From NCBI GenBank assembly GCA_000995965.1, contig LBYD01000001.1, positions 279,040-343,039 of the forward strand: a stretch of 64,000 nt of DNA, read 5' to 3'. Shown piece by piece: positions 1 to 64,000 of this stretch. The DNA comes from Candidatus Moranbacteria bacterium GW2011_GWC2_40_12 (GTDB lineage: Bacteria > Patescibacteriota > Minisyncoccia > Moranbacterales > UBA11712). The position numbers and the translations under genes are program-made. Within the stretch, counting starts at the first letter, position 1. Every line of letters starts with the position of its first letter. The notes beneath the pieces were generated by a model that was given only the letters and a program-made list of their open reading frames with translations, had not been told where the DNA came from and made no database searches.

Positions 1-74
1 CGCAAAATGTCCATTCCGCTGACCATGGCCAAAATAAACATGGCGATAACCAGGACGAAAAATATTTTTATCAT
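1..74 (-). CDS. partial CDS: N-terminus of a small hydrophobic membrane protein that continues beyond the window start
   Basis: ATG at 74-72 on minus strand; translation MIKIFFVLVIAMFILAMVSGMDIL... runs off the window. Confidence 0.3.
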   Translation of the reverse strand, partial: MIKIFFVLVIAMFILAMVSGMDIL

Positions 75-96
75 TTTCAAGTTGAATTCGGCCATG

Positions 97-1470
97 TTAT
101 CTTGTTCCCCATCCGCGATCGTTTATGCGAAGAAGCGCGTAGATGGTAAGAAATGACAAAAAAAACAAATTGAACAGCGCCCAAGGGAAATAATATATCC
201 AGTATTTGTTCTCCGGCGCAACCGAACGGTAGTATGCCAGAAAAATAGCCGCGAGAAGCAATACTCCCGCCACATGAAAATATGGGAATATTCCTTTTAG
301 GATCGGCAAATAGAAAAGAGCCCGCCCCGCCATTATTGGAGAAAGATAGGTCACGCCTACCAGCGGAAAAAAATAGGTGAACGCCACGAAGGGCTGCGTC
401 TTCCAAATGAATCGGGCATTGTAAAAGGCATTCACCAGCCAAGATTTTTTCCAGCGTATTTGCTGATTTATAAGCTGTCGAAGATTCTCCGGAACAATGG
501 TTTCTGCTTTCACCTTGTTTGAATAAATGGTGCGATATCCGGCTTTCAGCACTCGGCTCGTGAGCGCCCTGTCATCTCCCCACGGAACAGGATTCCCCAG
601 AAATGTTTCTTCCATCCATTCATCCAGAAGAGGAAGTACCAGGCTTTTTCTGTAGGCTGATGCGCAGCCGCTGCAACAAAAAACCGTGAGAAATGATGAC
701 TCTGCCGCCTTGAGGACCCGAAATGACATGAAATAGTAGGCGGCCTGCATTTTTGTGAGAAAATTCCGGTCGGCATTCCTCGGGTCGGTGTGGGCGGATA
801 CCGCGCCTATGACCGGATTGCGGAACGGCTCGATGATTTTTTTGAATGTCGCAGGGTCGATAAAACTGTCGCTGTCCAGCTGAACCACTATTTCTCCCTT
901 GGCAAGGCGAAATCCCTCATTCATGGCATGTTTTTTTCCCTTGTTTTCCGACCAGTCGATGACCAGAAGGTTTTCATGTTTTTTCAGCATCCCCTTCATT
1001 ATCTCCCCCGTTCCGTCAGTGCTGCCGTCGTTGACGGCAATCACCTCGATTTTTTCCTTTGGATAGTCCGCCCGGAAACAATTGGTGATGGCCTCAGCGA
1101 TTTCTTTTTCTTCGTTCTTGCATGGAATCACAAAAGTCACATTCGGTTCAAATTCCCCGTTTTTTCCCGAAGTTGCCGGATTTTTGCCCGCATCCCACCC
1201 GTTTGCGCTCGTCGCCAAAACACTGCCCCGATATGAATTTTCATAAAACATGGCGGCGATCAGCCTCGAAAGCTGGAATGTTGTCACAAAAATCGTATAA
1301 ACATAAAGAAGCGGTTCGAACCCGAAAGATTCCGCCACTTCGGCTTTCATCAAAGTGATGAAAAATAAAAAAGCGATCCCCAAAAAAATCAGAAGGAGTT
1401 GAAAAAGGGCTCCTCGGAAAGAAAATTGGGAAAAAATATTTTCGGAAGTTTTTGTCTGTATGCCGTTCAT
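97..1470 (-). CDS. family-2 glycosyltransferase, processive membrane type (cellulose synthase/NodC/PgaC-like)
   Basis: VIAVNDGSTDGT, DSD (DXD) and QQIRW (QxxRW) motifs; several TM helices either side of the catalytic domain. Confidence 0.85.
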   Translation of the reverse strand: MNGIQTKTSENIFSQFSFRGALFQLLLIFLGIAFLFFITLMKAEVAESFGFEPLLYVYTIFVTTFQLSRLIAAMFYENSYRGSVLATSANGWDAGKNPATSGKNGEFEPNVTFVIPCKNEEKEIAEAITNCFRADYPKEKIEVIAVNDGSTDGTGEIMKGMLKKHENLLVIDWSENKGKKHAMNEGFRLAKGEIVVQLDSDSFIDPATFKKIIEPFRNPVIGAVSAHTDPRNADRNFLTKMQAAYYFMSFRVLKAAESSFLTVFCCSGCASAYRKSLVLPLLDEWMEETFLGNPVPWGDDRALTSRVLKAGYRTIYSNKVKAETIVPENLRQLINQQIRWKKSWLVNAFYNARFIWKTQPFVAFTYFFPLVGVTYLSPIMAGRALFYLPILKGIFPYFHVAGVLLLAAIFLAYYRSVAPENKYWIYYFPWALFNLFFLSFLTIYALLRINDRGWGTR

Positions 1471-1564
1471 TGCCCTATCGCTTTGTTTCCAGTTAGCTGT
1501 TTGCTAATACGTATTTTTTTTATTTATTGTTTCTCCATATCGACAAGTCAGCAATGTCGAAGAT

Positions 1565-1606
1565 AATAAAAAAAGCCTGGCCTTATTATCCCCCGGGCTT
1601 TTATCC
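1565..1606. terminator. bidirectional intrinsic terminator (hairpin AGCCUGG...CCGGGCU flanked by A-run and U-run)
   Basis: aaaaaaagcctggccttattatcccccgggctttt immediately 3' of alaS. Confidence 0.45.
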
Positions 1607-1655
1607 TCCCTTTGACGATATTTCAAAGGATGCGTCGATATTTTCCGATGGAAGC

Positions 1656-3497
1656 TTATTCCAATACTGCCTTGATTCTGCGCACTCCCGCACTGGAGGC
1701 TTCTTCTTTTTTTATACGAAAATTTCCAAGCGCACCTGTCGCGTCCGCGTGCGGACCGCCGCAGATTTCGGAAGAAAAATCAAAAATGCTGTATACCTTG
1801 ACTTTGTCCCCGTATTTTTCCCCGAATACCCCCATGGCACCCATTTTTTGCGCGTCTTCAAGCGTCATTTCCTCGCATTTCACGGGAATATCTTTTGAAA
1901 TGGCTTCGTTGACTAATCCTTCGGTTTTTTGAATTTCTTCTGGAGTCATTTTCTTTTCGTGGGAAAAATCAAGCCGCAATCTCTCGCCTGTGATGTTTGA
2001 TCCTTTTTGGATGACATGGTCACCCAATACTTTTCGGAGAGCCGCCAGAAGAAGATGCGTGGCTGTGTGAAGCCTGGCCGCGCTTTCGCCCGCATCCGCC
2101 AGTCCTCCCTTGAACATTCCCGCGCTGACCGTCCTCGACAGCTCCTGATGCTTTTTGAAATGTTCGTGATAAGATTCTTCATCTACTGCGATGCCATGTT
2201 CACGTGCGATTTCTTTGGTGAGTTCAAGCGGAAAGCCATATGTTGAAAAAAGATGAAAGGCTTTCTCGCCGGAAATTTTTTCCGCGCTCCGGCTTTCAGC
2301 GATGATTTCTTTTATTTTTTTGAGGCCTTTTTCAAGTGTTTGCCGGAATTTCATTTCTTCCTGATTGAGAGCTTCGATGATTTTTTCCGTTTCGCGTCCA
2401 AGCTCGGGATAAACTTCCTTATATTCGGAAATCACGACTTCCGCGATTTTCGAAGTGAAATTGCCTTCGATTCCCAGAATTTTTCCCTGGCGGACCGCCC
2501 GCCGGATGAGCCGGCGAAGGACATAGCCCCGCTCGACATTCGAAGGCAAAACGCCGTCCGCGATCATGAAAGTGGCCGCCTTCAAGTGGTCGGAAACTAT
2601 TCTCATGGAAATTTTTGATTCATCTTCGCTATAGTTTTTTGCGGACAACTCCTCGATCCTTCTGATAATGGGCTGAAAAAATTCCGTGTCAAAAACATTG
2701 TCTTTTCCGGTCAAAACGACAAGCGTTCTCTCCAGCCCCATGCCCGTGTCAACATTTTGCTGTTTCATTTTTTCAAAAGTCGCGTCCGCTTTTTTGTTGA
2801 ATTCCATGAAAACATCATTCCAGATTTCCATCAGACGAAAATTCTTGACAAGGCTTCCGAAAGTATCGTTCACTTTTCCGAGTTCCGGCGAAACATCATA
2901 AAACATTTCGGTGCAAGGCCCGCAAGGCCCCGTTTTTCCTGCCGGTCCCCACCAGTTGTCGTCTTTTCCAAGCGGAATAATTCTTTTCTCATAATTCACA
3001 ATCCTATCTTCGCCGGCTGCTTCGGCTTTGATGCCGACTTTGGCAAATTGCTCCTGCCAGATCCGGATGGATTCTTCGTCACGCACCGCGTCCTCATCGC
3101 CTTCAAACACCGTCACATAGAGCCGGCGCGGGTCGAGCCCCAGCCATTTTTCGCTTGTTATAAATTCAAAGCTCCACTCAATCGCTTCGCGTTTGAAGTA
3201 ATCTCCGAGCGACCAATTTCCGAGCATTTCAAAGAAAGTGAGATGGCGGTTGTCGCCCACTTCGTCAATATCAACAGTGCGGACGCATTTTTGGACGTTC
3301 GCGAGGCGCTTTCCTTTGGGATGTTTTTCGCCCATGAGAAAAGGCACGAGGGGATGCATTCCGGCGGTCGTGAAAAGCACCGTCGGGTCGTTTTCCGGAA
3401 CAACCGGAGCAGACGGAATGATGGCGTGTTCTTTTTCCTTGAAAAAATCGAGATATTTTTGTCTTAATTCTCGAGAGGTCATAAATTTCTTGGCCAA
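1656..3497 (-). CDS. alaS: alanyl-tRNA synthetase, short form (613 aa; catalytic + editing domains, no C-terminal C-Ala domain)
   Basis: N-terminus FTTAGMHPLVPF..., WSLGDYF, editing-domain HTATHLL motif; ends after GGPHADATG. Confidence 0.9.
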   Translation of the reverse strand: MAKKFMTSRELRQKYLDFFKEKEHAIIPSAPVVPENDPTVLFTTAGMHPLVPFLMGEKHPKGKRLANVQKCVRTVDIDEVGDNRHLTFFEMLGNWSLGDYFKREAIEWSFEFITSEKWLGLDPRRLYVTVFEGDEDAVRDEESIRIWQEQFAKVGIKAEAAGEDRIVNYEKRIIPLGKDDNWWGPAGKTGPCGPCTEMFYDVSPELGKVNDTFGSLVKNFRLMEIWNDVFMEFNKKADATFEKMKQQNVDTGMGLERTLVVLTGKDNVFDTEFFQPIIRRIEELSAKNYSEDESKISMRIVSDHLKAATFMIADGVLPSNVERGYVLRRLIRRAVRQGKILGIEGNFTSKIAEVVISEYKEVYPELGRETEKIIEALNQEEMKFRQTLEKGLKKIKEIIAESRSAEKISGEKAFHLFSTYGFPLELTKEIAREHGIAVDEESYHEHFKKHQELSRTVSAGMFKGGLADAGESAARLHTATHLLLAALRKVLGDHVIQKGSNITGERLRLDFSHEKKMTPEEIQKTEGLVNEAISKDIPVKCEEMTLEDAQKMGAMGVFGEKYGDKVKVYSIFDFSSEICGGPHADATGALGNFRIKKEEASSAGVRRIKAVLE

Positions 3498-3739
3498 CCT
3501 TTTTCAATATCTAAACTATGAATTATCCGAGTCTTGCCCGCCAAAGCCTTGGCGTCGGCGGGTCGGAGTTGGTTGGCTGTCATATCTTATTTGAGGCGGT
3601 CCGACCGCTCACCCCTTCGTCTGCGATCGGAACGCTTGAATTCCAGTGATTACAAAAGTAGCTTATTTTATTATAATTGTAAAGAAAAAGCCCGATGACT
3701 TCTTCGGGCGCAAGGCATTCAGCTGGATCCGCGAATTGA

Positions 3740-4045
3740 CTACTGTATAATTTTCATTTTCTTTTTTAGGCCCCTGATCTCTTCTTCCGAATACCTCTGG
3801 TTTTCCTGAATTTTTTTCAGCTTCCTGTCAAGGGCGTCACGTTCGACCCGGATGCGCTCTTCGCTTTTTTTCAGCCTTCTCTGCTCAATTTCAAGAATTT
3901 CTCTTTCGCGGAGAATTTTTTTTAGATTGGATTCGGAAATCACAATCTGGCTCTCGAGCTCCATTTTTTGCCGGCGGATATCGCCCGGATCAGAAGCGCC
4001 GCCGCTATCGTCACTGTTTTGTGAATAATCGTCGAGTAATCCCAT
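3740..4045 (-). CDS. hypothetical small coiled-coil protein (K/E/R-rich)
   Basis: 101-aa ORF, heptad-like charged repeats, tightly packed upstream of mnmA. Confidence 0.45.
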   Translation of the reverse strand: MGLLDDYSQNSDDSGGASDPGDIRRQKMELESQIVISESNLKKILREREILEIEQRRLKKSEERIRVERDALDRKLKKIQENQRYSEEEIRGLKKKMKIIQ

Positions 4046-4051
4046 AAGAAT

Positions 4052-5155
4052 TCAAATTATTGTGCCTCCCCCCAAAACTTCTCCATTTTTATAAAAAACC
4101 GCTGACTGGCCCGCTGTCACCGCCCGAAATGGCCTTTTAGTCTCGACAAGAAGCCTTCCCGACTTGCCTGGTATTATTTTAGCAGATATTCTCGTTGAAT
4201 GGTAGCGAATTTGAACGTCAGCCCGGAACGGCGATTTTTTCTTTTCATTTGTCCAATTGACTTTGCTCACCCAAAATTTCTCTTTGTGCAGCTTTTTCGA
4301 GTCGTTTGTGACAATCAGTTCATTTTTTCGAATATTTTTTCCGATTACCCAATACGGTCCGGTTCCTCCGATTTCGATCCCTTTTCGCTGTCCGATCGTA
4401 AAAATGGGCAAACCTCTATGTCTTCCCAAAACTTTTCCCGCTTCATCAATGATGTTTCCGGTTTCTGATTCAATATTCTTTGAAAAATATTTCATGGCGT
4501 CATTATCCGGCATAAAGCAGATATCTTGCGACTCATTCGTGGCAACCGGCAATTTCATTTCTTTCGCCATTTTTTTTACTTCTGATTTTTTATATCCTCC
4601 CAGCGGAAAAATAATTTTCGACAGATCTTTTTGAGCCAATTTATATAGAAAATACGATTGGTCTTTTGTTTTGTCTTCAGCTTCAAAAAGTCCGGCTTTG
4701 AAAAATTTCGGCGGCTTGCTGGCTGAAAGGCAAAGGCCGGACTTTGATTCACCGGCTAAAATACGCCCGCTTATTTTGGCGTAATGACCGGTTGCCGCAT
4801 AATCCGCCTTTTCTTTCTTCATCAAATCGAAAAGCAGGCAAAATTTCATCTCCTTGTTGCATACGACGCAGGGATTGGGGGTCTGGCCTTTTTTGTACGC
4901 GTTGAGAAAATAATCAATCACCCGCTTTTTGAATTCTTTCCGCGCGTCAATTATTTTCAGCGGAATTCCCAATTTATTCGCGATTTTTTTCACTTGGAAA
5001 CTTAGTTTCCAAGTTTGTTTGGTGAAGACAAAATAAGCACCAATAACTTCGTATCCCTGCTTTTTGAGCAGCGCCGCCGCCACTGCCGAATCCACCCCGC
5101 CGGAAAGGGCGACAACGATTTTTTTATGATTATCTTTTGGTCGCTTGTTCATCAT
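4052..5155 (-). CDS. mnmA: tRNA-specific 2-thiouridylase MnmA
   Basis: PP-loop SGGVDSAVAA, catalytic NPCVVCNKEMKF; contains an in-frame palindromic-element insertion (TWKLSFQV). Confidence 0.9.
   Translation of the reverse strand: MMNKRPKDNHKKIVVALSGGVDSAVAAALLKKQGYEVIGAYFVFTKQTWKLSFQVKKIANKLGIPLKIIDARKEFKKRVIDYFLNAYKKGQTPNPCVVCNKEMKFCLLFDLMKKEKADYAATGHYAKISGRILAGESKSGLCLSASKPPKFFKAGLFEAEDKTKDQSYFLYKLAQKDLSKIIFPLGGYKKSEVKKMAKEMKLPVATNESQDICFMPDNDAMKYFSKNIESETGNIIDEAGKVLGRHRGLPIFTIGQRKGIEIGGTGPYWVIGKNIRKNELIVTNDSKKLHKEKFWVSKVNWTNEKKKSPFRADVQIRYHSTRISAKIIPGKSGRLLVETKRPFRAVTAGQSAVFYKNGEVLGGGTII
4982..5004. repeat. PE-A: 23-nt perfect palindrome ACTTGGAAACT-T/A-AGTTTCCAAGT, copy inserted in-frame in mnmA
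   Basis: identical to the palindromes flanking and inside the RAYT-like gene at 14337-14996. Confidence 0.8.
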
Positions 5156-5202
5156 CTAGCTTTACATGATAGGTTATTTAATGGCTGCTGTCAATTCCGC
5201 GA

Positions 5203-5268
5203 TAAGAAGAAAATCCCTTTTACAAGGGATAAAAATGAGCCTAGAGCACAATCATTCGCCCTAGGCTC
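5203..5268 (-). terminator. two tandem intrinsic terminators (GAGCCUAGGGCG..CUCUAGGCUC + AUUUUU; AUCCCUUGUAAAAGGGAU + UUUCUUCUU)
   Basis: hairpins each followed by U-runs on the minus strand, downstream of ORF 5287-5796 and upstream of mnmA. Confidence 0.45.
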
Positions 5269-5286
5269 AACTCGTTGAGGGTGATA

Positions 5287-5796
5287 TTACAGCCCTTGAA
5301 AAGGCAGGACCGGGAAAAGCCGCGGTGAAGCTTGCGACTTGGGGCTGCTGCTCCATACGGTAAGCTGATCCATTGATCGGAGGATTTGCTCCGGCCGAAC
5401 CTGACTCAGAAAAGACCCGAGCGAGCCCCCCAGGAGTTGCAAACCGGAATTTCCAGCAACCTCCCTTAACGACTTTGTGAATATCCATCCTTCTCCGAGA
5501 TCCAACACCTCGTGGCGAAATACGAATTCACACTGGGTCTCGGTTAAAAAATCCACCCGGATGATGTCGGCCGACATTTGTCTTCCCCAGAAAGCGGTGT
5601 CGGAGCAGAAGATCAAATTGACGATTCCCCACTTTCCAGGTTCACGCACGAGTCCCGTGGGCCAGAAATTTAGTTTGAGCTCGCGAATGAACTCGTGAAT
5701 TGCCGCCCCCAAAACGAGCTGAGGCGGATAATTGTGGGGTAAAAGCAAACGCAAGCCGCGCACTATTTCAAAAAACAATTCGAGTCTCAACTTCAT
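5287..5796 (-). CDS. hypothetical protein, GC-elevated, no recognisable family (alternatively a structured RNA locus)
   Basis: strong SD AAGGAGGU 6 nt before ATG; TTGACA-like promoter upstream; two terminators downstream; composition about 50% GC versus about 38% in flanks; C-terminal half is low complexity. Confidence 0.35.
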   Translation of the reverse strand: MKLRLELFFEIVRGLRLLLPHNYPPQLVLGAAIHEFIRELKLNFWPTGLVREPGKWGIVNLIFCSDTAFWGRQMSADIIRVDFLTETQCEFVFRHEVLDLGEGWIFTKSLREVAGNSGLQLLGGSLGSFLSQVRPEQILRSMDQLTVWSSSPKSQASPRLFPVLPFQGL

Positions 5797-6030
5797 CGCC
5801 GACCTCCTTGAAATTTATATTGCCAATAAAAAACTTCAATCACGCTGCCGAACGTTCTCGACATAGTATTGAAGCATTTTTTTGAACATCTGTCAATAGC
5901 GCACTAAAGAAAGCAATAAATTGTTATATTTAAAGCTTTTTTACCCCATGAAGTGTATAACGCTACAAAATAAATTGCATTTTCAAGGCGCTTCCCCCAG
6001 CCGTATTTCATCTTTTGGCGACAAAAAATT

Positions 6031-7917
6031 TCAGCGGCTGCTTAGGCTCTCTTTAATCAGGCTCCGCACTTCCGCAAGATTCACCTGCTTTCTTGGCCGC
6101 TCGTTTCTTTCCCGCTTGAATTGCCGTGGCGGCATTTTTGACGCTTCACGAAGAGTAACAGTTCTTTGCGGCTGAAATCTTTCATTTCGCGGCTCTCTTT
6201 GATCGTTTGCGGCTCGGCTGCCTTGCGACTGCTGGATCTTGGCCTGCTGGCGCTGATAATCCTTGAGGCAGTCTTTGCAAAAAGTGGGCCGGGATCCGTC
6301 CGGCTTGAAGGGTACTTCTATGTCTATGTCGCAGCTCGCGCACTTGGCCGCATACATTTGCCTGCCGGAGTCGTTTCGCCCGCCTGCTTCGACTCGCGAA
6401 GCATTTCGGGCAGGTGAAGCTTTGCCGGCGGGACGATTGACGCCCGCAACGACCGCTTTTTGATTTTCGCCGGAACTTTTGATTCGTCTTGCGTCTTCCG
6501 CTTTGGCCGGCGGTTTTATTTTTTTCCCGACGATGTCATTTTTCATGTTTTTAGGGATTGAATTTGTTTGCTTGTCTTTCGTCCTTAGCTCTCTGATGAT
6601 ATTTTTCTGGCTGGCCAAATCTTTTTCAGTTACCATCCCGCTCCAGCGGGCGATTTTGTCTTCAACAATTTCCCGATCCGTCCCATACCGCTCCCGCGTG
6701 ATGCGAATCACTTTTTCTTCATTTTCCAGCGTTTTCGAAAGGTCAAACGGCGGAAGTGTCGAGGCTGAAAAAGCGTTTCCGGCTATTCCGTCAATCATCA
6801 GCTTTATATAAATTTGCCGGTTTGGAAGATTCACGAGATCCTGGATGACAAATACCGGCTCAAATTCCTTCTCCAGGAATTCGGCATCTTCTGCCCCGAC
6901 CCTGAAAACGCAAAGTGTCCCGACGTTCCCAAAAACCGCGTCTCGAACCCTCGTTGACGTATCCGTCACCAGCTGGCCGATATACTGATGGGCAATAATC
7001 AAATTAAGGTGATATTTTCTCGCTTCAGACAGAATATTGGCAAACGAATCAGTCGCGAAATTTTGGAATTCATCAACATACAAATAGAAATCTTTTCGCT
7101 CTTCTTCCGGAACATCCACCCGGGCCATGGCGGCCAGCTGAATTTTGGTGATCATCATCGCCCCGAGGAGAGCGCTGTTATCTTCGCCTATCCGGCCTTT
7201 GGAAAGGTTCATGACGAGAACTTTTCCCTGGTCCATCAGCTCGCGGATGTTGAAAGCCGATTTTGTTTGCCCGACAATGTTCCGGATAAGGGCGCTCGAA
7301 AGGAATTGACCGACTTTGTTTTGAATCGGCGAAATCACTTCTTGAAGGACCCGCTCATTCCATTGGGTGAATTCATCCACCCAGAACGACCTGACAACGG
7401 GATCGGAAATTTTTTCGACAACGCGCGCCCGGTAATGTTTATCAACCAGAATGCGGGTAACTCCCAAGAGTGTGCTGCCCGGATATTCCAGAAGTGCCAA
7501 AATAGCATTGCGAAGAATGTATTCGAGTCTTGGCCCCCATGAATCCGCCCAAATTTTTTTGAACACTCCGACCAGTCCCGATGCAATGAGATGCCGGTAT
7601 TCCGTGTCAACTTTTTCCATCACGTTGAATGCGATGGGATATTCCTGATCGGCCGGATTGAAATAAATGATGTCGTTTATCCGGTTGGAGGGAATCGATT
7701 TGATGACGGTTTCGGCAAACTCGCCGTGCGGATCAACGATTGCCACGCCCCGGCCGCTGTGGATATCCTGTATTGCCATATTTTGGATCATGGTGGTTTT
7801 TCCGGTTCCGGTTTTCCCGACAACATAAAAGTGCCGGCGCCGATCGTCGGTTTTGATTCCAAAAACCCTGTCCTGCCCGCGGAAATTTGTTTTAGCGAAT
7901 GTTGTGATCTCGTTCAT
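6031..7917 (-). CDS. P-loop ATPase of the T4SS DNA-binding-domain / VirD4-TraD-TraG-like (FtsK-HerA superfamily) with basic C-terminal tail and Cys4 zinc ribbon
   Basis: Walker A VVGKTGTGKTT after HFYV; DEFQNF Walker-B-like; C-terminal CASCD...CKDC ribbon and R/K-rich tail. Confidence 0.7.
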   Translation of the reverse strand: MNEITTFAKTNFRGQDRVFGIKTDDRRRHFYVVGKTGTGKTTMIQNMAIQDIHSGRGVAIVDPHGEFAETVIKSIPSNRINDIIYFNPADQEYPIAFNVMEKVDTEYRHLIASGLVGVFKKIWADSWGPRLEYILRNAILALLEYPGSTLLGVTRILVDKHYRARVVEKISDPVVRSFWVDEFTQWNERVLQEVISPIQNKVGQFLSSALIRNIVGQTKSAFNIRELMDQGKVLVMNLSKGRIGEDNSALLGAMMITKIQLAAMARVDVPEEERKDFYLYVDEFQNFATDSFANILSEARKYHLNLIIAHQYIGQLVTDTSTRVRDAVFGNVGTLCVFRVGAEDAEFLEKEFEPVFVIQDLVNLPNRQIYIKLMIDGIAGNAFSASTLPPFDLSKTLENEEKVIRITRERYGTDREIVEDKIARWSGMVTEKDLASQKNIIRELRTKDKQTNSIPKNMKNDIVGKKIKPPAKAEDARRIKSSGENQKAVVAGVNRPAGKASPARNASRVEAGGRNDSGRQMYAAKCASCDIDIEVPFKPDGSRPTFCKDCLKDYQRQQAKIQQSQGSRAANDQREPRNERFQPQRTVTLREASKMPPRQFKRERNERPRKQVNLAEVRSLIKESLSSR

Positions 7918-7950
7918 TTTATTGCAAGGAGCCTAAGCTTCTTATGAATC

Positions 7951-9222
7951 TTATTCGACGGGTAAATTCAATGGCGCGCCGCTTTTCTTGGCTTCAATGT
8001 GGGCAATCGCCGGAGACATGGCTGACATGTCCGGCAAATGCCAGATTGTCGCCAGTTCTTCCGTATTCAGATACATATTGGGCCCGTCATTGTCTCGAGT
8101 CAGATACCGGCGGAAAATTTTTCTCTGAGCCCATTTCATGCGATAAGGCCTGAACCAATAGTTGGCGAATGTTTTTGTTTCATTATCCTTGGCAAAGGAA
8201 TTCAAGTTGGGATCGCCAAACTGATGGGTAAATCCGTCCGGCGCCTGATAAAAAACCTTCTTGAAGCTTTCCCGCGGCGCAATATAAAGCAGCCTCAATT
8301 TCGTCCTAAAGGCCTTTTTGTTGAGGCTCTCCTCAACCGCCTGAAGGACATCCTTTTCCACCGGAGTCAGCCGAAACTGCAAAGGCTGTTCCTCTTTTTT
8401 TTCAGCTTTTTTTTCCTCGATCGGCCCAAAAATATTTTTTATTGAAGAGGCCAAAATGTCGAGAACCTCCGAAAAGAAATACACGATAGCCCATGATTCT
8501 TTTTTTATTTCCCGGTTGGCCAGTTTTGCCACCACTTTTTTGACCTCCGGCGCCCACTCTTTATCCTTGACGGGCCTTACGAGTATCTGGAGCCAAATTT
8601 GGTGGCCTGGCGGCAGAGTCGTGATCATGTCCGCCAGGGGCGCCAAAGGCTCGATCATCCCCTTGGTTACCTCTTCCTGGAATTTGTGATACGTCCGGAT
8701 AGGAAAAGCATCGTCTTTCGCCAGCTTATAATCCGTTCCCCACAAATTCCACTCCGGATTGGGAGCATTGGAAGGCACCGAATTGACATAGTCTTCCGCT
8801 TCCTCGATTTCGGCTTCCGGATACTGCGAATATACCGCCGATTCGATCAAATTGCGATAGCGGGATTCGGTCCGGATATAAAAATGCATTTCGCCATTCA
8901 CTCCCTGGATTTCGAAAGCAAAAATCGACTGGAAAAATCTCCCTTGAAAATATTTGTCGAAATAGTTGGGCGTTGACCAAATCCCGTGCAGGACAATAAA
9001 AATCTGCTCCATTGTTCTGGGGCTTCGCTCGATATTTCGGGGAGGCTTGATTTCAAGAAGCGTCCATTTGATGGTTGAAGAATAGTCCCTCCAGAGCTGC
9101 CGCCAATAAAGCTCGAAAAAAGTGAAATACAGCGCCACGGGAAAAACAAACCACCAGGTGGCTGAAACGGCCATTTTTATCTGAAGATAATATTCGATTA
9201 TGGGCTGAAAAATGCTTCCCAT
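7951..9222 (-). CDS. hypothetical N-terminally membrane-anchored protein, probable partner of the VirD4-like ATPase
   Basis: 423-aa ORF with two N-terminal TM helices, 34-nt gap to the ATPase gene downstream, same strand. Confidence 0.5.
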   Translation of the reverse strand: MGSIFQPIIEYYLQIKMAVSATWWFVFPVALYFTFFELYWRQLWRDYSSTIKWTLLEIKPPRNIERSPRTMEQIFIVLHGIWSTPNYFDKYFQGRFFQSIFAFEIQGVNGEMHFYIRTESRYRNLIESAVYSQYPEAEIEEAEDYVNSVPSNAPNPEWNLWGTDYKLAKDDAFPIRTYHKFQEEVTKGMIEPLAPLADMITTLPPGHQIWLQILVRPVKDKEWAPEVKKVVAKLANREIKKESWAIVYFFSEVLDILASSIKNIFGPIEEKKAEKKEEQPLQFRLTPVEKDVLQAVEESLNKKAFRTKLRLLYIAPRESFKKVFYQAPDGFTHQFGDPNLNSFAKDNETKTFANYWFRPYRMKWAQRKIFRRYLTRDNDGPNMYLNTEELATIWHLPDMSAMSPAIAHIEAKKSGAPLNLPVE

Positions 9223-9247
9223 TGCCAGTTTTTGTTTTTAAATTATT

Positions 9248-9340
9248 TGCGAATTACGAATACGCTTCGCTCTACAAATATGCCAATTACGAATATTTTT
9301 TACATTTGTATATTCGTAAAAGATTCATAATCCGTAAAAG
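9248..9340. repeat. about 95-bp TACGAAT/ATTCGTA-rich imperfect palindromic dispersed element (full copy 1)
   Basis: about 93% identical to 61838-61934; partial copies at 18820, 41622, 47796, 51075; fills the whole intergenic space directly 5' of a minus-strand start codon. Confidence 0.7.
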
Positions 9341-10453
9341 TTATCTTAATTTGTATCCGTCCGCTTTTTTTTCAAAGACTTTCCTGTTGGCCAGATTGAC
9401 GGCGATAGTCGCCCTTTTTACTTTTCTTTTCCCAAGAACTTCCTCATAAAGTTTTTCTCTCTTCAGAAAACCGCCAGCCGAATTCAAAAGATTGACGATG
9501 ACATCCTTCACTGTTCCCTCTTCGAAGCCCCACTCGCGCAAGGCATAGGTTCCCCGGCCAACCAGGACGAATCTTTTGTCGCGGATCAGTTCATTGTGAA
9601 CAGTTTGAGGATGGACTTTTTTTCCGCTCAACTTCAATTCTTCAATCAGTTGGCTTATTTCGCGGAAATGGAGCGGTTTTCCTTTCTTCATCAGAACCAG
9701 TGTGGCTTTTTCGCGCACTCCTCGCGGCCGGATGAGCGGCCACCGGGCTTTTCCCCAGTCTCCGAAAACATTTTGTCCGAACTTTTTGGAAATTTCGAGA
9801 AAACTCAGTATATGCTCCGGCTTCATTTCGGAATATTTTTGGGAAAACTCGCTATGATCCAGTTTCTTGAGAACTTCCTCGAGGGTCAATATTTTTTTCC
9901 CCGTGTCGAAGATCATCTCCAATTCATCAACTGCTGCCTTGAAATATTTTTTGTCGAAATCTGGGTGAATCCATGTATCTTCCATTTCCCGATTTGATCT
10001 CGCTTTTTTGATCCCGGTCATGAGAAAAATTACTTCAAGCAATTTGGCTTCCTGCAGTGAAAGTTTTTCATTTCCCGTGTATCTCAAGAAAACGCCGCTC
10101 GCCAGTTTTTCTGCTTTGATGATTCCCCCGTTTTCTTTGATTATATCGTTTACGCAAGCTGAAAGGTTATCGAGGTTACTGACTTTTTCCGTTTTTTTCA
10201 GGGCCTTCACGGCATCTCCTTCGATTTGCCTCACTCTTTCCCTTGTGATATTCAGATTTTTTCCGATAGCCTCGAGTGTTTTTGGCTGTCCGTTTCCAAT
10301 CCCGAAACGGCTGGAAAGAACCAGTTTCTGCTTGGCGCTAAGACTGTCCAAAAGGCTTTCAACGACAGACTTCAAATCTGCTGTTTTTACTGGGATTTTT
10401 TGGGATAAATCCGAATTTTCCCTTGAATTTACCATATTTCTTGAAGCAAACAT
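9341..10453 (-). CDS. sigma-70 region-4 domain protein with C-terminal HARE-HTH domain (atypical sigma-like regulator)
   Basis: LVLSSRFGIG...TLEAIGKNLNITRERVRQIEGDAVKALKK (region 4.2) near N-terminus; C-terminus LHFREISQLIEE...RFVLVGRGTYALREWG (HARE-HTH); annotated ATG at 10501 overlaps the -10 box so start moved to 10453. Confidence 0.6.
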   Translation of the reverse strand: MFASRNMVNSRENSDLSQKIPVKTADLKSVVESLLDSLSAKQKLVLSSRFGIGNGQPKTLEAIGKNLNITRERVRQIEGDAVKALKKTEKVSNLDNLSACVNDIIKENGGIIKAEKLASGVFLRYTGNEKLSLQEAKLLEVIFLMTGIKKARSNREMEDTWIHPDFDKKYFKAAVDELEMIFDTGKKILTLEEVLKKLDHSEFSQKYSEMKPEHILSFLEISKKFGQNVFGDWGKARWPLIRPRGVREKATLVLMKKGKPLHFREISQLIEELKLSGKKVHPQTVHNELIRDKRFVLVGRGTYALREWGFEEGTVKDVIVNLLNSAGGFLKREKLYEEVLGKRKVKRATIAVNLANRKVFEKKADGYKLR

Positions 10454-10500
10454 TATTGTTTTGCTATTGATTATTATAGCGCGATTAATCTCGGTATGCA

Positions 10501-10529
10501 ATCATAACACAGGGTTGTCAGATTGTCAA
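10501..10529 (-). promoter_or_regulatory. sigma-70-type promoter TTGACA-N17-TATGAT
   Basis: minus-strand cTTGACAatctgacaaccctgtgtTATGATtgc upstream of 9341-10453. Confidence 0.55.
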
Positions 10530-10607
10530 GAAACTGGTAAAAATTCAGATTTTTTAACGAACTTTTTACAAAATATATCGCCCGCGGCGCGATGCCAGAA
10601 CATTTTT

Positions 10608-11537
10608 TTAATTTTGCTTATTGGCCTGAAATTTCCACCAATCCACCATCAAAGCCGACGCAACAAATATTGAAGAATAAGTGCCGAAAGTGATTCCGAT
10701 GAGCAGCGCTAACGTGAAGTTTTTTATGGATTCTCCGCCAAAAATAAGAATGGCCAGAAGAGTGATGACAACGGTAAGAGAGGTGTTGATTGACCTGGCC
10801 ATCGTTTCATTGAGGCTTTGATTGACCGTTTCATCAAATGTTTCTCTCGCGCTTCCCCGCAAAAGATTTTCCCGCGTCCGGTCATAGACAACAATCGTGT
10901 CATGAACCGAAAAACCGAGGATTGTGAGAAGGGCCGCGATGAATGTGGTGTCAATCTCGATGTTCCAATAATGGCCGAGGATAGAAAAAATTCCGACCGT
11001 GATGAGAACATCATGCACCAGCGCCGCCACCGCTCCGACTCCGTATTTCCACGACTCAACCGGGCGCGACACTTTCCGAAAGGCGTAAGAGATATACAGC
11101 GCTATGCCGATCACCGCCACAAGTAGCGCCCAAATGGCTTTCTTTTTGAGCTCCGAAGAAATCGAGGGACCGATATAATCAAGGCGGGTATTTTGAACAT
11201 CCGGAAATTTTTCTTTGAGCTTTCCAAGAACCGCTTTGTTTTTTTCGTCGTCAGAATTTCCATAACGAATCAAAAAAGCTCCATTTTGCGCAGGAGTCAC
11301 AACCGCGTCTTCTATGCCAATCTCCTTTAGAGAAGCTTTTATCTCGTCATTTTCTATGTCTAATTTCTCATTTCTTATCTCCATCAGTGTTCCTCCAGTG
11401 AAATCCAATCCGTACCGGAGTCCCCACGCCGAAAGACTAATAATCGAGGAGACTATCAAAGCACCGGATAAAATATAGAAATATTTGCGCTGGCCGATGA
11501 TGTTATACATAAAAAAGTATAATTTATTGCAAATCAA
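10608..11537 (-). CDS. secF: protein-export membrane protein SecF
   Basis: SecF periplasmic and TM signature (GITFGTYSSIFVAS); 4-nt overlap with secD stop. Confidence 0.9.
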   Translation of the reverse strand: MICNKLYFFMYNIIGQRKYFYILSGALIVSSIISLSAWGLRYGLDFTGGTLMEIRNEKLDIENDEIKASLKEIGIEDAVVTPAQNGAFLIRYGNSDDEKNKAVLGKLKEKFPDVQNTRLDYIGPSISSELKKKAIWALLVAVIGIALYISYAFRKVSRPVESWKYGVGAVAALVHDVLITVGIFSILGHYWNIEIDTTFIAALLTILGFSVHDTIVVYDRTRENLLRGSARETFDETVNQSLNETMARSINTSLTVVITLLAILIFGGESIKNFTLALLIGITFGTYSSIFVASALMVDWWKFQANKQN

Positions 11538-13240
11538 AACTCTTCCTTTTCGAGAATCTTTTTATCAGCTATTATCCAGCTCTTTCGCTCTTCCGCCCAA
11601 TCTCCGACAACCGCCGTGAGAATCGTCCGCACTAAAATGATTGCCGTGAACATGGAAACCAACACTCCCAAAAGAAGTGTCACCGCAAAGCCTTTCACGA
11701 ATCCCGTTCCGAACCAAATCAAAATAAGAGAAGTAATGATCGAAGAAATATTGCTGTCCCGAATGCTCGGCCAGGCCCGGTGAAATCCTTCGTCAATTGC
11801 CCCTTTGAGGCTCCGGCCTTTTCGAATTTCTTCTTTGGTCCGCTCAAATATCAAAATATTCGCGTCCACCGCCATTCCGACGGAAAGAATAAACCCGGCA
11901 ATTCCGGCAAGAGTCAGAGTGATTGACCACGGCGTTCCGGTGGACATCTTGAAAAGCGCGACCATGATGGAGGTATATAAGACAAGAGCCGCTGAAGCGA
12001 CAAGGCCGAGGAACCGGTAATAGAAAATCATGAAAATCATGACGACAACGATGCCGATTGCCCCAGCTTTGAGGCTTTTTTCAAGCGAGACTTTCCCAAG
12101 CGAGGCTTCGACGCTTTGCTGGCCAATGAGCGTGATTGGCAGCGGGAGAGCGCCTTCATTGAGCCTCTGAGCCAGTTTTTTGCATTCTTCAAGTGTGAAG
12201 TCTCCGGTGATGACCGCTTTTCCGTCGCTGATTTCAGACTGCACCGTTGGCGCGCTGATGACTTGCCCGTCAAGAAATATGGCGATTTGCTTTCCGATAT
12301 TTTCTTTTGTCAGCTGGGCGAATATTTTTGCGCCTTCGCTGTCAAATTCGATTCCCACTTCAGGCTTTCCGGTTTGCGACATAAACTGGACGTCCGACCT
12401 TTTCAGATTTTTCCCGGTAAGTCCCGTGTCAACAAATATCGGCTGCTGCTGAACAGGAGGCGGAGTTTTTATGGCTAAGAGAATATGCTGGGCCTGAACC
12501 TCTTTTGCTTCACCATCGCCTTTCACTTCAAGCAATTTTATTATATGATATCCGAATTGAGATTCAACAATTTGCGGATAAATTTGCCCCGGCGGGAGGT
12601 CGCTGTCAAACAAAACCTTGTCAAATTCCGGAACAAAAGTTCCTTTTTTCACAAAACCCAAGTCACCGCCCTGGTCTTTTGATCCCGGATCTTCTGAATT
12701 TTGTTTTGCGAGCTCCGCAAAATCAGCGCCGCCTTTTGTTTGCGCGAGCAAATCTTCGGCTTTTTTCTTTTGATCCTCGTTATATTTTTTGTCTTCGGCG
12801 GAGATTTCTTGAGGAGGCTGCTCGGGGGGCGCTTCCATTTTCTTGAACTCCAAGAATGGAGTCTCTTTGATCATTTCTTTCGCTTTTTCGATGTCTTTCA
12901 CGCCAGCGAGCTCGACAATAAGCCTTTGTTCCCCGCCTGATTTTGAAGTTTCGATCAAGGGCTCCGCCACTCCAAACGCATTCACCCGCCTCTCAATGAC
13001 ATCCTGAAGGCCAGTGAGAGCATCCGGTATTTTCTCCGAATCCACTGCGCTCGTGTCGACTTTATAGATAAGGTGAATCCCGCCTTGAAGGTCAAGGCCG
13101 AGATTGATTTTCATCTTCGCCAAAAAATTTCCAAGCCAGGCCGGTTTCGAAATCGGTTTCGGGGAAGCAATTAGCGCCGCCACGGCAAAAAGCAACGCGA
13201 CAAGAAAAAATTTTACCCAGATTTTTCGTCGGATGGACAT
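11534..13240 (-). CDS. secD: protein-export membrane protein SecD carrying an inserted PpiC/parvulin-type PPIase domain
   Basis: SecD N-terminus LGLDLQGGIHL; aa about 150-255 GADFAELAKQ...GGDLGFVKKG...FGYHIIKLLEV (parvulin signature); SecD P1/TM region resumes after. Confidence 0.9.
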   Translation of the reverse strand: MSIRRKIWVKFFLVALLFAVAALIASPKPISKPAWLGNFLAKMKINLGLDLQGGIHLIYKVDTSAVDSEKIPDALTGLQDVIERRVNAFGVAEPLIETSKSGGEQRLIVELAGVKDIEKAKEMIKETPFLEFKKMEAPPEQPPQEISAEDKKYNEDQKKKAEDLLAQTKGGADFAELAKQNSEDPGSKDQGGDLGFVKKGTFVPEFDKVLFDSDLPPGQIYPQIVESQFGYHIIKLLEVKGDGEAKEVQAQHILLAIKTPPPVQQQPIFVDTGLTGKNLKRSDVQFMSQTGKPEVGIEFDSEGAKIFAQLTKENIGKQIAIFLDGQVISAPTVQSEISDGKAVITGDFTLEECKKLAQRLNEGALPLPITLIGQQSVEASLGKVSLEKSLKAGAIGIVVVMIFMIFYYRFLGLVASAALVLYTSIMVALFKMSTGTPWSITLTLAGIAGFILSVGMAVDANILIFERTKEEIRKGRSLKGAIDEGFHRAWPSIRDSNISSIITSLILIWFGTGFVKGFAVTLLLGVLVSMFTAIILVRTILTAVVGDWAEERKSWIIADKKILEKEEF

Positions 13241-13276
13241 ATCTAATTCTGCGGCCGAACCGCTTTATTTGACTTC

Positions 13277-13285
13277 ATTATAGCA
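13277..13285 (-). promoter_or_regulatory. extended -10 element TGcTATAAT upstream of secD
   Basis: minus-strand gTGcTATAATgaag about 40 nt upstream of secD ATG. Confidence 0.3.
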
Positions 13286-13307
13286 CGGATGGAAGAAATA
13301 ATAAAGT

Positions 13308-13556
13308 TCATCCGTATTTCATTTTCAACTTTGCCAAAATCAGTGAGCAAAGAAGCGGACTAACGTTCATATAGACGATATAGTTGTCTGTCTTCAAGAG
13401 ACCATAAGAAATAAGGCATACAGACTGGAGAAATAAAATCAACAAAAAATAACCCGACAGATCTTCAGTTTGTTTCGTCGTCCAGCTTTTGTAAACCTGC
13501 GGAACCAGCCGAATAGTATTCAAAACTCCTGCCGCAATTCCAAAAAACTCAATCAT
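13308..13556 (-). CDS. PQ-loop / SemiSWEET-family small membrane transporter
   Basis: 82 aa, three predicted TM helices, PQ motif (RLVPQVYKSWTTK). Confidence 0.65.
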   Translation of the reverse strand: MIEFFGIAAGVLNTIRLVPQVYKSWTTKQTEDLSGYFLLILFLQSVCLISYGLLKTDNYIVYMNVSPLLCSLILAKLKMKYG

Positions 13557-13575
13557 CTTTAGTTGAAAATCAAAA

Positions 13576-13818
13576 TCAAGGATTTGACACTTCTTTTCTT
13601 CTCATATACTCCTCCACCTCTTCCCAGCGCTGAACCAGATCTTCTCGCAAAGCAATATTATCCTCATTATCATCCAATTCGCCCCACTCAATTTTTTCCG
13701 CGAGCAAATCATCGACGAGTTCCTCAAATGCGGCTTCGTCTGTCACCAGCTCTTCCTTGGCCTTTTTTTTGAGTTCAAGCAGAAGATTTTCAGGCGATGG
13801 TTCAATCACATTTTCCAC
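13576..13818 (-). CDS. hypothetical small acidic protein
   Basis: 80-aa D/E-rich ORF tightly packed between the NUDIX and PQ-loop genes. Confidence 0.4.
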   Translation of the reverse strand: MENVIEPSPENLLLELKKKAKEELVTDEAAFEELVDDLLAEKIEWGELDDNEDNIALREDLVQRWEEVEEYMRRKEVSNP

Positions 13819-13827
13819 AATATGTTT

Positions 13828-14313
13828 TTATTTCTTAAGATAATTTAGCAAAAATCTATTTGCTTCCTTGAAAGCATTGCGTGAATTCTTGTATGTAATA
13901 CGCTTGAGGGATTCTTTGTATTCCAGCCAGGAAAAGTTGACGTGTTCAAATGACAATCTCACCTCTTTTTCTTCTGTTTTTGCTAAATAGGCTGTAACTA
14001 TTTTAAAAATGTTTATTCCTCTATTTGACGCCTTTCGTTCTTTTTTCTCATTACCTTTTGCGCGGTAAAAATATTTATACCAAGTATAAAATCCCGGAAT
14101 TATTTCAAATTTTGTAATCCCTGTTTCTTCTTTGACTTCACGGCGCAATGCATCTTCCCATGTTTCTCCTTTTTCAATATGTCCTTTGGGGAAATCCCAA
14201 TGACCCTGAAAGCCATCGCTTTTCGGATGCTGGATTAGTAAATACAATATTTTATTTTTTTCCCTCCGGAACACCACTGCTCCGACTGATTTTTCAAATG
14301 GCATACTCTCCAC
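13828..14313 (-). CDS. NUDIX hydrolase
   Basis: Nudix box GHIEKGETWEDALRREVKEETGI. Confidence 0.85.
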   Translation of the reverse strand: MESMPFEKSVGAVVFRREKNKILYLLIQHPKSDGFQGHWDFPKGHIEKGETWEDALRREVKEETGITKFEIIPGFYTWYKYFYRAKGNEKKERKASNRGINIFKIVTAYLAKTEEKEVRLSFEHVNFSWLEYKESLKRITYKNSRNAFKEANRFLLNYLKK

Positions 14314-14334
14314 TTGGAAACTTAGTTTCCAAGT
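14312..14334. repeat. PE-A palindrome copy at the 3' flank of RAYT-1
   Basis: ACTTGGAAACTTAGTTTCCAAGT, ends 3 nt before the RAYT-1 stop. Confidence 0.85.
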
Positions 14335-14336
14335 CG

Positions 14337-14996
14337 TTATTCGATTATTAATTTTTCCATCTCCTTTTTGTCTTTTATAGAAACCAGCGATTCTTCCGCA
14401 AATTTTCGATAATCTTCCCCATTTTTGAAATCATCCAAAATCACGCGTTTTTCTCCGCAAAACGTCTTTTCTGAAAAATTATCCGTATATTCCCTCCAAC
14501 TTGAAATCGACTTGGAAACTAAGTTTCCAAGTGAATGGACACGGTCATTGAGATTCACGTAGGCGCTTAAGTGCAACAGATAGCTGTTTGTTTTTATATG
14601 GACTGCTTTGAATGTTCCCTGGAAAAGAGAACCAGAGCGCTCGTGCCTCTTGTTGAAATATTTTGTATAACCTATTCCGAGACGGTGCATGAATTTCTCA
14701 ATGCCCTGCTCGGCTGTCTGTTTGAGAATGAAATGATAGTGGTTAGGATTCAGGCAAAAACACACGAAACCGACCAATTTCTTTTTGGATTTGTTCTTTT
14801 CTTTTCTGTCGCGAAAAAAATTTTCATATATGCTTCCGATCGGATCAAGCGTATTGAATTCATCCATACTCTGAAGAAATCTCCGCATATCCAATTGATC
14901 ACTGAAAATTTCCCGCTTGTCCACTCCGCGATTGAAAATGTGGTAATATTCGCCTTCAGCCAATTGTATTTTTCTCATAGCTGGATTATAGCACAA
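14337..14996 (-). CDS. IS200/IS605-family Y1 (HuH) transposase, REP-associated tyrosine transposase-like (RAYT-1)
   Basis: EYYHIFNRG..., HuH motif NHYHFIL, conserved Y in YLLHLSAYVNLN, SGSLFQGTFK; flanked by PE-A palindromes on both sides and contains one in-frame. Confidence 0.8.
   Translation of the reverse strand: MCYNPAMRKIQLAEGEYYHIFNRGVDKREIFSDQLDMRRFLQSMDEFNTLDPIGSIYENFFRDRKEKNKSKKKLVGFVCFCLNPNHYHFILKQTAEQGIEKFMHRLGIGYTKYFNKRHERSGSLFQGTFKAVHIKTNSYLLHLSAYVNLNDRVHSLGNLVSKSISSWREYTDNFSEKTFCGEKRVILDDFKNGEDYRKFAEESLVSIKDKKEMEKLIIE
14510..14532. repeat. PE-A palindrome copy inside RAYT-1 coding sequence (in-frame, encodes LGNLVSKS)
   Basis: ACTTGGAAACTAAGTTTCCAAGT. Confidence 0.85.
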
Positions 14997-15004
14997 AACA
15001 ATCC

Positions 15005-15027
15005 ACTTGGAAACTAAGTTTCCAAGT
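15005..15027. repeat. PE-A palindrome copy at the 5' flank of RAYT-1
   Basis: ACTTGGAAACTAAGTTTCCAAGT, 9 nt upstream of the RAYT-1 start. Confidence 0.85.
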
Positions 15028-15120
15028 CAAATAAGATAAAAAAAACAGGCCCGTCGAGCTCTCTTCCCCCTCCGGAGAAAAGAATCACTCAACGAGCCTT
15101 GATGGTACACAGGTAATGCG

Positions 15121-15840
15121 TTACTTAAGCAGTTTTTTTTCGCCGGAGTCGAAGGCCTCGCCCACACCGATGCTACCCACCGCGCTGACGGCGCCAACGG
15201 CAACCGCCATTTCCGGAACTGTCATGCCCAGGACCGGTGCCACAATACCGGTTGACGCGGCAACGGGCGGAATCATGGTGCCCGCCATTTCTGCCATTTG
15301 GGCAATGGGGCCGCGCTGTTTGGCCCGTTCTCCCAGCCAGTTAAGCTTGGTGGGATCGTAGTATTCCGTTTTACCAGTAAAACCGGTCAGGAATTCGGTG
15401 ATCACACCCACGGGATGATAGAGCAGCTGACTCTTGGCCGTGTTGACTGCCCGACACGCCTGGGATATGGGAGTCTCGAACTTTGATTTTGTGACATAAT
15501 TAAACCCTTCTCCCAGGGCCATGAGGCCGGTGCCAACAGTCATAAAAGGTGCGAGGATGAGGGTTTTGATCGGACTGGGCAACCCGCGATCTGCACTCGC
15601 CACTGGAATCGCCGCAGACTGGGCCTCAGCCCGCCGCTCCAGATCCTGCCGTCTTAGGGAGTACCTCAAATCGATCACGGTTTTTTCCGCCGCGGCCCGC
15701 TGGTCAGCCGCCAGACTCTTCGCCCTGGCCGCCGCCATCTTGGCGTCCAGCTCGGGGAACATCCCCGCTCCGACCGTCCCGGCGCACAGAAAGACCATTG
15801 CCATCATCATTACCATCATAAACCCCAAGTACCGTTTCAT
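15121..15840 (-). CDS. hypothetical secreted/membrane protein within the GC-rich island
   Basis: SD GGGAGGAAG before ATG at 15840; N-terminal signal-like MKRYLGFMMVMMMAMVFLCAG; about 60% GC. Confidence 0.5.
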   Translation of the reverse strand: MKRYLGFMMVMMMAMVFLCAGTVGAGMFPELDAKMAAARAKSLAADQRAAAEKTVIDLRYSLRRQDLERRAEAQSAAIPVASADRGLPSPIKTLILAPFMTVGTGLMALGEGFNYVTKSKFETPISQACRAVNTAKSQLLYHPVGVITEFLTGFTGKTEYYDPTKLNWLGERAKQRGPIAQMAEMAGTMIPPVAASTGIVAPVLGMTVPEMAVAVGAVSAVGSIGVGEAFDSGEKKLLK

Positions 15841-16109
15841 AGCCACTTCCTCCCTTTTTGCCTTTCGGCAGAAAATTCCCTCTCGATGAGAGGGGCCAAA
15901 CAATTTTCAAATAATGCTGCTATGGATAAAAATTAACATCTGCAAAAATCCTGTCAATGGGGAAAATTTATCAAAAAACAAAATTGACACTCTGTAAAAA
16001 ATGTTTACTTAAAAGATTTTTCTTATATTCCGATGGACAAAAAGGATATCCTAAGCGTAGAATAGAATAAAGGAAATTTTTCTCAATAAAATCTAAGGAG
16101 GTGCGCTCA

Positions 16110-16973
16110 ATGAAGCGCGAAAGCGAACTTTTTTTACTGGCAATTATTTTGGTGACAATTGCCTTTTCGGCAGGCTGCGTCGGACCCATCCATGAGATGG
16201 AAAAAAGCGGATTAGTCCAGCTTCAAACCGCAGCTCCTATCTCTGCTCGGCCGGGAGGAAAGTATGTCTACGTTAACTGCCGCGACGGGACGGGCAATAA
16301 TCTCGACATCCAGAATCGAGTCATTTCCTTGATTCGCTCGCGGGGATATATTTCCGTCAGCGACCCGAAGTTGGCTGACTACCAGCTCACTGGCGGTCCT
16401 AATTCCATCAGTTATCAGCAAGACCGTTCTCGGACGACCGGCGGGGGACAAGCTATTGGAGCGCTTATGCTGGGTGCTTTGGCCGGAGGACTTGTTGGGG
16501 GATTTACGGGAAATGCCGGCCTTGCAACCGCTGCTGCCATCGGCGGAGCAGCCGCGGGAGCAGCTATTGGAGGAACTGCGGAAGCCCACGCTGCGCCGGG
16601 AATTGTCATTGCTTCGGTAAACATCCGGATTGATGAACGGATCAATTTTTTGAGCGAAAGACAAGCCAAACTGCCCCAACCTATCCAAAAAGTCCGGAAA
16701 GTGAAAAAAACTCTGAAGTCCGGAAAAAAAGTATGGGTGACAGAGGACATCACTGAAACCGAAGACGCTGAAACTCCGGTGAAATCCACCGTTGCTGCGG
16801 CTCAATCCGGCGCTGGTGCTACCACAGTAGTCACTGATCGCCGGGTGGCTGATTTTGTTCCTCATCAGGCGACTTTCGAGGTCAAGCATGTAGTGGAATC
16901 TTCCACGCCGGCTGACCAAATAAAAAATCTGCTGGCGGAAAAAATCGCCGCTGCCATTGCCAACATTCTCTAG
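16110..16973 (+). CDS. traT: TraT-like outer-membrane lipoprotein (complement-resistance / surface-exclusion family)
   Basis: lipobox LVTIAFSAGC; Gly/Ala-rich central segment; C-terminus ...AEKIAAAIANIL closely resembles TraT C-terminus (...LAKSIANIL); SD AAGGAGG 7 nt upstream; about 58% GC. Confidence 0.75.
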   Translation: MKRESELFLLAIILVTIAFSAGCVGPIHEMEKSGLVQLQTAAPISARPGGKYVYVNCRDGTGNNLDIQNRVISLIRSRGYISVSDPKLADYQLTGGPNSISYQQDRSRTTGGGQAIGALMLGALAGGLVGGFTGNAGLATAAAIGGAAAGAAIGGTAEAHAAPGIVIASVNIRIDERINFLSERQAKLPQPIQKVRKVKKTLKSGKKVWVTEDITETEDAETPVKSTVAAAQSGAGATTVVTDRRVADFVPHQATFEVKHVVESSTPADQIKNLLAEKIAAAIANIL

Positions 16974-17004
16974 GCCGAATCTGACGACCAAGAGACAGGA
17001 ACGG

Positions 17005-17035
17005 GGCCCTCACCGGCTCCGTGTTTTTTTTGCAT
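17005..17035 (+). terminator. intrinsic terminator after traT-like gene
   Basis: ACGGGGCCCTCACCGGCTCCGTG followed by TTTTTTTT. Confidence 0.4.
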
Positions 17036-17080
17036 AAGTTCTATTTTCGCCAAATGTCAATTGATATTGCTGCAGCAAAA

Positions 17081-18817
17081 TTATTTGACATTTCGTTTTC
17101 TGTTTTCCAGAAAAGCAACAATTTGATCCGCCGTTAAACAATTCACTATATCCCCTTTCTTTGCCCAGCCCCTGCGCGCCTGTGCGATGCCGAGATCAAG
17201 ATTATGCAATTGATTTTTGCTGTGCGAATCAGTGCCAAGAGAAAGCTTCACGCCGTGTTCGATCGCCCGCCGGATATTCAGGTCGTTCAAATCCAGTCTG
17301 TCCGGATAGGAATTTATTTCGAGAATGGTTTTTGTCCGAGCCGCCGCGCGGAAAATTTCTTCCATATCAAGTTCGTATCCCGATCTTTTGTGGATCACCC
17401 GCCCCGTCGGGTGGGAAATGATATCCACGCGCGGATTTTCCATCGCCCGAATCAATCTTTTTGTCATCTCGGAGCGAGACATTTTGAAATTCGAATGAAT
17501 CGATCCCAAGACAATATCAAACTTCAAGAGGTATTTGTCTTCGAGCGCGATTGTCCCGTCGGGATTTATATCAGCCTCACAGCCCTTAAGTATCCTAAAA
17601 TTCCTAATTTTCCTATTTAAACCATCGATTTCCCTCCACTGTCGTTCGATTGTTTTCACGTCCATTGCCCCTGCTATTTTGAGATGCCCCACATGGTCGG
17701 TGATGGCAATATATTTTCTTCCCAATTTTTTGGCCGCTTCAGCCATTTCTTCAACTCCCTGCGCCCCGTCAGAATAGGTCGTGTGCATTTGCAGATCGCA
17801 TATTACATCTTCGTATTCAACAATTTTCGGGAGCTTATGCGCGAGCGCCAGCTCGATCTCTCCCCGGTTTTCGCGCATTTCAGGACTCATCCAGTCGAGG
17901 CCCATTTTTTTATAAATTTCCTCTTCCGTCCGGCCGGCAATTTGCCGATTATTTTTATCAAAGAGTCCGTATTCATTGAGTTTCCAACCCTTCTTGATGG
18001 CGATTTTTCGAAGCTCAATGTTGTGATCCTTGCTGCCGGTGAAATACTGGAGCGCCGCGCCAAAAGATTTTTCCGGAACGACCCGGAGATCCGCGTCAAT
18101 CCCGATGTCAAGACGCACCATCGATTTCGTTTCGCCCCGCGCGATTATTTTCTCCACATTCGGCAAAGAAACGAAATATTCCATGATTGCACGGGAATCC
18201 CTGGCACTGGCAAGAATATCAATATCCCCGATCGTTTCTCTCCGCCGCCGGAACGACCCGCAGGCCAAAATTTTTTGGACGCCAGGCGCGGAAGCGAGAT
18301 CTTTTTCCATTTTCGAAACGATAGGGGAGACAAAGCCAAGCAAAAAACGGCCCCGATGCTCGCGGGAAAGCGCGATCGAGCGCAAAATGTTCTTTTCTGT
18401 TTTTTGCCCGAAACGGGGGAGTCGGCGCACTTTCCCCGCCCGCGCCGCTTTTTCAAGGTCGCTGATATTCTTCACTCCGAGATTTTTGTATAAAGCGAGG
18501 AGCATTTTCGGCCCGACGCCTCCAACCGAGGAGAAGCTGTCAAGATCAATAGGGGCATCTTTTTTGAGCTTTTCGAAATTTTTAATCTTCCCTGTCTTCA
18601 CATATTCTTCAATATGCTCGGCCATTCCTTTTCCGATCCCCTCGATTTCCATGAGCCCTTTCACGCCCGATTTTTTGTATATATCCTCGAGGTCGTCTTC
18701 CATTGATTCAATAAGCCGCGCCGCCTTTTCATAGGCTCTCGGCCGGAATCGGTCGTCTTTCATCGTATATAGTTCCGCCATTTGAGAGAAAACTTTCGCG
18801 ATTTTGAGATTGAGCAT
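17081..18817 (-). CDS. polX: DNA polymerase X family protein with C-terminal PHP domain
   Basis: HhH motifs, Pol-beta-like nucleotidyltransferase core, PHP motif DLQMHTTYSDG. Confidence 0.9.
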   Translation of the reverse strand: MLNLKIAKVFSQMAELYTMKDDRFRPRAYEKAARLIESMEDDLEDIYKKSGVKGLMEIEGIGKGMAEHIEEYVKTGKIKNFEKLKKDAPIDLDSFSSVGGVGPKMLLALYKNLGVKNISDLEKAARAGKVRRLPRFGQKTEKNILRSIALSREHRGRFLLGFVSPIVSKMEKDLASAPGVQKILACGSFRRRRETIGDIDILASARDSRAIMEYFVSLPNVEKIIARGETKSMVRLDIGIDADLRVVPEKSFGAALQYFTGSKDHNIELRKIAIKKGWKLNEYGLFDKNNRQIAGRTEEEIYKKMGLDWMSPEMRENRGEIELALAHKLPKIVEYEDVICDLQMHTTYSDGAQGVEEMAEAAKKLGRKYIAITDHVGHLKIAGAMDVKTIERQWREIDGLNRKIRNFRILKGCEADINPDGTIALEDKYLLKFDIVLGSIHSNFKMSRSEMTKRLIRAMENPRVDIISHPTGRVIHKRSGYELDMEEIFRAAARTKTILEINSYPDRLDLNDLNIRRAIEHGVKLSLGTDSHSKNQLHNLDLGIAQARRGWAKKGDIVNCLTADQIVAFLENRKRNVK

Positions 18818-18819
18818 AA

Positions 18820-18885
18820 TATTTCTTTACGAATTTATTGTATTCGTATATTCGTAATAGATTCGTAATTCGTAAAATAATCATA
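18820..18885. repeat. partial copy of the TACGAAT-rich element, directly 5' of polX
   Basis: ctttacgaatttattgtattcgtatattcgtaatagattcgtaattcgtaaaa. Confidence 0.6.
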
Positions 18886-18952
18886 CCACTATTTTCAAAA
18901 ATAAAAAAAGGGCAGACCTCCATTTCTGCCCGGTTAAACCTTGTTGAAAGGT

Positions 18953-19282
18953 TCATAGATTCCTGCCTGCAGGACAGTATTTATTGCGCTTTTTAAGACG
19001 CGGAGAACTGGCCGTAGCACCGCATAGCTTGCAGAGATTATCCCGCTGTTGATAATTATGCCGCAGATTTCCCTGCCCGCTGAAATACAGCATGGACAAG
19101 AGAGAGCCGCGTGTTGGGTAAAGACGTTTGATCTTGCATTGCTGCCGGCGCTGACATTTATCACAGGAAGCAATTTCACCTTCCTTATTGAAATCGCAAC
19201 CGACTAGAGAAAATCCACACCTTGCCAACGCGCAAAAGCCCAACGTTAGCGGTCTTCCCAAAATATTTCTTCTTTTTGCCAT
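18953..19282 (-). CDS. small cysteine-rich protein A (109 aa)
   Basis: SD AAGGAGG 7 nt before ATG; C-x4-C-x6-C-x10-C-x2-C pattern resembling the ORF at 39991-40242. Confidence 0.5.
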   Translation of the reverse strand: MAKRRNILGRPLTLGFCALARCGFSLVGCDFNKEGEIASCDKCQRRQQCKIKRLYPTRGSLLSMLYFSGQGNLRHNYQQRDNLCKLCGATASSPRLKKRNKYCPAGRNL

Positions 19283-19362
19283 CGACTGACCTCCTTAGTC
19301 AAATGGATTTTTGAATAGATATATTAAAAATATCCTGACAAGTGACAAGAGCCCGGCTCTTG

Positions 19363-20418
19363 TCAAAACTTTTTCAACTCCTTCATAAACTCTTTGAGCA
19401 GATTTTTCTCCTCGACTTTTCTCAAAATTTTTCCCTTTTTGCAAATGAGCCCGACGCCTTCGCCGCCGATGACCGCGAGATCCGCTTCGCGCGCTTCGCC
19501 CGGTCCGTTCACCACGCACCCCATCACGGCCACGTGGATATTTTTATCCACGCCTTCGACCATTTTTTCCACTTTTTCCGCCAAACTTATCAAATCAATT
19601 TTTGTCCGCCCGCAAGTCGGGCAGCTTGTCACTGTGATTCCGCGTTTTCGAAGCCCCAATGATCGCAAAATTTCCCATGATACCTTCACTTCCTCGACTG
19701 GATCGGCCGTCAAAGATACGCGGATTGTATCACCAATGCCTTCGTAGAGCAAGTGGCCGATCCCAATAGACGACATTATCGTACCACGGAAAATGGTTCC
19801 CGCTTCGGTGATTCCGAGATGCAAAGGATAATCCACTTTTCGGCTCAAAAATTTATAGCTCTCGACCGTCCGCTCAATATCTGACGCTTTGAGTGAGATT
19901 ACAATATCCCTAAATTTTAGTTTTTCTAATATTTTTATATGCCGCATCGCCGATTCAACCATCCCTTCAGCCGTCACTTTATTTTTGTGCTTCGCGAGAA
20001 TATCTTTTTCAAGCGAACCCGCGTTCACCCCGATCCGGATGGGAATTTTTTTCTTCCGGCAGGCCGCGACGACAAGACCCACTTTTTCAACCGAACCAAT
20101 ATTCCCGGGATTAATCCGCAATTTGTCCACTCCCTGCTTCACGGCTTCCAGCGCCAACTCGTGCGAAAAATGAATGTCCGCCACGAGCGGAATGTTTATC
20201 CTTTTCTTTATTTTTCCCAATACTTTCGCCGCCGCCATATCCGGCACAGCCACGCGAATGATTTCACACCCCGCTTTTTCTAGTTTTTTTATCTGCGCGA
20301 TTGTCCCGGCGACATCCTCTGTTTTTGTGTTCGCCATCGACTGCACCGCCACCGGCGCGTCGCCACCGATGAAAATTTTCCCGACTTTTATTTTTTTGGT
20401 TTTTCGGCGTTTGATCAT
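19363..20418 (-). CDS. ispG: 4-hydroxy-3-methylbut-2-en-1-yl diphosphate synthase IspG (GcpE)
   Basis: KIFIGGDAPVAVQSM..., C-terminal Cys cluster; start placed at MIKRRK (TATAAT just upstream) rather than the 105-aa upstream extension in the ORF track. Confidence 0.9.
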   Translation of the reverse strand: MIKRRKTKKIKVGKIFIGGDAPVAVQSMANTKTEDVAGTIAQIKKLEKAGCEIIRVAVPDMAAAKVLGKIKKRINIPLVADIHFSHELALEAVKQGVDKLRINPGNIGSVEKVGLVVAACRKKKIPIRIGVNAGSLEKDILAKHKNKVTAEGMVESAMRHIKILEKLKFRDIVISLKASDIERTVESYKFLSRKVDYPLHLGITEAGTIFRGTIMSSIGIGHLLYEGIGDTIRVSLTADPVEEVKVSWEILRSLGLRKRGITVTSCPTCGRTKIDLISLAEKVEKMVEGVDKNIHVAVMGCVVNGPGEAREADLAVIGGEGVGLICKKGKILRKVEEKNLLKEFMKELKKF

Positions 20419-20488
20419 ACACTTAATATTATACAAATCCGGAAAAAAGAAAAGGGCAGCCCTCCATGGCCGCCCCGGGGAATCTAAA

Positions 20489-20692
20489 TTATTTTTCTCT
20501 AACCTTGCTTCTTGCGGGCTGACGTATCTTTGCCACATAGCCCTGGCTGACGCCGTCTTTGGGATTCTTGGAGTTCTCCTTTTTTTCACACCTCTTAGTC
20601 CTATCACAGTTATTACACTCCGTATACCCTTTCCTGCGATAGCAATATTCAGTTCCCGTAAAAATACAACGAAACCATAATGATTCTGCCAT
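20489..20692 (-). CDS. small cysteine-rich protein B (68 aa), downstream member of tandem pair
   Basis: SD GGAGGG 4 nt before ATG; CIFTGTEYC...CNNCDRTKRC. Confidence 0.5.
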   Translation of the reverse strand: MAESLWFRCIFTGTEYCYRRKGYTECNNCDRTKRCEKKENSKNPKDGVSQGYVAKIRQPARSKVREK

Positions 20693-20702
20693 GTTTCCCT
20701 CC

Positions 20703-20885
20703 TCAAAATAATGGTGGCTGTCTCTTTTTGCACTTGTCACAGATAGTTTTTCTTGTCCGATCGTTTTCCTCCGCGCCGCATGTCTTTGGATCAAGATCGC
20801 ATTCGGCGCATTCACTGAGTCCGGACTCGTCTTCACAGGAGAGATTCCTCCCGCAAACACAACATTTCTCAGTCAGAGTTTTCAA
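20703..20885 (-). CDS. small cysteine-rich protein C (60 aa, TTG start), upstream member of tandem pair
   Basis: SD AAGGAGG 6 nt before TTG; four CxxC-like pairs (CCVCG, CEDESGLSEC, CAEC, CDKC). Confidence 0.5.
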   Translation of the reverse strand: MKTLTEKCCVCGRNLSCEDESGLSECAECDLDPKTCGAEENDRTRKTICDKCKKRQPPLF

Positions 20886-21054
20886 AGTTCCTCCTTATAA
20901 TGTAATCATAAACATTTGGATATTTACGATTAATTTTGTATTTTCCTGCCAATTTCATATCATATTTTCACCCTAAAAGTCAAACTACGACATATTTTTT
21001 AATGAATATATCAACAATAATTATGCTATAGCATAATTATTGTCTATGGACATT

Positions 21055-23850
21055 TTAGGATTGAGATTTATTTTTACTTTCCGCTTTTCTTGCTTCCTCG
21101 AATATGAATACGGCCAGAGTCGCTCCGATCACCACCAGCCAGTCCCAAAAATCAATTGGCGACATATGAAGATATTTTTGAAAAAATGGAATATACATAA
21201 ACGCCAGAAGCATTCCCACTGAAATGAAAATTGAACCGATAAGCCACCTGTTCTTGAAAAATCCGATTTTGAAAACAGAGAGTTTTTCGCTTCTCGCTTG
21301 CATCAAATTGGCCATCTGGGTCATCGAGAGCACCGCATATGTCACCGCCGTCGATTTGATATAGAGCGCTGAACTGAAATCTATTTTTTCTCCGAAATTC
21401 CATCCGCCTCTTTTCATAGACCAGAGAAAGGCTACAATAGCTCCTGTCGCCATGATGAACCCGATATAAAAGAGCCGCCCGAAACCAAAACTCCCAATTA
21501 GCCGCTCGTTGGGATCAAATGTTTTTCTTTTCGTATTTCCCGCCTGCCTGCCCGTTGGCAAGGTTTCGGCCGGCTCGACGCCAAGCGCCAGCGAAGGAAA
21601 TACGTCTGTTCCAAGATCGATCGCAAGAATTTGCACTGCCGTGATGGGAGCCGGAATCATAAACAGGGTTCCGAAAATGACCGTCAAAAATTCGCTGGCG
21701 TTCGAAGAAAGGACATAATAGATGAATTTGCGAATATTTTGATAAATTGTCCTCCCTTCTTTGATTCCGGCAACAATTGAAGAGAAATTATCGTCAAGGA
21801 GAATCATGTCCGAGGCTTCCTTGGAAACATCTGTGCCGATTATTCCCATTGCCACTCCGACATCCGCCTTCTTGAGAGCTGGCGCGTCATTCACTCCGTC
21901 TCCTGTCATCGCTATAACCGCTCCCGATTTTTTGAGAACCGATGCTATGCGCAGTTTTTGCTCGGGAGTGATGCGGGCAAAAACCGAAGCGCCATTTTTA
22001 ATTCGCTTAACAATTTCATTGTCTGGCAAAGTATTCAATATCTTGCCATTAATCACAAAATTATCCGAATTATCAATTGCGAATTTCGAATTACTGCGCA
22101 AAAGATTCACCTTTTGCGCTATCGCTCTCGCTGTCACCTCATAGTCACCTGTTATCATAATCACTTTTATTCCCAATTGCTGGCATTCTTCAATGGCTTT
22201 GGCAACATCGGCTCTCGGCGGGTCAATCATCGCCATCATTCCGACCCAAATCAAATTTTTTTCGGATTCTTTTTTGCAATCGTTTTTATTATAGTTTTCG
22301 AGTGGGCAATAGGCGAAAGCCAAGACCCGAAGCGCTTGTGAAGACATCCGGTCATAAATTTCTTTTGTCTTCTTCTTTTCTTCATCTGAAAAGGGGACTA
22401 TCCCCTCCCTGGTCAATTTTTTGGGGGAGAGGCTCAAGAGAACATCCGGCGAACCCTTAATATACGAAAATATTCCATCCTTACTTCCTTGATTTCCATT
22501 GTTTTTTTCATAAATAACGCTCATGCGCATCCGTTCCGATTCGAACGGATTTTCGTCAACTTTTCGCTCCCCTGCCCCGAAATATTTCTCATCCGGATTA
22601 TATTTCCTCGCCGCGACAATCAGCGCCCCCTCTGTCGGATCGCCAATAATTTTATAATCTTCGCCTTCTTTCTCCAGGCTCGCGTCATTGCAAAGCGCGC
22701 CGATTTTGAGAATTAGGCCCAGGTTCTGAATCTTTTTCGGATCGATCGGCTTGCCATTCACAAGAAATTTTCCAGCCGGCCTGTATCCCTCCCCGCTCAC
22801 CTCGATTTCTTTCTCATCCAAAACAATTTTGGTCACCATCAGCTCATTTTTGGTGATTGTTCCCGTTTTGTCCGTGCAAATGATATTTATCGATCCGAGT
22901 GTTTCGACCGCAATCAATTTTTTTACTAGCACATTTTCCTTCATGAGCCTTCGCATCCCAAGTGAAAGAGCGACTGACATGGCCGCCGGCAGTCCTTCCG
23001 GAACCACCGAGACCGCAACCGCAAGCGCGAAAAGGAAATTCTGATACCAGGAAAGATGCTGAAATCCTCCGGCAACAAGTACCAGAACCGCGATCACCAT
23101 CGCCAAAATCGAAATATCCCTCCCAAGGGTGCGCATTTTTTTCTGAAGCGGGGTCAATTCATCCGCCACTTCTGTTGCGAGCTCGGCGATTTTTCCGAGC
23201 TCTGTTTTTATCCCCGTTGCAACGACAACCGCTTTTGCCTCGCCCTTCGTCACCTGTTCTCCAGTAAAAACCATATTTTCAATGTCCGCTATTGGAAGAC
23301 TTTCTTCAGCGATCAGTTTCGCTTCCTTTCGCTCCGGTTTTGACTCTCCCGTGAAAACAAAACTGTTCGTGTGGAGATTGTAGCTTTCGAGAATATGTCC
23401 GTCCGCCGGGACATTGTCGCCTGAAGCCATAAAAATTATGTCTCCCGGCACAATTTCACTGGCATCAATTTCTTTTTTTCGGCCATTGCGGATAACCGTC
23501 GCTTTGTCAGATGCCAGTTTTTGGATCCGATCCATAATCCGCTCTGCTTTCCATTCCTGAGAAAAACCGATTATCGAGTTAATAAGGATAATGATCAGAA
23601 TGATTGTCACGTCCTTCATTTCTCCAAACGCCAAAGCCAAAACAGCCGCTATCAGCAAGATCCATACCAATGCGTCATTGAATTGGTGCAAAACCAGCTT
23701 TGCCCATCGCCATCTCTCACGTTTTTCAATTTTGTTCGAACCGTATTCTCTCAATCGATTCCCGGCTTCCTCATCCGAAAGCCCGCCCAAATTCGTCCCA
23801 AACTTCCCCAAAACCTCTTCCGCGCTCAAATTGTATATTTGTTTTTCCAT
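21055..23850 (-). CDS. cation-transporting P-type ATPase (type II, Ca2+/Mg2+-like)
   Basis: ICTDKTGTITKN phosphorylation motif, MTGDGVNDAPALKKADVGVAMG, TGES, 10 TM. Confidence 0.9.
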   Translation of the reverse strand: MEKQIYNLSAEEVLGKFGTNLGGLSDEEAGNRLREYGSNKIEKRERWRWAKLVLHQFNDALVWILLIAAVLALAFGEMKDVTIILIIILINSIIGFSQEWKAERIMDRIQKLASDKATVIRNGRKKEIDASEIVPGDIIFMASGDNVPADGHILESYNLHTNSFVFTGESKPERKEAKLIAEESLPIADIENMVFTGEQVTKGEAKAVVVATGIKTELGKIAELATEVADELTPLQKKMRTLGRDISILAMVIAVLVLVAGGFQHLSWYQNFLFALAVAVSVVPEGLPAAMSVALSLGMRRLMKENVLVKKLIAVETLGSINIICTDKTGTITKNELMVTKIVLDEKEIEVSGEGYRPAGKFLVNGKPIDPKKIQNLGLILKIGALCNDASLEKEGEDYKIIGDPTEGALIVAARKYNPDEKYFGAGERKVDENPFESERMRMSVIYEKNNGNQGSKDGIFSYIKGSPDVLLSLSPKKLTREGIVPFSDEEKKKTKEIYDRMSSQALRVLAFAYCPLENYNKNDCKKESEKNLIWVGMMAMIDPPRADVAKAIEECQQLGIKVIMITGDYEVTARAIAQKVNLLRSNSKFAIDNSDNFVINGKILNTLPDNEIVKRIKNGASVFARITPEQKLRIASVLKKSGAVIAMTGDGVNDAPALKKADVGVAMGIIGTDVSKEASDMILLDDNFSSIVAGIKEGRTIYQNIRKFIYYVLSSNASEFLTVIFGTLFMIPAPITAVQILAIDLGTDVFPSLALGVEPAETLPTGRQAGNTKRKTFDPNERLIGSFGFGRLFYIGFIMATGAIVAFLWSMKRGGWNFGEKIDFSSALYIKSTAVTYAVLSMTQMANLMQARSEKLSVFKIGFFKNRWLIGSIFISVGMLLAFMYIPFFQKYLHMSPIDFWDWLVVIGATLAVFIFEEARKAESKNKSQS

Positions 23851-23857
23851 AGCCCTT

Positions 23858-23878
23858 CGTAGGTGTCGGACACCTACG
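23858..23878. repeat. PE-B: 21-nt perfect palindrome CGTAGGTGTC-G/C-GACACCTACG at 3' flank of RAYT-2
   Basis: distinct from PE-A; located between P-type ATPase start and RAYT-2 stop. Confidence 0.85.
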
Positions 23879-23880
23879 AT

Positions 23881-24528
23881 TTATTCTAGTAAATATTTCT
23901 CCCTTTCCTTTTTCTCTTTCATATACAAAGAATTTTCTTTTATAAATTCTCGATATTCATTCTTATTTTTAAATTCATTAAGAATAACACCTGTGTCACA
24001 AATCCCCCCGTTTCTTTTCCCAGTATAATCTAAAAAACTGGAATATGGCCAGTCAAAATCGTCACCGTATCCATGAATAAAATAGTTTTTGTTAACATAG
24101 GCTGATAAATAAAGAAGATGTGCGTTTGTCCTTATACGGATCGATTTAAATTTCCCCTGAAACAATACTCCGGATCTTTTGTAATGATAGTTGAAATAAT
24201 TTGTATAACCGCCTCCGAGCCTTTTCATATATTCAGAAATTCCATGTTCTGTTGATTGTTTTAAGATCAAGTGAAAATGATTCGGATTAAGACAATAACA
24301 TATGATTTCAACTAATTTTTCCATTCGTAGGTGTCCGACACCTACGTCTTGCTTTCTTTCTTGCTGACTGTGCCTATACAAGCTATGGATAGGATCAATT
24401 TGGTTAAATTCTTTCATGGACGTTAAAAATCGATTATAGTCTCTGTTGGATAAAAAAACTTTCCGTTTTTCAACGCCACGGTTATAAATGTGGTAATATT
24501 CATTGACATCTAGGGGTTGTTTTCTCAT
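23881..24528 (-). CDS. IS200/IS605-family Y1 transposase, RAYT-like (RAYT-2), paralog of 14337-14996
   Basis: EYYHIYNRG, NHFHLIL (HuH), YLLYLSAYVNKN, SGVLFQGKFK; own palindrome PE-B on both flanks and in-frame (VGVGHLR). Confidence 0.8.
   Translation of the reverse strand: MRKQPLDVNEYYHIYNRGVEKRKVFLSNRDYNRFLTSMKEFNQIDPIHSLYRHSQQERKQDVGVGHLRMEKLVEIICYCLNPNHFHLILKQSTEHGISEYMKRLGGGYTNYFNYHYKRSGVLFQGKFKSIRIRTNAHLLYLSAYVNKNYFIHGYGDDFDWPYSSFLDYTGKRNGGICDTGVILNEFKNKNEYREFIKENSLYMKEKKEREKYLLE
24326..24346. repeat. PE-B palindrome copy inside RAYT-2 coding sequence (in-frame)
   Basis: CGTAGGTGTCCGACACCTACG. Confidence 0.85.
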
Positions 24529-24534
24529 AAACCT

Positions 24535-24552
24535 TAGGTGTCGAACACCTAC
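24535..24552. repeat. degenerate PE-B copy at the 5' flank of RAYT-2
   Basis: TAGGTGTCGAACACCTAC (one mismatch in loop). Confidence 0.7.
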
Positions 24553-24580
24553 AAAATCATTTTACCACAAAACCGGCCGC

Positions 24581-24610
24581 TTGACGCCCCCCCCAAAAAA
24601 AAGAGATAAT
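24581..24610 (+). promoter_or_regulatory. sigma-70-like promoter TTGACG-N18-GATAAT whose spacer is a C8A8 homopolymer tract
   Basis: gcTTGACGccccccccaaaaaaaagaGATAATgg about 35 nt upstream of the PilX-like gene. Confidence 0.4.
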
Positions 24611-24642
24611 GGATATAGCTTAACCTTCTAAAACAAAAACAT

Positions 24643-25209
24643 ATGCGCGAAAACAAAAAAGGTTCCGCCCTTCTTCTCACCACCATTCTTCTTTTCGTGG
24701 TGCTTTCTATGGTAATCAGTCTTACCTATATAACCGTAATGGAGCAGAAGATGAGCGGGAAAACCAAAAGCTCCGTCGGTTCCTTCTTCAACGCCGATTC
24801 TGGAGTGGAATGGGCGCTCAACAGAATTGCCAATGCAGACAGCGATATCACCATCGCCACAGCTTTTGGCGACTCGGATATAGCTGATGGCGTCACTTGT
24901 CCCTTTCCGGGTTGCAACCTCTATTTTCTCGATGAAAATGGAAAAGTGATCTCTGACGGCAATACCTTCCGTGTTTCCGACATCAAAGCAGTCCGCTCCG
25001 TCGGGACCAACGAGACCGGTGATCCCACCCAGCGGGCTATTGAAGCGGCGGTGGCGGAGACGGGCATCGGAAAATATCAAATATCTTGCTCATTATCTGG
25101 TGCTCTAACTATGTGCTGCAGAGTGGATACAGAAACGGGATCGACCGAATGCAAGATGACTCCCGATCACCCGAATCCTTGGATTACATTTGGCAATAAG
25201 CCTTGGTAA
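24643..25209 (+). CDS. PilX-N-domain minor pilin / pseudopilin-like protein
   Basis: N-terminus KKGSALLLTTILLFVVLSMVISLTYITVMEQKMSGKTK matches PilX_N (hydrophobic helix followed by EERMAGN-like motif); Cys-rich globular C-terminal part. Confidence 0.6.
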   Translation: MRENKKGSALLLTTILLFVVLSMVISLTYITVMEQKMSGKTKSSVGSFFNADSGVEWALNRIANADSDITIATAFGDSDIADGVTCPFPGCNLYFLDENGKVISDGNTFRVSDIKAVRSVGTNETGDPTQRAIEAAVAETGIGKYQISCSLSGALTMCCRVDTETGSTECKMTPDHPNPWITFGNKPW

Positions 25210-25248
25210 TTAGAGCTTCGCTAAAGTTGAACCTTAGCGAGAATAGAA

Positions 25249-25276
25249 AGAGCGGATATTTCCGCTCTTTTTCTTT
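25249..25276 (+). terminator. intrinsic terminator downstream of the PilX-like gene
   Basis: AGAGCGGATATTTCCGCTCT + TTTTCTTTATTTT. Confidence 0.5.
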
Positions 25277-25642
25277 ATTTTATAACATAACTCGACCCAA
25301 CATTAACCATTCCTAAAGTTGAACTTTAGGAAGAGAGGATATCTCGTGGATATTGTCAGTTATTGATTGATGTCAAATCACTATCATACGATAGTAAAAC
25401 AAAAAGCTAAAAAAGGAATCGAAAAATTTTAGAGTTTTGCTAAGGTTCGACCTTAGCAAAGGCAGGAATTGGAAATTTTTTTATATTTCCTTCCTTCCCT
25501 CAATTGCGCCGGTGAGTAACCATTCCTAAAGTTTAACTTAAGGAAGTCAAAAAGAACGAGTCCACAGCTCGTTCTTTGAATATTATCCAAAAATTTGTTA
25601 TCCTAAGGCTTCCTAACATCCGATGTTAGAAAATAGAAAACT

Positions 25643-25674
25643 CACCGCTTTCGAGCGGTGGGTTTTTCTTTTGC
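25643..25674. terminator. bidirectional intrinsic terminator (serves htrA on minus strand)
   Basis: CACCGCTTTCGAGCGGTG flanked by A-rich (5') and T-rich (3') runs. Confidence 0.45.
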
Positions 25675-25747
25675 GGATTCTTTTGTAACCCTTACCAACA
25701 TTGAATGTTGGTAAGATGTTGGTAAGAAAAAAAGCGGTTTAGTTTTT

Positions 25748-25768
25748 GTAGGTGTCCGACACACCTAT
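25748..25768. repeat. degenerate PE-B copy just 3' of htrA
   Basis: GTAGGTGTCCGACACACCTAT. Confidence 0.6.
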
Positions 25769-25773
25769 GAGTT

Positions 25774-27045
25774 TCATTTCCTCTCCTCCAGTTTCACTTG
25801 AACTGTTTTTTCCTCGCCTTTGTGCCAGATTTTCAGGTTGATTGTGTCGCCGACGTTCGATTTCGCGATTTGGTCGCTCAATAGATTTTTTTCATCAATC
25901 TTCACGCCGTTTATTTCAAGAATAATGTCATTTTCCGTGAGTCCCGCTTTGTCCGCCGGACTTCCCGGAACAACCGCGAAGTCAGTCACTTTTTGCCCGC
26001 GAAGCACCAGCGCGCCATAGCCATATGGCAAATTATTTGCTTTCTTTATTTCTTCCGTTATTGGTATGTATCGCACGCCAATGTAAGGCTGGACTATTTT
26101 TCCTTTCGATTTCACGCTTTCGATGCCCTTTTTCACGATATTTATGGGAAGCGCAAAACCGATGTTTTCAGCCCCTTGCGCCATTGCAACATTCACGCCT
26201 ATCACCTGTCCGCTGATATTGAGAAGAGGCCCGCCGGAATTCCCCGGATTGATGGCCGCGTCTGTCTGAATCACCTCGCTCAAAGTTTCCGCCTGCCCGA
26301 ATCCATCTCCGGCCGTCACATTGCGTTTGAGGCCGGAAATGATTCCTTTGCTGACCGTGTTTCGAAATTCCCCGAGCGAATTTCCGATCGCAATGACCGT
26401 CTGCCCAATTTTCAAATTGCCTGAATCGGCCAATTCCAAAACCGGCAAATTGTTTCCGGCTTCGATCTTGAGAATGGCAACGTCGTTCACCGGATCGATT
26501 GCCATCACCTTAGCCGCGTGTTTTTTTTCGTCATTTGTCATCACGGTATATTCCGCCTCCTGGTCGGAAACAACATGCTTATTGGTCACAATCAGCCCAT
26601 CTTTTGAAACGATAAATCCCGAACCTCCGCCAATTTCCTGTTTTTCCGTCTCTCCCTGATTTTGCTGTTGCCTCTGGCTCGATCCGAAAGGATTGAAAAA
26701 AGGATCAAAACCGAAGGGATCGGAAAAAAAGTCCTGCATTTTTGGAATGTCTTTGGAAACAATGATACTCACCACAGCCGGCGAAGCTTTTTCGACTGAC
26801 GCCGTCACGGCCGATTCTTCATCGGGAAAATTGATGGTGCTCCCCGCACTGCCAGAATTCTTTTGCCCGACCTGATTTTGATTTTTCTTCAAAAAATCAA
26901 GGCTGAATTTTCCCTGCCCCAGATTCCCAGCCATAAAACCAAAAAGAGCCCCGAAAAATGAGGAAATGAGAAATGTGATAACAAAAAAACCGATCAGAAT
27001 TTTTTTATAAGTTTTTACCAATTCTTTGTTTTCTCGATTGAGCAT
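25774..27045 (-). CDS. htrA: HtrA/DegP-family periplasmic serine protease with PDZ domain
   Basis: GNSGGPLLN catalytic Ser motif, His/Asp triad context, C-terminal PDZ, N-terminal TM anchor. Confidence 0.9.
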   Translation of the reverse strand: MLNRENKELVKTYKKILIGFFVITFLISSFFGALFGFMAGNLGQGKFSLDFLKKNQNQVGQKNSGSAGSTINFPDEESAVTASVEKASPAVVSIIVSKDIPKMQDFFSDPFGFDPFFNPFGSSQRQQQNQGETEKQEIGGGSGFIVSKDGLIVTNKHVVSDQEAEYTVMTNDEKKHAAKVMAIDPVNDVAILKIEAGNNLPVLELADSGNLKIGQTVIAIGNSLGEFRNTVSKGIISGLKRNVTAGDGFGQAETLSEVIQTDAAINPGNSGGPLLNISGQVIGVNVAMAQGAENIGFALPINIVKKGIESVKSKGKIVQPYIGVRYIPITEEIKKANNLPYGYGALVLRGQKVTDFAVVPGSPADKAGLTENDIILEINGVKIDEKNLLSDQIAKSNVGDTINLKIWHKGEEKTVQVKLEERK

Positions 27046-27170
27046 AATGAGAAATAATAAATTAAAAATAAAATAGAAGAAATAAATATCAGAAAGAGGA
27101 AAATTTCAAGAAACACAAAAAAGCATTTCTAATTTCTGCTATTTATTTCTTCTCTCTCATATCTTATGTC

Positions 27171-27353
27171 TTATTTCTCTAGTGATATCGCGTTCACCGG
27201 GCAGCTGGACACCACTTCACTGCAATCACAATCTTGGCAAGAATCCGCAATCACACTCGATTTTCCGTTCTCAACCTTAAAGGTTTTCGGGCACAGTGCC
27301 TCGCACGTCCCGCATCCGATACACAATTCTGTGTTTACTTTGGGTTTTGACAT
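27171..27353 (-). CDS. small 4Fe-4S ferredoxin
   Basis: CIGCGTCEALCP plus second Cys cluster CQDCDC...SCP; directly downstream of the por operon. Confidence 0.7.
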   Translation of the reverse strand: MSKPKVNTELCIGCGTCEALCPKTFKVENGKSSVIADSCQDCDCSEVVSSCPVNAISLEK

Positions 27354-27408
27354 ATTTTTCGCTTATTTATTACGCTTATACTATAAATTTATTTTCAAAG
27401 ATAAGCAT

Positions 27409-28320
27409 TCAAATTTGGACCAAATTTACCAGCCTCTTCCATTCTTCATTCACCTCTTTTTGCATTTCGGCAATCACTTTTTCCCCACTGGGACGAAATA
27501 AATGTTTGAACCTTCCCTGCGTTTTCAAAAAATCTTCGATCGGTTTGGGATTTTCAGTCGCCCAGTTTATTTTATACTTGCCGTCAAAATATTCCCAAAG
27601 AGGCCAGAAATTGGTTTCGGTCGCCATTTTTCCAATACGGACATATTCGGAAGTCGGATATTTCCACAAATTCGTGCAAGGCTGAAGCACAAGCAAAAAT
27701 CTCGGACCATCGAGCGCAAAGGCTTTTTTGGCTTTCATTTTGAGGTCGGCTAAATACGCAACATTCGTCTGCGCAGCGTATTTCAGGTGATGCGCAATCA
27801 CAATTGACATCAAATCTTTTCTTTTTTCCAGCTTCCCAAAACTCTTCTTCCCCGCCGGAGTCGTTTCCGTGTCCGCTCCTCGCGGGGTCGCACCGCTCCT
27901 TTGCCCGCCGGTGTTCATATAGGCTTCGTTATCGTAGCAGACATAAAGGAAATCGTGCTGGCGTTCGAGCGCACCGGACAAGCTCTGAAGGCCGATGTCA
28001 TATGTTCCCCCGTCGCCCGCAAAAACGACCACTTGAATTTTTTTGCCGGCCGGAATCTTATTCCTTTTTCGCAAAGCTTTGATTGCCCCGTCAATTCCCG
28101 CCGCCGTCGCTCCGCCATTTTCAAATGCGCTGTGGATATACGGCACTTTCCAGGCCGAATAGGGATAAAGCGTTGAAGTCACTTCCAGGCACCCCGTCAC
28201 GCTCACGACGATCACGGGATCATCCGTCGCCCCCAAAACCGTTCGCACGATGGCCGGAATGCCGCATCCGGCGCAAGTGGAATGCCCGGGGGCCAAGTGT
28301 TTGGTTAATTTTTCATTCAT
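27409..28320 (-). CDS. porB: 2-oxoacid (pyruvate):ferredoxin oxidoreductase beta subunit (TPP-binding)
   Basis: CAGCG, GDGGTYDIG TPP motif. Confidence 0.85.
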   Translation of the reverse strand: MNEKLTKHLAPGHSTCAGCGIPAIVRTVLGATDDPVIVVSVTGCLEVTSTLYPYSAWKVPYIHSAFENGGATAAGIDGAIKALRKRNKIPAGKKIQVVVFAGDGGTYDIGLQSLSGALERQHDFLYVCYDNEAYMNTGGQRSGATPRGADTETTPAGKKSFGKLEKRKDLMSIVIAHHLKYAAQTNVAYLADLKMKAKKAFALDGPRFLLVLQPCTNLWKYPTSEYVRIGKMATETNFWPLWEYFDGKYKINWATENPKPIEDFLKTQGRFKHLFRPSGEKVIAEMQKEVNEEWKRLVNLVQI

Positions 28321-28321
28321 T

Positions 28322-29488
28322 TTATTTCAAACCAATATATCTTATTCCTTCGGCTTCGTCTTTTTCCAAACCCACAAAAACCTTTTTTATGTCCTCTTTG
28401 AGAATTTCTCTTCCGCCCAAGCCGTATATGAATGACTGTAATTTATAATTTGTAATGTGTAATTTGGATAAGCTGTTTAGTATTTCCATGTACAGTGGCG
28501 CCTGCGAACCAAAAGAAACCGTCCGGTCCAGAACCGCGATTTTTTTCACGTTTTTCAAGGCTTCAGCGATCTGCTTATGCGGAAACGGCCGAAATAATTT
28601 TATTTTAAGAAGTCCAACTTTTTCGCCTTGCTCTCGCAATTCGTCAACTGCGGACTTCGCCGTTCCGGCGGTTGAGCCGGCCACCACGATCACTCGTTCG
28701 GCGTCATCGATTTTATATTCTTCAAAAATATCATAAGTTCTTTCGCTAATATTTCTGAATTCCTCAAATATTCCCCCGATTTCACCGATTACCCCATCCA
28801 TCGCCTCAATTTGCTGTCTTTTAAATTCAAAGTATGAATTAGGCAGTGAAACTGGCCCGAATGTTTTTGGATTTTCAAAATCAAGCAAAGAGTTTTTCAT
28901 CTGGTATTCAGAGACGAAGCTTCGCGCGGCTGAATTTTCGAGAATTTCAATATTTTCCACGCTATGCGAGGTCGTAAAGCCGTCCATGATCACCATCGCC
29001 GGCAATCTTACTTTTTCAGCCAATCGCAAGGAGATAAAAACATTGTCATACACTTCCTGCGCATTTTCGGAAAATATTTGAATCCACCCGGAATCCCGGA
29101 CAAACATCACGTCCTGATGATCGCAATGGATATTTATCGGCGCGGAAATTGCCCGCGCGCTAACCAGCATCAAAATCGGCAGCCGCATTCCCGCGGCGAT
29201 CGGCAATATTTCTGCCATGAGCAAAATTCCCTGCGAGCTCGAAGCCGTCATCGCCCGCACTCCCGCCGCTTGGGCTCCCACTGCCGCGCTCATCGCGCTG
29301 TGTTCCGACTCGACTTCAATCATTTCCGTGTCCGCTTCACCGTCAGCAACAAACTTCGCAAAGGTTTCAATGATCGGCGTCTGCGGCGTGATCGGATAAA
29401 CCGGCATCACATCCGGATTGATTTGCTTCAAGGCTTCAGCGGCCGCGGCTCCGCCAGTCAGGGCCAGGTTTTTATTTTTATTAATCAT
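28322..29488 (-). CDS. porA: 2-oxoacid:ferredoxin oxidoreductase alpha subunit
   Basis: PorA N-terminal YPITPQT..., domain order; contains an unusual in-frame GTAATT-repeat segment near C-terminus. Confidence 0.85.
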   Translation of the reverse strand: MINKNKNLALTGGAAAAEALKQINPDVMPVYPITPQTPIIETFAKFVADGEADTEMIEVESEHSAMSAAVGAQAAGVRAMTASSSQGILLMAEILPIAAGMRLPILMLVSARAISAPINIHCDHQDVMFVRDSGWIQIFSENAQEVYDNVFISLRLAEKVRLPAMVIMDGFTTSHSVENIEILENSAARSFVSEYQMKNSLLDFENPKTFGPVSLPNSYFEFKRQQIEAMDGVIGEIGGIFEEFRNISERTYDIFEEYKIDDAERVIVVAGSTAGTAKSAVDELREQGEKVGLLKIKLFRPFPHKQIAEALKNVKKIAVLDRTVSFGSQAPLYMEILNSLSKLHITNYKLQSFIYGLGGREILKEDIKKVFVGLEKDEAEGIRYIGLK

Positions 29489-29518
29489 CGTTATTTTACA
29501 GAAATCGATCCCTTATGA

Positions 29519-29785
29519 TTATGTATTCTTCATCATCGTTATCGCTTTTTTCGGGCAAACTGTCGCGCAAACGCCACAGCCCTTGCAAACGTCGTAGTCA
29601 ATATCCGCTTTGCGCTCGCTGTCGTAGTCAATCGCCGCTTCCGGGCACACATCAAAACAATTCCCGCAACCAAGACAGGTTTTCTTGTCCACTTGTGGCT
29701 TCATATATCGCCAATCTCCCGTACGCGGTGACTTTTTTAGATCGTGCTCAATAATTGCTCCTTCTTCTATGTTTTCCCAATCCAT
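29519..29785 (-). CDS. porD: 2-oxoacid:ferredoxin oxidoreductase delta subunit (2x[4Fe-4S] ferredoxin)
   Basis: CLGCGNCFDVCP and CKGCGVCATVCP. Confidence 0.85.
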   Translation of the reverse strand: MDWENIEEGAIIEHDLKKSPRTGDWRYMKPQVDKKTCLGCGNCFDVCPEAAIDYDSERKADIDYDVCKGCGVCATVCPKKAITMMKNT

Positions 29786-29916
29786 AAATTAATGCAAAAT
29801 GCAAATCTCAAAATTACAAATGACATTTCAAAATGTTTAAATACCCCTAAAACAAATATGACAATAAACTTTACATTTTAAACTGTCATTTTCCATTTTG
29901 ATTTATTAATTTTCAA

Positions 29917-30495
29917 TTATAATGAATCATACGCCTCCTCAATCGCCCGGATATTTTTTTCTGTTTTTTCGGAACCTATTTTTCCCGTGTATTTTTCCCG
30001 AAAAACATCAACCAGATTTTCGAGTTTCACAATTTCAGATATCTTTACCATTTTTCCTAAAATTGCCGTATTCGGACGAGGCTCCCCGACAATTTCAAGA
30101 GAAAGCCCCGTCGCGTCAATAGGATAGACATTTCCCGCATAGCCCGTTTTTTGCCTGACTGCTTCACGATCCGAGGTAGTGTTCACGATCATAGCTTCGT
30201 TTTCATCAAGATTTTTGGTAACTTCAATAGTTCCGAGAAGCGTTTCGTCCAAAATCACCACCATGTCCGGATCAACCACCGGCTCGTGCGTGAGTATCGG
30301 CTCGGCCGAAACCCGCACGAATGTTTTCATCGGCGCTCCTGTCCGCTCGGGACCGAAATCGGGAAAAGCCTGGACAAACTTCCCTTCCGCGAGCGCCGCC
30401 TGCGCCAAAAGCTCCGCGGCCGTTTTCGCCCCCTGACCACCCCGCGCATGAAAAACAATTTCAAAAATTTTCTTTTCGAGTTTCATCCCAGTCAT
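29917..30495 (-). CDS. porG: 2-oxoacid:ferredoxin oxidoreductase gamma subunit
   Basis: GGQGAKTAAELLAQAA...; start trimmed to MTGMKLEKK. Confidence 0.85.
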   Translation of the reverse strand: MTGMKLEKKIFEIVFHARGGQGAKTAAELLAQAALAEGKFVQAFPDFGPERTGAPMKTFVRVSAEPILTHEPVVDPDMVVILDETLLGTIEVTKNLDENEAMIVNTTSDREAVRQKTGYAGNVYPIDATGLSLEIVGEPRPNTAILGKMVKISEIVKLENLVDVFREKYTGKIGSEKTEKNIRAIEEAYDSL

Positions 30496-30569
30496 TATAC
30501 CATAAAAAAACTCAGCTTCAAACAAGAAGCTGAGTTTCCAAAGAAACATGAAATTCTGAAGCTTTTTGG

Positions 30570-31745
30570 TTATTTCGCCAATTCCTCATCCAGCATTTTT
30601 TTCATTTCTTCGTATGAAACAACGCCGCCGATGAACTGGTCATTCACGAAAAAGGCGGGAGTTCCGGAAATTCCAAAGTTGGCTGCTTCCTCCTGGTCAG
30701 CTGCGATTTTGTCTTTCGGCTTATTTTGGTCAACACATTCGCTGAAATTCGCCGCGTTCAATCCGAGAGCCGCGGCATACGACTTAAATTTCGCGACTCC
30801 TTCCGTGCTTTGCCAATCGGCTTGCGATCCATAAAGCCTGTCCGACATTTCCCAAAATTTTCCCTGGTCGCCGGCGCAACTGGCTGCCACGGCCGCGTTC
30901 ATTGCCTGCTTATGAAAGTCGAGTGGAAGATATTTGTAGGCAAACAAGACCCTATCCTTGTATTCACTGATGGCCTTTCGATAAGTTTCGTGAAATGATT
31001 TGCAATAGGGGCATTGAAAATCGCTGAAAAGAACCACTTTCACTTTCGCGTCTTCGGGGCCGATTTGCGGATTATCTTTTGAGACACTGGGAGTTTCAAG
31101 ATATTTTCCGGCCTTGAACCCAACCTGTTCCGTGTTCATGAGATACTTGTTGTCTTTCTTTTCAAAAATTCCCTGGGCTTGGGCATAAACATCCGTTTTT
31201 GCCACATTTTCGTCAAAAATGAACGCGGGAATGCTTTTCACGTTTAATTTCTCAACTATAGCCTTTCCTTCTTCAGAGTCCATTTCAACTTTCTTGGCCA
31301 GCGTCGTCGGAATAACCCTTTTCAGCCATTTAAGATACTCGGTTGGATCGCACGCTTCACATTTGCTGTCGGTCAAGACTTGAAGAGTGATGACCGGCTC
31401 GCTATAGGCAACCCAGGTTTTTCCATCAAAAGGAAATACATCCACATTCTTCAGAACCCTCGGCGAAACGCCCTGCTGGCCAAAGAATTGGGCCACATCC
31501 ACGAAAATGCTGCCAATCAGGAGCCCGGCCATCAGAATAACCACTGAGACATAGTTTTTCATTTTTCGGCGACAAGACTCATCGGAACATTGAGAATATT
31601 TTTCTCCCTCCCGTTTTTCCATCGGCGCTTCTCCCGCCGAGTTTTCTTCTTTTTTTTCTTCCATTGGATATTTATCCCACACCACTTTTTTTGATAGTTC
31701 AAAGGCTCTAAAAAACCTTTGCTGAATGGATTTTTTTAGTAGCAC
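30570..31745 (-). CDS. membrane-anchored DsbA-family thiol:disulfide oxidoreductase with two thioredoxin-like domains
   Basis: CEAC and CPYC active-site motifs; TM anchor VSVVILMAGLLIGSIFV; true start probably an internal Met (31664/31622/31562). Confidence 0.7.
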   Translation of the reverse strand: MLLKKSIQQRFFRAFELSKKVVWDKYPMEEKKEENSAGEAPMEKREGEKYSQCSDESCRRKMKNYVSVVILMAGLLIGSIFVDVAQFFGQQGVSPRVLKNVDVFPFDGKTWVAYSEPVITLQVLTDSKCEACDPTEYLKWLKRVIPTTLAKKVEMDSEEGKAIVEKLNVKSIPAFIFDENVAKTDVYAQAQGIFEKKDNKYLMNTEQVGFKAGKYLETPSVSKDNPQIGPEDAKVKVVLFSDFQCPYCKSFHETYRKAISEYKDRVLFAYKYLPLDFHKQAMNAAVAASCAGDQGKFWEMSDRLYGSQADWQSTEGVAKFKSYAAALGLNAANFSECVDQNKPKDKIAADQEEAANFGISGTPAFFVNDQFIGGVVSYEEMKKMLDEELAK

Positions 31746-31816
31746 TTTTGAATAATCTCGGAAAGAGGTGGGAGGATGAAGTTATTTAATTAAGCTATAT
31801 TTTTATTCTGCGAGAG

Positions 31817-32101
31817 TTATTGCTGTTCTGCACCGCCTGGCACATTCGGCGCTTCCTGATTTGCCTCCCCGCCTGGAGCCGCCTGATCTGACGGCGCTGT
31901 TAACGTTTCCTGCTTGGACAAATCAAAATCCTGTTTCATTTCCGAAACGAGATAATCTCCGAATCCTATCGTAACCCTTTTCTTGGCTTCCGTTTTCACC
32001 GCCACTCCCACGAGAAAACCCAGAATTAGAATAAGAAGATAGTTTATCGTCTTTTCGTTTATTTTGATCTTTTTTGCCAATCCAGATATTTTTTCTTTCA
32101 T
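31817..32101 (-). CDS. hypothetical small membrane protein
   Basis: 94 aa, one TM, Pro/Gly/Ala-rich tail. Confidence 0.4.
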   Translation of the reverse strand: MKEKISGLAKKIKINEKTINYLLILILGFLVGVAVKTEAKKRVTIGFGDYLVSEMKQDFDLSKQETLTAPSDQAAPGGEANQEAPNVPGGAEQQ

Positions 32102-32219
32102 GTTTGATTGCCCTAAGAGTTATTCCATTTGACAGTCTAGCAAAAGAGTTTATTCGAAGCAATATTGACAAAGGGATGAAATTATATGTTTGTGGGAACC
32201 GGTCCTTTATAAAATTCAG

Positions 32220-32681
32220 CTATTCAATTCGAACCGGATCATTCAGTTGAACATCGTTCTGCTCGCAAAAACCGGCATTTACTTCAAGGACTACGCTGGA
32301 TTTCTCGGGAGACGTGAAAATCCGCTGGTCATCCTGCGAAATTCTTCCCTCACAGCCGACCACCCGACCGTTTTCGATCCAGATAATGTCGATTGGAAAC
32401 TGCATTCCCTTCATCCAGAAGCGCTGGAAATCATCTTGCGGCATCAGAAAAAGCATGCCCCTTCCCTCGCCGATATTTTCCCTTCCGGCGAGCCCCAATT
32501 TGATTTTTTCCGCCGTTGCCACGGCTTCCGCCTTCACGAAAGCATTTTTGAGATACACCCTTTTGATAGGATTCCCGTATTGCAGCGAATAAAATTCACT
32601 GGAGACATAGTTGAGTAAAATCATCATTATTATCGATAAAATCAATGCAACGAAGATTATTTTTTTTGATATTGAGGACAT
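32220..32681 (-). CDS. DUF192-domain protein
   Basis: signal anchor + GMLFL...QFPIDIIWIENGRVVG motif. Confidence 0.7.
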   Translation of the reverse strand: MSSISKKIIFVALILSIIMMILLNYVSSEFYSLQYGNPIKRVYLKNAFVKAEAVATAEKIKLGLAGRENIGEGRGMLFLMPQDDFQRFWMKGMQFPIDIIWIENGRVVGCEGRISQDDQRIFTSPEKSSVVLEVNAGFCEQNDVQLNDPVRIE

Positions 32682-32707
32682 GGCGCTAGTTTAAAAATAA
32701 ATTCATG

Positions 32708-33670
32708 TTAAATTTTGAATTTTATTCTCTGTAGAATGAAATATGCAGCAGAAAAGATTGCGATAAAAACCATCTTTCCGATCGCGTTTAAATTCAGTGC
32801 CGCAAGCCCAACAATCATGCCAAAAACACATACCAATACCACGATCTGCTTTTCGCCTAGTCCCAATTTTAGCAGTTTGTGATGAAGATGTCGACTGTCC
32901 CCGCCTGAAAATATGGATCCGCCGGCATGATGCCTTTCCCATATCACACTCACCAGATCCAAAACTGGTATAAGTGTTACCATGAAAACTGTCGCTATTT
33001 TTGCTCCCGCAAATATGGACAGGCTGGCAAGGAGAAACCCAAAAAACCAGGCGCCAGATGTCCCGGCTATGATTTTTGCCGGATGCCAGTTGAAAACCAA
33101 GAAAGCCAAAACTGCCCCAGCAGCGGTTGCGCACAAAATTGCCGCCGCCGGCTGATTGACATGCGGCAAGAGGCTCAAAAAAAATATCTCGGCCAGTGCC
33201 ACGAATGTCACGCTTCCCGAAAGACCGTCAATTCCGTCAAGCCAATTCAATGCATTAATAAAGAGCAAAAAGTATAACGTGTAAATAAAAATGTATACGG
33301 CAGGATTTTCGAGATTTATGGTTCCACCGAAAGGATTTGCCGTATATCCGCTCCGCACACCAAATAATATCGCTGTGATCGCTATTATAACTTGAAATGC
33401 CAACTGCCATTTCCAATTTAGATTTTTTATATCATCCCACAACCCAAAAATCAGAATCAACAGTCCACCGGTAATAATCCCCGCAATCGGTTTCGTGATG
33501 ACCAAGTCTTTATCGTATAGTACGAATAAAATGAAAATTACAATCACAACTAAACCTCCCAACCTCTTTTTAAGGTTCGGCCTTAAAAATGGCGTCCGCA
33601 GCAAAAAAAATATCGCGATGATCGATAATAAAAAAGAAAATAGAAATGGGAGAAGAAATTTTGCCGCCAC
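32708..33670 (-). CDS. glycosyltransferase family 4 polyprenyl-phosphate hexose-1-phosphate transferase (WecA/MraY superfamily)
   Basis: IFGLWDDIKNL, NALNWLDGIDGL, 10 or more TM. Confidence 0.85.
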   Translation of the reverse strand: MAAKFLLPFLFSFLLSIIAIFFLLRTPFLRPNLKKRLGGLVVIVIFILFVLYDKDLVITKPIAGIITGGLLILIFGLWDDIKNLNWKWQLAFQVIIAITAILFGVRSGYTANPFGGTINLENPAVYIFIYTLYFLLFINALNWLDGIDGLSGSVTFVALAEIFFLSLLPHVNQPAAAILCATAAGAVLAFLVFNWHPAKIIAGTSGAWFFGFLLASLSIFAGAKIATVFMVTLIPVLDLVSVIWERHHAGGSIFSGGDSRHLHHKLLKLGLGEKQIVVLVCVFGMIVGLAALNLNAIGKMVFIAIFSAAYFILQRIKFKI

Positions 33671-33757
33671 TTGACTTTTTGGTTATTTTACGAATTGCCC
33701 ACTACGATATATCGTAGTGAGTTTTTATTCGCGAAAAAAAATACGAGATACTATATA

Positions 33758-35461
33758 CTAATCTTTTTTTCTCACCTTCTCCGTCACCCAGAATTCACCG
33801 AAGTATTTGCCGAGAAGGATCCGGGTCTGGGAATCGACAGCCGGAGCGGCCCCGAGGAATGGCGCGGTGATGGGGACCAAAAACCACTGAAGAAACATAT
33901 ATATATAGCGTTTTCGGCCGTACCGGGCGGGACGCGGCGGAAGAAGCATCAGGCTCAAAAACATCGAGATGACCAGGCCGATAAGTGCCGCGTTCATCAG
34001 GTATCTCGTGAAATAAGGCAGGTTATGGGCCAGAACGCTTCGGTTAAATTCCGGACCGCCAATGATAACCGGCAGCCAACCAAGGAGCGCGATAATGAAA
34101 GAGTTGGTTGCCCAAGACCAATGGCCTTCAAGCATCGTGAAAAGATGTTTTGCTTTTTTCATCGGCCGGATTTTTTTGTTTCTCCAAAAAGCGCGGGCGA
34201 GCAGAGGAAAATTCTCAATTCCGTAGGCCCAGCGCCGTTTTTGCTTATACTGGTTGACAATTGTTTTCCAATAAGTGTTCGCCAAAACCGCGTCGAGTGA
34301 CACCGGGAGGTAAATTGGCTTTACTTCATAATCTCCGCTAAAAAACGTATAGCACTTCCAAAAAATGACGCTGTCCTCGGAAATCATGTTCACCGGCCAA
34401 TAATCAACGTCAACGATCGTTTTAAAAGCCTCCGAATGCGAAGAAAACGTCACCATATGCTCCGGCCGCATCGCCTCCACCATGTGCCAAAAGCTTGAAC
34501 CGGTGACGATGATTCTCACAAAGGCGTTTGTGTCCCAAATATTGTTGTGATACATCGGCAGAGGCTGGTAGGCAAAATTGAGCCGCCTCGGTTCAGTGGC
34601 GTATTTCAGGGTGAGAGCCGCAAAATATTGGGGATGGGCGCAGGTATCACAATCAAAATTGGAAAGAACGACGCGTTCGAGCGGAATATTTTTTTCTTCC
34701 AGATATTCTTTAAGCTTTTTTGCGGCAAAGGTGGTGTTGGACGCTTTGGCTCTCATCTCTCCCGGAGCCACTTCGTGAACCGTCACCAAAAAATCAAAAA
34801 ATGTTTTACCGAATTTATTTCTTAGATAGTTAATTTTGTGCTCCCTTTTCTTTTTGTCCTCCCGCTCTTCGGTCGCGAGAAGAATGATAAATTTTTCGTT
34901 AGGATAGTCAGATTCAGCGACAGCCTGAATGGCCGGCTCGATGATTTCCGGTCCTTCGTTAGCAGTCGGAAGCATTACTACGTGATAGATATCTTCCCAA
35001 CGCAAAAATTTTGACCTGTCGCGCCTTGAGATTTCCAGAATTTCCTTTTTGATCTCCTTCACAGCGCACAATTTCTTTTTGGATGACTTTTTTTCTGCTG
35101 AAAACAATTTCCAGCGTTTCTTGGAAAAATCCTCTTTCGCCCGCCGATAGTTTTCTTCCGTTTCTTTGAGAAAGTCGTCTATATCAGACATTTTCCGGCA
35201 TGCCTGCATCCAGTCAATCGCTTTGTGGCACTGCATTTTCCGGAAAGCGACGATTGAATATGTCGAGATATAAAGGGTGCGGAAAAGCCAGTATATGTCG
35301 AAGGCTATTATAAAAACCGCTACCCAAACAGGAAGCCAGAAAGAAAAAACAAACATGCCAAGAATCGTGAACCAGGCCAGCGACCCGGGAATAATTTCAA
35401 ATATTCTTTGTAAGCGACGTTCACGAGGATCGGTTGTGCGGGGATCGGGATAGGAAAACAT
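33758..35461 (-). CDS. integral-membrane processive family-2 glycosyltransferase (cellulose-synthase-like)
   Basis: DCDT and QYKQKRRWAYG (QxxRW) motifs; TM clusters at both ends. Confidence 0.7.
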   Translation of the reverse strand: MFSYPDPRTTDPRERRLQRIFEIIPGSLAWFTILGMFVFSFWLPVWVAVFIIAFDIYWLFRTLYISTYSIVAFRKMQCHKAIDWMQACRKMSDIDDFLKETEENYRRAKEDFSKKRWKLFSAEKKSSKKKLCAVKEIKKEILEISRRDRSKFLRWEDIYHVVMLPTANEGPEIIEPAIQAVAESDYPNEKFIILLATEEREDKKKREHKINYLRNKFGKTFFDFLVTVHEVAPGEMRAKASNTTFAAKKLKEYLEEKNIPLERVVLSNFDCDTCAHPQYFAALTLKYATEPRRLNFAYQPLPMYHNNIWDTNAFVRIIVTGSSFWHMVEAMRPEHMVTFSSHSEAFKTIVDVDYWPVNMISEDSVIFWKCYTFFSGDYEVKPIYLPVSLDAVLANTYWKTIVNQYKQKRRWAYGIENFPLLARAFWRNKKIRPMKKAKHLFTMLEGHWSWATNSFIIALLGWLPVIIGGPEFNRSVLAHNLPYFTRYLMNAALIGLVISMFLSLMLLPPRPARYGRKRYIYMFLQWFLVPITAPFLGAAPAVDSQTRILLGKYFGEFWVTEKVRKKD

Positions 35462-35548
35462 ATGAGATATAAAAAATAAGAAATAAGAAAGTTGAAAAGA
35501 GGAAAGCTAATAAAAATAATTTCTTTTCTCTTATTTCTTATATCTTAT

Positions 35549-35929
35549 TTAAAAGTTTATCAGTATCACGCTCCCCAGCCCCACCGCCATAAGAAGCTGA
35601 ACGAGAAGCGCCATTGCTGCAAAAAGATACGAAGCCAGCCGCTCTTTATAATAGAAAAAACGCGAAAGAACCGCGTTAACCAAAAAAATAACCGCCGCCA
35701 GCGCAGGCATCAGAAAAACATTTCTCCAATCCCCTATCGAGTCAACGCCAAAATAGACATTGTAGTGAAGAATTATCGGCCGGCTGGCGGGTTCCACTAT
35801 CTGCCAAACCGCTATCCACATGCCAAGATTCAAAAGAATCGCCAGAACCAGTGAAAAAAATATCACTGGATCGGTCCAATAGCTGTGCCAAAAAAACCTT
35901 TTAAATTTTTCCTTCAGTTTTTGCATCAT
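35549..35929 (-). CDS. hypothetical membrane protein (start trimmed; annotated ORF overlaps rmuC 3' end)
   Basis: 3 predicted TM helices; start set at MMQKLKE. Confidence 0.4.
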   Translation of the reverse strand: MMQKLKEKFKRFFWHSYWTDPVIFFSLVLAILLNLGMWIAVWQIVEPASRPIILHYNVYFGVDSIGDWRNVFLMPALAAVIFLVNAVLSRFFYYKERLASYLFAAMALLVQLLMAVGLGSVILINF

Positions 35930-36980
35930 TTGATTTGTCCTCAGCCAGCAATGGGACGCTTTCAACCTCCTCGAATTCTCTCGTTTTTGATTTTTCGAGG
36001 CGATTTTCAAATCTGTCCAGCCTTTTTTCGGTATCTCCGTATTTCTTGGCGGCATTATTAAGATGCGTCCCCAGCAAAACAAAGTCACTCCTAATTTTCT
36101 CGAACTCTATTTCCAGTCTCTTGAGATTTTTCAAAATATCCTTGGCGTTTTCTTCTATTTTCATACCTTTGAGTCCCATAACTATAGTTGAAAGATAGGC
36201 ATAAAGGGTGTTTGGCGAAACCGGAATGACCCTTTTTCCTGTTGAATAATCAAATAATTTTATTTCACCAAAATTATGGCTGACGATTTCATGGTATACA
36301 TTTTCAGCCGGAATATACATCAAGGCAAAATCAACTGTCCCCTCATCCGGCAAAATATATTTTTTGGCGATTGAATCTATATGCTTCTTCACATCGGTAT
36401 AAAATATCCGGGAATATTGTTCGCGATTGTCTTCGTCCGCATCAGATGCTTTTTGAAAATTCTCAAGCGGAAATTTGGAATCGATCGGCACCAGATAATC
36501 TTTCAACTTTACAATTGCGTCCACCTTTTCGCCGCTCTTGAATGTGTGCTGGATTTCATAATGGTCTCCGCTGAATATCTGCGCCAAAAGGTTTTCGAGC
36601 AGAAATTCTCCCATCACCCCCCGCAGTTTTGGAGCCCTCAGGATATCCTGGAGACTTGAGATGTTTTTCCCAACCTCATGCATCTGCTTTACGCTTTCAT
36701 GGACTTGCACCAGTTGTTTTTGCACTTCCCCATAAGAACGGCTGGCATTGTCGAGCCGATTCGTATTCTCTCCCAGCCTAAGATCTACACTTTTTTGGAT
36801 GGTGCCAATGGTCCCTGAAAGTTGCTGAATTTGATTGGTAATATTCGAAATAATATCGATATTTTTTTGATCTAACTCTTGCTTTTCCGAGTTATCTAAT
36901 TTTCTACGTAATGATAAAATAAACCCAGCCAGAGCCAGGATAACCAGAACCAACACAAAAAAAATGATATACAAGGACAT
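35901..36980 (-). CDS. rmuC: DNA recombination protein RmuC
   Basis: N-terminal TM + coiled coil, RmuC nuclease-like C-terminal domain (AIVKLKDYLVPIDSKFPLENF). Confidence 0.85.
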   Translation of the reverse strand: MSLYIIFFVLVLVILALAGFILSLRRKLDNSEKQELDQKNIDIISNITNQIQQLSGTIGTIQKSVDLRLGENTNRLDNASRSYGEVQKQLVQVHESVKQMHEVGKNISSLQDILRAPKLRGVMGEFLLENLLAQIFSGDHYEIQHTFKSGEKVDAIVKLKDYLVPIDSKFPLENFQKASDADEDNREQYSRIFYTDVKKHIDSIAKKYILPDEGTVDFALMYIPAENVYHEIVSHNFGEIKLFDYSTGKRVIPVSPNTLYAYLSTIVMGLKGMKIEENAKDILKNLKRLEIEFEKIRSDFVLLGTHLNNAAKKYGDTEKRLDRFENRLEKSKTREFEEVESVPLLAEDKSNDAKTEGKI

Positions 36981-37002
36981 GACTTTGATTTGTTAGTCGA
37001 GT

Positions 37003-37602
37003 TTATTTCCTCCGGTTCGCTATCTCTTTCAAATTAGGAATCCTGCAGATAATCTCCTCATAGGGGCCTTCCAGAAATTCCATGACGAACTTGTCCAGCA
37101 TATCCGTGCGGTATTTGAATTCGTCCGAGCCCATAATTGAATAGTTGATTTCCTTTCCCACTTCCGCCTCCAAACTTTCGAGCAGATGCTTCAGTTTTGC
37201 CCGGCTCAATTCATCTCCGACGACCAAAAGGTCGGCCCGGCCTTTGGGATAATTGAGAAATACTCCGGACATGAGAGCCAACTTCACTTTTCCAAGACCT
37301 TTGATCCGATGGAGGCTTCGGCATTCAGGAAGCGTGTTCGATTTGATGACAAGATTCCTGAGTTCCGGATAGAAAATGAAATCCCGGTTGGTTTCGAAAA
37401 TCTTATGGCCTTTTTTGGAACGCGAAACAATCATTTTCATCCTTTCCATCCGCGCAAGTTCCCGATTGGCCTGCTGGGAAGAAAGCTGGCTCTTCCTGAT
37501 GATATCCTTGAGCGAATAGCTTTCTTTGTCATTTAGCATGAAAAATTTCACCAGCCTCGACCGGGCACGCGTATCAAAAAGCTGCGAAAATATCTCGGAC
37601 AT
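37003..37602 (-). CDS. putative winged-helix transcriptional regulator
   Basis: N-terminal HTH-like segment (SLKDIIRKSQLSSQQANRELARMERMKMIV). Confidence 0.5.
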   Translation of the reverse strand: MSEIFSQLFDTRARSRLVKFFMLNDKESYSLKDIIRKSQLSSQQANRELARMERMKMIVSRSKKGHKIFETNRDFIFYPELRNLVIKSNTLPECRSLHRIKGLGKVKLALMSGVFLNYPKGRADLLVVGDELSRAKLKHLLESLEAEVGKEINYSIMGSDEFKYRTDMLDKFVMEFLEGPYEEIICRIPNLKEIANRRK

Positions 37603-37798
37603 ATTTTAGATATTCTTAATTCTTAGTGAAAAAAACTGCCCCTATTATAGCGATCGATCAGAAAAAAGTCCAATTTTCGCATGGCGCGAAACGCAATTGG
37701 GAAAAGAATGATAAATGTTGTCGCGTCATGGATTGTGCGTCATCAGTTATGCGAAAAATTGATATTTTTCTGCTTTTCCCCTATAATGGGCTCAAATT

Positions 37799-39826
37799 TT
37801 GAAAAATGAAAAAACGAAGAAAATGACCACTTCTTCCAGGAAAAGAAGGGAAAAGGAATATCACGCGGCAATTCGCGATATTTTGATTTGTTCAAAAAAC
37901 GAGCTTACGCCTTTTGCGACTGTTTTTTCCTTTCCCCCTGAAAATTTCGAACAGCAGCGATTCGGAACAATTTTTGGGATTATCAAAGTGGATGACCATT
38001 CGGAGGATTCTTCATATATCGCAAATCTCCTGACTTCCGTGATCAAGAAAGAATACTTCGGAAAACCGCAGCGCAGCGCAGAAGAGAGCTTCGAAGCCAG
38101 TCTTCGAAAAGCCAACCTTGCTCTGGCGGAACTGGTCCGCCATGGCGCCACAGCCTGGGCCGGAAAAATCAACTTTGCCGCAGGCGCCATTGAAAGAAAC
38201 AACCTTCATTTTGCTTGCTTGGGAAACGCGTCAATTTTTCTGATTCGCGAAGGTGAAATCGCTGAAATAAGTGCGGAACTTGATGAAGAAAAAGTCGCTG
38301 AATCTCATCCGCTCAAAACTTTTTCCAATACTTCAAGCGGCAAACTCGAAATCGGCGACAAACTCATTTTCACGACGCACGAGCTTATGGATATTTTTTC
38401 CCGAGAAGAGCTTCGCCAGAACGCTTCGCATTTTTCACGCGAAGAATACCCGGGATTTTTGGAAATTTCCCTAAGGGCAAACAGCGAGCTGGCCGGCACG
38501 ATTGTCATCGACCTTTCCGATTCAAATGAAGCGAAACCGATGATTGTCGAAGCTCCGGTCATCGGCGAAGAAAAGGTGAAGAAAATAGATTCGTTTGCGG
38601 GAGCAAAAGACATATTCGAGAAAGAGGCGCAAAGCCGCGACGCGAAAACTGCTTTCCCGAAAGAAACTCCGATTTTCCGCGAGATCCCTGGAAATATGGT
38701 GTTTTTCAACTTTTTTGTTAAAGTCAAAAGCATTTTATTATCTATCTCAGCCAATGCAAAAAAGATCAATTTCAAGCATTATTTCACCAAAATTTCCGCT
38801 TGGGCAAAGCTCTTGCTTTTGAAAATAAAGCCATTTTTTGTGTCTTTTTTTCATAATATAAAGAAAATAGAATGGAAAGAAAAAGGGATGCAGGCAAAAA
38901 TAGTTGCCGCAATAGCGATCCTGGCGATCGCATCGTTTGTTTCAGTGGCAATCATGAGAGATAGGAGTGAACAAAGAAAGTTGGCGGAAGAAACGACTGC
39001 CCCACCCACTGAGCCAGAAACGGCTCTTCAAAACCTTGAAGACGTGAATGTCAAAAAAATTGAAACGATTGAGGAGATCGTGAGCCTTGGTCAGCCAGCC
39101 GATCAAATGACAATTCTTGGAAATTATCTCTATATCATTCCGGAAGAAAGCCAGTCAGTTTTGAAAGTCGATCTTGGATCCAAAAGTGTTGAGGAAACAA
39201 AAACTAGCCTTGCCGTTGGAAATTTCAAGCTTGCGGCGGCTATGCCCCATCTCGAAAGCCTGTTTTTCCTCACGGAGAACAATAAAATCGTTTCCTTCAC
39301 TCCGATAAACAAAAATTTCCAGGAGAACGGCATTTCACTTCCCGGCAATCTTAAGGCAGCTGATATGAAAACTTTTCTAACTTATTTATATATACTTGAC
39401 CCAGAGGCGAATCAAATTTATCGCTATCCCCGCGCCGAAGGAGGCTTTGGTGAAATGCAAAACTGGCTCCGAAGCGGATCGGAAATCAAAAGCGCGAAAG
39501 GTTTCGCGATCAATGATGATATCTTCGCCGCAGGTTCAGGCGACATCACGGCATATCTGCAGGGAAAAACGGACAGCAGCATCAATTTCGAAAAGCCAGA
39601 TGTTCCGCTTGCCATCGACAAAATATTTTCCGAACCGGAAATGGAAGGAATTTATGTTCTCGACAATAAAAACCATCGAATAGTGAAATATTCAAAAGAA
39701 GGAAAAATTTTCAATCAGTATTTCAGCGCCGATATTGTTTCTATCAAGGATTTTTTGGTGGACGAAAAAAACAAAGTCATTTATCTGCTCAAAGGAACTT
39801 CTGTAAAAAAATTCTCTTTTGAATAA
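37799..39826 (+). CDS. large hypothetical protein: N-terminal PP2C/SpoIIE-like domain (weak), central TM helix, C-terminal beta-rich extracellular domain
   Basis: 675 aa; TM IVAAIAILAIASFVSVAI; divergent from regulator gene with TATAAT-containing intergenic region. Confidence 0.55.
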   Translation: MKNEKTKKMTTSSRKRREKEYHAAIRDILICSKNELTPFATVFSFPPENFEQQRFGTIFGIIKVDDHSEDSSYIANLLTSVIKKEYFGKPQRSAEESFEASLRKANLALAELVRHGATAWAGKINFAAGAIERNNLHFACLGNASIFLIREGEIAEISAELDEEKVAESHPLKTFSNTSSGKLEIGDKLIFTTHELMDIFSREELRQNASHFSREEYPGFLEISLRANSELAGTIVIDLSDSNEAKPMIVEAPVIGEEKVKKIDSFAGAKDIFEKEAQSRDAKTAFPKETPIFREIPGNMVFFNFFVKVKSILLSISANAKKINFKHYFTKISAWAKLLLLKIKPFFVSFFHNIKKIEWKEKGMQAKIVAAIAILAIASFVSVAIMRDRSEQRKLAEETTAPPTEPETALQNLEDVNVKKIETIEEIVSLGQPADQMTILGNYLYIIPEESQSVLKVDLGSKSVEETKTSLAVGNFKLAAAMPHLESLFFLTENNKIVSFTPINKNFQENGISLPGNLKAADMKTFLTYLYILDPEANQIYRYPRAEGGFGEMQNWLRSGSEIKSAKGFAINDDIFAAGSGDITAYLQGKTDSSINFEKPDVPLAIDKIFSEPEMEGIYVLDNKNHRIVKYSKEGKIFNQYFSADIVSIKDFLVDEKNKVIYLLKGTSVKKFSFE

Positions 39827-39873
39827 ATTATTTGAATATAATTGCTATATCATAATTATTCAAATTTTGTCAT

Positions 39874-39912
39874 CACACCCGTAAACTGGTTTACGGGTGT
39901 GTCTTTATTTTC
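39874..39912 (+). terminator. intrinsic terminator, 13-bp stem CACACCCGTAAAC/GTTTACGGGTGTG + T-run
   Basis: immediately after stop of 37799-39826. Confidence 0.6.
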
Positions 39913-39921
39913 AGTGTTCAG

Positions 39922-39954
39922 GCAAAAAGAAAAGGCGGGGATGAAGCTCCCGCC
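39922..39954 (-). terminator. intrinsic terminator for the Cys-rich gene pair (GGCGGG..CCCGCC + U-run on minus)
   Basis: aaaaagaaaaggcggggatgaagctcccgcc. Confidence 0.5.
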
Positions 39955-39990
39955 TTGGATTTCGCATGACTCTTTCACCTCCCGGCCGTT

Positions 39991-40242
39991 TTATGCGCCC
40001 AGGAGCTGCGCCCGGGAGCAATAGGTGGTCTGCAGAGCCAGGCAGCCCTTTTCAACGTTGAGGCTTTTGCAGGCTGACCCCGCGCAGTTTTTGGGATGAA
40101 AGTTATACCCCTTGATGAAATTCGCCAAACTGCAGTAACTCGCTTGCCCCGCCGTACAGCCGACTGCCCAACTAAACAAGTAGCATTTTGAGAAAAGGCA
40201 GTTCACGGGAAGAGTATTTTTCGGTATTATCCTTTCATTTCT
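39991..40242 (-). CDS. small cysteine-rich protein D (84 aa), downstream member of tandem pair; Cys spacing like protein A
   Basis: SD GGGAGG before ATG (MRRNERI); CLFSKCYLFSWAVGC...C...GYNFHPKNCAGSAC. Confidence 0.5.
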   Translation of the reverse strand, partial: RNERIIPKNTLPVNCLFSKCYLFSWAVGCTAGQASYCSLANFIKGYNFHPKNCAGSACKSLNVEKGCLALQTTYCSRAQLLGA

Positions 40243-40258
40243 TCTCATACCATCCTCC

Positions 40259-40441
40259 CTAATATTTCGCCCGGCCATCGTGGGCAAGTTCGTCTTTGGG
40301 AACACTGTAGCAATTGCATTTTCCCTTACCGACTATTTCCAATACTTTTCCTTCTAGGGCAATCTTGCAGAAACCAAGCTGATTCTTATTTCCGCACTTT
40401 GCCGTGCATTTGAAAGAAATACTATCTTCTCCCTTGCTCAT
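40259..40441 (-). CDS. small cysteine-rich protein E (60 aa), upstream member of tandem pair
   Basis: SD AGGAGA before ATG; FKCTAKCGNKNQLGFCK...KCNC. Confidence 0.5.
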   Translation of the reverse strand: MSKGEDSISFKCTAKCGNKNQLGFCKIALEGKVLEIVGKGKCNCYSVPKDELAHDGRAKY

Positions 40442-40538
40442 CTGACAGTCTCCTATTGAGGAATTTTACGAATGAAAAAAGAGCTGGATAGCCCTTCTTT
40501 CTTCTATCATATTCTGAAATTTATTTCAAGCCTGTCGT

Positions 40539-40561
40539 TTCCTAATCTCCGAGATTAGGAA
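40539..40561. repeat. 23-nt perfect palindrome TTCCTAATCTC-C-GAGATTAGGAA (CTAA-N9-TTAG family) just 3' of rplL
   Basis: same termini (TTCCTAA...TTAGGAA) as array members at 25310 and 25610. Confidence 0.7.
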
Positions 40562-40566
40562 ATTGA

Positions 40567-40992
40567 TTATTTCAGATTCACAGTCGCGCCCGCTTCTTCG
40601 AGCTTCTTTTTCAGTTCATCCGCCTCGGCTTTCGGAGCTTTCTCTTTGATCACCTTTGGAGCCGCGTCAACCAGGTCTTTGGCGTCTTTCAAACCTTTTC
40701 CGGTGATTTCACGAACAACCTTGATCACATTGATCTTGGCATCCCCGGGCGCTACCAGTTCGATGTCGAATTCACTCTTTTCTTCAGCCGCCGCGCCCGC
40801 CTCTCCGCCGGCCGCCGGCATTCCAGCCATCATCATTGGAGCTGCCGCGCTTACCCCGAATTTCTCTTCGAGTATTTTCACGAGCTCGGAAAGCTCAAGA
40901 ACAGACATTTTTTCGATCTGCTCAACAAGAGCTTTGAATTTTTCCGGAACCTCGACTTCTATTTTTTCTTCCGTTGTTTTTTCTTCTGACAT
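40567..40992 (-). CDS. rplL: 50S ribosomal protein L7/L12
   Basis: N-terminal dimerisation helix, Ala/Gly hinge, C-terminal [26 protein letters not shown]. Confidence 0.9.
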
Positions 40993-41039
40993 AATGTTAG
41001 GATTATAAATTACAATTTATGAATTATGAGTTAGCCTAT

Positions 41040-41074
41040 CCGCCCAACTCGCTTCGCGACTCGAAGCGGGCGGG
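41040..41074. repeat. GC-rich hairpin CCGCCC..CGCTTCGCGACTCGAAGCG..GGGCGG in rplJ-rplL spacer (shares CGCTTCGC/GCGAAGCG arms with the 110-bp repeat family)
   Basis: 7-bp inner stem and 6-bp outer stem. Confidence 0.5.
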
Positions 41075-41105
41075 CTCGAAAAAAACTATATTTTCACTGG
41101 CCTAA

Positions 41106-41621
41106 TCATTTTGCGTCTCCAATCGCCTTCAAAACTCCCACCAAATTCCTCAAATTTCCCGCCAGCACATTCACAAATCCGGAAACCGGAGCGTTGATTG
41201 TGCCGACAAGCTTCGCAAGCAGCTCCTCACGCGAAGGAAGCGCCGCCAAAGCCGCGACTTCTTTTTCAGAAATGACTTTTCCTTCCAGAATCCCCTGCAA
41301 TATTTTGAAATTTTTGTTCTCTTTTGAAAATTTTGCCAGTATTTTCGCCGCCGAAACTTCATCTTCTTCACCAATCGCGACGCCAATCTGGCCTTTCATA
41401 TTCTTCACGTCCACTTCGATTCCAGAATTTTTGAAAGCCAGCTCCAGCAATTTCTTTTTGGAGATTTTGTAACTTGATCCTGTTTTCCTCAGTTCATCGC
41501 GCAATTCTTTCATTTTGCCGACCGTCGTTCCCGCATAATCTGAAAAAACCATGACTTTTCCGGCTTTCACTTTTTCGGATAATTTTTTCACTAATTCCTC
41601 TTTTTGGGGTCGCGTAAGCAT
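41106..41621 (-). CDS. rplJ: 50S ribosomal protein L10
   Basis: MLTRPQKEELVKKLSEK..., L10 fold. Confidence 0.9.
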   Translation of the reverse strand: MLTRPQKEELVKKLSEKVKAGKVMVFSDYAGTTVGKMKELRDELRKTGSSYKISKKKLLELAFKNSGIEVDVKNMKGQIGVAIGEEDEVSAAKILAKFSKENKNFKILQGILEGKVISEKEVAALAALPSREELLAKLVGTINAPVSGFVNVLAGNLRNLVGVLKAIGDAK

Positions 41622-41665
41622 GATATTCTTTACGAATTACGAATCAGTTACGAATATACGAATTT
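41622..41665. repeat. partial TACGAAT-rich element directly 5' of rplJ
   Basis: ttctttacgaattacgaatcagttacgaatatacgaattttt. Confidence 0.55.
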
Positions 41666-41896
41666 TTATAAAAAATAAAAAGCCCGCTATATCCACAGGC
41701 CCAGAAAAAAACAATAAAAACTGTAATTTCCTCGTTGGGACTTAATCCGCTAGCTGGCGGAGCCCAATTTCTGCGGAAAATGATTATTTAACTGACAAAA
41801 TACATTATATATGGCCCAAATAATATGTCAAGGCCACCCTCCATATTCGATCAGATATTCTAGTACTTTAGCGAATTAAAATGTATGTTTAATAAA

Positions 41897-42853
41897 TTAC
41901 TTTAATTTACTCTCAAAAACCCTCGCAATATTTCCATATGTCATTTTTTCAATCAATTCCTGGCTAACCCCCAAGCTCGGCAAAAAATTTTCCACAAAAT
42001 CCTTATAAAGGCAAAGGGAGGGATAACCGGACATATACGGCGGGAACATTTTTTCACCCACCTGATGCGGCGCGTAATCAGTTTCGATCCAGTCTATTTT
42101 CCCGTTCTTCACGCATTCGAGAAGTCCGGCAACGGTCTTTTTATCCCGAAGCGGAGGGTTCATTTTGTAGAGAAGTCCATCGGGCCTTTTTTGCATTTTC
42201 TGGTCCCAAAGCGCGTGATGAGGCGTAACGCCGCAAGTGACAGAAATTTCCTTCCTGGCCAGATCAACCAATTCGACTGACTCGGGACAAGTGATGTGGC
42301 AGATGTGAAGCGTCCCGAGAAAACCAGCCTTTTTCGCGAGCTCGATCTGATCTTTCACCGATTTTATCTCGGCTCTTTTGGGACGGCTTTTCGAGTGCGT
42401 CAACGGATTTTTCGGATCCCAAATTTCTCCTTTGATCAGACTTTCTTTCTCGCAGTGGACAGCTATCACTCCTTTATAGCCGAGATTTGCCAAAGTTTTA
42501 TACACTTTTTTTTGGTCTTCTTTTTCCAGAACCGTGAGATCGCCGACTGATTTTCCGGCAAACATCTTGAGACCGATGACATTTTTCCGGTTTTCATAGC
42601 ATTTCACCGCTCCTTCAAGCTGTCCGGCATCAGAAGTGACGCCAATCCAGACATAATAATCATTGATTCTCTCACTAGGCACGAGCTTCAACCGCTCGTC
42701 AATATCCTTTTCCGCAGTTATCGGCGGATCGGTGTTGGGCATATCAAATATTTTTTGCACACCCTGCGCGTCAGCTACGGCGAACACGTGCGCGATTGTT
42801 TCTTTATATGACTGCTTGCCGTCGCGGCAATGAACATGGGGATCGATTTTCAT
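41897..42853 (-). CDS. pyrC: dihydroorotase-like cyclic amidohydrolase (short form)
   Basis: DPHVHCRD, FDMPNTDPP, HxH/K/H/D metal ligands. Confidence 0.7.
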   Translation of the reverse strand: MKIDPHVHCRDGKQSYKETIAHVFAVADAQGVQKIFDMPNTDPPITAEKDIDERLKLVPSERINDYYVWIGVTSDAGQLEGAVKCYENRKNVIGLKMFAGKSVGDLTVLEKEDQKKVYKTLANLGYKGVIAVHCEKESLIKGEIWDPKNPLTHSKSRPKRAEIKSVKDQIELAKKAGFLGTLHICHITCPESVELVDLARKEISVTCGVTPHHALWDQKMQKRPDGLLYKMNPPLRDKKTVAGLLECVKNGKIDWIETDYAPHQVGEKMFPPYMSGYPSLCLYKDFVENFLPSLGVSQELIEKMTYGNIARVFESKLK

Positions 42854-42868
42854 ATATTTGTAAAAAAA

Positions 42869-43978
42869 TTATAATCCATATTTTATCTTGTTGGCATCAT
42901 GCTCTTCGATCGTCTTGGAAAAAATTGTTTTTCCTGTTTCCGGGTCTGAAAGAAAATAGGTATAATCCGTTTTCGTCGGATAAATGGCCGCTTTTATCGC
43001 ATTCATTCCCGGGTTATTGATCGGACCGGGCGGAAGGCCTTTGTTCATATAGGTATTATAGGGCGAGGGAGTCCTTGTGTCCTCATAGGAATACTGTTTT
43101 TTTTCTTTTCCAAGGACATAGGCGATAGTCGCGCAGCTTTGAAGCGGCATGCCATATCCTATCCGATCCCAGAATATCCCGCTTGCTGTTTTCATATCTT
43201 CGGGTGTTTTCACTTCTTTTTCCAAGATGCTCGCCATTGTCACAATTTCAAAAACCGTGCGGTTTTGTTCTTGTATTTCGTTTCGCATCTGGGGCGTCAA
43301 TTTCTCGTCAAAATTGAGCAGCATCCGGCTCACGATGTTCGCCTCATTTGTGTCTTTGAAGAAAATATACGTGTCAGGGAATAAAAATCCTTCGAGATTC
43401 ATTTTTTCCGGCTTGCTTTTCAGGAATTCATAATCCTTTTTTGCTCCCGCGCCGGATTTCGCGGCATTCAAAAAATTTTCGCCGTCAAAACCCTTATTCT
43501 TGAGAACATCCGCCATATCCTTGAGACTCGTCCCCTCGGGAAAAGTGATTTTCACTTCATTCGGAACCACTTCGCCCATGCTCAAAACCTGGACAATTTC
43601 CGGGATAGTCATCGACCCGCGCAGTTCGTATTTTCCGGCTTGTATTTTTCCCCTACTATTTGTTTTCCAAATAAAATAGTTGAAATATAAATCTTTTTTT
43701 ATATATTGTCCGTTTTCCAGATTGTTCGCGATATCTTTCACTCCCTCTCCAGACTTTATTTCAAAAGTTTGCATGATATTTCCCGTTCCGTGAGAATAGT
43801 AGACTTGCCGGTGAAACCAGTATCCGGCGACTGATAAAACAGCCAAAAAAACAAAACCTTTCCAGAAAAAAGATTTTGGCCGATAATTTTCGTTTTGGGA
43901 AGATTCATATCGCACGGACTTAATAATAGCAGATTCATCTCTTACTACGCAATGGCGCAAAAACCACTTTTCCGGCAC
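42869..43978 (-). CDS. mltG: endolytic murein transglycosylase MltG (YceG family)
   Basis: N-terminal TM, YceG-like domain, GLPPGPINNPG. Confidence 0.85.
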   Translation of the reverse strand: MPEKWFLRHCVVRDESAIIKSVRYESSQNENYRPKSFFWKGFVFLAVLSVAGYWFHRQVYYSHGTGNIMQTFEIKSGEGVKDIANNLENGQYIKKDLYFNYFIWKTNSRGKIQAGKYELRGSMTIPEIVQVLSMGEVVPNEVKITFPEGTSLKDMADVLKNKGFDGENFLNAAKSGAGAKKDYEFLKSKPEKMNLEGFLFPDTYIFFKDTNEANIVSRMLLNFDEKLTPQMRNEIQEQNRTVFEIVTMASILEKEVKTPEDMKTASGIFWDRIGYGMPLQSCATIAYVLGKEKKQYSYEDTRTPSPYNTYMNKGLPPGPINNPGMNAIKAAIYPTKTDYTYFLSDPETGKTIFSKTIEEHDANKIKYGL

Positions 43979-44082
43979 GACGGCGCAACTAAAATGAGGA
44001 TTTCAATATTTTGGCAAAATTTTACCCTCCGCATCCCAATAGGCTGCGGAGGGCTCTCTCCATGTTGCTATTCTGACTAATT

Positions 44083-44406
44083 TCACTTCATATTTGGAGG
44101 CCTGTTTGTTTTCCAATTCCTTGGAGGAATTGGAGGAATGGGGTTCTTCGGCGTAGTGTTGCGGTCGCTTTCGCAACACGCGAAGCAGTGATAATCACGC
44201 CAAGTTGCTTTTCCCGATAGAATGCGTTCGATTTTCGTCCACGCCAGGGTTGTTTCACATCCCTCCGTGTCGCATTTCATTGGCGGCAAATCATGCGAAA
44301 TGTGCTTTTTGGCAGCCTCGGGCGAAGCATAAATCGATTGATCAACTCCGCCAGAGCTCTTCCGGGCGGGAAGTGAAGTGCTCCATCCTTTATCTTGATT
44401 TTGCAT
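44083..44406 (-). CDS. small cysteine-rich protein F (107 aa), downstream member of tandem pair
   Basis: SD AAGGGAG before ATG; CDTEGCETT...HCFACCES; Pro-rich tail. Confidence 0.45.
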   Translation of the reverse strand: MQNQDKGWSTSLPARKSSGGVDQSIYASPEAAKKHISHDLPPMKCDTEGCETTLAWTKIERILSGKATWRDYHCFACCESDRNTTPKNPIPPIPPRNWKTNRPPNMK

Positions 44407-44417
44407 CTATCTCCCTT

Positions 44418-44651
44418 CTAATTGGTGGTTTTCGGAAAAGGATCGCCGAAAGCCGTGCAGCATGCCCCCGTGCAGCGAGCTTGCCCCAGCTGAATGGCAT
44501 TTACTTCTTCTGGCGAAAGTTCTCTTGTTGATCTCCCGCCGCTATGAAGCCTCTTGCCTTCCCACGTGCCTCCGAAGAAATCAAGTTTCTTGATTTCTTC
44601 CAAATCCGTGAGTTCACTTTCTCTTGGGATACTGGCACAACCAGATCCGAC
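44418..44651 (-). CDS. small cysteine-rich protein G (77 aa; start at second Met), upstream member of tandem pair
   Basis: SD AAGGAGGTG 7 nt before ATG (MVGSGCAS...); CTGACC near C-terminus. Confidence 0.45.
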   Translation of the reverse strand, partial: VGSGCASIPRESELTDLEEIKKLDFFGGTWEGKRLHSGGRSTRELSPEEVNAIQLGQARCTGACCTAFGDPFPKTTN

Positions 44652-44759
44652 CATGAGATTCACCTCCTTTTGATTTGAAATCATAAAAGCTTAGCATAAA
44701 GAAAAGCTTTGTCAATATCGTTGATATTTTATATCTTCTCTCTTATTTCTTACATCCCT

Positions 44760-45203
44760 TTATTCCCCGATTATCTGCAAAGCAATTTGGCGCGGGCGGG
44801 CGTTGTCGAGCTCCACGGCGAAAATCCGCTGCCATTGACCCAGTTGAAGATCGCCTTTCATTATATTCAAATAACAGCTTGTTGGCAGAAATGCCGCCTT
44901 GCAATGAGAATGTCCGTTTTTCGGCTCATTGGGATTCATATTCACCGTCCGGATGTCAAAGTTGTCGTGCATATATTTCACAGTCCGCGGAGCAATTTTA
45001 TCCAAAACTTTTCTGAGATCTGATATCATAAGCGGTTCTGCCTCTTGCACCAGAATCGCCATCGTTGTGTGAAGGCTCTGGATGTTCACAACACCTCTTT
45101 TTATGCCCGCTTTTTTGAGTTTCGTCTTGATTTTGTCGGTTATGTCGATGAAATCCAGCGTCGTCGCGGTTTTGAGTTTGATGAGATGATTAATAATTTT
45201 CAT
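44760..45203 (-). CDS. yjbQ: YjbQ/UPF0047 family protein (secondary thiamine-phosphate synthase-like)
   Basis: GHSHCKAAFLPTS signature. Confidence 0.85.
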   Translation of the reverse strand: MKIINHLIKLKTATTLDFIDITDKIKTKLKKAGIKRGVVNIQSLHTTMAILVQEAEPLMISDLRKVLDKIAPRTVKYMHDNFDIRTVNMNPNEPKNGHSHCKAAFLPTSCYLNIMKGDLQLGQWQRIFAVELDNARPRQIALQIIGE

Positions 45204-45258
45204 TTTGATATAAGATATTAAAAATAAGATAGAAGAAATAAATATTAGAAATAATAAA

Positions 45259-45657
45259 TTATTTTTTTCCTCTTAACGTTAACAAGCTTGACCCAAATAT
45301 CTTAGAATACTCATCTAATTCCTTCAGAAACCATTCGACACTTTCGGGTTTCACTCTTTTACTGTCCCGCAAAAGCGCAAACCACAATTTACTTTCATTA
45401 TTCGACTTATAGGAATGATTGAAAAAATTAGTGAAGTCTTTTTTACTACTGGCACATTGCCCCTCCACAAAATTTGCAATAATACTCGTGCCACTTCTTA
45501 ATAATTGATCACCAATTCTTTTCGAAACATTGTCATTTGGGAGTTTATCAATAAATTCGATAAGTTTCAATGTAAAAATATAAAGCCTCTTTTTAAAATC
45601 ATTTCTTAATACTTCTTTCTCATCTTTCATTTTTATTTCTTCTTTTTTATATCTCAT
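45259..45657 (-). CDS. four-helix-bundle protein (bAvd / 23S rRNA IVS protein family)
   Basis: ...SIIANFVEGQCASSKKDFTNFFNHSYKS... matches TIGR02436-type four-helix bundle. Confidence 0.65.
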   Translation of the reverse strand: MRYKKEEIKMKDEKEVLRNDFKKRLYIFTLKLIEFIDKLPNDNVSKRIGDQLLRSGTSIIANFVEGQCASSKKDFTNFFNHSYKSNNESKLWFALLRDSKRVKPESVEWFLKELDEYSKIFGSSLLTLRGKK

Positions 45658-45665
45658 TTCTTATT

Positions 45666-47417
45666 TCACCAGCTTCCTCCGCCTCCGCCACCGAATCCAC
45701 CGCCACCTCCCCCTCCGGAAAAACCGGAACCGCCGCCGGATGCTGAAGATGGCTGGCTGGCCATGGCCGTCCCGGCTGTATTCGAAAAATCATTTATCAG
45801 GCTTGATAAAATTATAGCATTGAAAGCCCGCCCAGACGAATCCTCGTACCAGTCCGGCTGCTGGTTGTATATTCCTTCAAATTGCTTCGCCCATTCTTTT
45901 TCAACCCCAAGAACCATCGCGTAGGGTAGAAATCTTTCGAACATCTGGGGATTTTTCTCGGGCGCGTTATGAAATTTCAACCGATCCGTTTCCGTGACAG
46001 AGAGAAAATCCTTGAATCCCAGAATATTTTCCTTGATCCCGGCGCCTTTTTTGGTCACCGCCGGCATCAGCCAGCCAAAGATTGCTATGATTATCGTCGA
46101 GACAATCCCGCTAAACACTCCCCATCCTCCCTGAAGATTGCCGAAAATCACTGTGAGGAATACTCCGCCGATTATCCCGCCAATAAGCCAACCAGCTCTC
46201 GTACTATTCGGATTTGAAACATAATATCCTTTTTCTGTGATGCCCTTATAAAGCTGGTCTTTTACCGCCGCGAGGGTTTTGAAAAATTTGTTTTTGAGAT
46301 CCGATAATTTCTTTTCTTTATCCCCATTGAAGATTCCCTTCATCACTTCTTTTTCAAAATCCCGCGTCGGCTCTTCATCCTTGATTTTAATAAACGTATA
46401 ATCCTTGCTTTTCGTCCCGAAAAATCCCTTTTCCTCCGTGCGTTTGATTTTCAAGAATTTGTTGACAGCCAGATCAATGATTGTCGAAGAAACATCCTTG
46501 TTGTCCGCCGAACCATCCATCATTGTTCCGATTTCCGCCGGCGCGAGCTTGTCCGGCGGTTCATATTGCGCGATGATTGTCCCCCGCCCTTTCGGGTCAC
46601 GGCCCTTTTTGCTCCAAAGGCGATACATAAAGACAAAAACAATGATTGGAAAAAATAGCGTCCAGTTATCGCGCGCGATATCCATAATTTTTACCCTAGA
46701 GCTCAGCTCTAGGGTAATTCCTTTCGGCCAGCCGGCGACAATCGTCATCCCTTCGCCGGGATTGATTATTCCCGTTGATTTATATTCTAAAATATTTCCG
46801 CTCGCGCTTGCCACGCATTCATTCGTGGTCCCAAAAACTCCTTCAAAGCATTTGTACTGCAAATTTTCTATGGCGTTTTCTGGAAGAATAATTTTGAGCG
46901 CTGCGCTCTCAATGGGGACTGGCCATTTGTCGCCCGTGAAGTTCCAATAAAGCTCATCGTGATCTGGGAAAAAATTCACCGCCCGACGAATTACGTAACT
47001 AATTACGTAATTCTTCGTCCCGCTGACGTATTTGTCCGCGTCGCCGATTTGAAATTTTATATTCTCGCCCTCGTAATCCGTGGTGAAATTATACGGCGCG
47101 CCGTTTTCGTCCGTGATTTTCATGTTCGAAACCCGCAAATTATAATTCCCTCCCCGCGCTTTGTATTTCACCGGAATGAACCGGAAAATTCCGTGCTTCT
47201 GCTGGTCGCCAAAGTCATAAGCGATAGTCTCTTTTACATCAATCGTGCTGTCTGAGTTTATTCGGATATCGCCGATGAAATTTATGATTTTCTCGGTGCT
47301 AGGATAACTTTGTGCAAAAGATGAATTTAAGGAAAATATAAGAAATAAGAAACAAGAAATAAGAAAAATTGGAAATTTTTTATTTCTTCTATTTATTTTT
47401 TCTATTTTATTTCTCAT
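45666..47417 (-). CDS. DUF2207-like membrane protein (large extracytoplasmic N-domain, C-terminal TM pair, Gly-rich tail)
   Basis: signal peptide, ...GGGSGFSGGGGGGGFGGGGGGSW tail; carries in-frame PE-C palindrome (TLELSSRV). Confidence 0.65.
   Translation of the reverse strand: MRNKIEKINRRNKKFPIFLISCFLFLIFSLNSSFAQSYPSTEKIINFIGDIRINSDSTIDVKETIAYDFGDQQKHGIFRFIPVKYKARGGNYNLRVSNMKITDENGAPYNFTTDYEGENIKFQIGDADKYVSGTKNYVISYVIRRAVNFFPDHDELYWNFTGDKWPVPIESAALKIILPENAIENLQYKCFEGVFGTTNECVASASGNILEYKSTGIINPGEGMTIVAGWPKGITLELSSRVKIMDIARDNWTLFFPIIVFVFMYRLWSKKGRDPKGRGTIIAQYEPPDKLAPAEIGTMMDGSADNKDVSSTIIDLAVNKFLKIKRTEEKGFFGTKSKDYTFIKIKDEEPTRDFEKEVMKGIFNGDKEKKLSDLKNKFFKTLAAVKDQLYKGITEKGYYVSNPNSTRAGWLIGGIIGGVFLTVIFGNLQGGWGVFSGIVSTIIIAIFGWLMPAVTKKGAGIKENILGFKDFLSVTETDRLKFHNAPEKNPQMFERFLPYAMVLGVEKEWAKQFEGIYNQQPDWYEDSSGRAFNAIILSSLINDFSNTAGTAMASQPSSASGGGSGFSGGGGGGGFGGGGGGSW
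46691..46717. repeat. PE-C: palindrome TTACCCTAGAGCT-C-AGCTCTAGGGTAA in-frame in DUF2207 gene
   Basis: identical 25-nt core also inside secA at 55354-55378. Confidence 0.8.
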
Positions 47418-47429
47418 TTCTTATATTGA

Positions 47430-47795
47430 TTAGAATCTCGCGTTTTCATCAACTACCATTTTTTTCTTGAGCGAGCGGCCGCCGCGGCGGCGGAGGGTCG
47501 TGATTTTGTCCTTGTCCCTTTCAATTTGCGATTCCAGGCTTTCATAGACACTGTCTATTGAACCCTCGACTGACACAGTTGTATCTTCCCCCCGATATTT
47601 TTGATAAGGCGTTTGAAGCATCACTTCCACACGGAATTTTCCTTTTTTGTCGAGATTTATTTCCACTTCGGCCGAAATTTCAGCGTCTTTGCGAAAAGAC
47701 TCGAAGAATTTTCCAAGTTTCTCGACTTTTTCCCTGACATAACTTTCTGTCCTCCCGTCAATTTTGACCTCCTTGAAAAGAAATCTGATATTCAT
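47430..47795 (-). CDS. hpf: ribosome hibernation promoting factor (HPF/RaiA)
   Basis: sigma-54 modulation protein fold; KFFESFRKD...VEVML. Confidence 0.85.
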   Translation of the reverse strand: MNIRFLFKEVKIDGRTESYVREKVEKLGKFFESFRKDAEISAEVEINLDKKGKFRVEVMLQTPYQKYRGEDTTVSVEGSIDSVYESLESQIERDKDKITTLRRRGGRSLKKKMVVDENARF

Positions 47796-47920
47796 GAATT
47801 CTTTACTAATTACGAATTAAATACGAATATACGAATTTTAAATGAAGAATGCTTACACAATGATAATACGCTCTACATTACACATTATTCGTACATTCGT
47901 AAAGATTCGTAATTCGTAAA
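47796..47920. repeat. variant copy of the TACGAAT-rich element between smc stop and hpf start
   Basis: ttactaattacgaattaaatacgaatatacgaa...atacgctctaca...ttcgtacattcgtaaagattcgtaattcgtaaag. Confidence 0.6.
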
Positions 47921-47922
47921 GA

Positions 47923-50259
47923 TCATTTTATTTCCCCTTTTTCATCCACCTGATCCAGTTTCACCGAAAGAACCTTGGAAACTCCGTCTGCACTCATAGT
48001 CACGCCATAAAGAACCGACGCCTGCCGCATAGTTTCCCGGTTATGCGTGATAAGGATGAACTGCGTTTCACTCGAAAGCTCATTGAGAATCCGGCTGAAC
48101 CTTTTGGAGTTGGCTTCGTCGAGCGCCGCTTCAACCTCGTCGAGGACCGTAAACGGAGGGGGGCTGTTGGAGATAATGGCAAAAAGCAAGGCGAGGGAGG
48201 TCAGCGCCCTTTCTCCTCCGGAAAGCATATTGAGCGTGGAAATTCTTTTCCCCGGGGGGCAGGCCTTGATTTCAATACCCAGCTCTTTTGGCTGATCTTC
48301 CTCGACTTCCGCCTCCTTTTCATCGGCCTCATCTTTGCCATTTTCATCTTCCGTCTTGTCCGCTTCAATATCCCCGATATTTCTTCTCGCTTCTATTTTT
48401 GTTTTCACGAGCTCCGCGCCGCCGCCGCCGAAGATAATTTTGAAATACTTCGAAAATTCAGAGTTTACTTTTTTGAAGGCTTCTTCAAAAGATTCCTTGA
48501 TCCTGTCGTCCATTTCTTTGATAACTTCCTTGAGAGTCAGCATTGATTTTTCAAGATCTTCTGACTGGCTAGTGAGAAAATCATATCTTTTTTGTGTTTC
48601 TTCAAATTCTTCGATTATCATCGGGTCGATCGCGCCGATTTGTTCGGCCTGGATTTTGAGCCGGTTTATCTCCCTTTCAAGCGCGTCAGAATCGGAAAAT
48701 ATTTCAGATTCTTTCGGCTTTTCAATTAGATTGGGATCGCTTATATTCAGATCTTCCCGCATTCGTTTGGCCATATCTTCTTCGCGCACTTCGATTTTTG
48801 CCATTTCTACTCGAATTTCGTTCAATTTCTCCCGGATGCGTGAAATTTCAAACTGCTTTTCGCGAAGTTCCGACTCCATTCGAAAATACGATTCGCGGGC
48901 CTCCCGGTCCGCCTTAATCATATTGTCGATCTCGCGGCGATTTTCTTCAATAGCCCGGCCCAGCTCCTCTATTTTTTGGTTCGCGGCTTTCTTTTTTTCT
49001 TCAAGTTCGCCAATTGTTTTCAAATTGATGACGTTTTCTTTTTTCGGCAAGTCTTTTCCCGCTTTTTTCTTTCCTTCATTGATTTCCTGATATAGCCGGC
49101 TTATTTCATTGCCGAGAACCCTAAATCCATTTCTTATTTCCTGAAGTTCTGCCATTTCCTTGACTTCCGCCAGCTTTTTTTCCAATTGTCCGTAGTTATC
49201 CTTGAATTTCTTGAATTCGTCCCTGAAATACGGCATATCGACTGGAATTTCCCGGATCATCTCGAAATTTTTGGCTTTCTCTTTTTCAATTTCTATTTTT
49301 GCGCCTAGCATCGCCGCCTCTTGCCTGATATTGTTTATATTTTCAAAAATTTCATTCCGTCTATTCTCAAGCCTCGCGCGTTTTTCGTCAAACGCCGTAT
49401 CATTTTTCGCTTCTTTTTTTATTTTTATTTCCAAATCGTCAAGAAGGCGCTGAATTTTCATCTCTTCGCGGCTCACTTCCTCCCTTTCGGACAATATTCT
49501 GAGTTTATTTCTTTGAAGCTCATGCCACAAGAATCCAAAGTAAAAATTTTGTTTTTCCTTGAGTTCCCGCGACACGCCTTCGCCTCTTTTGGCTTTTTCC
49601 GACTGGCGCTTTAGCACCCGAAGATGAGGGGCGATTTCTTTTATGAGGTCGGCAACTCTCGCAAGATTCTGGCGGGTCGATTCAAGTTTCCGGGCAGAAC
49701 GATCTTTTTTGAGCTGGTATGGTTTCACTCCGGCTGCCTCTTCAAGAATAACTCTCCGCTCGACAGGCGAGGCGTTCAATACAGAATCGGCCATACCTTG
49801 ATTGATAATGCAATAGCTTCTCTGCCCAATGCCGGCTTTTGCTAAAAGGTCGGCAATGTCAATAAGACGCACTTTCGAGTTGTTGATGAAATATTCCCCT
49901 TCGCCGCTCCGGTATACTTTTCTCGAGATAATTACCTCTTCAAACTCAATCGGAATTTGCTTATCGGAATTGTCAAAAAAAAGAGAAACTTTGGCGCTTC
50001 CAAGCTGGGCTTTTTTTCCGCTGCCGGCAAAAATCACGTCTTCCGATTTCTTTCCGCGGATATTTTTGAGTGATTGTTCGCCCATCGCCCATTTTACGGC
50101 ATCGGCCACATTTGACTTTCCGCTTCCATTTGGGCCAACAATGGCTGTAACTCCGCAAGCTTTTCCGTTTTCCGCAATATTGCACGACGGCAAAAAATCC
50201 AAGACTGTCTTGGTCGCAAATGATTTAAAACCAGTGAGTTCAATACGCTTTAGGTACAA
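47923..50259 (-). CDS. smc: chromosome segregation SMC-family ATPase (short, 778 aa)
   Basis: Walker A GPNGSGKSN, long coiled coils, C-terminal LSGGERALTSLALLFAI...D-loop. Confidence 0.85.
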   Translation of the reverse strand: MYLKRIELTGFKSFATKTVLDFLPSCNIAENGKACGVTAIVGPNGSGKSNVADAVKWAMGEQSLKNIRGKKSEDVIFAGSGKKAQLGSAKVSLFFDNSDKQIPIEFEEVIISRKVYRSGEGEYFINNSKVRLIDIADLLAKAGIGQRSYCIINQGMADSVLNASPVERRVILEEAAGVKPYQLKKDRSARKLESTRQNLARVADLIKEIAPHLRVLKRQSEKAKRGEGVSRELKEKQNFYFGFLWHELQRNKLRILSEREEVSREEMKIQRLLDDLEIKIKKEAKNDTAFDEKRARLENRRNEIFENINNIRQEAAMLGAKIEIEKEKAKNFEMIREIPVDMPYFRDEFKKFKDNYGQLEKKLAEVKEMAELQEIRNGFRVLGNEISRLYQEINEGKKKAGKDLPKKENVINLKTIGELEEKKKAANQKIEELGRAIEENRREIDNMIKADREARESYFRMESELREKQFEISRIREKLNEIRVEMAKIEVREEDMAKRMREDLNISDPNLIEKPKESEIFSDSDALEREINRLKIQAEQIGAIDPMIIEEFEETQKRYDFLTSQSEDLEKSMLTLKEVIKEMDDRIKESFEEAFKKVNSEFSKYFKIIFGGGGAELVKTKIEARRNIGDIEADKTEDENGKDEADEKEAEVEEDQPKELGIEIKACPPGKRISTLNMLSGGERALTSLALLFAIISNSPPPFTVLDEVEAALDEANSKRFSRILNELSSETQFILITHNRETMRQASVLYGVTMSADGVSKVLSVKLDQVDEKGEIK

Positions 50260-50305
50260 ATTTTTGTTTTAGAGAATTTAGAATTTGGAATTGCGAATGG
50301 GAATA

Positions 50306-50370
50306 GAGAATTGTGAATTTAGAATTCCAAATCCTATATTTATATTCTCAATTCTAAATTCACAATTCTC
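50306..50370. repeat. long inverted repeat: 21-nt arms GAGAATTGTGAATTTAGAATT / AATTCTAAATTCACAATTCTC separated by 23 nt, between rnc and smc
   Basis: perfect 21-bp complementary arms; embedded in GAATT-rich direct repeats. Confidence 0.6.
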
Positions 50371-50380
50371 AATTCTATTT

Positions 50381-51073
50381 TTACCATCCTTTCGCCTCGA
50401 GACCGGCTCTCGCTGCTTCTCTTTGCGCCTGCTGCTTTGAATTTCCTTCGCCTCGGGCCACTTCTTCGTCTTCAAGATAAACTCCAACAATGAATTTTTT
50501 GTCATGGTCCGGTCCGGATTCGGAAATCACTCGATAATTCGGGGTTATTCCAGCCCGGGCCTGGGATTCTTCTTGAAAATTGGATTTGGGATCAATATAT
50601 AATTTCCTTTTTATGACTTCTTCGAGTCGGGACAGGATATTTTCTGATATGAATTTTTTGGCCGCGTCGTATCCTCGATCGAGATAAATCGCTCCGATGA
50701 TCGCTTCAAACGCGTTGGCGAGAAGATATTCCCGCGCCCGGCCTGTATCTTTGGCTTCACCGCGGCTCATTTGCAAATATCCCTCGACGCCCAATTCGCG
50801 CGAAACCTTCGAGAGCATATCCTTGTTCACGAGCGCCGCCCGCCAGTTGGTAAGTTCGCCCTCGGGATTGGGAAAATTGAGATAGAGATAATCCGTCACC
50901 ACCAATTCCAAAACTGCGTCGCCTAAAAATTCGAGCCGTTCATTGTGGTCAAGCTTATAGCTGCGGTGCTCGTTGATGTACGAGCGGTGAGTCACAGCGG
51001 TTCGCAAAAGATCGATATTTTTGAGTTTTATTTTTATTTTCTTCTCGAGTTCTTCGATATTTTTGACAGTCAT
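50381..51073 (-). CDS. rnc: ribonuclease III
   Basis: ERLEFLGDAVLELVVTDYLY signature, C-terminal dsRBD. Confidence 0.9.
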   Translation of the reverse strand: MTVKNIEELEKKIKIKLKNIDLLRTAVTHRSYINEHRSYKLDHNERLEFLGDAVLELVVTDYLYLNFPNPEGELTNWRAALVNKDMLSKVSRELGVEGYLQMSRGEAKDTGRAREYLLANAFEAIIGAIYLDRGYDAAKKFISENILSRLEEVIKRKLYIDPKSNFQEESQARAGITPNYRVISESGPDHDKKFIVGVYLEDEEVARGEGNSKQQAQREAARAGLEAKGW

Positions 51074-51074
51074 A

Positions 51075-51170
51075 GCATGACTGTAATTGGTAATTTGTAA
51101 TCGGTAATTGGGGATTTTAAAAATATCCTAATTACGAATTACTAATTACGAATTACTAATTACTTAAAAA
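51075..51170. repeat. GTAATT/TACGAAT-type repeat block between nusB stop and rnc start
   Basis: gtaattggtaatttgtaatcggtaattgggg...cctaattacgaattactaattacgaattactaattac. Confidence 0.55.
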
Positions 51171-51172
51171 AA

Positions 51173-51658
51173 TTATTTATTATTTTCAGATTTATCCCTT
51201 TCTTTTTCTTCCTTTTCCGCTTTATCCTCCTTCATCGGTTCTCCCATCTCACGATATATTGTCCCAAGGACACCGTTCACAAACCGGCCTGACGATTCCC
51301 CGCCGTAGGTTTTGGCAAGTTCAATCGCTTCATTGATGGCCACCTTTGGCGGAACTTCTTCGTAATTTCCAAAAACCAGCTCAAAGATCCCCAAACGCAG
51401 GACATTGCGGTCCACGACCGTCACTTGCTCGAGCGGCCATTCAGGCGCGCATTTTTCGATGAGTTTATCTATCTTTGGCTGATTTTTGAGAACGCCGTTC
51501 ACCAGATAGTGCACGAAAGAAATATCTTCGGCTCCCGGACCGAATTCCTGTACATTGCGCGCCATGATTTCAGGAGCCGTTTCCTTTTTCTTTCCCTTGA
51601 AATCCCATTCGTAGAGGGACTGCATGGCGATGCTTCGGAGTAGGTGGCGATTAGCCAT
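51173..51658 (-). CDS. nusB: transcription antitermination factor NusB
   Basis: NusB fold; [13 protein letters not shown]... Confidence 0.85.
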
Positions 51659-51732
51659 AAAATTAGAAATTTTTCAACTTGGAATATTCAATATTCAAAA
51701 AAATCTTCAACTTGTCAAATTTCAACGGCAAA

Positions 51733-52929
51733 TCATTTGAAAACCAGTCTGCAAAAATGCAACTTACCGATCTTTATATCTTTGCCACTATGATTTTTTT
51801 TGTTCAATTCATAATTGAAATCCGTTATTCTATCACCGTCAATTTTCACCCCTCCCTGTTCAATTTTTCTCCTTGCATCGGACAAACTTTTTGCATAACC
51901 AAAATATACCATTAAATCAATCAGTTTGGTTTTTGGCCTAAAAATCTCGATAACGTCAATGGCGTTCGGAGATTTTCTTTCCTGAAATACCGTTATAAAT
52001 TCTTTCTGCGCCTTCTGCGCAGCTCTTTCCCCGTGATATTTCTTTGCTATTTCAAAGGCCAGCTTCATTTTTGTGTCTCGAGGATTTGACTTCTCTGCCA
52101 TTATCTTATCAATTTCATTTTTTTCCAAATCCGTTGCCAGCTCAAAATATTCCTTCATCGCCGAGTCCGGAATAGACATGGTTTTCCCGTACATTTGAAC
52201 CGCTGATTCGGCAATTCCAATATAATTGTCGAGTGACTTGCTCATTTTTTCTTTCCCGTCCGTTCCGACCAGAATTTTCAATATGATCAGCGCTTGGGGA
52301 TCCTGCCCGAATTTTTGCTGATAGTGCCGTCCGAAAAGTTCGTTGAATTTTTGATCGTTCCCGAGAAGAACCACATCCGCGCATAGTTCAGCGCTGTCAT
52401 ATCCCTGCATAATCGGATAAACCAGCTCATGGAGCCCGACATCTCGTCCTGATTTCATCCGCTTCTGAAACATGTCTCTTTCTAAAATCCTCGCCGCCGT
52501 AGTCATAGTCATCAGCATCAGAAATTCATAAAAACTCATTTTTGAAAACCACTCGGAATTATATTTTATTTCGAGAAGGCTTTTTTCCGTTTTTAAGATT
52601 TTTGACGCCTGTTTTACATAAGTTTTTGCGTTATTTTTGATTTCCGCGTCGGTCATTACCGGACGGGTTTTGTCCTGTCCCGTCGGATCTCCGATTTTCG
52701 AGGTGGCATCCCCGATCAAAAACATGACTTTGTGCCCCAAATCCTGAAATTCGCGCATTTTGCGGAGCGCCACGGCATGCCCCAAATGCAAATCCGGCCT
52801 CGTGGGATCGGCTCCGAATTTCACTATCAATTTTTTTCCGGATGTGAGCTTTTTTTCGAGCTCTTTTCGGCCAATAATTTCCGCCACGCCGCCTTCCGAA
52901 AGAAGCTTCCTGATTTTTTCGCTGCTCAT
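51733..52929 (-). CDS. tyrS: tyrosyl-tRNA synthetase
   Basis: HIGH (HLGH), KMSKS, C-terminal S4 domain. Confidence 0.9.
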   Translation of the reverse strand: MSSEKIRKLLSEGGVAEIIGRKELEKKLTSGKKLIVKFGADPTRPDLHLGHAVALRKMREFQDLGHKVMFLIGDATSKIGDPTGQDKTRPVMTDAEIKNNAKTYVKQASKILKTEKSLLEIKYNSEWFSKMSFYEFLMLMTMTTAARILERDMFQKRMKSGRDVGLHELVYPIMQGYDSAELCADVVLLGNDQKFNELFGRHYQQKFGQDPQALIILKILVGTDGKEKMSKSLDNYIGIAESAVQMYGKTMSIPDSAMKEYFELATDLEKNEIDKIMAEKSNPRDTKMKLAFEIAKKYHGERAAQKAQKEFITVFQERKSPNAIDVIEIFRPKTKLIDLMVYFGYAKSLSDARRKIEQGGVKIDGDRITDFNYELNKKNHSGKDIKIGKLHFCRLVFK

Positions 52930-52981
52930 AATTTTCCTTTTTCTCTTTTCAGATCATACCACTTCCCGTCTTTTTTTTCAA

Positions 52982-53758
52982 TCATTGAGAAACTTGCGCC
53001 TTCCGGGGATCAACCCACAGGGTATCAAGGTCCACGATATAATAACTGCCCATATTGCTCTCAAGCGTGAGAGGATTTCCAACTGTGTATTTCACGCCGT
53101 TATGCGTGTTGAAATATTGCGCGTGCCAATGACCCGCAAGCGCCAGCTTTACTTTTCCGCCATCACTGAACCATTTTTCCGCCTCCCGATATGCCTTATA
53201 GATCGAATCGTCGCGCCTGTCAAAGAATGGATAATGCATCAGGGCAAGGACGGGCTTGTCTGTTTCCTCCAAAAGATTCTCCAGCCATTTCTGCTCGGCA
53301 TTTCTCATCCCGCCTTCTTTGACTGAAAGCCGTTGGGAATTGTCGAGGGCGACTATTCTCCAGCCATAGCGGTCAATGAAATAATAACTCTTTTTTTGTT
53401 TCATATATTTTTCCACCGCCCCCTCGCTATCATGGTTTCCCCTCGCCCAAACCATCTCCATGCCCTTTTCCCTGATCATTGATCTTATTCTTTTCGCATA
53501 TTTTGTTTGCCTGCTTTTATCCGTTAAATCACCGGAAATTATGACAGTTTGAATCCCTTCGTTTTTCATTTCCCTCAGAACTTGAGAGAGATATTTTTTA
53601 TATTCCCTTGGATAAAAAATATTCACCGGGCTTTTCTTTTTTTTCTTGGCTGATCCGGCATGAATGTCGGTTATCCAGCCAATTTTCTCGGCGTGTGAAA
53701 AAAGAGGAGAAAGAAGTGCCAACAAAACAAAAATTATTGTGAGTTTCTTGAATTTCAT
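52982..53758 (-). CDS. calcineurin-like metallophosphoesterase (secreted)
   Basis: signal peptide; DIHAG, GDLTD, GNHD motifs. Confidence 0.8.
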   Translation of the reverse strand: MKFKKLTIIFVLLALLSPLFSHAEKIGWITDIHAGSAKKKKKSPVNIFYPREYKKYLSQVLREMKNEGIQTVIISGDLTDKSRQTKYAKRIRSMIREKGMEMVWARGNHDSEGAVEKYMKQKKSYYFIDRYGWRIVALDNSQRLSVKEGGMRNAEQKWLENLLEETDKPVLALMHYPFFDRRDDSIYKAYREAEKWFSDGGKVKLALAGHWHAQYFNTHNGVKYTVGNPLTLESNMGSYYIVDLDTLWVDPRKAQVSQ

Positions 53759-54393
53759 TTTTTTATATTATCATATTCCTTCTTCCAAAGAAATCTCCCT
53801 TTCTGGAATTCTTTTTTCAGCCTTCCTTTCACGGCTTTCAGAAATTTTTTTAATTCCGAAAAATCGGCGACTGCCTCGTCCGGATATGTCGCGATCAGCT
53901 CGGGAAAATCGTATTTTTCATGTCCCGCTTCAATGAGATGAATTGTCGTTTCGATTTTGTCGAGCGCTTTCACGAACTTTGCTTCCCTCGTGCGGCTGTT
54001 CTCATAATCTTGCCACAAATCAAATATTTCTTTTCCAAGTTTTTGAGGAAGCGTTTTTCGAATTTTCAGCATAGCTTTCCGCTCCCGCGCGTTTTTTTCT
54101 TTTTTTGACATTTTGCCAAAAAAAATCAGCCGATAGTCAATTTCGCCCGTGAGCCCTTCGGCAATATCGTGGACCAGCGCGATCTTCATCGCCCGCTCAA
54201 TGTTTATTTTCAGTTTCAATTCCCCGGCAACCGTGAAAACCAAGAGCGCCAATCTCCAGGAATGATCCGCCGAAGAATCCCCTTTGATTTTTTTCGCCGC
54301 CGAAAACCGGATTGCCTGCTTGAGTTTTCCGGCAATTTCGAAGAAATCAAGAAGTTTTTCTCTATTCTTCTGATTATTTTGCATTATAATCAC
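53755..54393 (-). CDS. HD-domain phosphohydrolase (YfbR-like)
   Basis: H...HD...D motif (HSWRLA...VHDIAE...D). Confidence 0.75.
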   Translation of the reverse strand: MIIMQNNQKNREKLLDFFEIAGKLKQAIRFSAAKKIKGDSSADHSWRLALLVFTVAGELKLKINIERAMKIALVHDIAEGLTGEIDYRLIFFGKMSKKEKNARERKAMLKIRKTLPQKLGKEIFDLWQDYENSRTREAKFVKALDKIETTIHLIEAGHEKYDFPELIATYPDEAVADFSELKKFLKAVKGRLKKEFQKGRFLWKKEYDNIKK

Positions 54394-54671
54394 AGTCCCA
54401 ATTTTTCTTTCGCCATTTTCATCTGCTCATCCGTCAATTGCCCTGATTTTTTCATCTGCTCCATTGCGGCGATGATTTTATCTTTGTTTTTGGCGATATT
54501 TTCCGGCGCGAGAGCCTTTTGCATCAGCTTTTCGCGCTCTTTCGGATCCATTTTTTCAAGCTTTTTCATCGCCAGCCGCTGAAGTATGCCCATTTTCGGG
54601 GCGTCATTATTCTCATCGCTGAATTTTTTCTTTTTCCAAAACATTATTTTTTTCCTATTACTTGTATCCAA
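54390..54671 (-). CDS. hypothetical small K/E-rich protein
   Basis: 93-aa ORF overlapping neighbours by 4 and 28 nt. Confidence 0.35.
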   Translation of the reverse strand: MDTSNRKKIMFWKKKKFSDENNDAPKMGILQRLAMKKLEKMDPKEREKLMQKALAPENIAKNKDKIIAAMEQMKKSGQLTDEQMKMAKEKLGL

Positions 54672-55252
54672 TTTGTATTCCCCAGATCAGTGACAGCCTC
54701 ATGCACAATCTTCAGCCCGATTTCTTTCATATAGCCGATAATTTCGTCTTTTGAAAAATAGCTGAAAAATCTTTCATATTCGTATCCATAGTCATTTTCT
54801 AATACTACTTCTTCTTCCTGACCGTTTTTTCTTTTTTCTTTGACCGCGATATATAAATATCCGCCTTTTTTCAGTTTTTTGGCTACCTTTTCCAAAACAG
54901 GAATAATCTTTTTTTTGGGTATATGAAGCAGTACCGCTTGCATAAAAATACCGTCGAAAGTTTCTTTCAAATTTTCAATATCATCCAAGTCCAAAACCAT
55001 GAACCGGCCGGCGGGAACTTCTTTTTTGGCGATTTTTATCATCTCTTTGGAAAAATCAATCCCGACAACCTCTAATCCTTTTCCAATCAAATATTTTGAT
55101 TTTGTTCCAGCTCCGCAACCAACGTCGAGAACCAGATCATTTTCCGCAAGAAGCGAAACAAATTTGTCAGTCCCGACAACCCACCACTCGTCTTTTTGAT
55201 GGTCCTTGTGCCAGTCTTTCGCAATTTTATTATAGGTATCTTTCAAATCCAT
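54644..55252 (-). CDS. class I SAM-dependent methyltransferase
   Basis: motif I VLDVGCGAGTKS, motif II-III spacing. Confidence 0.8.
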   Translation of the reverse strand: MDLKDTYNKIAKDWHKDHQKDEWWVVGTDKFVSLLAENDLVLDVGCGAGTKSKYLIGKGLEVVGIDFSKEMIKIAKKEVPAGRFMVLDLDDIENLKETFDGIFMQAVLLHIPKKKIIPVLEKVAKKLKKGGYLYIAVKEKRKNGQEEEVVLENDYGYEYERFFSYFSKDEIIGYMKEIGLKIVHEAVTDLGNTNWIQVIGKK

Positions 55253-55258
55253 AAATTC

Positions 55259-57904
55259 TTACGCCCCGCAACATTTTTTATACTTTTTCCCCGATCCGCA
55301 TGGGCATGGGTCATTGCGGCCGATTTCGGTTTTATTGCGGATAGTCTGGCCGCTTACCCTAGAGCTCAGCTCTAGGGTCGAATCTGAAGCGAATTGCGCC
55401 GGCTGTTCCTCCGCCCCCTGATATTTCGCCTCTTCAAGGATATTTTTTTGCGGAGCCGGCTCTTCTTTCAATAAGCCGACTTTGAAAATATTTGTGATGA
55501 CCGCGATTCGGATGGCTGCCATCAAATTCTGGAAAAGAAGGTAGGCTTCTTTTTTATATTCCACCAGCGGATCCCTCTGTCCGTATCCCCGAAGCCCGAT
55601 TCCTTCCCGAAGATAATCAACATCGTCCAAATGGTTCATCCAAAAAGTATCGATGGCGCGCAGATACATAGCTTTTTCAATCTGGCGCATAATTTCCGGC
55701 TTGATTTCCTGCTCTTTCTTCCCATAAGCTTCTTTGGCCAATCCTTTTAAAAATTCGATAATGGCAGAAACTTTTTGAACATCATTCATGTGATCCTTGG
55801 AGCGCTTGAGTTCCAAAAGTCTCTTGAAAGAGTCCTCATCAACCCGAAAAATTTGTCCCAAAGCATCTTTTATCTCTCCCACATTCCAATCCTCCGCGTG
55901 TCCAGCCGTGTGAAGACCCACAATCTGCTCGATTTCTTCTTCAACCATCCCGATGATTTCACTCTTCAATGTTTCCTTTGTGAGAATTTCTTTGCGTTTC
56001 TTGTATATCACTTCCCTTTGCTTGTTCATCACGTCGTCGTATTCCAAGACATGTTTTCTGATATCAAAATTGAAACCTTCAATCTTGGCTTGGGCGGACT
56101 CGATCGATTTTGAAATAATTTTGTTCTCAATCGGCTGGTCTTCAGGAAGGCCGAAGCGGTCCATGATATTTTTCACCCGGTCGCCGCCGAAACGTCTCAT
56201 CAGCTCATCCTCAAGTGAAACATAAAATTGCGAAGCTCCCGGATCGCCCTGCCGGCCGGCGCGACCGCGCAGCTGATTGTCGATCCTCCGCGCTTCGTGC
56301 CGTTCGGTTCCGATGATGCGAAGGCCGCCCAGACCTGCCACACCCTCGCCGAGCTTGATGTCAGTTCCCCGCCCGGCCATATTCGTGGCAATGGTCACCG
56401 CGCCGCGCTGCCCGGCTTTGGCGATGATAAGCGCTTCCCGTTCGTGATTTTTGGCATTCAAAACTTCGTGCTCGACACCGGTTTTGGCAAGCATGTCCGA
56501 AAGGACTTCCGACTTCTCAATCGCGACTGTACCCACCAGCACCGGCTGTCCCTTTCCGCTGAGGCGCTTTATTTCCTCGATCACCGCCCTGAATTTTCCG
56601 TCTTCGGTTTTGTATACCATATCCGGGTGGTCTTCACGGATCATCGGCACATTGGTCGGTATCGGAACCACATCGAGATTATAAACTTTGGCGAATTCTT
56701 CGGCACTGGTGAGTGCCGTCCCGGTCATCCCGGATAATTTTTTGTAGATGCGGAAATAATTTTGGAAAGTAATCGTTGCCAGAGTCCTTGATTCTTTCTG
56801 CACTTCGACGTTTTCTTTGGCTTCTATGGCCTGATGAAGTCCTTCGGAATATCTTCGCCCCGGCATCAAGCGACCAGTGAAATCGTCAACTATGATGACT
56901 TGCCCGTCCCGAACGACATAATCGCGATCAAGCTTGAATAAAATGTTGGCTTTCAAGGCCTGCTCGAGCTGGTGGACATAGGAAATTTTCGATATGTCAT
57001 AAATATTTCCGATGCCGAGCATTTCTTCGACTCTTCCGATTCCTTTTTCTGTGAGCGACACTGCCCTCATCTTCTGATCAACTGTGAAATCTTCATCTTC
57101 TTTGAGCCGCGGGACGATTTGGGCAAATCGTTTATAAAGTTTGGTTGATTCCGAATCCGGCGCGCTGATGATAAGAGGCGTCCTGGCCTCATCAATCAAA
57201 ATGCTGTCTACTTCGTCCACAATGGCATAATTCAGTTCTCGCTGCACCATTTGGTCAAGACTTTGCACCATATTGTCCCGGAGATAATCGAACCCGAATT
57301 CGTTGTTTGTGCCATAGGTGATGTCAGCCGCGTAGGCCTCGCGTCGCGAAACGGGTCTCAGATTTTCCGTTTCAATGCTAACTTCGTCAGAATCATGAAT
57401 TTTTGGTTCGTACATAAAAGACGCATCATGCTGGATGCTCGCACAAGTGAGACCGAGGAAATGATAAATCGGTCCCATCCAATTCATATCCCGCTTGGCG
57501 AGATAATCATTGACTGTCACCACATGAACTCCTTTTCCTGAAAGCGCGTTGAGATATACTGCGGTAGTGGCTGTATGCGTCTTTCCTTCTCCTGTTTTCA
57601 TTTCGGCAATTTTTCCTTCATGAAGAGTGATTCCGCCCAGGAGCTGGACATCGAAAAGCCTTTTTTCATCCACTCTCTTTATCGCTTCGCGCACTACGGA
57701 AAAAGATTCCGGAAGTATATCATCCGTTTTTTCGCCTCCGCCAGACGGCGGATTCAGCCTCTTTTTGAATTCATTCGTTTTTGCTTTCAGCTCTTCGTCG
57801 GACAGCTTGCTGACCGCCGCTTCGAGTTCGTTTATCTTTTCGACCAAAGGCTGGAGCTTTTTCACTTGCCGTTCGGCTCCGCCAAATAAGCGTTTTAGAA
57901 TCAT
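55259..57904 (-). CDS. secA: preprotein translocase ATPase SecA (with C-terminal zinc finger [14 protein letters not shown])
   Basis: DEAD-like motor domains, full-length alignment to SecA; PE-C palindrome in-frame near C-terminus. Confidence 0.9.
55354..55378. repeat. PE-C palindrome copy in-frame in secA (encodes TLELSSRV)
   Basis: TTACCCTAGAGCTCAGCTCTAGGGT identical to 46691-46715. Confidence 0.8.
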
Positions 57905-58053
57905 AATCGTGGTTTTTTATACTTTCCAATATTAACTGATTTACTCAAGAAAGTAAACTTCAATGACCGTAGAATAACAAAAAATGAAGACAGCTCACCA
58001 ATGACAAACGTGAACTGCCTAAAAACCCCTTTATACATAATAATACGTAGATC

Positions 58054-58746
58054 CTAGTCGTGTTTTTCGGTAATTTCCTGCCTGATCTTTTTTAGGATCA
58101 AAGCCGCTTCATCTTTTCCGCCCAATCCAAAGGCAAGGCCGCCGGCCAAGGCCAGCATCGCCACAAAGCCGATAAAGAGCGTATTGATAAGCGAAGCCGC
58201 AATTCCTAGCTGGATAAGCGCCGCCAAAAAACCAAAAATCACAATAGCCCATTTGGCCACCGTCGCGAGAAGAGTCGCGGAAACGATTCCAGCCACTTTC
58301 GTGCTTCCTTTCACAACCGCGAAAACAAAATTGGCGACTAAAAAAGCGACAGCTAAAATAACGGCCGCTACAACTACGTTCGGGAGATAAAGAATGATAC
58401 TGTTGAGGAAATTGGTAACCTGCGTCAGCCTCAGTATGTCTGTTGCCGCCATAAGAAACACCAGAATCAAAAACCATTTGACCAAACCACCCATAAATTT
58501 GGCGACATTGAGCTCCACTCCGACTTTCTTAAACCTGGCTTTTGTCCCGGCTTTTTCCATTACGTCATCCACCTTTATCATCTTGAAAATATGCTCAACA
58601 ACTTTCCCAAGTGCTGCCGCAACAATCCAACCGGCTACAAAAACCAAAATTGCGCCAACAAGAGACGGCACAAAATTCACGAACTTCGCCCAGAGATTCA
58701 AAAGCGACAAAGTGATCGCCTCTCCCCAAGTTTGCACTGATTCCAT
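58054..58746 (-). CDS. hypothetical polytopic membrane protein (conserved TM-helix repeat type)
   Basis: 230 aa, about 6 TM helices, K/E-rich C-terminal tail. Confidence 0.55.
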   Translation of the reverse strand: MESVQTWGEAITLSLLNLWAKFVNFVPSLVGAILVFVAGWIVAAALGKVVEHIFKMIKVDDVMEKAGTKARFKKVGVELNVAKFMGGLVKWFLILVFLMAATDILRLTQVTNFLNSIILYLPNVVVAAVILAVAFLVANFVFAVVKGSTKVAGIVSATLLATVAKWAIVIFGFLAALIQLGIAASLINTLFIGFVAMLALAGGLAFGLGGKDEAALILKKIRQEITEKHD

Positions 58747-58774
58747 TTAATCACCTCCCTTCATGTTAATTTTT

Positions 58775-58784
58775 GTGTTATAAT
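58775..58784 (+). promoter_or_regulatory. extended -10 promoter element TGTGtTATAAT for the plus-strand methyltransferase gene
   Basis: ttttGTGTTATAATcc about 50 nt upstream of ATG. Confidence 0.35.
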
Positions 58785-58831
58785 CCTTTTGGCTATATTG
58801 TATCATATCAATACTAACAAAGACACTTTGA

Positions 58832-59407
58832 TTGTGGATAACTAAAATGAAAAATAATAATTTGTTTTTTAAAGCTTTTATCAAAAATCCTCGCCAAGTT
58901 GGCGCTTTGAAGCAAACTTCAAATTTTGTAATCAAGGAAATTGTTAAGTCAATAGATTTCGAGAAAGCTCGCTGTCTGGTCGAGTTAGGAGGCGGAATGG
59001 GCAATATCACTAAAAAAATAATAAATAAAATGCATCCGGAATGCATTTTATTTTGCTTTGAGATTGATCCAATTTTAGCGAAGCATCTTGCGGAGAAAAT
59101 CCAAGATAATCGGGTGAGAATAATTTCAGACAGTGCTGAAAATATTGGAAAATATCTGCTCCAATCAAATATAGAACGGGTGGATTATGTCATTTCAACT
59201 GTTCCGCTAACAACTATTCCTTATCGCAAAATGAAAGAAATTTTGAAATTATCCTTCCAGTACCTTCGAGGCGGAGGAAAATATATCCAGGTGCAATATT
59301 CACTTCTGGGGCGCCGCTATCTGCGGATGCTATTCCCAAAAATTGGCGTCAACTTTGTTTTCCTCAACATACCGCCGGCTTTTGTTTATATTTGTGTGAA
59401 AAATTAG
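58832..59407 (+). CDS. class I SAM-dependent methyltransferase (small, rRNA/phospholipid MTase-like)
   Basis: VELGGGMGNITKKI glycine-rich SAM motif. Confidence 0.65.
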   Translation: MWITKMKNNNLFFKAFIKNPRQVGALKQTSNFVIKEIVKSIDFEKARCLVELGGGMGNITKKIINKMHPECILFCFEIDPILAKHLAEKIQDNRVRIISDSAENIGKYLLQSNIERVDYVISTVPLTTIPYRKMKEILKLSFQYLRGGGKYIQVQYSLLGRRYLRMLFPKIGVNFVFLNIPPAFVYICVKN

Positions 59408-60459
59408 CCGACTTTCTCCCACGGGAACTCGTCTCGCCCGAAATGGCCGTAAGCGGCTGTTTTTTTGTATATCGGCCGGCGCAAATCAAGTTTTTTGATA
59501 ATAGCATTCGGTTTGAAATCGAATCTTTCTTCAACCGCTTCGCGAATACTCTCGCCTTTTTCATTGAGGGCCTCAACCATGAGAGGCTCCGCTCTTCCAA
59601 TCGCGTATGCGACAGAAACCAGGCATTCCCTGGCCTTCCCCTCAGAAACGAGAGTTTTCGCCACGTAGCGGGCCATATACGCGGCGCTGCGATCCACTTT
59701 TGTCGGATCTTTTCCCGAAAAACATCCTCCGCCATGCGGAATGAGTCCGCCGTAAGTATCGACCATAATTTTTCTGCCGGTAAGTCCCGTATCGCCCTCG
59801 AATCCGCCAATGGCAAATTTGCCGGTGGGATTCACCAGAATTTCAATGCCGGAAATATCGCCGGAAATGGGTTTGACCAATTTTTCAATGAGAGCTTTTC
59901 GAATTTCTTCCTGGATGATATTTTCGTCGTGCTGGGTGCTGATGAGAATTGACCGAACTTTTCCTCCCCTCGTTTCATCTATTGTCACCTGAGCCTTCCC
60001 GTCCGGACCGAGCCATGCAATTTCCCCGCTGGTTCGCAAATTTTCAAGGCCTTTTGTCAGCTTGTTCACCAAAACTACACCGTGCGGAAGAAGTTCCGGC
60101 GTCTCATCCGTCGCGTAGCCATACATAATTCCCTGATCGCCCGCTCCGCCAGTGTCCACGCCTTGGGCAATGTCCGGCGATTGCTTCACGACGTTCGTGA
60201 TGACTTTTATGTCCTTCATATAGCCAATTTCTTTATAAACATCCCGCGCGACTTTTTCAAAGTCCACTTTTGCTTTGGTAGTCACTTCTCCTCCGACAAT
60301 CAAAAGGCCGTGGCCACCGAAGGCTTCCATTGCCACCCGGCTCATCGGATCCTGCTCGAGACACGCGTCCAAAATCGCGTCCGAAATCTGGTCGCAAATT
60401 TTGTCCGGATGCCCGGCTGTCACGCTTTCGACTGTGTAGATCTTTGGTTTGTAGATCAT
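59404..60459 (-). CDS. metK: S-adenosylmethionine synthetase
   Basis: GHPDKICDQISDAILDACL, GGGAFSGKD-like motifs. Confidence 0.9.
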   Translation of the reverse strand: MIYKPKIYTVESVTAGHPDKICDQISDAILDACLEQDPMSRVAMEAFGGHGLLIVGGEVTTKAKVDFEKVARDVYKEIGYMKDIKVITNVVKQSPDIAQGVDTGGAGDQGIMYGYATDETPELLPHGVVLVNKLTKGLENLRTSGEIAWLGPDGKAQVTIDETRGGKVRSILISTQHDENIIQEEIRKALIEKLVKPISGDISGIEILVNPTGKFAIGGFEGDTGLTGRKIMVDTYGGLIPHGGGCFSGKDPTKVDRSAAYMARYVAKTLVSEGKARECLVSVAYAIGRAEPLMVEALNEKGESIREAVEERFDFKPNAIIKKLDLRRPIYKKTAAYGHFGRDEFPWEKVG

Positions 60460-60465
60460 TTCTAT

Positions 60466-60611
60466 TTCATTAAAAATAAAATCTTCCGCATAGGAAGATA
60501 AGAAATTTATATCTTTCCCTTGCGGGCTAGAGGTAGCACCACGTCTAATAAAAATTAGATTGGTTGCTGGCAGGTCGCAGGGCTAGTTCCCTCGCTGCGC
60601 TCTTGATACTC
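60466..60611 (-). promoter_or_regulatory. SAM-I (S-box) riboswitch with terminator expression platform in the metK leader
   Basis: minus-strand AUCAAGAG-CGCAGCGAGGGAACUAGCCCUGCGACCUGCCAGCAACC...GGUGCUACCUCUAGCCCGCAAGGGAAAGAUA matches SAM-I core; followed by AUCUUCCUAUGCGGAAGAU + UUUAUUUUU just before ATG. Confidence 0.7.
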
Positions 60612-60699
60612 GCCCCGACCTTAATGCGTCGGGGCTTTATTCAATTTTCGAAAGATATATGTATTATAGCGTTTTATATATTCGAGTCAAGGACAATAG

Positions 60700-60772
60700 T
60701 GGACCCGAGGGGATTCGAACCCCTCGCCTCCTCGGTGCAAACGAGGCGCTCTACCAAATGAGCTACGGGCCC
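60700..60772 (-). tRNA. tRNA-Ala (anticodon UGC)
   Basis: cloverleaf folds; G3:U70 identity pair; anticodon loop UUUGCAC. Confidence 0.85.
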
Positions 60773-60789
60773 AAATATACAGTTTATCT

Positions 60790-60860
60790 TGTAAGGCTGT
60801 AAAACAAAAAAGGCGCTCGGACCCTGTCCGCCTTTGGCGGAAAATGAGCTACGGGCCCGC
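60790..60860. repeat. element upstream of tRNA-Ala: conserved hairpin (GGCGCUCGGACCCUGUCCGCC) plus direct copy of the first 20 nt of tRNA-Ala
   Basis: aaaatgagctacgggcccgc at 60841-60860 duplicates tRNA 5' end (60753-60772). Confidence 0.6.
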
Positions 60861-60877
60861 AAACCTAGTTCAAGATG

Positions 60878-60990
60878 CAAAAATCAAAATGAAAAATTTT
60901 GGTGTTCGCTTCGCTCACTTATTTTTAAAAAATAATCATCGCGAAGCGATACATTAATTTTGCACTTTTAATTTTGAATTTTCAATTTAT
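60878..60990. repeat. about 110-bp dispersed repeat with inverted TCGCTTCGC/GCGAAGCGA arms (copy 1)
   Basis: about 85% identical to 63068-63175. Confidence 0.7.
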
Positions 60991-60994
60991 TATG

Positions 60995-61068
60995 TGGGCG
61001 ATCGAGGATTCGAACCTCGGACCTCGTCATTATCAGTGACGCGCTCTAACCAACTGAGCTAATCGCCC
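60995..61068 (-). tRNA. tRNA-Ile (anticodon GAU)
   Basis: cloverleaf folds; anticodon loop CUGAUAA. Confidence 0.85.
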
Positions 61069-61118
61069 AAAGTTTGTTTCTTGCTACGTAGTTTGTTACG
61101 TAACGAGGTAAGTAAATG

Positions 61119-61191
61119 TGGGTCGTGCAGGGATCGAACCTGCGACCATCAGCTTAAAAGGCTGCTGCTCTACCAACTGAGCTAACGACCC
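61119..61191 (-). tRNA. tRNA-Lys (anticodon UUU)
   Basis: cloverleaf folds; anticodon loop CUUUUAA. Confidence 0.85.
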
Positions 61192-61214
61192 GTGATTATT
61201 CACTTTAATTTCTA

Positions 61215-61277
61215 TTTTGCAAAAGTCTGTTGCTCGGACCTTGCCCGCCTCTGGAGGGAACTGAGCTAACGACCCGA
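61215..61277. repeat. element upstream of tRNA-Lys: conserved hairpin (UUGCUCGGACCUUGCCCGCC) plus direct copy of first about 18 nt of tRNA-Lys
   Basis: gaactgagctaacgacccg at 61259-61277 duplicates tRNA 5' end (61173-61191). Confidence 0.6.
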
Positions 61278-61335
61278 AAACACATAAAAACGGCCTATAT
61301 CTAGGCAACGATAAAATTATACTATAAAAATAAAT

Positions 61336-61833
61336 TTAGTCAATTCTTTTCCGCACCGCACCCAAATAAATGAGCGGAGCGACAGCCCAGGCAAATCTCC
61401 AGATATCATCTGTGAAAAATTTCCGCGTGGCGGGAGTGATGATGTCAGCCAGTTCCTTGGGTGTGTACCAGTTCAATATGACCGAAAGCGAGAGCCCGAT
61501 CACAATGGCCGTGCCAAGCACCAACTTGACCATCAGCATCGGGCCATGTCCGGAAACACTTCCTCTGATTATTTTCGAGAAAAACAGCACAAATCCCGCT
61601 AAAATAGCCAAAAAAATCAGTACTTTGGCGCTCGGTTCTTTCAGGAAATCAAAATCGGCGAAATTCACCACGACGTAGGCAACATAAACCCCAAGAAGCG
61701 AAACCAGAACCCGATGCTTGCCGAGCGCAAATGAAGCGACAAAACTAACCAGCAGAAAAATAATCAAAAAAGATACGTCGCCCGCCAAATTGCTTTTTAT
61801 CCCCAGGCTGCTAAGTAGATTGTTGAGATTCAT
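61336..61833 (-). CDS. CvpA-like small membrane protein
   Basis: 165 aa, 4 TM helices. Confidence 0.45.
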   Translation of the reverse strand: MNLNNLLSSLGIKSNLAGDVSFLIIFLLVSFVASFALGKHRVLVSLLGVYVAYVVVNFADFDFLKEPSAKVLIFLAILAGFVLFFSKIIRGSVSGHGPMLMVKLVLGTAIVIGLSLSVILNWYTPKELADIITPATRKFFTDDIWRFAWAVAPLIYLGAVRKRID

Positions 61834-61837
61834 GTGT

Positions 61838-61934
61838 TTCTTTACGAATTACGAATACGCTTCGCTCTACGAATATACCAATTACGAATATTTTTACATT
61901 CGTATATTCGTAAGAGATTCGTAATTCGTAAAAG
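61838..61934. repeat. about 95-bp TACGAAT-rich imperfect palindromic element (full copy 2)
   Basis: fills dnaJ-stop to next start codon; about 93% identical to 9248-9340. Confidence 0.7.
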
Positions 61935-63047
61935 TTAACTTTTTAATTTTTCAAAAATTTCTTTCTCCTCTCTCGTAAGGTTTCTGGGTGTGACAACTTG
62001 TATTCTAACATATTGGTCGCCATGCCCAAAACGCGACAAGTGCTTCACCCCGTGCCCTTTGAGGCGAAAAATTTCTCCCGACTGCGTCCCGGCGGGTATT
62101 TTGAGCTTCACTTCGCCACCGATTGTTTCAACGGAAATTTTATCCCCAAGTGCCGCTTGGGAAAAAGAAATTTCGGTTTCAGAATGGATATCATCGCCAT
62201 CACGTTCAAACCTTTTATCAGAAATAACATGGACATTGACATACAAGTCCCCGGCTTCCCCGCCTTTTTCTCCCGCCTCTCCCATGTTTTCAAGCCGGAT
62301 CGTCTGGCCATCCTTGATTCCGGCCGGGATTTTGATTTTGATTTTTTCGTATTCACGCGTCCGTCCATCCCCGCCGCATTTTTTGCATTTTTTTTCCGGA
62401 ATTTTTCCCTCGCCCTGGCACTCGGGACAAACACTCGTTTGCTGAAAAGTTCCCAAAATTGTCCTTCTCGCCGTCCGAATTTCACCTTCGCCCTGGCATT
62501 TCGGACATTCCACTTTTTTACTTCCCGGTTCCACACCTTCACCTGCACAACGCGGGCATTTCACCCTTTTATAAAGTTCAATCTCTTTTTCAACACCCTC
62601 CGCCATTTCCTTGAAAGTTATTTCTGCGTCAACTTGGATATCTTCACCGCGATAACGCCGTCTGCTTCGTCCGCCTCGCGCGCCCCTTCCGAATCCGGCC
62701 TGCTCAAAAATATCCCCAAAAATATCCGAAAATCCGCCTTGCTGGCCTCCGCCAAAATTGAAATCAAAACCTTCCGCATAAGAGGAAAAATCACGAAAAC
62801 CCTCAAAACCAGAAAATCCGCCCTGCGATTGGGCTTGCTCAAAAGTCTGGCCGTATTGGTCATATTGAGTGCGCTTTTCCTTGTCTGAAAGCACCTGATA
62901 GGCCTCATTCACTTCTTTGAACTTCGCCTCATCCCCTCCGGATTTGTCCGGATGGTGCTGATGCGCCAGTTTCCGATAGGCCTTTTTTATTTCATCGTCA
63001 GTTGCGCCTTTGCCAACGCCGAGAATGTTGTAGTAATCTTTGGGCAC
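61935..63047 (-). CDS. dnaJ: molecular chaperone DnaJ
   Basis: J domain HPD, G/F region, four CxxCxGxG repeats. Confidence 0.9.
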
Positions 63048-63067
63048 CGTAATTAATGTAAAATTAA

Positions 63068-63175
63068 AAAATCAAAATGAAAAATTTTGGAACTCGCTTC
63101 GCTCGTAAACTATTTTAAAAAACTATAGTCGCGAAGCGACACCTTAATTTTGCATTTTGATATTTTCATTTTGAA
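63068..63175. repeat. about 110-bp dispersed repeat (copy 2)
   Basis: aaaatcaaaatgaaaaattttgg...tcgcttcgctc...gcgaagcga...ttaattttgca... Confidence 0.7.
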
Positions 63176-64000
63176 TTAAATCGAGTATTCAATCACAGCC
63201 ACTTCTTTTTTCTCCTGGTTCACTTCGACAATCCCGCCCGTCCGGAGCAATTTGATGATGAGCAGAATAAGGAGTCCCAAAAATATATCCACCGCCGTCC
63301 CAAGAATCCGCGCCGTGAGAAACAGTCCAAACGCCAGAATCACGGGAATATAAAATTTTTCCGAACCCGAATATTCAAAAAAGCTTCTTTCCGTCTTGTC
63401 GATATATGCCATCAATACTTCCTTCATCGGCTGCTCTCCTACCACGTTCACTCCGAGCTGTTTAGCAAGGTCTTTTTTTGATTTTTCCAGCATTTCTTCT
63501 CGGATTTGAAAAGCCGTAGCTTCGCCGATTTGCATCGTCGCTTCCGTCGGGCCGCCCGGGATTATATTTTTCGCCGCGGCCATATTCTCATCGATTTTCG
63601 GATCCACAAAATTTTTCGAAAGGAATTCGTCTACTGTCACATTATTCGTAATTTCGTTGGCCAGGACTTTTTTGTCTTCCGGAAGAAATATGCTTGCCGC
63701 TTTGAGGCCCCAATCCATCTCCATTTCAAGCGTTTTTGTTTCAATAAATGTCGGGGAAGGTGCCGCGGACCTTTCCGTGATGGAAAAGTAGTAGGAAATT
63801 GCAATCACAAGGCATACAGTGGTCACAAAATACTTGAGAGTATGGCTGACAATGTGAAAGAAATCTATTTTTATTCCGCGGTCAATTTCCTTTTTTGTCT
63901 GGTATTCGGTAAAGATGAAAAGAAGGACCGCAAATCCAGCTCCCAGAGCTGAAAAGCTTATTCCGAAAAATAGCAGGTACCCGGCTGCGCCGGCAACATA
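63176..64000 (-). CDS. partial CDS (C-terminal part in window) of a hypothetical membrane protein; reading frame stays open to the window end
   Basis: no in-frame stop between 63826 and 64000 on minus strand; hydrophobic segments. Confidence 0.45.
   Translation of the reverse strand, partial: YVAGAAGYLLFFGISFSALGAGFAVLLFIFTEYQTKKEIDRGIKIDFFHIVSHTLKYFVTTVCLVIAISYYFSITERSAAPSPTFIETKTLEMEMDWGLKAASIFLPEDKKVLANEITNNVTVDEFLSKNFVDPKIDENMAAAKNIIPGGPTEATMQIGEATAFQIREEMLEKSKKDLAKQLGVNVVGEQPMKEVLMAYIDKTERSFFEYSGSEKFYIPVILAFGLFLTARILGTAVDIFLGLLILLIIKLLRTGGIVEVNQEKKEVAVIEYSI

Follow-up and report, generated by a model that had tools for sequence, protein, structure and literature searches.

The plus-strand gene at 16110-16973 of the window, by which we mean the whole 64-kb stretch of Candidatus Moranbacteria DNA analyzed here, is a genuine TraT-family lipoprotein gene of a "long-hairpin" subfamily. 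Together with its divergent neighbor ORF B it is very probably a long-standing resident of a variable slot in the Moranbacteria chromosome, and neither a recent import nor an assembly error. The high GC content of the two genes is mostly a by-product of protein composition and not a foreign nucleotide signature. The region contains the following features:

13828..14313, minus strand: NUDIX hydrolase gene, conserved left border of the slot (synteny)
14337..14996, minus strand: RAYT-1, a low-GC RAYT-type Y1 transposase gene (Pfam Y1_Tnp)
15005..15027, no strand assigned: REP-like perfect palindrome ACTTGGAAACTAAGTTTCCAAGT bordering the island on its left side, possibly the ORF B terminator (scan)
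15121..15840, minus strand: ORF B, encoding an Ala/Gly/Met-rich secreted or membrane protein of 239 aa, divergent from the TraT gene
15841..16109, no strand assigned: AT-rich divergent intergenic region (GC 0.34-0.40) between the two GC-rich genes
16034-16063 and 16097-16103, plus strand: promoter-like site TGGACA-18-TAGAAT and ribosome-binding site AAGGAGG of the TraT gene
16110..16973 (stop included), plus strand: TraT-family lipoprotein gene, 287 aa (Pfam PF05818, fold matches)
16110..16178, plus strand: signal peptide and lipobox of TraT, MKRESELFLLAIILVTIAFSAG followed by C (PROSITE-type rule passed)
16443..16592, plus strand: two Gly/Ala-rich helices, aa 112-133 and 136-161, corresponding to the transmembrane helical hairpin of TraT
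16545..16562, plus strand: 18-bp in-frame indel (GAAAGA) within transmembrane helix 2 (MAFFT against LCHJ01000015)
16644..16853, plus strand: extended beta-hairpin region, aa 179-248 (alignment with F TraT, AF2)
17001..17032, plus strand: intrinsic-terminator-like hairpin with T8, in the gap toward which the TraT and PolX genes converge
17081..18817, minus strand: PolX/PHP DNA polymerase gene, conserved right border of the slot (Pfam, synteny)

The initial annotation had called the plus-strand product TraT-like on account of a lipobox, a Gly/Ala-rich core and a C-terminus resembling that of F TraT, and all three are real. The lipobox ...AFSAGC passes a PROSITE-type rule, its Cys23 (16176-16178) aligns with the lipobox Cys of F TraT, and its Gly-Cys is invariant in 12 of 12 family members. 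The core is rich in Ala (14.3%) and Gly (10.5%), and the C-terminus ...IAAAIANIL aligns end-to-end with ...LAKSIANIL of F TraT. The exact IANIL is limited to the closest relatives; other members end in IANVL, ANSI, AGVL or AAPF. A database search, which the annotation had proposed as a check, returned Pfam PF05818 at 53 bits (gathering score 31, E=4.9e-14; aa 52-206 against positions 20-160 of the 214 in the profile). An hhalign comparison with F TraT gave a probability of 96.8%, and fold matches link the predicted protein to solved TraT structures. The protomer architecture is complete, with two transmembrane alpha-helices, a beta-hairpin and a C-terminal helix in addition to the LptE-like core. 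It took profile and fold methods to see this. Identity to F TraT is only 16-22%, pairwise BLASTP of the two proteins was not significant (E=0.12), and a phmmer search of PDB sequences with the window protein did not find TraT, the TraT entries surfacing only with F TraT as the query.

Translation starts at ATG 16110, which has AAGGAGG upstream, and not at GTG 16101. The promoter-like site matches the consensus at 10 of 12 positions in a scan and, like the AAGGAGG site read directly from the sequence, is putative. Three lines of evidence delimit the two membrane helices, namely the AF2 helices, hydropathy segments at 111-134 and 136-154, and alignment with the F TraT transmembrane helices. The indel in the second helix is the sole difference from LCHJ01000015 (L001) over 16.8 kb (window 8110-24973, MAFFT), and all other TraT homologs carry the long form. 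The extended hairpin region is the best-conserved part of TraT within the clade and, in the alignment, holds an insertion of ∼35-45 aa without counterpart in F TraT. AF2 places strands at 197-204, 210-217, 232-235 and 241-244 here with low pLDDT; the model as a whole is of moderate confidence (pLDDT 69.7), with the hairpin and insertion poorly modeled.

Members of the wider subfamily match over the full length at E=1e-40 to 1e-18, and a set of 1.84 billion representative sequences yielded few long-hairpin members with E<1e-30. HRZ95796.1 is counted among the long-hairpin subfamily. Word-indexed homolog searches gave only 11-14 matches, a number probably limited by low-complexity words, and a GTDB genome scan returned a single locus. 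One match, which lies in a different housekeeping context, is a Moranbacteria relative that NCBI already lists under the name [quoted passage not shown]. A literature search found no paper joining TraT with Patescibacteria, which is a lack of report and not proof of absence. The novelty is modest: a TraT subfamily with a long hairpin, of inferred function, in a bacterium that probably has no outer membrane. We regard this subfamily, with its enlarged hairpin, as well supported and stably encoded in monoderm Moranbacteria.

The gap between PolX and NUDIX is a hypervariable accessory slot. In distant relatives the NUDIX-PolX spacing is 0-130 bp, and in close relatives the slot contains TraT, Gly-zipper lipoprotein, ORF B-like, ATP-grasp, RAYT or small secreted-protein genes, or almost nothing; the alternative occupants are nearly all GC-rich. 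TraT was present at 1 of the 16 informative PolX loci of close relatives. As it is missing from most of those sampled, TraT is dispensable. The changing cargo fits a rapid turnover of surface proteins and marks the gap as a fast-turnover surface-protein site in these episymbionts.

The TraT gene itself adjoins PolX, in collinear order, in assemblies obtained independently from other samples (L002/L025, L003, L004 and L005), with flanks 66-79% identical to the window at the nucleotide level. These assemblies are JGI 3300056844, ENA ERZ23491060, GCA_975321755 and GCA_964543275, and they include one 429-kb contig. The Moranbacteria contig LCHJ01000015 is 99.9% identical to the window and is therefore not independent evidence. 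TraT and PolX identities in four genomes are 61.5/80.1, 58.9/77.7, 55.4/66.3 and 51.6/66.1%, and TraT, PolX and SecD identities rank alike across the four comparable genomes, as expected for co-descent.

Lateral exchange, and not loss, could lie behind the patchy distribution of TraT. Genomes with PolX identities of 76-88% differ in what the slot contains, and a more distant Moranbacteria TraT lies at a different chromosomal site. L003 and L004 have PolX proteins that are 99.5% identical and TraT proteins that are 92% identical, with 20 of the 23 TraT differences clustered within aa 185-228, which resembles a recombination patch. We nevertheless consider it rather unlikely that the cassette is passed laterally from one Moranbacteria genome to another, for instance through homologous recombination in the conserved PolX and NUDIX/SecD flanks, and hold the same view of the idea that the patchiness stems from repeated transfer within the clade instead of vertical descent with loss: the shared identity order of TraT, PolX and SecD speaks against both, and no integrase, tRNA or flanking direct repeats bound the TraT/ORF B pair.

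The initial annotation had described the region as a GC-rich island on a background of about 38%. The window has a mean GC of 0.443 (sd 0.056, 300-nt windows) with a maximum of 0.633 at 15501, and its most GC-rich stretches are 15051-15900 and 16200-16900 (GC 0.55-0.63). Only four regions exceed the mean by more than 2.5 sd (300-nt windows), including 15051-15900 and 16301-16625. The region thus does hold the GC maximum of the window, but the background is 0.44, the value of 0.38 being true only of the neighboring RAYT and NUDIX genes, both low-GC outliers. Furthermore, the high GC forms two blocks, one per gene, with a spacer of 0.34-0.40 GC at ∼15900-16200 between them.

Both genes are GC-rich mostly because their products are rich in Gly, Ala and Pro, which are encoded by GGN, GCN and CCN codons. 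These three residues account for 28.6% of the TraT protein and 29.7% of the ORF B product, relative to 18.3% in the background. The GC content of the TraT gene is 0.527, against 0.534 expected from its amino acids under host codon usage, and its GC3 of 0.493 compares with 0.494 for the window on average; the residuals are −0.007 for GC and −0.034 for GC3 (within 1 sd). Amino-acid composition covers all of the TraT GC excess and about 70% of that of ORF B, whose GC3 residual of +0.111 (∼2 sd) is an excess beyond the amino-acid prediction. In other genomes, the GC3 of TraT orthologs equals that of their own host in L002 and L005 and is ∼0.05-0.06 higher in L003 and L004. The annotation had suggested a codon-usage and GC3 comparison with the flanks; measured against the host, TraT shows no foreign signature. 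The main value of the present analysis is corrective: what looked like a GC island beside a transposase consists of native genes, and it is their Gly/Ala-rich products that push the GC up.

That traT was recently acquired from a proteobacterial conjugative plasmid, possibly mobilized with the RAYT, as the initial annotation had entertained, is very improbable. TraT is best known from IncF plasmids, with >5000 plasmid records carrying it, and here it sits at the GC maximum of the window, at a site variable in presence and absence and adjoining a Y1 transposase. The neighboring transposase gene noted initially is confirmed as Y1/IS200-like and probably of RAYT type: RAYT-1 matches Pfam Y1_Tnp at 30 bits (cutoff 23), and NCBIfam REP_Tyr_transpos at 23 bits, under the cutoff of 80. 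A 23-nt perfect palindrome occurs on both of its flanks and also inside the gene; this REP-like repeat family (D5) has four copies, at 4987, 14307, 14505 and 15000. However, TraT occurs without RAYT-1 in L003 and L005, and RAYT occurs without TraT in L020; TraT and RAYT-1 are thus not linked. Further evidence against a plasmid import comes from the low identity to F TraT, from the close homologs, which all belong to the same lineage and occupy the same slot, and from the host-like GC3 and codon usage. The divergence of TraT also follows that of PolX, to which it is adjacent in the independent assemblies, and it is present in diverged relatives; neither an integrase nor flanking direct repeats were found at the window locus. 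Its neighbors are NUDIX, RAYT, PolX, SecDF, GcpE and P-type ATPase genes, and no tra genes, tra operon or T4SS context of the traS-traT-traD type was found in the 64-kb window. What stands of the acquisition claim is that the site is accessory and that the gene was likely gained in the more distant past, with a diderm as its probable ultimate source.

The sole T4SS-like gene is a TrwB/HerA-type ATPase gene (6031-7917), which lies at a distance of ∼8 kb and belongs to a conserved core block. We set aside a functional link to TraT because this block is present with or without TraT.

It is hardly credible that the product is a generic glycine-zipper (SlyB-like) lipoprotein whose TraT match is driven by low-complexity Gly/Ala sequence. 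SlyB-type lipoproteins (PF13441 / PF05433; PDB 7ojf) do share the lipobox and a Gly-zipper helical hairpin with the window protein, they form rings, and small proteins of this type fill the same slot in sister genomes. They lack the TraT core and beta-hairpin, however, and their likeness to the window protein in structure and sequence is limited to the helices. Neither the Pfam matches nor a fold limited to a Gly-zipper hairpin, as expected for a SlyB identity, was found. The ring-forming lipoproteins of the LptE, PelC and CsgG type differ from TraT in having neither the helical hairpin nor the beta-hairpin, and serve outer-membrane export machines that are presumably absent here.

An assembly or binning chimera, the other origin suggested initially, in which DNA of some GC-rich organism would have been wrongly joined to a low-GC CPR contig, can for practical purposes be dismissed. 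The GC steps at ∼15040 and 16970 are sharp and the near-identical GenBank contig LCHJ01000015 is not an independent assembly, but the steps coincide exactly with gene boundaries, ribosome-binding site and terminator. Independent assemblies, made from different samples with different pipelines and including the 429-kb contig, have the same gene at this position, and in each of them its GC3 equals or comes close to the host value.

As a TraT-family member, the window protein shares with IncF TraT (PF05818; PDB 9fs5, 9fsm, 9e2v) the N-terminal lipobox Cys, an LptE-like alpha/beta core, two consecutive Gly/Ala-rich membrane-spanning helices, a protruding beta-hairpin and a C-terminal amphipathic helix ending in ...IANIL, and both genes are monocistronic with strong translation signals. 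It differs in its 16-22% identity, in the longer hairpin region with the ∼35-45 aa insertion, and in being encoded chromosomally, away from any tra operon, in a monoderm CPR host. Chromosomal TraTs of unknown function exist in Acidithiobacillus, Fusobacterium, Campylobacter, Nitrosomonas and Vibrio (PMC11733297). Like the window gene, these stand alone among unrelated housekeeping genes, vary in hairpin length and are unrelated to conjugation, but their hosts are all diderms, whereas the window clade is a separate long-hairpin subfamily in a hypervariable slot. The evolutionary survey of TraT found it only in Gram-negative phyla and called surface exclusion Gram-negative-specific (PMC11733297).

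The host, Candidatus Moranbacteria, is an ultra-small CPR/Patescibacteria bacterium of a lineage described as monoderm (PMC11665869), so that an outer-membrane location probably does not apply to the window TraT. In a monoderm, neither such a location nor serum resistance or an OmpA/TraN context can apply. Published work describes TraT as a decameric lipoprotein that has transmembrane alpha-helices and probably acts sterically (PMC12658005). In E. coli, TraT is highly abundant. The steric model for F TraT suggests by analogy that the window protein may serve as an abundant surface shield or occluder against incoming pili, phage and contact-dependent agents. The "island" is best read as two independently transcribed, divergent envelope-protein genes between the core NUDIX and PolX genes. 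The TraT product would be exported by Sec and lipid-modified at Cys23, its two-helix hairpin would insert into the only membrane of the cell, the cytoplasmic membrane, with both ends outside, and it may assemble into a ring, by analogy a decamer, with the cup toward the cell surface. Lgt and LspA are not encoded in the 64-kb window, and our literature search on Lgt/LspA in Patescibacteria found no report, which is not proof of absence. As there is no tra operon, TraT would not act as a component of conjugation.

Somewhat speculatively, a TraT-family ring lipoprotein may work in the cytoplasmic membrane of a monoderm, ultra-small episymbiont. There it would be one of several exchangeable components of a hypervariable "surface-shield" cassette site, along with small Gly-zipper lipoproteins and ORF B-type proteins, with turnover driven by phage, host or contact with other CPR cells. 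If true, a cell with a single membrane would be the natural setting for the transmembrane alpha-helices of TraT, and TraT biology would reach past Gram-negatives and conjugation. The Moranbacteria TraT offers a natural system for asking what the ring does outside conjugation and why it has transmembrane alpha-helices.

The second GC-rich secreted ORF on the opposite strand, noted in the initial annotation, is indeed present as ORF B. It starts at an ATG with a GGGAGGA ribosome-binding site and has a signal-peptide-like N-terminus without a lipobox. Pfam, NCBIfam, PHROGs, PADLOC and a PDB profile search gave zero matches, and none of its 11 homologs is annotated. Hydrophobic segments lie at aa 1-31, 91-109 and 186-230, and the AF2 model is all-helical at a pLDDT of 49.5, too poor for a fold search. 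ORF B is a clade-restricted, predicted all-helical secreted or membrane protein, and its gene is a frequent, though not obligatory, neighbor of the TraT gene.

The plus-strand gene lying between the NUDIX (13828-14313) and PolX (17081-18817) genes encodes a member of the TraT family and represents a long-hairpin subfamily of this known family. Its product scores 53 bits (E=4.9e-14) on the Pfam TraT family (PF05818), whose gathering score is 31, and a profile of its clade matched F-plasmid TraT with 96.8% probability over a span from the lipobox to the second helix. The F TraT reference sequence was verified: over residues 9-243 it is 100% identical to PDB TraT entries and to traT genes annotated on thousands of plasmids. 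The AlphaFold2 model built from 12 aligned sequences (pLDDT 69.7) has a core with strand-helix-strand elements, a pair of long Gly/Ala helices, more strands and a C-terminal helix. Foldseek places the three cryo-EM structures of TraT first among its PDB matches (E=2.5e-15 to 3.7e-14). The lipobox, AFSAG followed by C23, satisfies the PROSITE-type rule and is invariant across the clade. The initial annotation had proposed TraT from a C-terminal likeness, which was a valid lead, as ...IAAAIANIL aligns end-to-end with ...LAKSIANIL of F TraT; the exact IANIL pentapeptide is kept in the nearest relatives only. Compared with F TraT, the Moranbacteria clade has an insertion of ~35-45 aa, giving a larger hairpin region.

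Features of the locus
16034-16063, plus strand: promoter-like site of the TraT gene (consensus match)
16110-16973, plus strand: TraT gene, 287 aa; ATG at 16110, 7 nt past AAGGAGG (16097-16103)
17001-17032, plus strand: terminator-like hairpin plus T8, ahead of the convergent PolX gene
15840-15121, minus strand: ORF B, 239 aa; most likely start at ATG 15840, with a GGGAGGA ribosome-binding site

The TraT gene and ORF B, whose product is probably a membrane-associated helical protein, are transcribed away from each other out of a common AT-rich intergenic region. Elsewhere the window has the gene content of an ordinary core chromosome (AlaRS, MnmA, sigma factor, SecDF, SecA, GcpE, L10/L12, SMC, RNase III, NusB, TyrRS, MetK, DnaJ). 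No tra operon was found within the 64 kb, nor any T4SS gene besides one TrwB/VirD4-like ATPase. This TrwB/VirD4- and HerA-like protein (628 aa, with a C-terminal treble-clef zinc finger) is encoded beside a DUF8128 protein gene (6031-9222), and the synteny of the pair is kept in all relatives, with or without TraT.

A hypothetical protein of Candidatus Moranbacteria bacterium GW2011_GWF2_44_10 comes closest to this TraT (98% identity). Its contig, LCHJ01000015 (locus L001), is not independent evidence, because it is identical to window 8110-24973 (16.8 kb) apart from one 18-bp in-frame indel in the TraT gene. This indel (GAAAGA; 16545-16562) lies in TraT transmembrane helix 2, where all other homologues have the long form, and may reflect either polymorphism between strains or collapse of a Gly/Ala repeat during assembly. 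Other samples and other assemblers supplied the independent loci: L002/L025 (JGI contigs of 320 kb and 429 kb), L003 (ENA), and L004/L008 and L005 (NCBI MAGs). In nucleotide sequence the flanks match the window at 66-79% identity, and in each locus a TraT orthologue (52-61% aa identity) is convergent with PolX.

Identity to the window of TraT and PolX in independent loci
L002: TraT 61.5%, PolX 80.1%
L005: TraT 58.9%, PolX 77.7%
L003: TraT 55.4%, PolX 66.3%
L004: TraT 51.6%, PolX 66.1%

Both identities drop in the same order, which fits co-descent of TraT with PolX at a roughly two-fold faster rate. When 1.84 billion representative sequences were searched exhaustively with a profile, 196 TraT-family matches appeared at E<1e-3, only 4 of them at E<1e-30, with additional full-length "long" TraTs at E=1e-40 to 1e-18. 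One long TraT, HRZ95796.1, is named [quoted passage not shown] in GenBank, and its gene occupies a different chromosomal site, among aminoacyl-tRNA synthetase genes. The next-nearest classical TraT (26% identity) is encoded in an integrase/relaxase setting of a genome with 60% GC. We conclude that TraT is an old resident of Moranbacteria-type genomes and not the recent horizontal acquisition initially suggested. An original transfer from a diderm is plausible, since the family is broadly distributed in Gram-negatives (PMC11733297). A relative's TraT was already auto-annotated in GenBank; the monoderm host of this long-hairpin subfamily is unexpected. The other initial suggestion, an assembly or binning chimera, is excluded because the same TraT-PolX arrangement recurs in independent assemblies of other samples.

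The L004/L008 contig, CAZIWW010000024.1, is labelled "uncultured Bdellovibrionales bacterium". This public record probably contains a binning or taxonomy error, as its TraT, PolX, P-type ATPase and SecA genes are collinear with those of the Moranbacteria loci and its PolX shares 99.5% identity with the L003 one. The TraT genes of these two loci (L003 8001-8861, L004 2912-3769) encode proteins that are 92% identical, with 20 of the 23 differences in aa 185-228, the subfamily-specific insertion. Recombination of a patch, diversifying selection or a MAG consensus error could each account for the cluster.

The region holds the GC peak of the entire window (0.633 at 15501; mean 0.443, sd 0.056; 300-nt sliding windows), and 15051-15900 and 16301-16625 are two of only four regions above the mean plus 2.5 sd. 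The initial observation was mostly right. The single island it described is two blocks, one per gene, separated by a spacer of 0.34-0.40 GC (~15900-16200), and the background is 0.44, not ~38%, a value taken from the adjoining low-GC outliers RAYT-1 (the Y1 transposase gene; 0.38) and NUDIX (0.36).

For every gene we calculated an expected GC by combining its own amino-acid sequence with the synonymous codon usage of the window. TraT is not foreign by this comparison: its GC is 0.527 (expected 0.534), its GC3 is 0.493 (window mean 0.494), and its GC excess lies entirely in codon positions 1 and 2. For ORF B the GC is 0.587 (expected 0.544), with a GC3 residual of +0.111 (~2 sd), the largest in the window; ~70% of its GC excess over background is attributable to amino acids. 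Gly, Ala and Pro make up 28.6% of TraT and 29.7% of ORF B versus 18.3% of the other window proteins. The orthologues of L002 and L006 show the GC3 surplus of ORF B too, as does that of L001, which is not independent; the L004 orthologue lacks it. TraT GC3 is 0.632 versus 0.62-0.64 for the local host in L002, 0.530 versus 0.52 in L005, and ~0.05-0.06 above the local host value in L003 and L004. In composition, the true outliers of the window lie on the low-GC side (13828-14313, 14337-14996, 23881-24528, 45259-45657, 58832-59407), namely NUDIX, both RAYTs, the gene of a 23S-rRNA-IVS protein and one for a small methyltransferase; four have GC3 residuals of -0.13 to -0.165, and RAYT-1 has -0.03.

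To follow the slot between PolX and NUDIX we gathered 80 metagenomic loci via PolX and screened them by tblastn, HMMs and blastp. In distant relatives (PolX ~50% identical) NUDIX follows PolX within 0-130 bp, likely the ancestral state, and in close relatives (PolX 76-88% identical) the slot is hypervariable in content.

Slot content by locus
TraT, ORF B and RAYT: window, L002/L025
TraT alone: L005
TraT and ATP-grasp gene: L003
TraT, ATP-grasp gene and ORF B: L004
137-aa Gly-zipper lipoprotein and ORF B-like gene: L006/L078, L014, L035
Small Gly-zipper lipoprotein only: L016, L027
ORF B-like gene, with or without RAYT or ATP-grasp gene: L020, L026, L033, L034
ATP-grasp gene only: L032, L036
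Other small secreted proteins or lipoproteins: L017, L030

Almost every occupant has a higher GC than its own locus (0.51-0.60 versus ~0.46), and the local GC peak therefore reflects the kind of protein encoded. RAYT-1 is found in some slot loci only and is uncoupled from TraT. The Gly-zipper-hairpin lipoproteins (126-146 aa) stand in TraT's place, convergent with PolX (L006 7334-7747, L014, L035, L016, L027). That of L006 matches the helical hairpin of TraT (hhalign 96%; 43% identity across 54 residues), a likeness whose weight is limited by low sequence complexity; these small proteins may be TraT remnants or alternative cassettes. The ATP-grasp (GARS_A-domain) gene encodes 498-506 aa (L003 6229-7743, L004 1140-2654, L032, L034, L036).

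F TraT is a decameric lipoprotein with two helices per subunit crossing the outer membrane, and its mode of action is thought to be steric, not partner-specific (PMC12658005). Patescibacteria have been described as monoderm (PMC11665869). On the simplest reading, Moranbacteria TraT would be exported by Sec and lipidated at Cys23, and its helical hairpin would enter the cytoplasmic membrane with both termini outside. The subunits could then form a TraT-like ring reaching into the wall or S-layer zone that would act as an abundant physical shield. Fast replacement of the slot content fits a surface-protein arms race, as does the clustering of L003/L004 changes in the exposed TraT insertion.

Several repeats were seen in the window. 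A 23-nt perfect palindrome, ACTTGGAAACT(A/T)AGTTTCCAAGT, has four copies (4987-5017, 14307-14337, 14505-14535, 15000-15030), of which two sit precisely at either end of RAYT-1 and a third falls within its coding region, where it is translated as LGNLVSKS; the arrangement resembles a REP/RAYT pair, here in a CPR genome. Intergenic repeats rich in TACGAAT/ATTCGTA, 73-93% identical, lie upstream of several genes (9243-9347, 18835-18885, 61838-61941; also 41625-41666, 47798-47839). Finally, a hairpin-like repeat of ~30 nt (…CCTAAAGTTGAACTTTAGGAAG) has four copies at 25212-25715, in the 560-bp intergenic region from a PilX_N-like gene to an HtrA-like protease gene.

Follow-up and report, generated by a model that had tools for sequence, protein, structure and literature searches.

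Small cysteine-rich genes 1A and 1B upstream of ispG in a Candidatus Moranbacteria genome: probable tandem paralogues of a lineage-restricted family

Described small cysteine-rich proteins and the ispG-upstream locus

[quoted passage not shown] HVO_2753 has four knuckles, yet binds a single zinc; five of 14 purified Haloferax C(P)XCG proteins were zinc-free, and AlphaFold2 failed to separate the zinc binders from the non-binders among them (PMC11241148). Small, basic, Cys4 zinc-knuckle proteins also occur in the ribosome (eL42/L44e, bL33, bL36), and DUF1540 of Firmicutes (PF07561) consists of tandem 4-Cys modules of ~30 aa.

Two genes of a Candidatus Moranbacteria genome, 1A and 1B, which lie upstream of ispG within the 64 kb stretch of DNA analysed here (the window), belong to the size class of the C(P)XCG µ-proteins and share their CxxC knuckles. 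They differ in having no significant sequence relationship to them (6YDH, E = 3.1; no Pfam match), in their knuckles (one of the three in 1A reads CxxCG, none CPxCG), in their bacterial (CPR) host, in their arrangement as probable tandem paralogues, and in that we infer their metal binding. The single zinc of HVO_2753 is a useful parallel for 1A with its eight invariant cysteines and 1B with its five. The knuckle of eL42, KTRRTYCKKCKKHQPH, is similar to the C-terminal one of 1A, RTRKTICDKCKKRQPP, in a match that is not significant (E = 0.47); the occurrence of 1A and 1B in a few closely related lineages, with loss or replacement between them, does not suit core ribosomal components. The tandem 4-Cys modules of DUF1540 recall a repeat in 2B, another small gene of the window, and an ORF that follows rplL in lineage L112; the latter gave the one sub-threshold match (E = 0.11), and 2B, 1A and 1B gave none.

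Layout of the locus and selection on its genes

The first-pass annotation of this DNA had described two adjacent minus-strand ORFs, the first with a TTG start and the Shine-Dalgarno (SD) site AAGGAGG, separated by 10 nt, and this is confirmed from the sequence, the spacing being exactly 10 nt (Table 1). The length of 68 aa given for the second ORF holds only as a count of codons including the stop, and the six to nine cysteines ascribed to each ORF fit 1A and overstate 1B, because 1B has just five. Two further pairs of the same layout, and a singleton, were found as described. In GenBank records, 1A is unannotated and 1B is over-extended to 123 aa.

Table 1. Positions of the small cysteine-rich ORFs and associated sequence features in the window
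Feature	Positions	Strand	Description
ORF 1A	20703-20885	-	60 aa; TTG start 20885-20883; pI 5.4; 9 Cys
ORF 1B	20489-20692	-	67 aa (68 codons including stop); ATG start; pI 9.6; 5 Cys
SD of 1A	20896-20890	-	AAGGAGG, 4 nt 5' of start
SD of 1B	20704-20697	-	GAGGAGGG; overlaps TGA stop of 1A
Promoter-like site, 1A-1B unit	20954-20983	-	-35 TTGACT 20983-20978; -10 TATGAA 20959-20954
5' leader of 1A	20886-20953	-	~60 nt; SD AAGGAGG at its 3' end
Intrinsic-terminator-like hairpin and T-run after 1B	20443-20476	-	Hairpin 20476-20453
Singleton ORF S	18953-19282	-	109 aa; 9 Cys; pI 10.1; SD AAGGAGG
Promoter-like site of S	19348-19321		
Terminator-like hairpin of S	18931-18910		
ORF 2A	40259-40441	-	60 aa; 5 Cys
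ORF 2B	39991-40248	-	85 aa; 8 Cys; 10 nt from 2A
ORF 3A	44418-44654	-	78 aa; 4 Cys; C-terminal C-x3-CC motif
ORF 3B	44083-44406	-	107 aa; 5 Cys; C-x4-C ... HC-x2-CC motif; Pro-rich tail

The promoter-like site has an 18-nt spacer between -35 and -10, with TG at the spacer end, and the pattern TTGAC[T/A] ... TG-n-TAT[A/G]AA followed by TGGCAG is kept in four lineages (window, L007, L010 and L001/L189). Leader alignment reveals conserved blocks; RNAalifold found no meaningful structure in the leader (-2.4 kcal/mol, no covariation), and Rfam gave no match to it at gathering or at E-value thresholds. The TTG start of 1A is kept in three of three lineages. The hairpin behind 1B, GGGGCGGCCATGGAGGGCTGCCCT, is followed by TTTCTTTTTT, and a comparable hairpin lies 3' of the ORF in the B position in L007, L010 and L189. 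As read from these signals, 1A and 1B are a bicistronic unit with a promoter-like site in front and a terminator-like hairpin behind, whose predicted order is extended -10 promoter, ~60-nt leader, 1A with its strong SD and TTG start, 1B, and intrinsic terminator, the stop codon of 1A overlapping the SD of 1B.

Cysteine makes up 15% of 1A, with nine residues and three CxxC. Eight are invariant in three lineages (C8, C11, C17, C26, C29, C36, C49 and C52) and form the knuckles C8-x2-C11(G), C26-x2-C29 and C49-x2-C52 together with the single residues C17 and C36. In 1B (C9, C17, C26, C29 and C35), a single CxxC, C26-x2-C29, is accompanied by three lone cysteines, and the C-terminal tail is basic.

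Syntenic orthologues of 1A, 80% and 73% identical, lie upstream of ispG in two sister lineages. The dN/dS of 1A is 0.07-0.10 at a dS of ~1.3, and by the same measure its neighbours give 0.06-0.07 (ispG) and 0.06-0.09 (polX). Codon position 3 takes 25 of the 36 substitutions between the window and L007; this clustering is seen in the 1A frame only, alternative frames giving pN/pS > 1. For 1B, the orthologue in a third lineage (L189-L194) is identical at 64 of 65 residues, with nine synonymous changes and one non-synonymous change relative to L189 (omega 0.02; with 157 of 195 sites non-synonymous, binomial p ~3e-6, calculated by hand). The dS of 1B, 0.29, is well below the ~1.0 of neighbouring genes, and recent recombination, in place of long-term constraint, could account for some of the conservation seen. 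Contigs of the same species are 100% identical and uninformative on selection.

That the two ORFs are spurious, lying in an untranslated or regulatory region, might be argued from the absence of 1A among GenBank gene calls and from a codon-usage coding score of 1A and 1B below that of typical window genes, which is low partly because cysteine codons are rare in window genes. This reading has a negligible probability, and we regard it as refuted by the frame-specific substitution pattern and the low dN/dS of both ORFs; their SD sites and start codons are conserved as well, and the region has neither an Rfam match nor a conserved RNA structure. The first-pass annotation had named lack of conservation in close relatives, or reading frames free of purifying selection, as grounds for dismissing the ORFs; both 1A and 1B have orthologues in sister lineages and low dN/dS. 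On sequence evidence, 1A and 1B are genuine, selected protein-coding genes of this Candidatus Moranbacteria (Parcubacteria/CPR) genome.

Relatives, paralogy and turnover

Scans of all seven small peptides against Pfam, NCBIfam, PHROGs and PADLOC gave nothing significant; 1A had no Pfam or NCBIfam match at E up to 10, and the sole match of 1B was the irrelevant MGC-24 (E = 0.037). A PDB profile search also gave nothing significant (E >= 0.47), the only hints from databases being the sub-threshold zinc knuckles of eL42 and HVO_2753/DUF1610 cited above, and nine small ORFs of relatives, scanned against Pfam, yielded sub-threshold zinc-ribbon-type hints only. In a word-indexed search of 5.8e9 proteins, 1A matched three clusters and 1B its own cluster alone, the single orthologue (L189-L194) falling within 1B's own 90% cluster. 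A HMMER profile search of 1.84e9 (1.84 billion) representative proteins returned nothing beyond the family itself, viral contigs scanned with the 1A profile, 1B and 2B contained no relatives, and nothing relevant was found in the literature on cysteine-rich small proteins in CPR, Moranbacteria or Patescibacteria. In these searches, 1A and 1B were found only in one narrow, roughly genus-level clade of uncultured Moranbacteria, to which they appear to be confined. AF2 models are unreliable, with pLDDT of 39.7 for 1A (4-sequence alignment) and 50.5 for 1B (single sequence); at this low confidence they show short beta-strands and are rich in beta-hairpins around the cysteines.

The two proteins align colinearly at 33% identity, matching C8/C9, C17, C26, C29, C36/C35, G12, G22, EN and a K-RQP motif. 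In composition-preserving shuffles, the 1A-1B alignment has p = 4.5e-4, and that of 1B with the L007 orthologue of 1A has p = 1.5e-4; a profile-profile test is weak (hhalign P = 0.018, probability 2.5%). The two genes probably arose as tandem paralogues that have since diverged, within a single lineage-restricted family of small cysteine-rich proteins.

The genes do not travel together. In L189-L194, 1B is present and 1A is absent; in L007 and L010, 1A is followed by a B-position ORF without significant similarity to 1B; and the upstream B-position ORF of L007 has a homologue (z = 8) in L189 on the downstream side of ispG. Relatives whose ispG is at most 83% identical yielded no member of the 1A/1B family. 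Scaffold L001, which lacks 1A, was considered as a deletion variant, a view rejected in favour of a mosaic; it is better explained as a product of recombination or chimeric assembly that is L189-type on the left and of the window species on the right. Because either gene can be found in a sister lineage that lacks the other, 1A and 1B are not an obligate pair or fixed module.

This result does not support the recurring functional two-gene module suggested in the first-pass annotation. Nor do the other loci: paralogy among the three pairs was tested and rejected, there being no detectable sequence similarity between pairs 1, 2 and 3, and close relatives have zero, one or two small ORFs in the slots of pairs 2 and 3. 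No significant homologue of 2A was found; neither the ORF of L110 in the same slot (60 aa, 4 Cys; p = 0.27) nor the first-slot ORFs of L112 and L106 showed significant homology to it. 2B contains an internal duplication of the 4-Cys module NC-x4-C-x8-GC-x3-Q-x2-YCS, and its orthologue in L110 is 53% identical with eight of eight cysteines kept (omega ~0.33 at saturated dS). The genes of pair 3, spaced by 11 nt, have separate relatives: 3A has an orthologue in L120 (50% identity over 40 aa, ARCxGACC motif kept) and 3B one in L113/L114 (43% identity over 61 aa, C-x4-C and the downstream cysteines kept), and 3B is not significantly homologous to the second ORF in L120. Local similarity between the singleton S and the C-terminal knuckle of 1A (CDKCxxRQ) is weak (shuffle p = 0.006, hhalign P = 0.007); no orthologue of S was found in the sister lineages, where other small ORFs fill its slot.

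Small cysteine-rich ORFs are more frequent here than chance would give. The seven ORFs have a cysteine content of 4.7-15%, compared with 0.7% in large window ORFs. A scan of intergenic ORFs preceded by an SD of at least 5 nt recovered six of the seven, missing 3B (SD GGGAG); it also returned 1B extended in frame and three further ORFs (28-56 aa) with zero to two cysteines. Cysteine-rich, SD-preceded small ORFs number ~8-11 per 100 kb here, compared with 0.5 per 100 kb across 1.2 Mb of non-CPR loci, a roughly 15- to 20-fold local excess. 1A and 1B are part of a larger, fast-turnover set of unrelated or barely related small cysteine-rich genes that occupy intergenic slots in these genomes and move between them.

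Candidate functions and significance

We consider it moderately likely that 1A and 1B encode lineage-restricted, fast-turnover, metal-stapled small cytoplasmic cysteine-rich micro-proteins that do not constitute a fixed module. Because of the invariant cysteine pattern, a metal-binding, zinc-ribbon-like nature, already proposed in the first-pass annotation, is still the most reasonable reading. The mark of zinc-ribbon/C(P)XCG proteins, at least two CxxC (ideally CPxCG) knuckles positioned for a Cys4 site in a protein of < ~70 aa, is seen in 1A and in part in 1B; homology to a curated zinc-ribbon family was not found for either in Pfam, NCBIfam or the PDB profile search. Polypeptides of this kind would be too small to fold alone and would be stapled by cysteine-bound metal ions: the eight invariant cysteines of 1A, in three CxxC knuckles and two single residues, would suffice for two Cys4 sites, and the five of these positions retained in 1B for one. 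1B may have gained its basic, probably disordered tail as an element suited to binding nucleic acid or an acidic partner, and both proteins, like others of their kind, may act as small binding or regulatory adaptors.

The proximity of ispG suggests another role, in which 1A and 1B (upstream) and S (downstream) are Fe-S or redox-active cysteine mini-proteins serving the [4Fe-4S] enzyme IspG, by electron delivery or maturation, in a genome with few conventional electron carriers. Small cysteine-rich ORFs adjoin ispG in five lineages (window, L007, L010, L189 and L026), PFOR and ferredoxin genes lie within ~10 kb, and 1A contains C-x2-C-x5-C, a spacing that also occurs in some [4Fe-4S] ligand sets (WhiB-like proteins). 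We consider this role unlikely: 1A-1B, ispG and S each appear to be transcribed separately, with a promoter-like site and a hairpin of its own; the ferredoxin and rubredoxin families of Pfam have no match even at E = 10, and the motifs CxxCxxCxxxCP (ferredoxin) and paired CxxCG...CPxCG (rubredoxin) are absent from 1A and 1B, a mismatch of cysteine spacing that bears equally on the redox pair named in the first-pass annotation; no such ORF lies upstream in relatives whose IspG is 70-83% identical; and adjacency to ispG is not special, because unrelated small cysteine-rich ORFs also adjoin rplL and yjbQ. The other neighbour, a cation P-type ATPase that 1A directly follows in four lineages, would fit metallothionein-like buffers sequestering Zn, Cu or Cd. 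The cysteine density of bacterial metallothioneins is comparable to the 15% of 1A, SmtA/BmtA are of similar length (~55-60 aa), and metallothioneins are likewise fast-evolving and lineage-restricted. Such buffers are improbable here, as the Cation_ATPase_N and Cation_ATPase_C Pfam domains mark the pump as P2 type and not as a P1B heavy-metal pump, no metallothionein family is matched, 1A is highly charged with cysteines spaced as regular CxxC knuckles instead of clustered CxC/CC thiolates (C8-C9 excepted), and 1B has few cysteines in its 67 residues.

High turnover and slot variability, the enrichment specific to this Moranbacteria clade, and the presence of DsbA-like oxidoreductase, SecA/SecDF and PilX-like genes in the window would suit effectors that an episymbiotic bacterium secretes or directs at its host, resembling eukaryotic effector and defensin repertoires. 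There is little probability in this, since neither 1A nor 1B shows a hydrophobic signal at its N-terminus, those two and 2A, 3A and 3B are without signal peptide or transmembrane segment by sequence, S alone has a weak lipoprotein-like N-terminus, which is broken by Arg, and 1A is as constrained within the clade as housekeeping genes, with no diversifying selection. Still less probable is a toxin-antitoxin-like or defence/anti-defence cassette in which acidic 1A (pI 5.4) neutralises basic 1B (pI 9.6). In pairs 1 and 3, a small acidic gene product is indeed encoded just ahead of a small basic one in tight coupling, presence varies among close relatives, and each genome has several unrelated copies; against this, PADLOC, Pfam, NCBIfam and PHROGs give no match and no toxin or antitoxin domain, scans of viral contigs gave no relatives, 1A and 1B are apparent paralogues, unlike toxin-antitoxin pairs, and the two genes are not inherited together as in type II toxin-antitoxin modules, the putative toxin 1B being intact and under purifying selection in L189-L194 without 1A. 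The two-peptide precursors proposed in the first-pass annotation, whether RiPP or bacteriocin, are a very remote prospect, largely refuted by genomic context: short cysteine-rich peptides in tandem, and the GG motif and Cys/Thr-rich C-terminus of 3A, speak for them, but no modifying enzyme, protease or exporter occurs in the 64 kb window or syntenic loci (maturase, radical-SAM, YcaO, LanB/C/M and C39-ABC exporter genes are all absent), no NCBIfam or Pfam precursor family is matched, and conservation of 1A extends over its whole length instead of a conserved leader with a variable core.

The metal-stapled micro-proteins favoured here would be new families of an already known kind of protein, and no new mechanism is revealed. 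The annotation of the locus is corrected, 1A being missing from GenBank and 1B over-long there, and gain, loss and relocation of small cysteine-rich genes are documented between closely related lineages. In the tiny genomes of CPR bacteria, a large proportion of the genes has no assigned function, and some of their smallest 'hypothetical' ORFs are constrained like housekeeping genes, yet restricted to a narrow clade. More speculatively, and with a rather low likelihood, Moranbacteria and perhaps other episymbiotic CPR may maintain an expanded, fast-turnover repertoire of metal-stapled micro-proteins as a toolkit, in which each gene would have a promoter, a strong SD and a terminator to itself and would occupy an intergenic slot, with recombination moving genes among slots and from one lineage to another, and with a role in host interaction or in regulating a minimal proteome. 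Such a toolkit, if true, would be a bacterial counterpart of the small cysteine-rich effectors of eukaryotes and of the zinc-finger µ-proteome of haloarchaea. If the proteins are metal-binding regulators or host-interaction factors, they would open a way into the lineage-specific biology of episymbionts that are uncultured.

Arrangement and coding status of the ORFs upstream of ispG

Between a P-type ATPase gene and ispG lie two small cysteine-rich ORFs, 1A and 1B, 10 nt apart. The first-pass annotation had described paired, cysteine-rich ORFs preceded by Shine-Dalgarno (SD) sites here, an observation that the sequence bears out; its range of 6-9 cysteines per ORF fits 1A, which has nine with three CxxC motifs, and is overstated for 1B, which has five with one CxxC. 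Around 1A-1B the promoter-like site and the SDs are conserved and a terminator-like hairpin follows, and the overlap between the 1A stop and the 1B SD is an arrangement usually associated with translational coupling. No conserved structure in the 1A-1B leader and no Rfam family was found.

Coordinates of features in the window and in loci of relatives (locus named where it is not the window)
Feature	Position	Strand	Details
P-type ATPase gene	21055-23850		one flank of 1A/1B
Promoter-like site	20983-20954	-	upstream of 1A; TTGACT, 18 nt ending in TG, TATGAA
1A	20703-20885	-	60 aa; TTG start; SD AAGGAGG 4 nt upstream
1B	20489-20692	-	67 aa; ATG start; SD GAGGAGGG overlapping TGA stop of 1A
Hairpin and T-run	20476-20443	-	GC-rich, terminator-like; after 1B
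ispG	19363-20412		other flank of 1A/1B
Singleton S	18953-19282		109 aa; downstream of ispG
Pair 2 (2A, 2B)	39991-40441		60 and 85 aa; 10 nt between
2B	39991-40248		internal duplication
Pair 3 (3A, 3B)	44083-44654		78 and 107 aa; 11 nt between
TrwB/TraG-like coupling ATPase	6031-7917	-	treble-clef zinc finger
Y1-transposase-like copies	14337-14996; 23881-24528	-	about 215 aa
TraT-like gene	16101-16973	+
metK	59404-60459
SAM riboswitch	60506-60612	-	Rfam RF00162, 47.1 bits; directly upstream of metK
tRNA-Ala, tRNA-Ile, tRNA-Lys	60699-61191		after SAM riboswitch
1B counterpart	L189 4001-4198
GIY-YIG nuclease ORF	L189 5678-5959		93 aa; also in L190
Junction at 5' end of 1B	L001 9868-10020		window about 20680-20712
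Tandem small ORFs	L030 1306-1647		55 and 47 aa; strong SDs
Cysteine-rich ORF	L026 11575-11739	-	54 aa; 9 Cys; SD AAGGAGG
IS1595-family transposase	L107 4117-4659		interrupts yjbQ

Orthologues of 1A, 80% (lineage L007-L009) and 73% (L010) identical, likewise have the ATPase gene on one side and ispG on the other. The dN/dS (omega) of 1A is 0.07-0.10 at a dS of about 1.3, the same rate as in its neighbours ispG (0.06-0.07) and polX (0.06-0.09); substitutions fall at codon position 3 of the 1A frame in 25/36, 26/42 and 24/40 cases in three comparisons, the two alternative frames have pN/pS of about 1-1.9, and eight cysteines (8, 11, 17, 26, 29, 36, 49 and 52) are invariant. A word-indexed protein search with 1B returned only its own cluster, but through one variant in that cluster we reached a fourth lineage, L189-L194, represented by 10 contigs of several samples, whose ispG is 86% identical to that of the window in protein sequence, with a dS of about 1.0; here 1B is identical at 64/65 residues, with nine synonymous changes and one non-synonymous (omega 0.02), and its stop comes two codons earlier. 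These codon comparisons show 1A and 1B both to be selected coding genes and, because relatives keep them at low omega, the ORFs are genuine, conserved and under purifying selection. GenBank represents 1B as a 123-aa ORF (variants of 108-115 aa) from a GTG at 20860, crossing 1A in another frame, and 1A is missing from the NCBI protein sets and GenBank records of the window's species; on the substitution pattern, the two-ORF reading of 20489-20885 is correct and the single long GenBank ORF is not.

1A and 1B align colinearly almost from end to end, with 33% identity; five cysteines, several Gly, Glu and Lys and a K-RQP motif coincide, and 1B has no counterparts of C11, C49 and C52 of 1A. The alignment of 1A with 1B has p = 4.5e-4 in 20,000 composition-preserving shuffles, and that of the L007 orthologue of 1A with 1B has p = 1.5e-4; the hhalign match of 1A to 1B is weak (P = 0.018). 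We hold with moderate confidence that the two are diverged tandem paralogues. The sole feature common to S and 1A is a CDKCxxRQ knuckle (p about 0.006).

Turnover and possible exchange of small genes among relatives

The pairs and singleton that the first-pass annotation reported elsewhere in the window are present, but its proposal of a recurring two-gene module fails. The four lineages are roughly equidistant (ispG 86-88% identical in protein sequence) and unlike in content upstream of ispG: the window has 1A and 1B; L189-L194 has only 1B, which comes straight after the same promoter and leader; and L007 and L010 have 1A followed by cysteine-rich ORFs of 90 and 103 aa, which are related to each other and have no significant similarity to 1B. 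No similarity of pairs 2 and 3 to pair 1, or of pair 2 to pair 3, was detected. Orthologues of 2B in L110 (53% identity, 8/8 cysteines kept, omega about 0.33), of 3B in L113/L114 (43%) and of 3A in L120 (50% over 40 aa) occur where the partner ORF is replaced or absent, and several relatives have nothing, or an IS element, where pairs 2 and 3 would lie. In L189, a 68-aa ORF on the downstream side of ispG is a homologue of the ORF that follows 1A in L007 (z = 8, common YxGDPDNP...PPF...C); therefore small genes also change slots.

Relatives whose ispG is at most 83% identical have neither 1A nor 1B, and some of them have other small ORFs in the slot of pair 1. Two tandem ORFs that are not cysteine-rich lie directly upstream of an ispG 70% identical in L030, so that other small genes reuse the slot, and a cysteine-rich ORF adjoins ispG in an 83% relative (L026); L189S was the one small ORF set against it, and the two are not significantly similar. 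In an 87%-identical relative (L107, RIFOXYB1_FULL_43_19), pair 3 is absent and a transposase occupies its slot. The GIY-YIG nuclease ORF of L189 (Pfam E = 3e-13) looks like a small mobile element, since inverted repeats about 20 nt long (cccggtagtacaacttcgag / ctcgaagttgtactaccggg) flank it, it is inserted between a small cysteine-rich ORF and polX, and the window lacks it. One Y1-transposase-like copy, related to IS200-like enzymes, stands on each side of the ATPase/small-ORF/ispG/polX block; both are kept in relatives and could be domesticated or REP-associated transposases.

Between the window and L189, 1B has a dS of 0.29, about 3-fold below the flanking ispG and polX (about 1.0), and is the best-conserved stretch of the region (92-97% nucleotide identity versus about 80% in ispG), which suggests that lineages exchanged it recently or that extra constraint acts on its nucleotide sequence. 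One further locus (L001, ENA scaffold_266) shares 99.8% identity with the window on the right-hand side of the 1B start and about 74% on the left-hand side, where it matches the L189-type lineage; it arose by recombination or by chimeric assembly. Because dS is low, conservation peaks in 1B and L001 switches at the 5' end of 1B, recent exchange of the 1B segment is plausible, a caveat on the conservation measured for 1B.

Nature of the encoded proteins

The small cysteine-rich ORFs have no significant matches in Pfam, NCBIfam, PHROGs, PADLOC or PDB, a HMMER profile run against the full set of 1.84e9 representatives returned the 1A cluster only, and no relatives were found in viral contigs. 1A is an acidic protein (pI 5.4) whose C-terminal knuckle is basic, and 1B a basic one (pI 9.6) with a K/R-rich tail; AF2 models of both are of low confidence, the 1B tail having no secondary structure. 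A zinc-ribbon-like reading, advanced earlier, gains from the invariant cysteine pattern of 1A and finds no significant Pfam, NCBIfam or PDB match. The cysteines probably ligate metal, for which 1A would have two Cys4 sites and 1B a single one, and the metal would hold together small beta-hairpin folds in the manner of a zinc ribbon; with its basic tail, 1B would be suited to bind nucleic acid or a partner that is acidic. Among known proteins the nearest in kind are the C(P)XCG zinc-finger µ-proteins of Haloferax volcanii, a likeness that is not one of homology (E = 3.1). That archaeon has about 49 such proteins, of which HVO_2753 binds one zinc despite four motifs and 5/14 purified were zinc-free (PMC11241148).

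The proteins are unlikely to be Fe-S or redox helpers of IspG, whose gene they adjoin and which persists, at most 83% identical, in relatives where 1A and 1B are both absent. A metallothionein-like buffer is quite improbable, as is a secreted or host-directed effector, no N-terminal signal sequence being visible on inspection of 1A or 1B. For tandem genes that relatives also carry singly or beside another partner, a TA-like cassette is very doubtful. The earlier suggestion of RiPP precursors is scarcely credible, as the 64-kb window and the syntenic loci contain neither a RiPP maturase nor a radical-SAM enzyme nor an exporter of peptides, and that 1A-1B is a non-coding region has, at such low omega, a negligible chance. 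We conclude that 1A and 1B are real genes whose products probably bind metal.

Local enrichment of small cysteine-rich genes

Window genes are tightly packed and nearly all on the minus strand. Cysteine makes up 4.7-15% of the seven small ORFs, against 0.7% of the large ORFs of the window. An intergenic-ORF scan (SD of at least 5 nt) recovered 6/7 small cysteine-rich ORFs; beyond these it returned 1B extended in frame and three further ORFs (28-56 aa, 0-2 cysteines). The density of SD-preceded, cysteine-rich small intergenic ORFs drops with distance from the window's genome, from about 8-11 per 100 kb in the window to 3.6 in nine loci of Moranbacteria relatives, 1.8 in 80 loci of other Parcubacteria-like relatives and 0.5 in 1.2 Mb of non-CPR loci, where the hits listed look, by sequence, like CsoR-, CopZ- and bL33-type proteins. 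The duplicated unit of 2B, a 4-Cys module, spans about 30 aa and reads NC-x4-C-x8-GC-x3-Q-x2-YCS-x-A. The window also has a SAM riboswitch and three tRNA genes, and its TrwB/TraG-like ATPase and TraT-like gene, on opposite strands, are conjugation-type functions in a CPR genome.

By exact protein look-ups the window belongs to Candidatus Moranbacteria genomes recovered from groundwater, at Rifle and elsewhere. Where the seven ORFs have an annotation, it is always 'hypothetical protein'. The genes represent new families, restricted to their lineage, of a protein kind that was known before. The genome-wide pattern is of more interest: small cysteine-rich genes that are locally enriched and probably transcribed independently, a set with quick turnover and slot shuffling that current annotation partly overlooks.

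Follow-up and report, generated by a model that had tools for sequence, protein, structure and literature searches.

A probable REPtron-like module with a palindrome inside the transposase gene in Candidatus Moranbacteria

RAYT-2 and the PE-B palindrome at the locus

The window analysed in this study is the whole stretch of 64,000 nucleotides from Candidatus Moranbacteria bacterium GW2011_GWC2_40_12, and all positions are counted from its first letter. As shown in Table 1, the window contains the Y1/HUH gene RAYT-2, its paralog RAYT-1, the relic of a third such gene, and the palindromes PE-A and PE-B. The ORF at 23881-24528 reported in the initial annotation was present on the minus strand and encodes 215 aa. 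The RAYT-2 product was 100% identical to a database protein of Candidatus Moranbacteria bacterium GW2011_GWC1_45_18, and one homolog search matched >2,300 proteins, the named ones being mostly from CPR bacteria. The HUH motif of RAYT-2 is H84-F-H86, and Y144 is the candidate catalytic Tyr. H84, H86, Y144, and the N-terminal YH..NRG strand were invariant in an alignment of 28 homologs, and the HUH-type motif N-x-N-H-x-H was kept in 120 of the 121 homologs listed.

Both RAYT-2 (32.6 bits) and RAYT-1 (30.1 bits) scored above the cut-off of 23 for Pfam PF01797 Y1_Tnp. Against the NCBIfam RAYT equivalog NF047646, the two paralogs reached 29.5 and 23.3 bits, respectively, below the cut-off of 80. 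Some sources label homologs as 'RayT' by automatic annotation. The AF2 model of RAYT-2, built on the 28-homolog alignment, had a pLDDT of 83.9 and a pTM of 0.83, with Y144 placed within helix 135-146. A Foldseek comparison with the PDB gave 4ER8 as the best match to the model (E=1.2e-7, TM 0.67 normalised to target). This structure is the E. coli REP-associated tyrosine transposase bound to a REP hairpin, and it is ~14% identical to RAYT-2-type proteins. The next fold matches were ISDra2, IS608, and IS200 TnpA (E<1e-3). By sequence alone, no significant match for RAYT-2 was obtained in the PDB, where the best transposase had E=0.83. Since both paralogs scored far under the NCBIfam RAYT cut-off, they represent a distant, undescribed branch of the Y1 family rather than classical RAYTs, with a predicted fold that is closest to that of RAYTs.

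Table 1. Features of the RAYT-2 locus and related genes and palindromes in the window
Feature	Position	Strand	Basis or remarks
RAYT-2, 215-aa Y1/HUH single-strand DNA endonuclease/transposase-like gene	23881..24528	(-)	ORF call
Downstream PE-B, CGTAGGTGTCGGACACCTACG	23858..23878	(.)	2 nt past RAYT-2 stop, 7 nt before P-type ATPase ATG
Internal PE-B, in-frame	24326..24346	(.)	encodes DVGVGHLR, codons 61-68; predicted disordered loop just before HUH beta-strand
Upstream PE-B, 2 mismatches, TTAGGTGTCGAACACCTAC	24534..24552	(.)	ends 5 nt before RAYT-2 ATG; 7-bp hairpin still formed
Decayed PE-B	25748..25770	(.)	3 nt past stop of HtrA-like gene; 2-nt insertion and 1 mismatch
Extended -10-like box, TGGTAAAAT	24559..24567	(-)	6 nt upstream of the RAYT-2 upstream palindrome; read from upstream sequences
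RAYT-1, 213-aa paralog	14340..14978	(-)	50% identical to RAYT-2
PE-A ACTTGGAAACTWAGTTTCCAAGT, downstream of RAYT-1	14312..14334	(.)	palindrome search
PE-A in-frame inside RAYT-1	14510..14532	(.)	codons 149-157, SLGNLVSKS; over the family's nearly invariant Trp position
PE-A upstream of RAYT-1	15005..15027	(.)	palindrome search
Relic of third RAYT gene, HUH region SNHYHTIVKQKAKKGIEKF	25367..25429	(+)	family-profile hmmsearch E=2.7e-5, profile positions 80-99
Palindrome preceding the third-RAYT relic	25310..25332		at the position of the family's internal palindrome
PE-A in MnmA	4992		reads TWKLSFQV; inside HUP domain match
Palindrome in family-4 glycosyltransferase (GT4)	33567		reads FLRPNLKK; 27 codons into longest ORF
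Palindrome in DUF2207 protein	46691		reads TLELSSRV; between its two domains
Palindrome in SecA	55356		reads TLELSSRV; linker before SEC-C motif

PE-B has the structure GTAGGTGTC-S-GACACCTAC, i.e. 5'-GTAG-GTGTC-S-GACAC-CTAC-3'. The perfect 19-mer GTAGGTGTCSGACACCTAC was found at 23859-23877 and 24327-24345, and 100 dinucleotide shuffles gave zero PE-B matches. The copies that the initial annotation had placed around RAYT-2 were found at their sites with small corrections (23859-23877; 24534-24552, with two mismatches; 25748-25770, decayed), and its in-frame copy at 24326 was borne out, reading D-V-G-V-G-H-L-R over codons 61-68. The decayed copy reads GTAGGTGTC C GACAC-AC-CTAT and retains a 7-bp hairpin. 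For the perfect copies as single-stranded DNA, hairpins with a 3-nt loop and stems of 9-10 bp were predicted, with energies of -9 to -10 kcal/mol (z -4.4 to -5.5), and the downstream hairpin had a predicted energy of -10.2 kcal/mol. A T-run was absent from the RAYT-2 coding strand, and no Rfam family matched these hairpins. The TGGTAAAAT box upstream of the gene is a putative RAYT-2 promoter, and comparable -10-like boxes were found at the same place in several RAYT-2 orthologs. A simple promoter scan called no RAYT-2 promoter and found no good -35.

RAYT-1, the third relic, and palindromes away from the RAYT genes

The initial annotation regarded RAYT-1 and RAYT-2 as paralogous transposases of about 50% identity. 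Full-length alignment of the two proteins agreed with this description (48-50% identity; tblastn E=4.6e-59; MAFFT 50%), and with both proteins above the Pfam Y1_Tnp cut-off, the two ORFs are homologous transposases. No second near-identical RAYT copy was found in the window. PE-A occurs three times at RAYT-1, and a fourth copy lies at 4992. The relic of the third RAYT gene was detected with the family profile, and the palindrome at 25310-25332 precedes it. A further RAYT relic was considered after SecA (54,700-54,970) and rejected, as this region gave only weak profile matches and the ORF there is a class I methyltransferase.

We examined 74 kb of the source genome, comprising the window and 10 kb beyond its left end, for dispersed copies. 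PE-B was found only around RAYT-2, with no solo perfect copy, so that its local copy number is low, and one solo PE-A was present. The initial annotation had named an occurrence of PE-B only at this locus as a result that would refute its reading. Across relatives, PE-B is not so confined: the Moraniibacteriota MAG STD1_53 had exact copies on 7 contigs, and 75 metagenome stretches also contained exact PE-B, mostly far from a RAYT gene. About 60 of these stretches had no RAYT in the fetched locus, and five PE-B copies were found on one 78.6-kb metagenome contig. The centre base of PE-B was nearly always G or C.

The window contained 15 odd palindromes with arms of at least 9, compared to 0.8 expected, and these belong to about ten families. 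Palindromes were located right after stop codons at 23858, 25748, 19343, and 40538. Four of the 15 were inside ORFs (Table 1), in MnmA, GT4, DUF2207, and SecA. The GT4 copy may precede the true start of its gene, since it lies 27 codons into the longest ORF. The SecA and DUF2207 palindromes were associated with little or no length change relative to orthologs, and one DUF2207 ortholog had a decayed version at the same site. Solo PE-B copies were found in long ORFs in 28 of 87 cases, where they were read as VGV[GR]HL or [CR]RC[PR]TPT; the third frame of PE-B contains TAG. By inspection of translations, the hosts of solo PE-B include DnaX, ThrRS, MurD, CysRS, and UvrC. The palindromes are not strictly extragenic.

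The in-frame palindrome and the palindrome families of the gene lineages

The initial annotation described VGVGHLR as an extra segment of RAYT-2 that is absent from RAYT-1. VGVGHL does make the RAYT-2 loop 4 residues longer than that of RAYT-1, but it is not peculiar to RAYT-2, nor is it an incidental insertion, as the site is conserved across the family. In close homologs, this site reads VGVRHL, LDVGRL, VAVRPL, VEVKPL, or FGHPMSK, and these variant peptides are the peptide images of different palindromes. We examined the 121 listed homologs with the HUH-type motif for peptides that a perfect 19-nt odd palindrome could encode under some choice of codons. A compatible peptide was located no more than 19 codons before the HUH strand in 97 of the 121, and several of the 24 misses were one-base near-misses. 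Elsewhere in all 121 proteins, compatible windows numbered 160, or ~0.2% of windows.

At the loci examined at the DNA level, the internal palindrome, where present, always matched a flanking one, and this includes two doublet loci. Covariation was analysed at 12 loci. Watson-Crick pairs made up 95% of stem cells, and 9 of 10 stem positions had at least two pair types. When the partner was shifted by one to three bases as a control, pairing was 19-33%. Among seven orthologs, the internal arms were 97% identical, while the 90 nt of coding DNA on each side were 67% and 82% identical and their third codon positions 50-63%. Residues 59-68 of RAYT-2 form a loop with pLDDT<50 in the AF2 model, between helix 50-57 and strand 73-80. 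Because the arms are nearly identical amid diverged flanks and the loop is predicted to be disordered, the constraint acts on the DNA and not on the peptide. These results indicate that the in-frame copy is the norm of the family and not an accident. RAYT-1 has no palindrome at the family's internal site and carries its own in-frame copy elsewhere in the protein. This PE-A copy at codon 149 is also kept in the RAYT-1 ortholog at L064, and RAYT-1 is therefore an exception that still fits the pattern. We found no paper on a REP inside a RAYT ORF in the literature searched.

The initial annotation proposed that each RAYT co-evolves with one REP family. We examined 20 homolog genes at the DNA level and found that each of them had its own palindrome family at the gene ends, which supports this proposal; in most of the 20, copies were present on both sides of the gene. 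The families found were GTAGGTGTC, TAGACGTC, GTAGCGGTT, GTAGAGGTT, GTAGAGATT, TTGGACATC, TTGGACAC, GGGGACT doublets, GGCTCT doublets, TTCCTAACATT, and PE-A. Eight RAYT-2 orthologs (67-82% identity) had PE-B at both ends where the contig extent allowed. Three copies each were found of xTAGACGTC-S-GACGTCTAx at L098, of GTAGAGGTT-W-AACCTCTAC at L100, and of TTGGACATC-S-GATGTCCAA at L102, the last still adjoining the ATPase. The palindromes were TTGGACAC-NNN-GTGTCCAA at L103, doublets of GGGGACTWAGTCCCC and GGCTCTWAGAGCC at L104 and L105, and TTCCTAACATTGAATGTTAGGAA at L042. L082 had CGGGTCCATGTCCGGCATGGACCCG at both ends and none inside the gene. The flanking hairpins had the same centre-base orientation (direct) in most orthologs. 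The upstream palindrome directly follows the -10-like box in the RAYT-2 clade, and in L100 and L101 it directly precedes a TGCTATAAT box.

In L014, L099, and L101, the upstream and internal copies shared a family that differed from the family of the downstream copy. The L014 ortholog has a different upstream and internal palindrome, yet PE-B downstream. A sliding-window comparison of this ortholog was used to test for a swappable cassette that would span the upstream palindrome, the first 60 codons, and the internal palindrome and recombine at the last of these. L014 shares with the window a ~340-bp patch of 88-98% identity, which runs through the C-terminal third of the gene and the downstream PE-B into the beginning of the ATPase gene. 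The cassette swap was rejected, since the breakpoints of this patch are not at the internal palindrome. The palindromes thus change in place, with the gene keeping its position.

The genomic position of RAYT-2 was conserved. The identical protein was found on 24 contigs with one context throughout, and further Moranbacteria and Parcubacteria have orthologs of 59-82% identity beside the P-type ATPase gene that adjoins RAYT-2. Those of L014, L098, L099, and L102, at 59-79% identity, are directly upstream of this gene. The neighbours HtrA, GcpE, and PolX are common to the window, L098, and L099, and PolX, NUDIX, and SecD are common to the window and L102. The STD1_53 ortholog is also syntenic with the window. 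One 320-kb metagenome contig carried RAYT-1 and RAYT-2 orthologs ~9.5 kb apart, as in the window. Judged from this gene order, RAYT-2 is vertically inherited and chromosomally fixed. The identical context, the synteny of the orthologs, and the contig with both RAYT genes show the behaviour of a domesticated RAYT and not of an insertion sequence.

Relation to known systems, proposed mechanism, and alternative explanations

Among domesticated transposases that coexist with their repeats, REP/RAYT has been studied best. These systems, called REPtrons, have been described with the transposase TnpAREP in Proteobacteria (Nunvar 2010, PMC2817692; Ton-Hoang/Messing 2012, PMC3479197; Corneloup 2021, PMC8266576). 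TnpAREP binds single-stranded REP hairpins with a 5' GTAG and cuts CT dinucleotides 5' or 3' of the REP (PMC8266576). The system in this study resembles REPtrons in several respects. RAYT-2 is a single-domain Y1/HUH protein with a predicted fold closest to 4ER8, and it is vertically inherited. One gene lineage corresponds to one palindrome family, cognate palindromes flank the gene, and several modules occur per genome. The palindromes of the RAYT-2 clade open with the GTAG tetranucleotide and, like group 3 REPs, have perfect short stems with a 3-nt loop. It differs from REPtrons in its CPR host with a very small genome, in the ~14% protein identity to 4ER8 and the score under the NCBIfam RAYT cut-off, in the low local copy number with many intragenic copies, and in the cognate copy that lies in-frame inside the gene in most family members. 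Classical REPs have an unpaired GTAG at the base of the hairpin, whereas in PE-B it is in the stem and both strands are identical except for the centre base. Classical REPs flanking a RAYT are inverted, whereas RAYT-2-type copies, judged by the centre base, are mostly direct. In the library searched, REP/RAYT systems of CPR bacteria were not the subject of any paper.

Two other kinds of element are also similar. The HUH/Y1 fold and the sub-terminal hairpins at the ends of a ~700-bp unit are shared with IS200/IS605 elements (IS200, IS608, ISDra2), and hairpins near the transposase start are shared with IS200. Unlike these elements, the RAYT-2 unit is single copy and syntenic across species with no sign of unit movement, its hairpins are identical perfect palindromes and not distinct left and right ends, and its protein has a 65-residue C-terminal extension. 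Intragenic REPs have already been described in other phyla (Di Nocera 2013, PMC3733652). Like these and the Rickettsia palindromic elements (RPEs), the palindromes in this study were in-frame in housekeeping genes, among them genes of replication and repair, where loops and linkers tolerate them. They are 19-27 nt long (7-9 codons), compared to 20-30 or more residues in most reported intragenic REP/RPE inserts, and unlike those inserts they belong with a dedicated Y1 gene, which itself contains a conserved copy.

We consider it likely that the locus is a REPtron-like module in a CPR bacterium, composed of a fixed Y1/HUH endonuclease-ligase (RAYT/IS200 superfamily) and its cognate PE-B. Single-stranded PE-B would form a hairpin of 9-10 bp closed by a 3-nt loop. 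If it behaves like TnpAREP, RAYT-2 would bind this hairpin and cleave beside it, using Tyr144 and the metal held by the HUH motif. In PE-B, the GTAG that serves TnpAREP as a guide pairs with CTAC, which holds the CT dinucleotide cut by TnpAREP, and the cleavage site may therefore lie at the base of the stem. The geometry of recognition may differ from that of classical REPs, since the stem of PE-B includes GTAG and its two strands read the same. Rejoining of strands by RAYT-2, again by analogy with TnpAREP, would copy or replace PE-B at other sites, so that old copies are overwritten and kept identical. We infer this homogenisation by the enzyme from the conservation of the copies, which would look no different if selection maintained them individually. 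In our preferred reading of the in-frame copy, the enzyme would work chiefly in the vicinity of the gene that encodes it, and within the ORF, 7-15 additional residues would be tolerated only in the loop that precedes the HUH strand. Because of this cis action and the single permissive loop, a cognate copy may have lodged there early in the family. Homogenisation by the enzyme would have renewed it ever since, as with all copies.

Several features are shared with an autonomous IS200-like insertion sequence (hairpin - tnpA - hairpin, ~695 bp) that moves as a unit; the solo palindromes would then be its miniature derivatives or the footprints of its excision. The hairpins abut the ORF at both ends, mostly in the same centre-base orientation, like the left and right ends of IS200/IS605. 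There are several paralogs per genome, a third, decayed copy is found at a distance of 900 bp, and L088 carries a frameshifted copy. However, no two near-identical copies were seen in one genome, where the paralogs are 50% identical, and the identical protein was always in one context. Orthologs of different species kept the chromosomal position even at 59% protein identity, the palindromes are replaced around a gene that does not move, and solo copies were far more numerous than genes. Given the synteny and the lack of duplicate copies, we consider an autonomous element of this kind improbable. An even smaller chance is given to the explanation that the palindromes are binding sites or terminators of another host factor, with the Y1 gene nearby only incidentally. 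This would account for the copies right after stop codons, and a simple scan listed several palindromes as terminator-like on the + strand. It is very hard to reconcile with a lineage-specific palindrome at both ends and inside across the 20 homolog genes, with the lack of a T-run on the RAYT-2 coding strand, with the many copies inside ORFs, and with the lack of an Rfam family match.

The internal and upstream hairpins could instead be cis-regulatory. The upstream copy would act at the 5' end of the transcript or the promoter, and the internal copy in the message or on the non-template strand. The enzyme or an RNA hairpin would then limit RAYT expression, and selection would keep the copies matched to the specificity of the protein. 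In IS200, 5' hairpins are known to repress the transposase. The internal site is filled in ~80% of the listed homologs with compensatory change, its DNA is conserved far beyond the need of a disordered peptide, and the upstream copy lies right at the -10-like box in the RAYT-2 clade and at the TGCTATAAT box in L100 and L101. On the other hand, RAYT-1 and its ortholog lack a palindrome at this site and have it at codon 149 instead, and L082 has no internal palindrome. In L104 and L105, the internal full doublet is identical to the downstream doublet, which looks copied and not like a tuned operator. Solo copies in unrelated genes are equally perfect. We regard this explanation, the main alternative for the internal copy, as rather unlikely, although self-limitation of RAYT expression by the upstream and internal hairpins is possible within the module that we propose. 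A working role for the in-frame hairpin is only a tentative suggestion: it might be a self-target that throttles the expression or integrity of the RAYT, or a protected master copy that renews the palindromes of the genome.

If the in-frame hairpin is functional, the gene and the repeat would be locked together, and each protein sequence would report its own DNA specificity. To our knowledge, hairpin recognition and the co-evolution of enzyme and repeat are known from only three enzymes tested in vitro. Because the cognate hairpin lies within the coding sequence, an enzyme and its likely target can be paired from a single ORF, and often from the protein alone. Hundreds of natural enzyme-hairpin pairs would thus become available, from which the recognition code could be worked out. 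For the organisms themselves, these results show that tiny CPR genomes, which are usually termed streamlined, retain many short mobile palindrome families and tolerate palindromes inside essential proteins such as SecA and MnmA.

Y1 gene and its P-type ATPase neighbour

In Moranbacteria and other Parcubacteria, a P-type cation ATPase gene was found a short way downstream of the Y1 transposase gene in the same orientation. This arrangement was kept down to 55-59% protein identity, and where the two genes adjoin, the downstream palindrome is located between them. The loci of this arrangement are listed in the table together with the other features.

Coordinates of the Y1-ATPase loci, palindromes, relics and patch (window positions unless a locus is named)
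Feature	Position	Remark
Y1 and ATPase genes, window	21055-24528	
Y1 and ATPase genes, L102	240-3731	
Y1 and ATPase genes, L103	10001-14581	one ORF between the two genes
Y1 and ATPase genes, L098		ATPase split into two ORF calls
Y1 and ATPase genes, L099		ATPase split into two ORF calls
Short perfect palindrome, MnmA ORF	4992-5014	encodes TWKLSFQV
Short perfect palindrome, GT4 glycosyltransferase ORF	33567-33589	encodes FLRPNLKK
Short perfect palindrome, DUF2207 ORF	46691-46717	encodes TLELSSRV
Short perfect palindrome, SecA ORF	55356-55378	encodes TLELSSRV
Unique perfect palindrome TGACAAGAGCC-C-GGCTCTTGTCA	19343-19365	overlaps GcpE/IspG stop codon
Unique perfect palindrome TTTCCTAATCTC-C-GAGATTAGGAAA	40538-40562	4 nt past stop of ORF 40567-40992
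PilX-HtrA intergenic region	25210-25775	
Palindromes of other families, at least six	25218, 25310, 25436, 25522, 25607, 25691	in intergenic region
RAYT relic, 63 nt	25367-25429	E=2.7e-5
Tandem single arm	25691-25726	beside full palindrome
Decayed PE-B	25748	end of intergenic region
Frameshifted RAYT-2 ortholog, L088	601-1243	
Patch, L014	~800-1150	~340 bp
Patch, window	23780-24120	~340 bp

Palindromes and module remains in the window

Short perfect palindromes were found within four ORFs and at the ends of two further genes. The DUF2207 and SecA genes, which are unrelated, carry palindromes of one family, and the window holds no cognate Y1 gene for this family or for that of the GT4 palindrome. 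The latter falls at codon 27 of the longest ORF and may therefore lie 5' of the true start.

The intergenic region between the PilX-like and HtrA-like genes is a graveyard of modules, in which three terminator-like hairpins are interspersed among the RAYT relic and the palindromes.

PE-B and similar palindromes in other genomes

The core of PE-B, the 19-nt palindrome of the RAYT-2 transposase gene, was also observed with a T or A centre (GGTAGGTGTCTGACACCTACC) in two or three copies per genome in unrelated phyla, namely in Steroidobacteraceae (L006/L009), Coxiellaceae (L011/L016), a gammaproteobacterial MAG (L003/L007/L018) and Planctomycetota (L010/L020). These copies are probably GTAG-type REPs of those genomes themselves, and their likeness to PE-B looks convergent.

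In L088, the RAYT-2 ortholog has a frameshift directly after the internal palindrome, although each of its three PE-B copies is perfect. Either this is a pseudogene whose hairpins are maintained by another enzyme, or the frameshift is an assembly error at the hairpin.

Remodelling and apparent recombination at the palindrome

When the L014 locus of the Moraniibacteriota MAG STD1_53 was compared with the window, a patch centred on the downstream PE-B was 88-98% identical, whereas the loci were 60-75% identical outside it. This looks like recent recombination around the palindrome.

A single palindrome arm repeated in tandem beside the full palindrome was seen in the window and at L029, L032, L039, L059, L062 and L064, for example as CACCTACAACACCTACAAAACACCTAC or as three to four units of GTAGGTGT. 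Such a repeat adjoins 17 of the 99 non-redundant PE-B copies and may have been left behind by the reaction in which the DNA is cut and rejoined, or by slippage.

Loci L005, L052 and L086 represent one orthologous membrane protein gene in three organisms, with PE-B at the identical site. The reading frame of PE-B differs among them, an extra half copy is present or absent, and the site reads RRCPTPTSAKGVRHLQ, VGVRHLQ or CRCPTPTSFKGIGHLQ. Here, PE-B is remodelled in place within a coding region.
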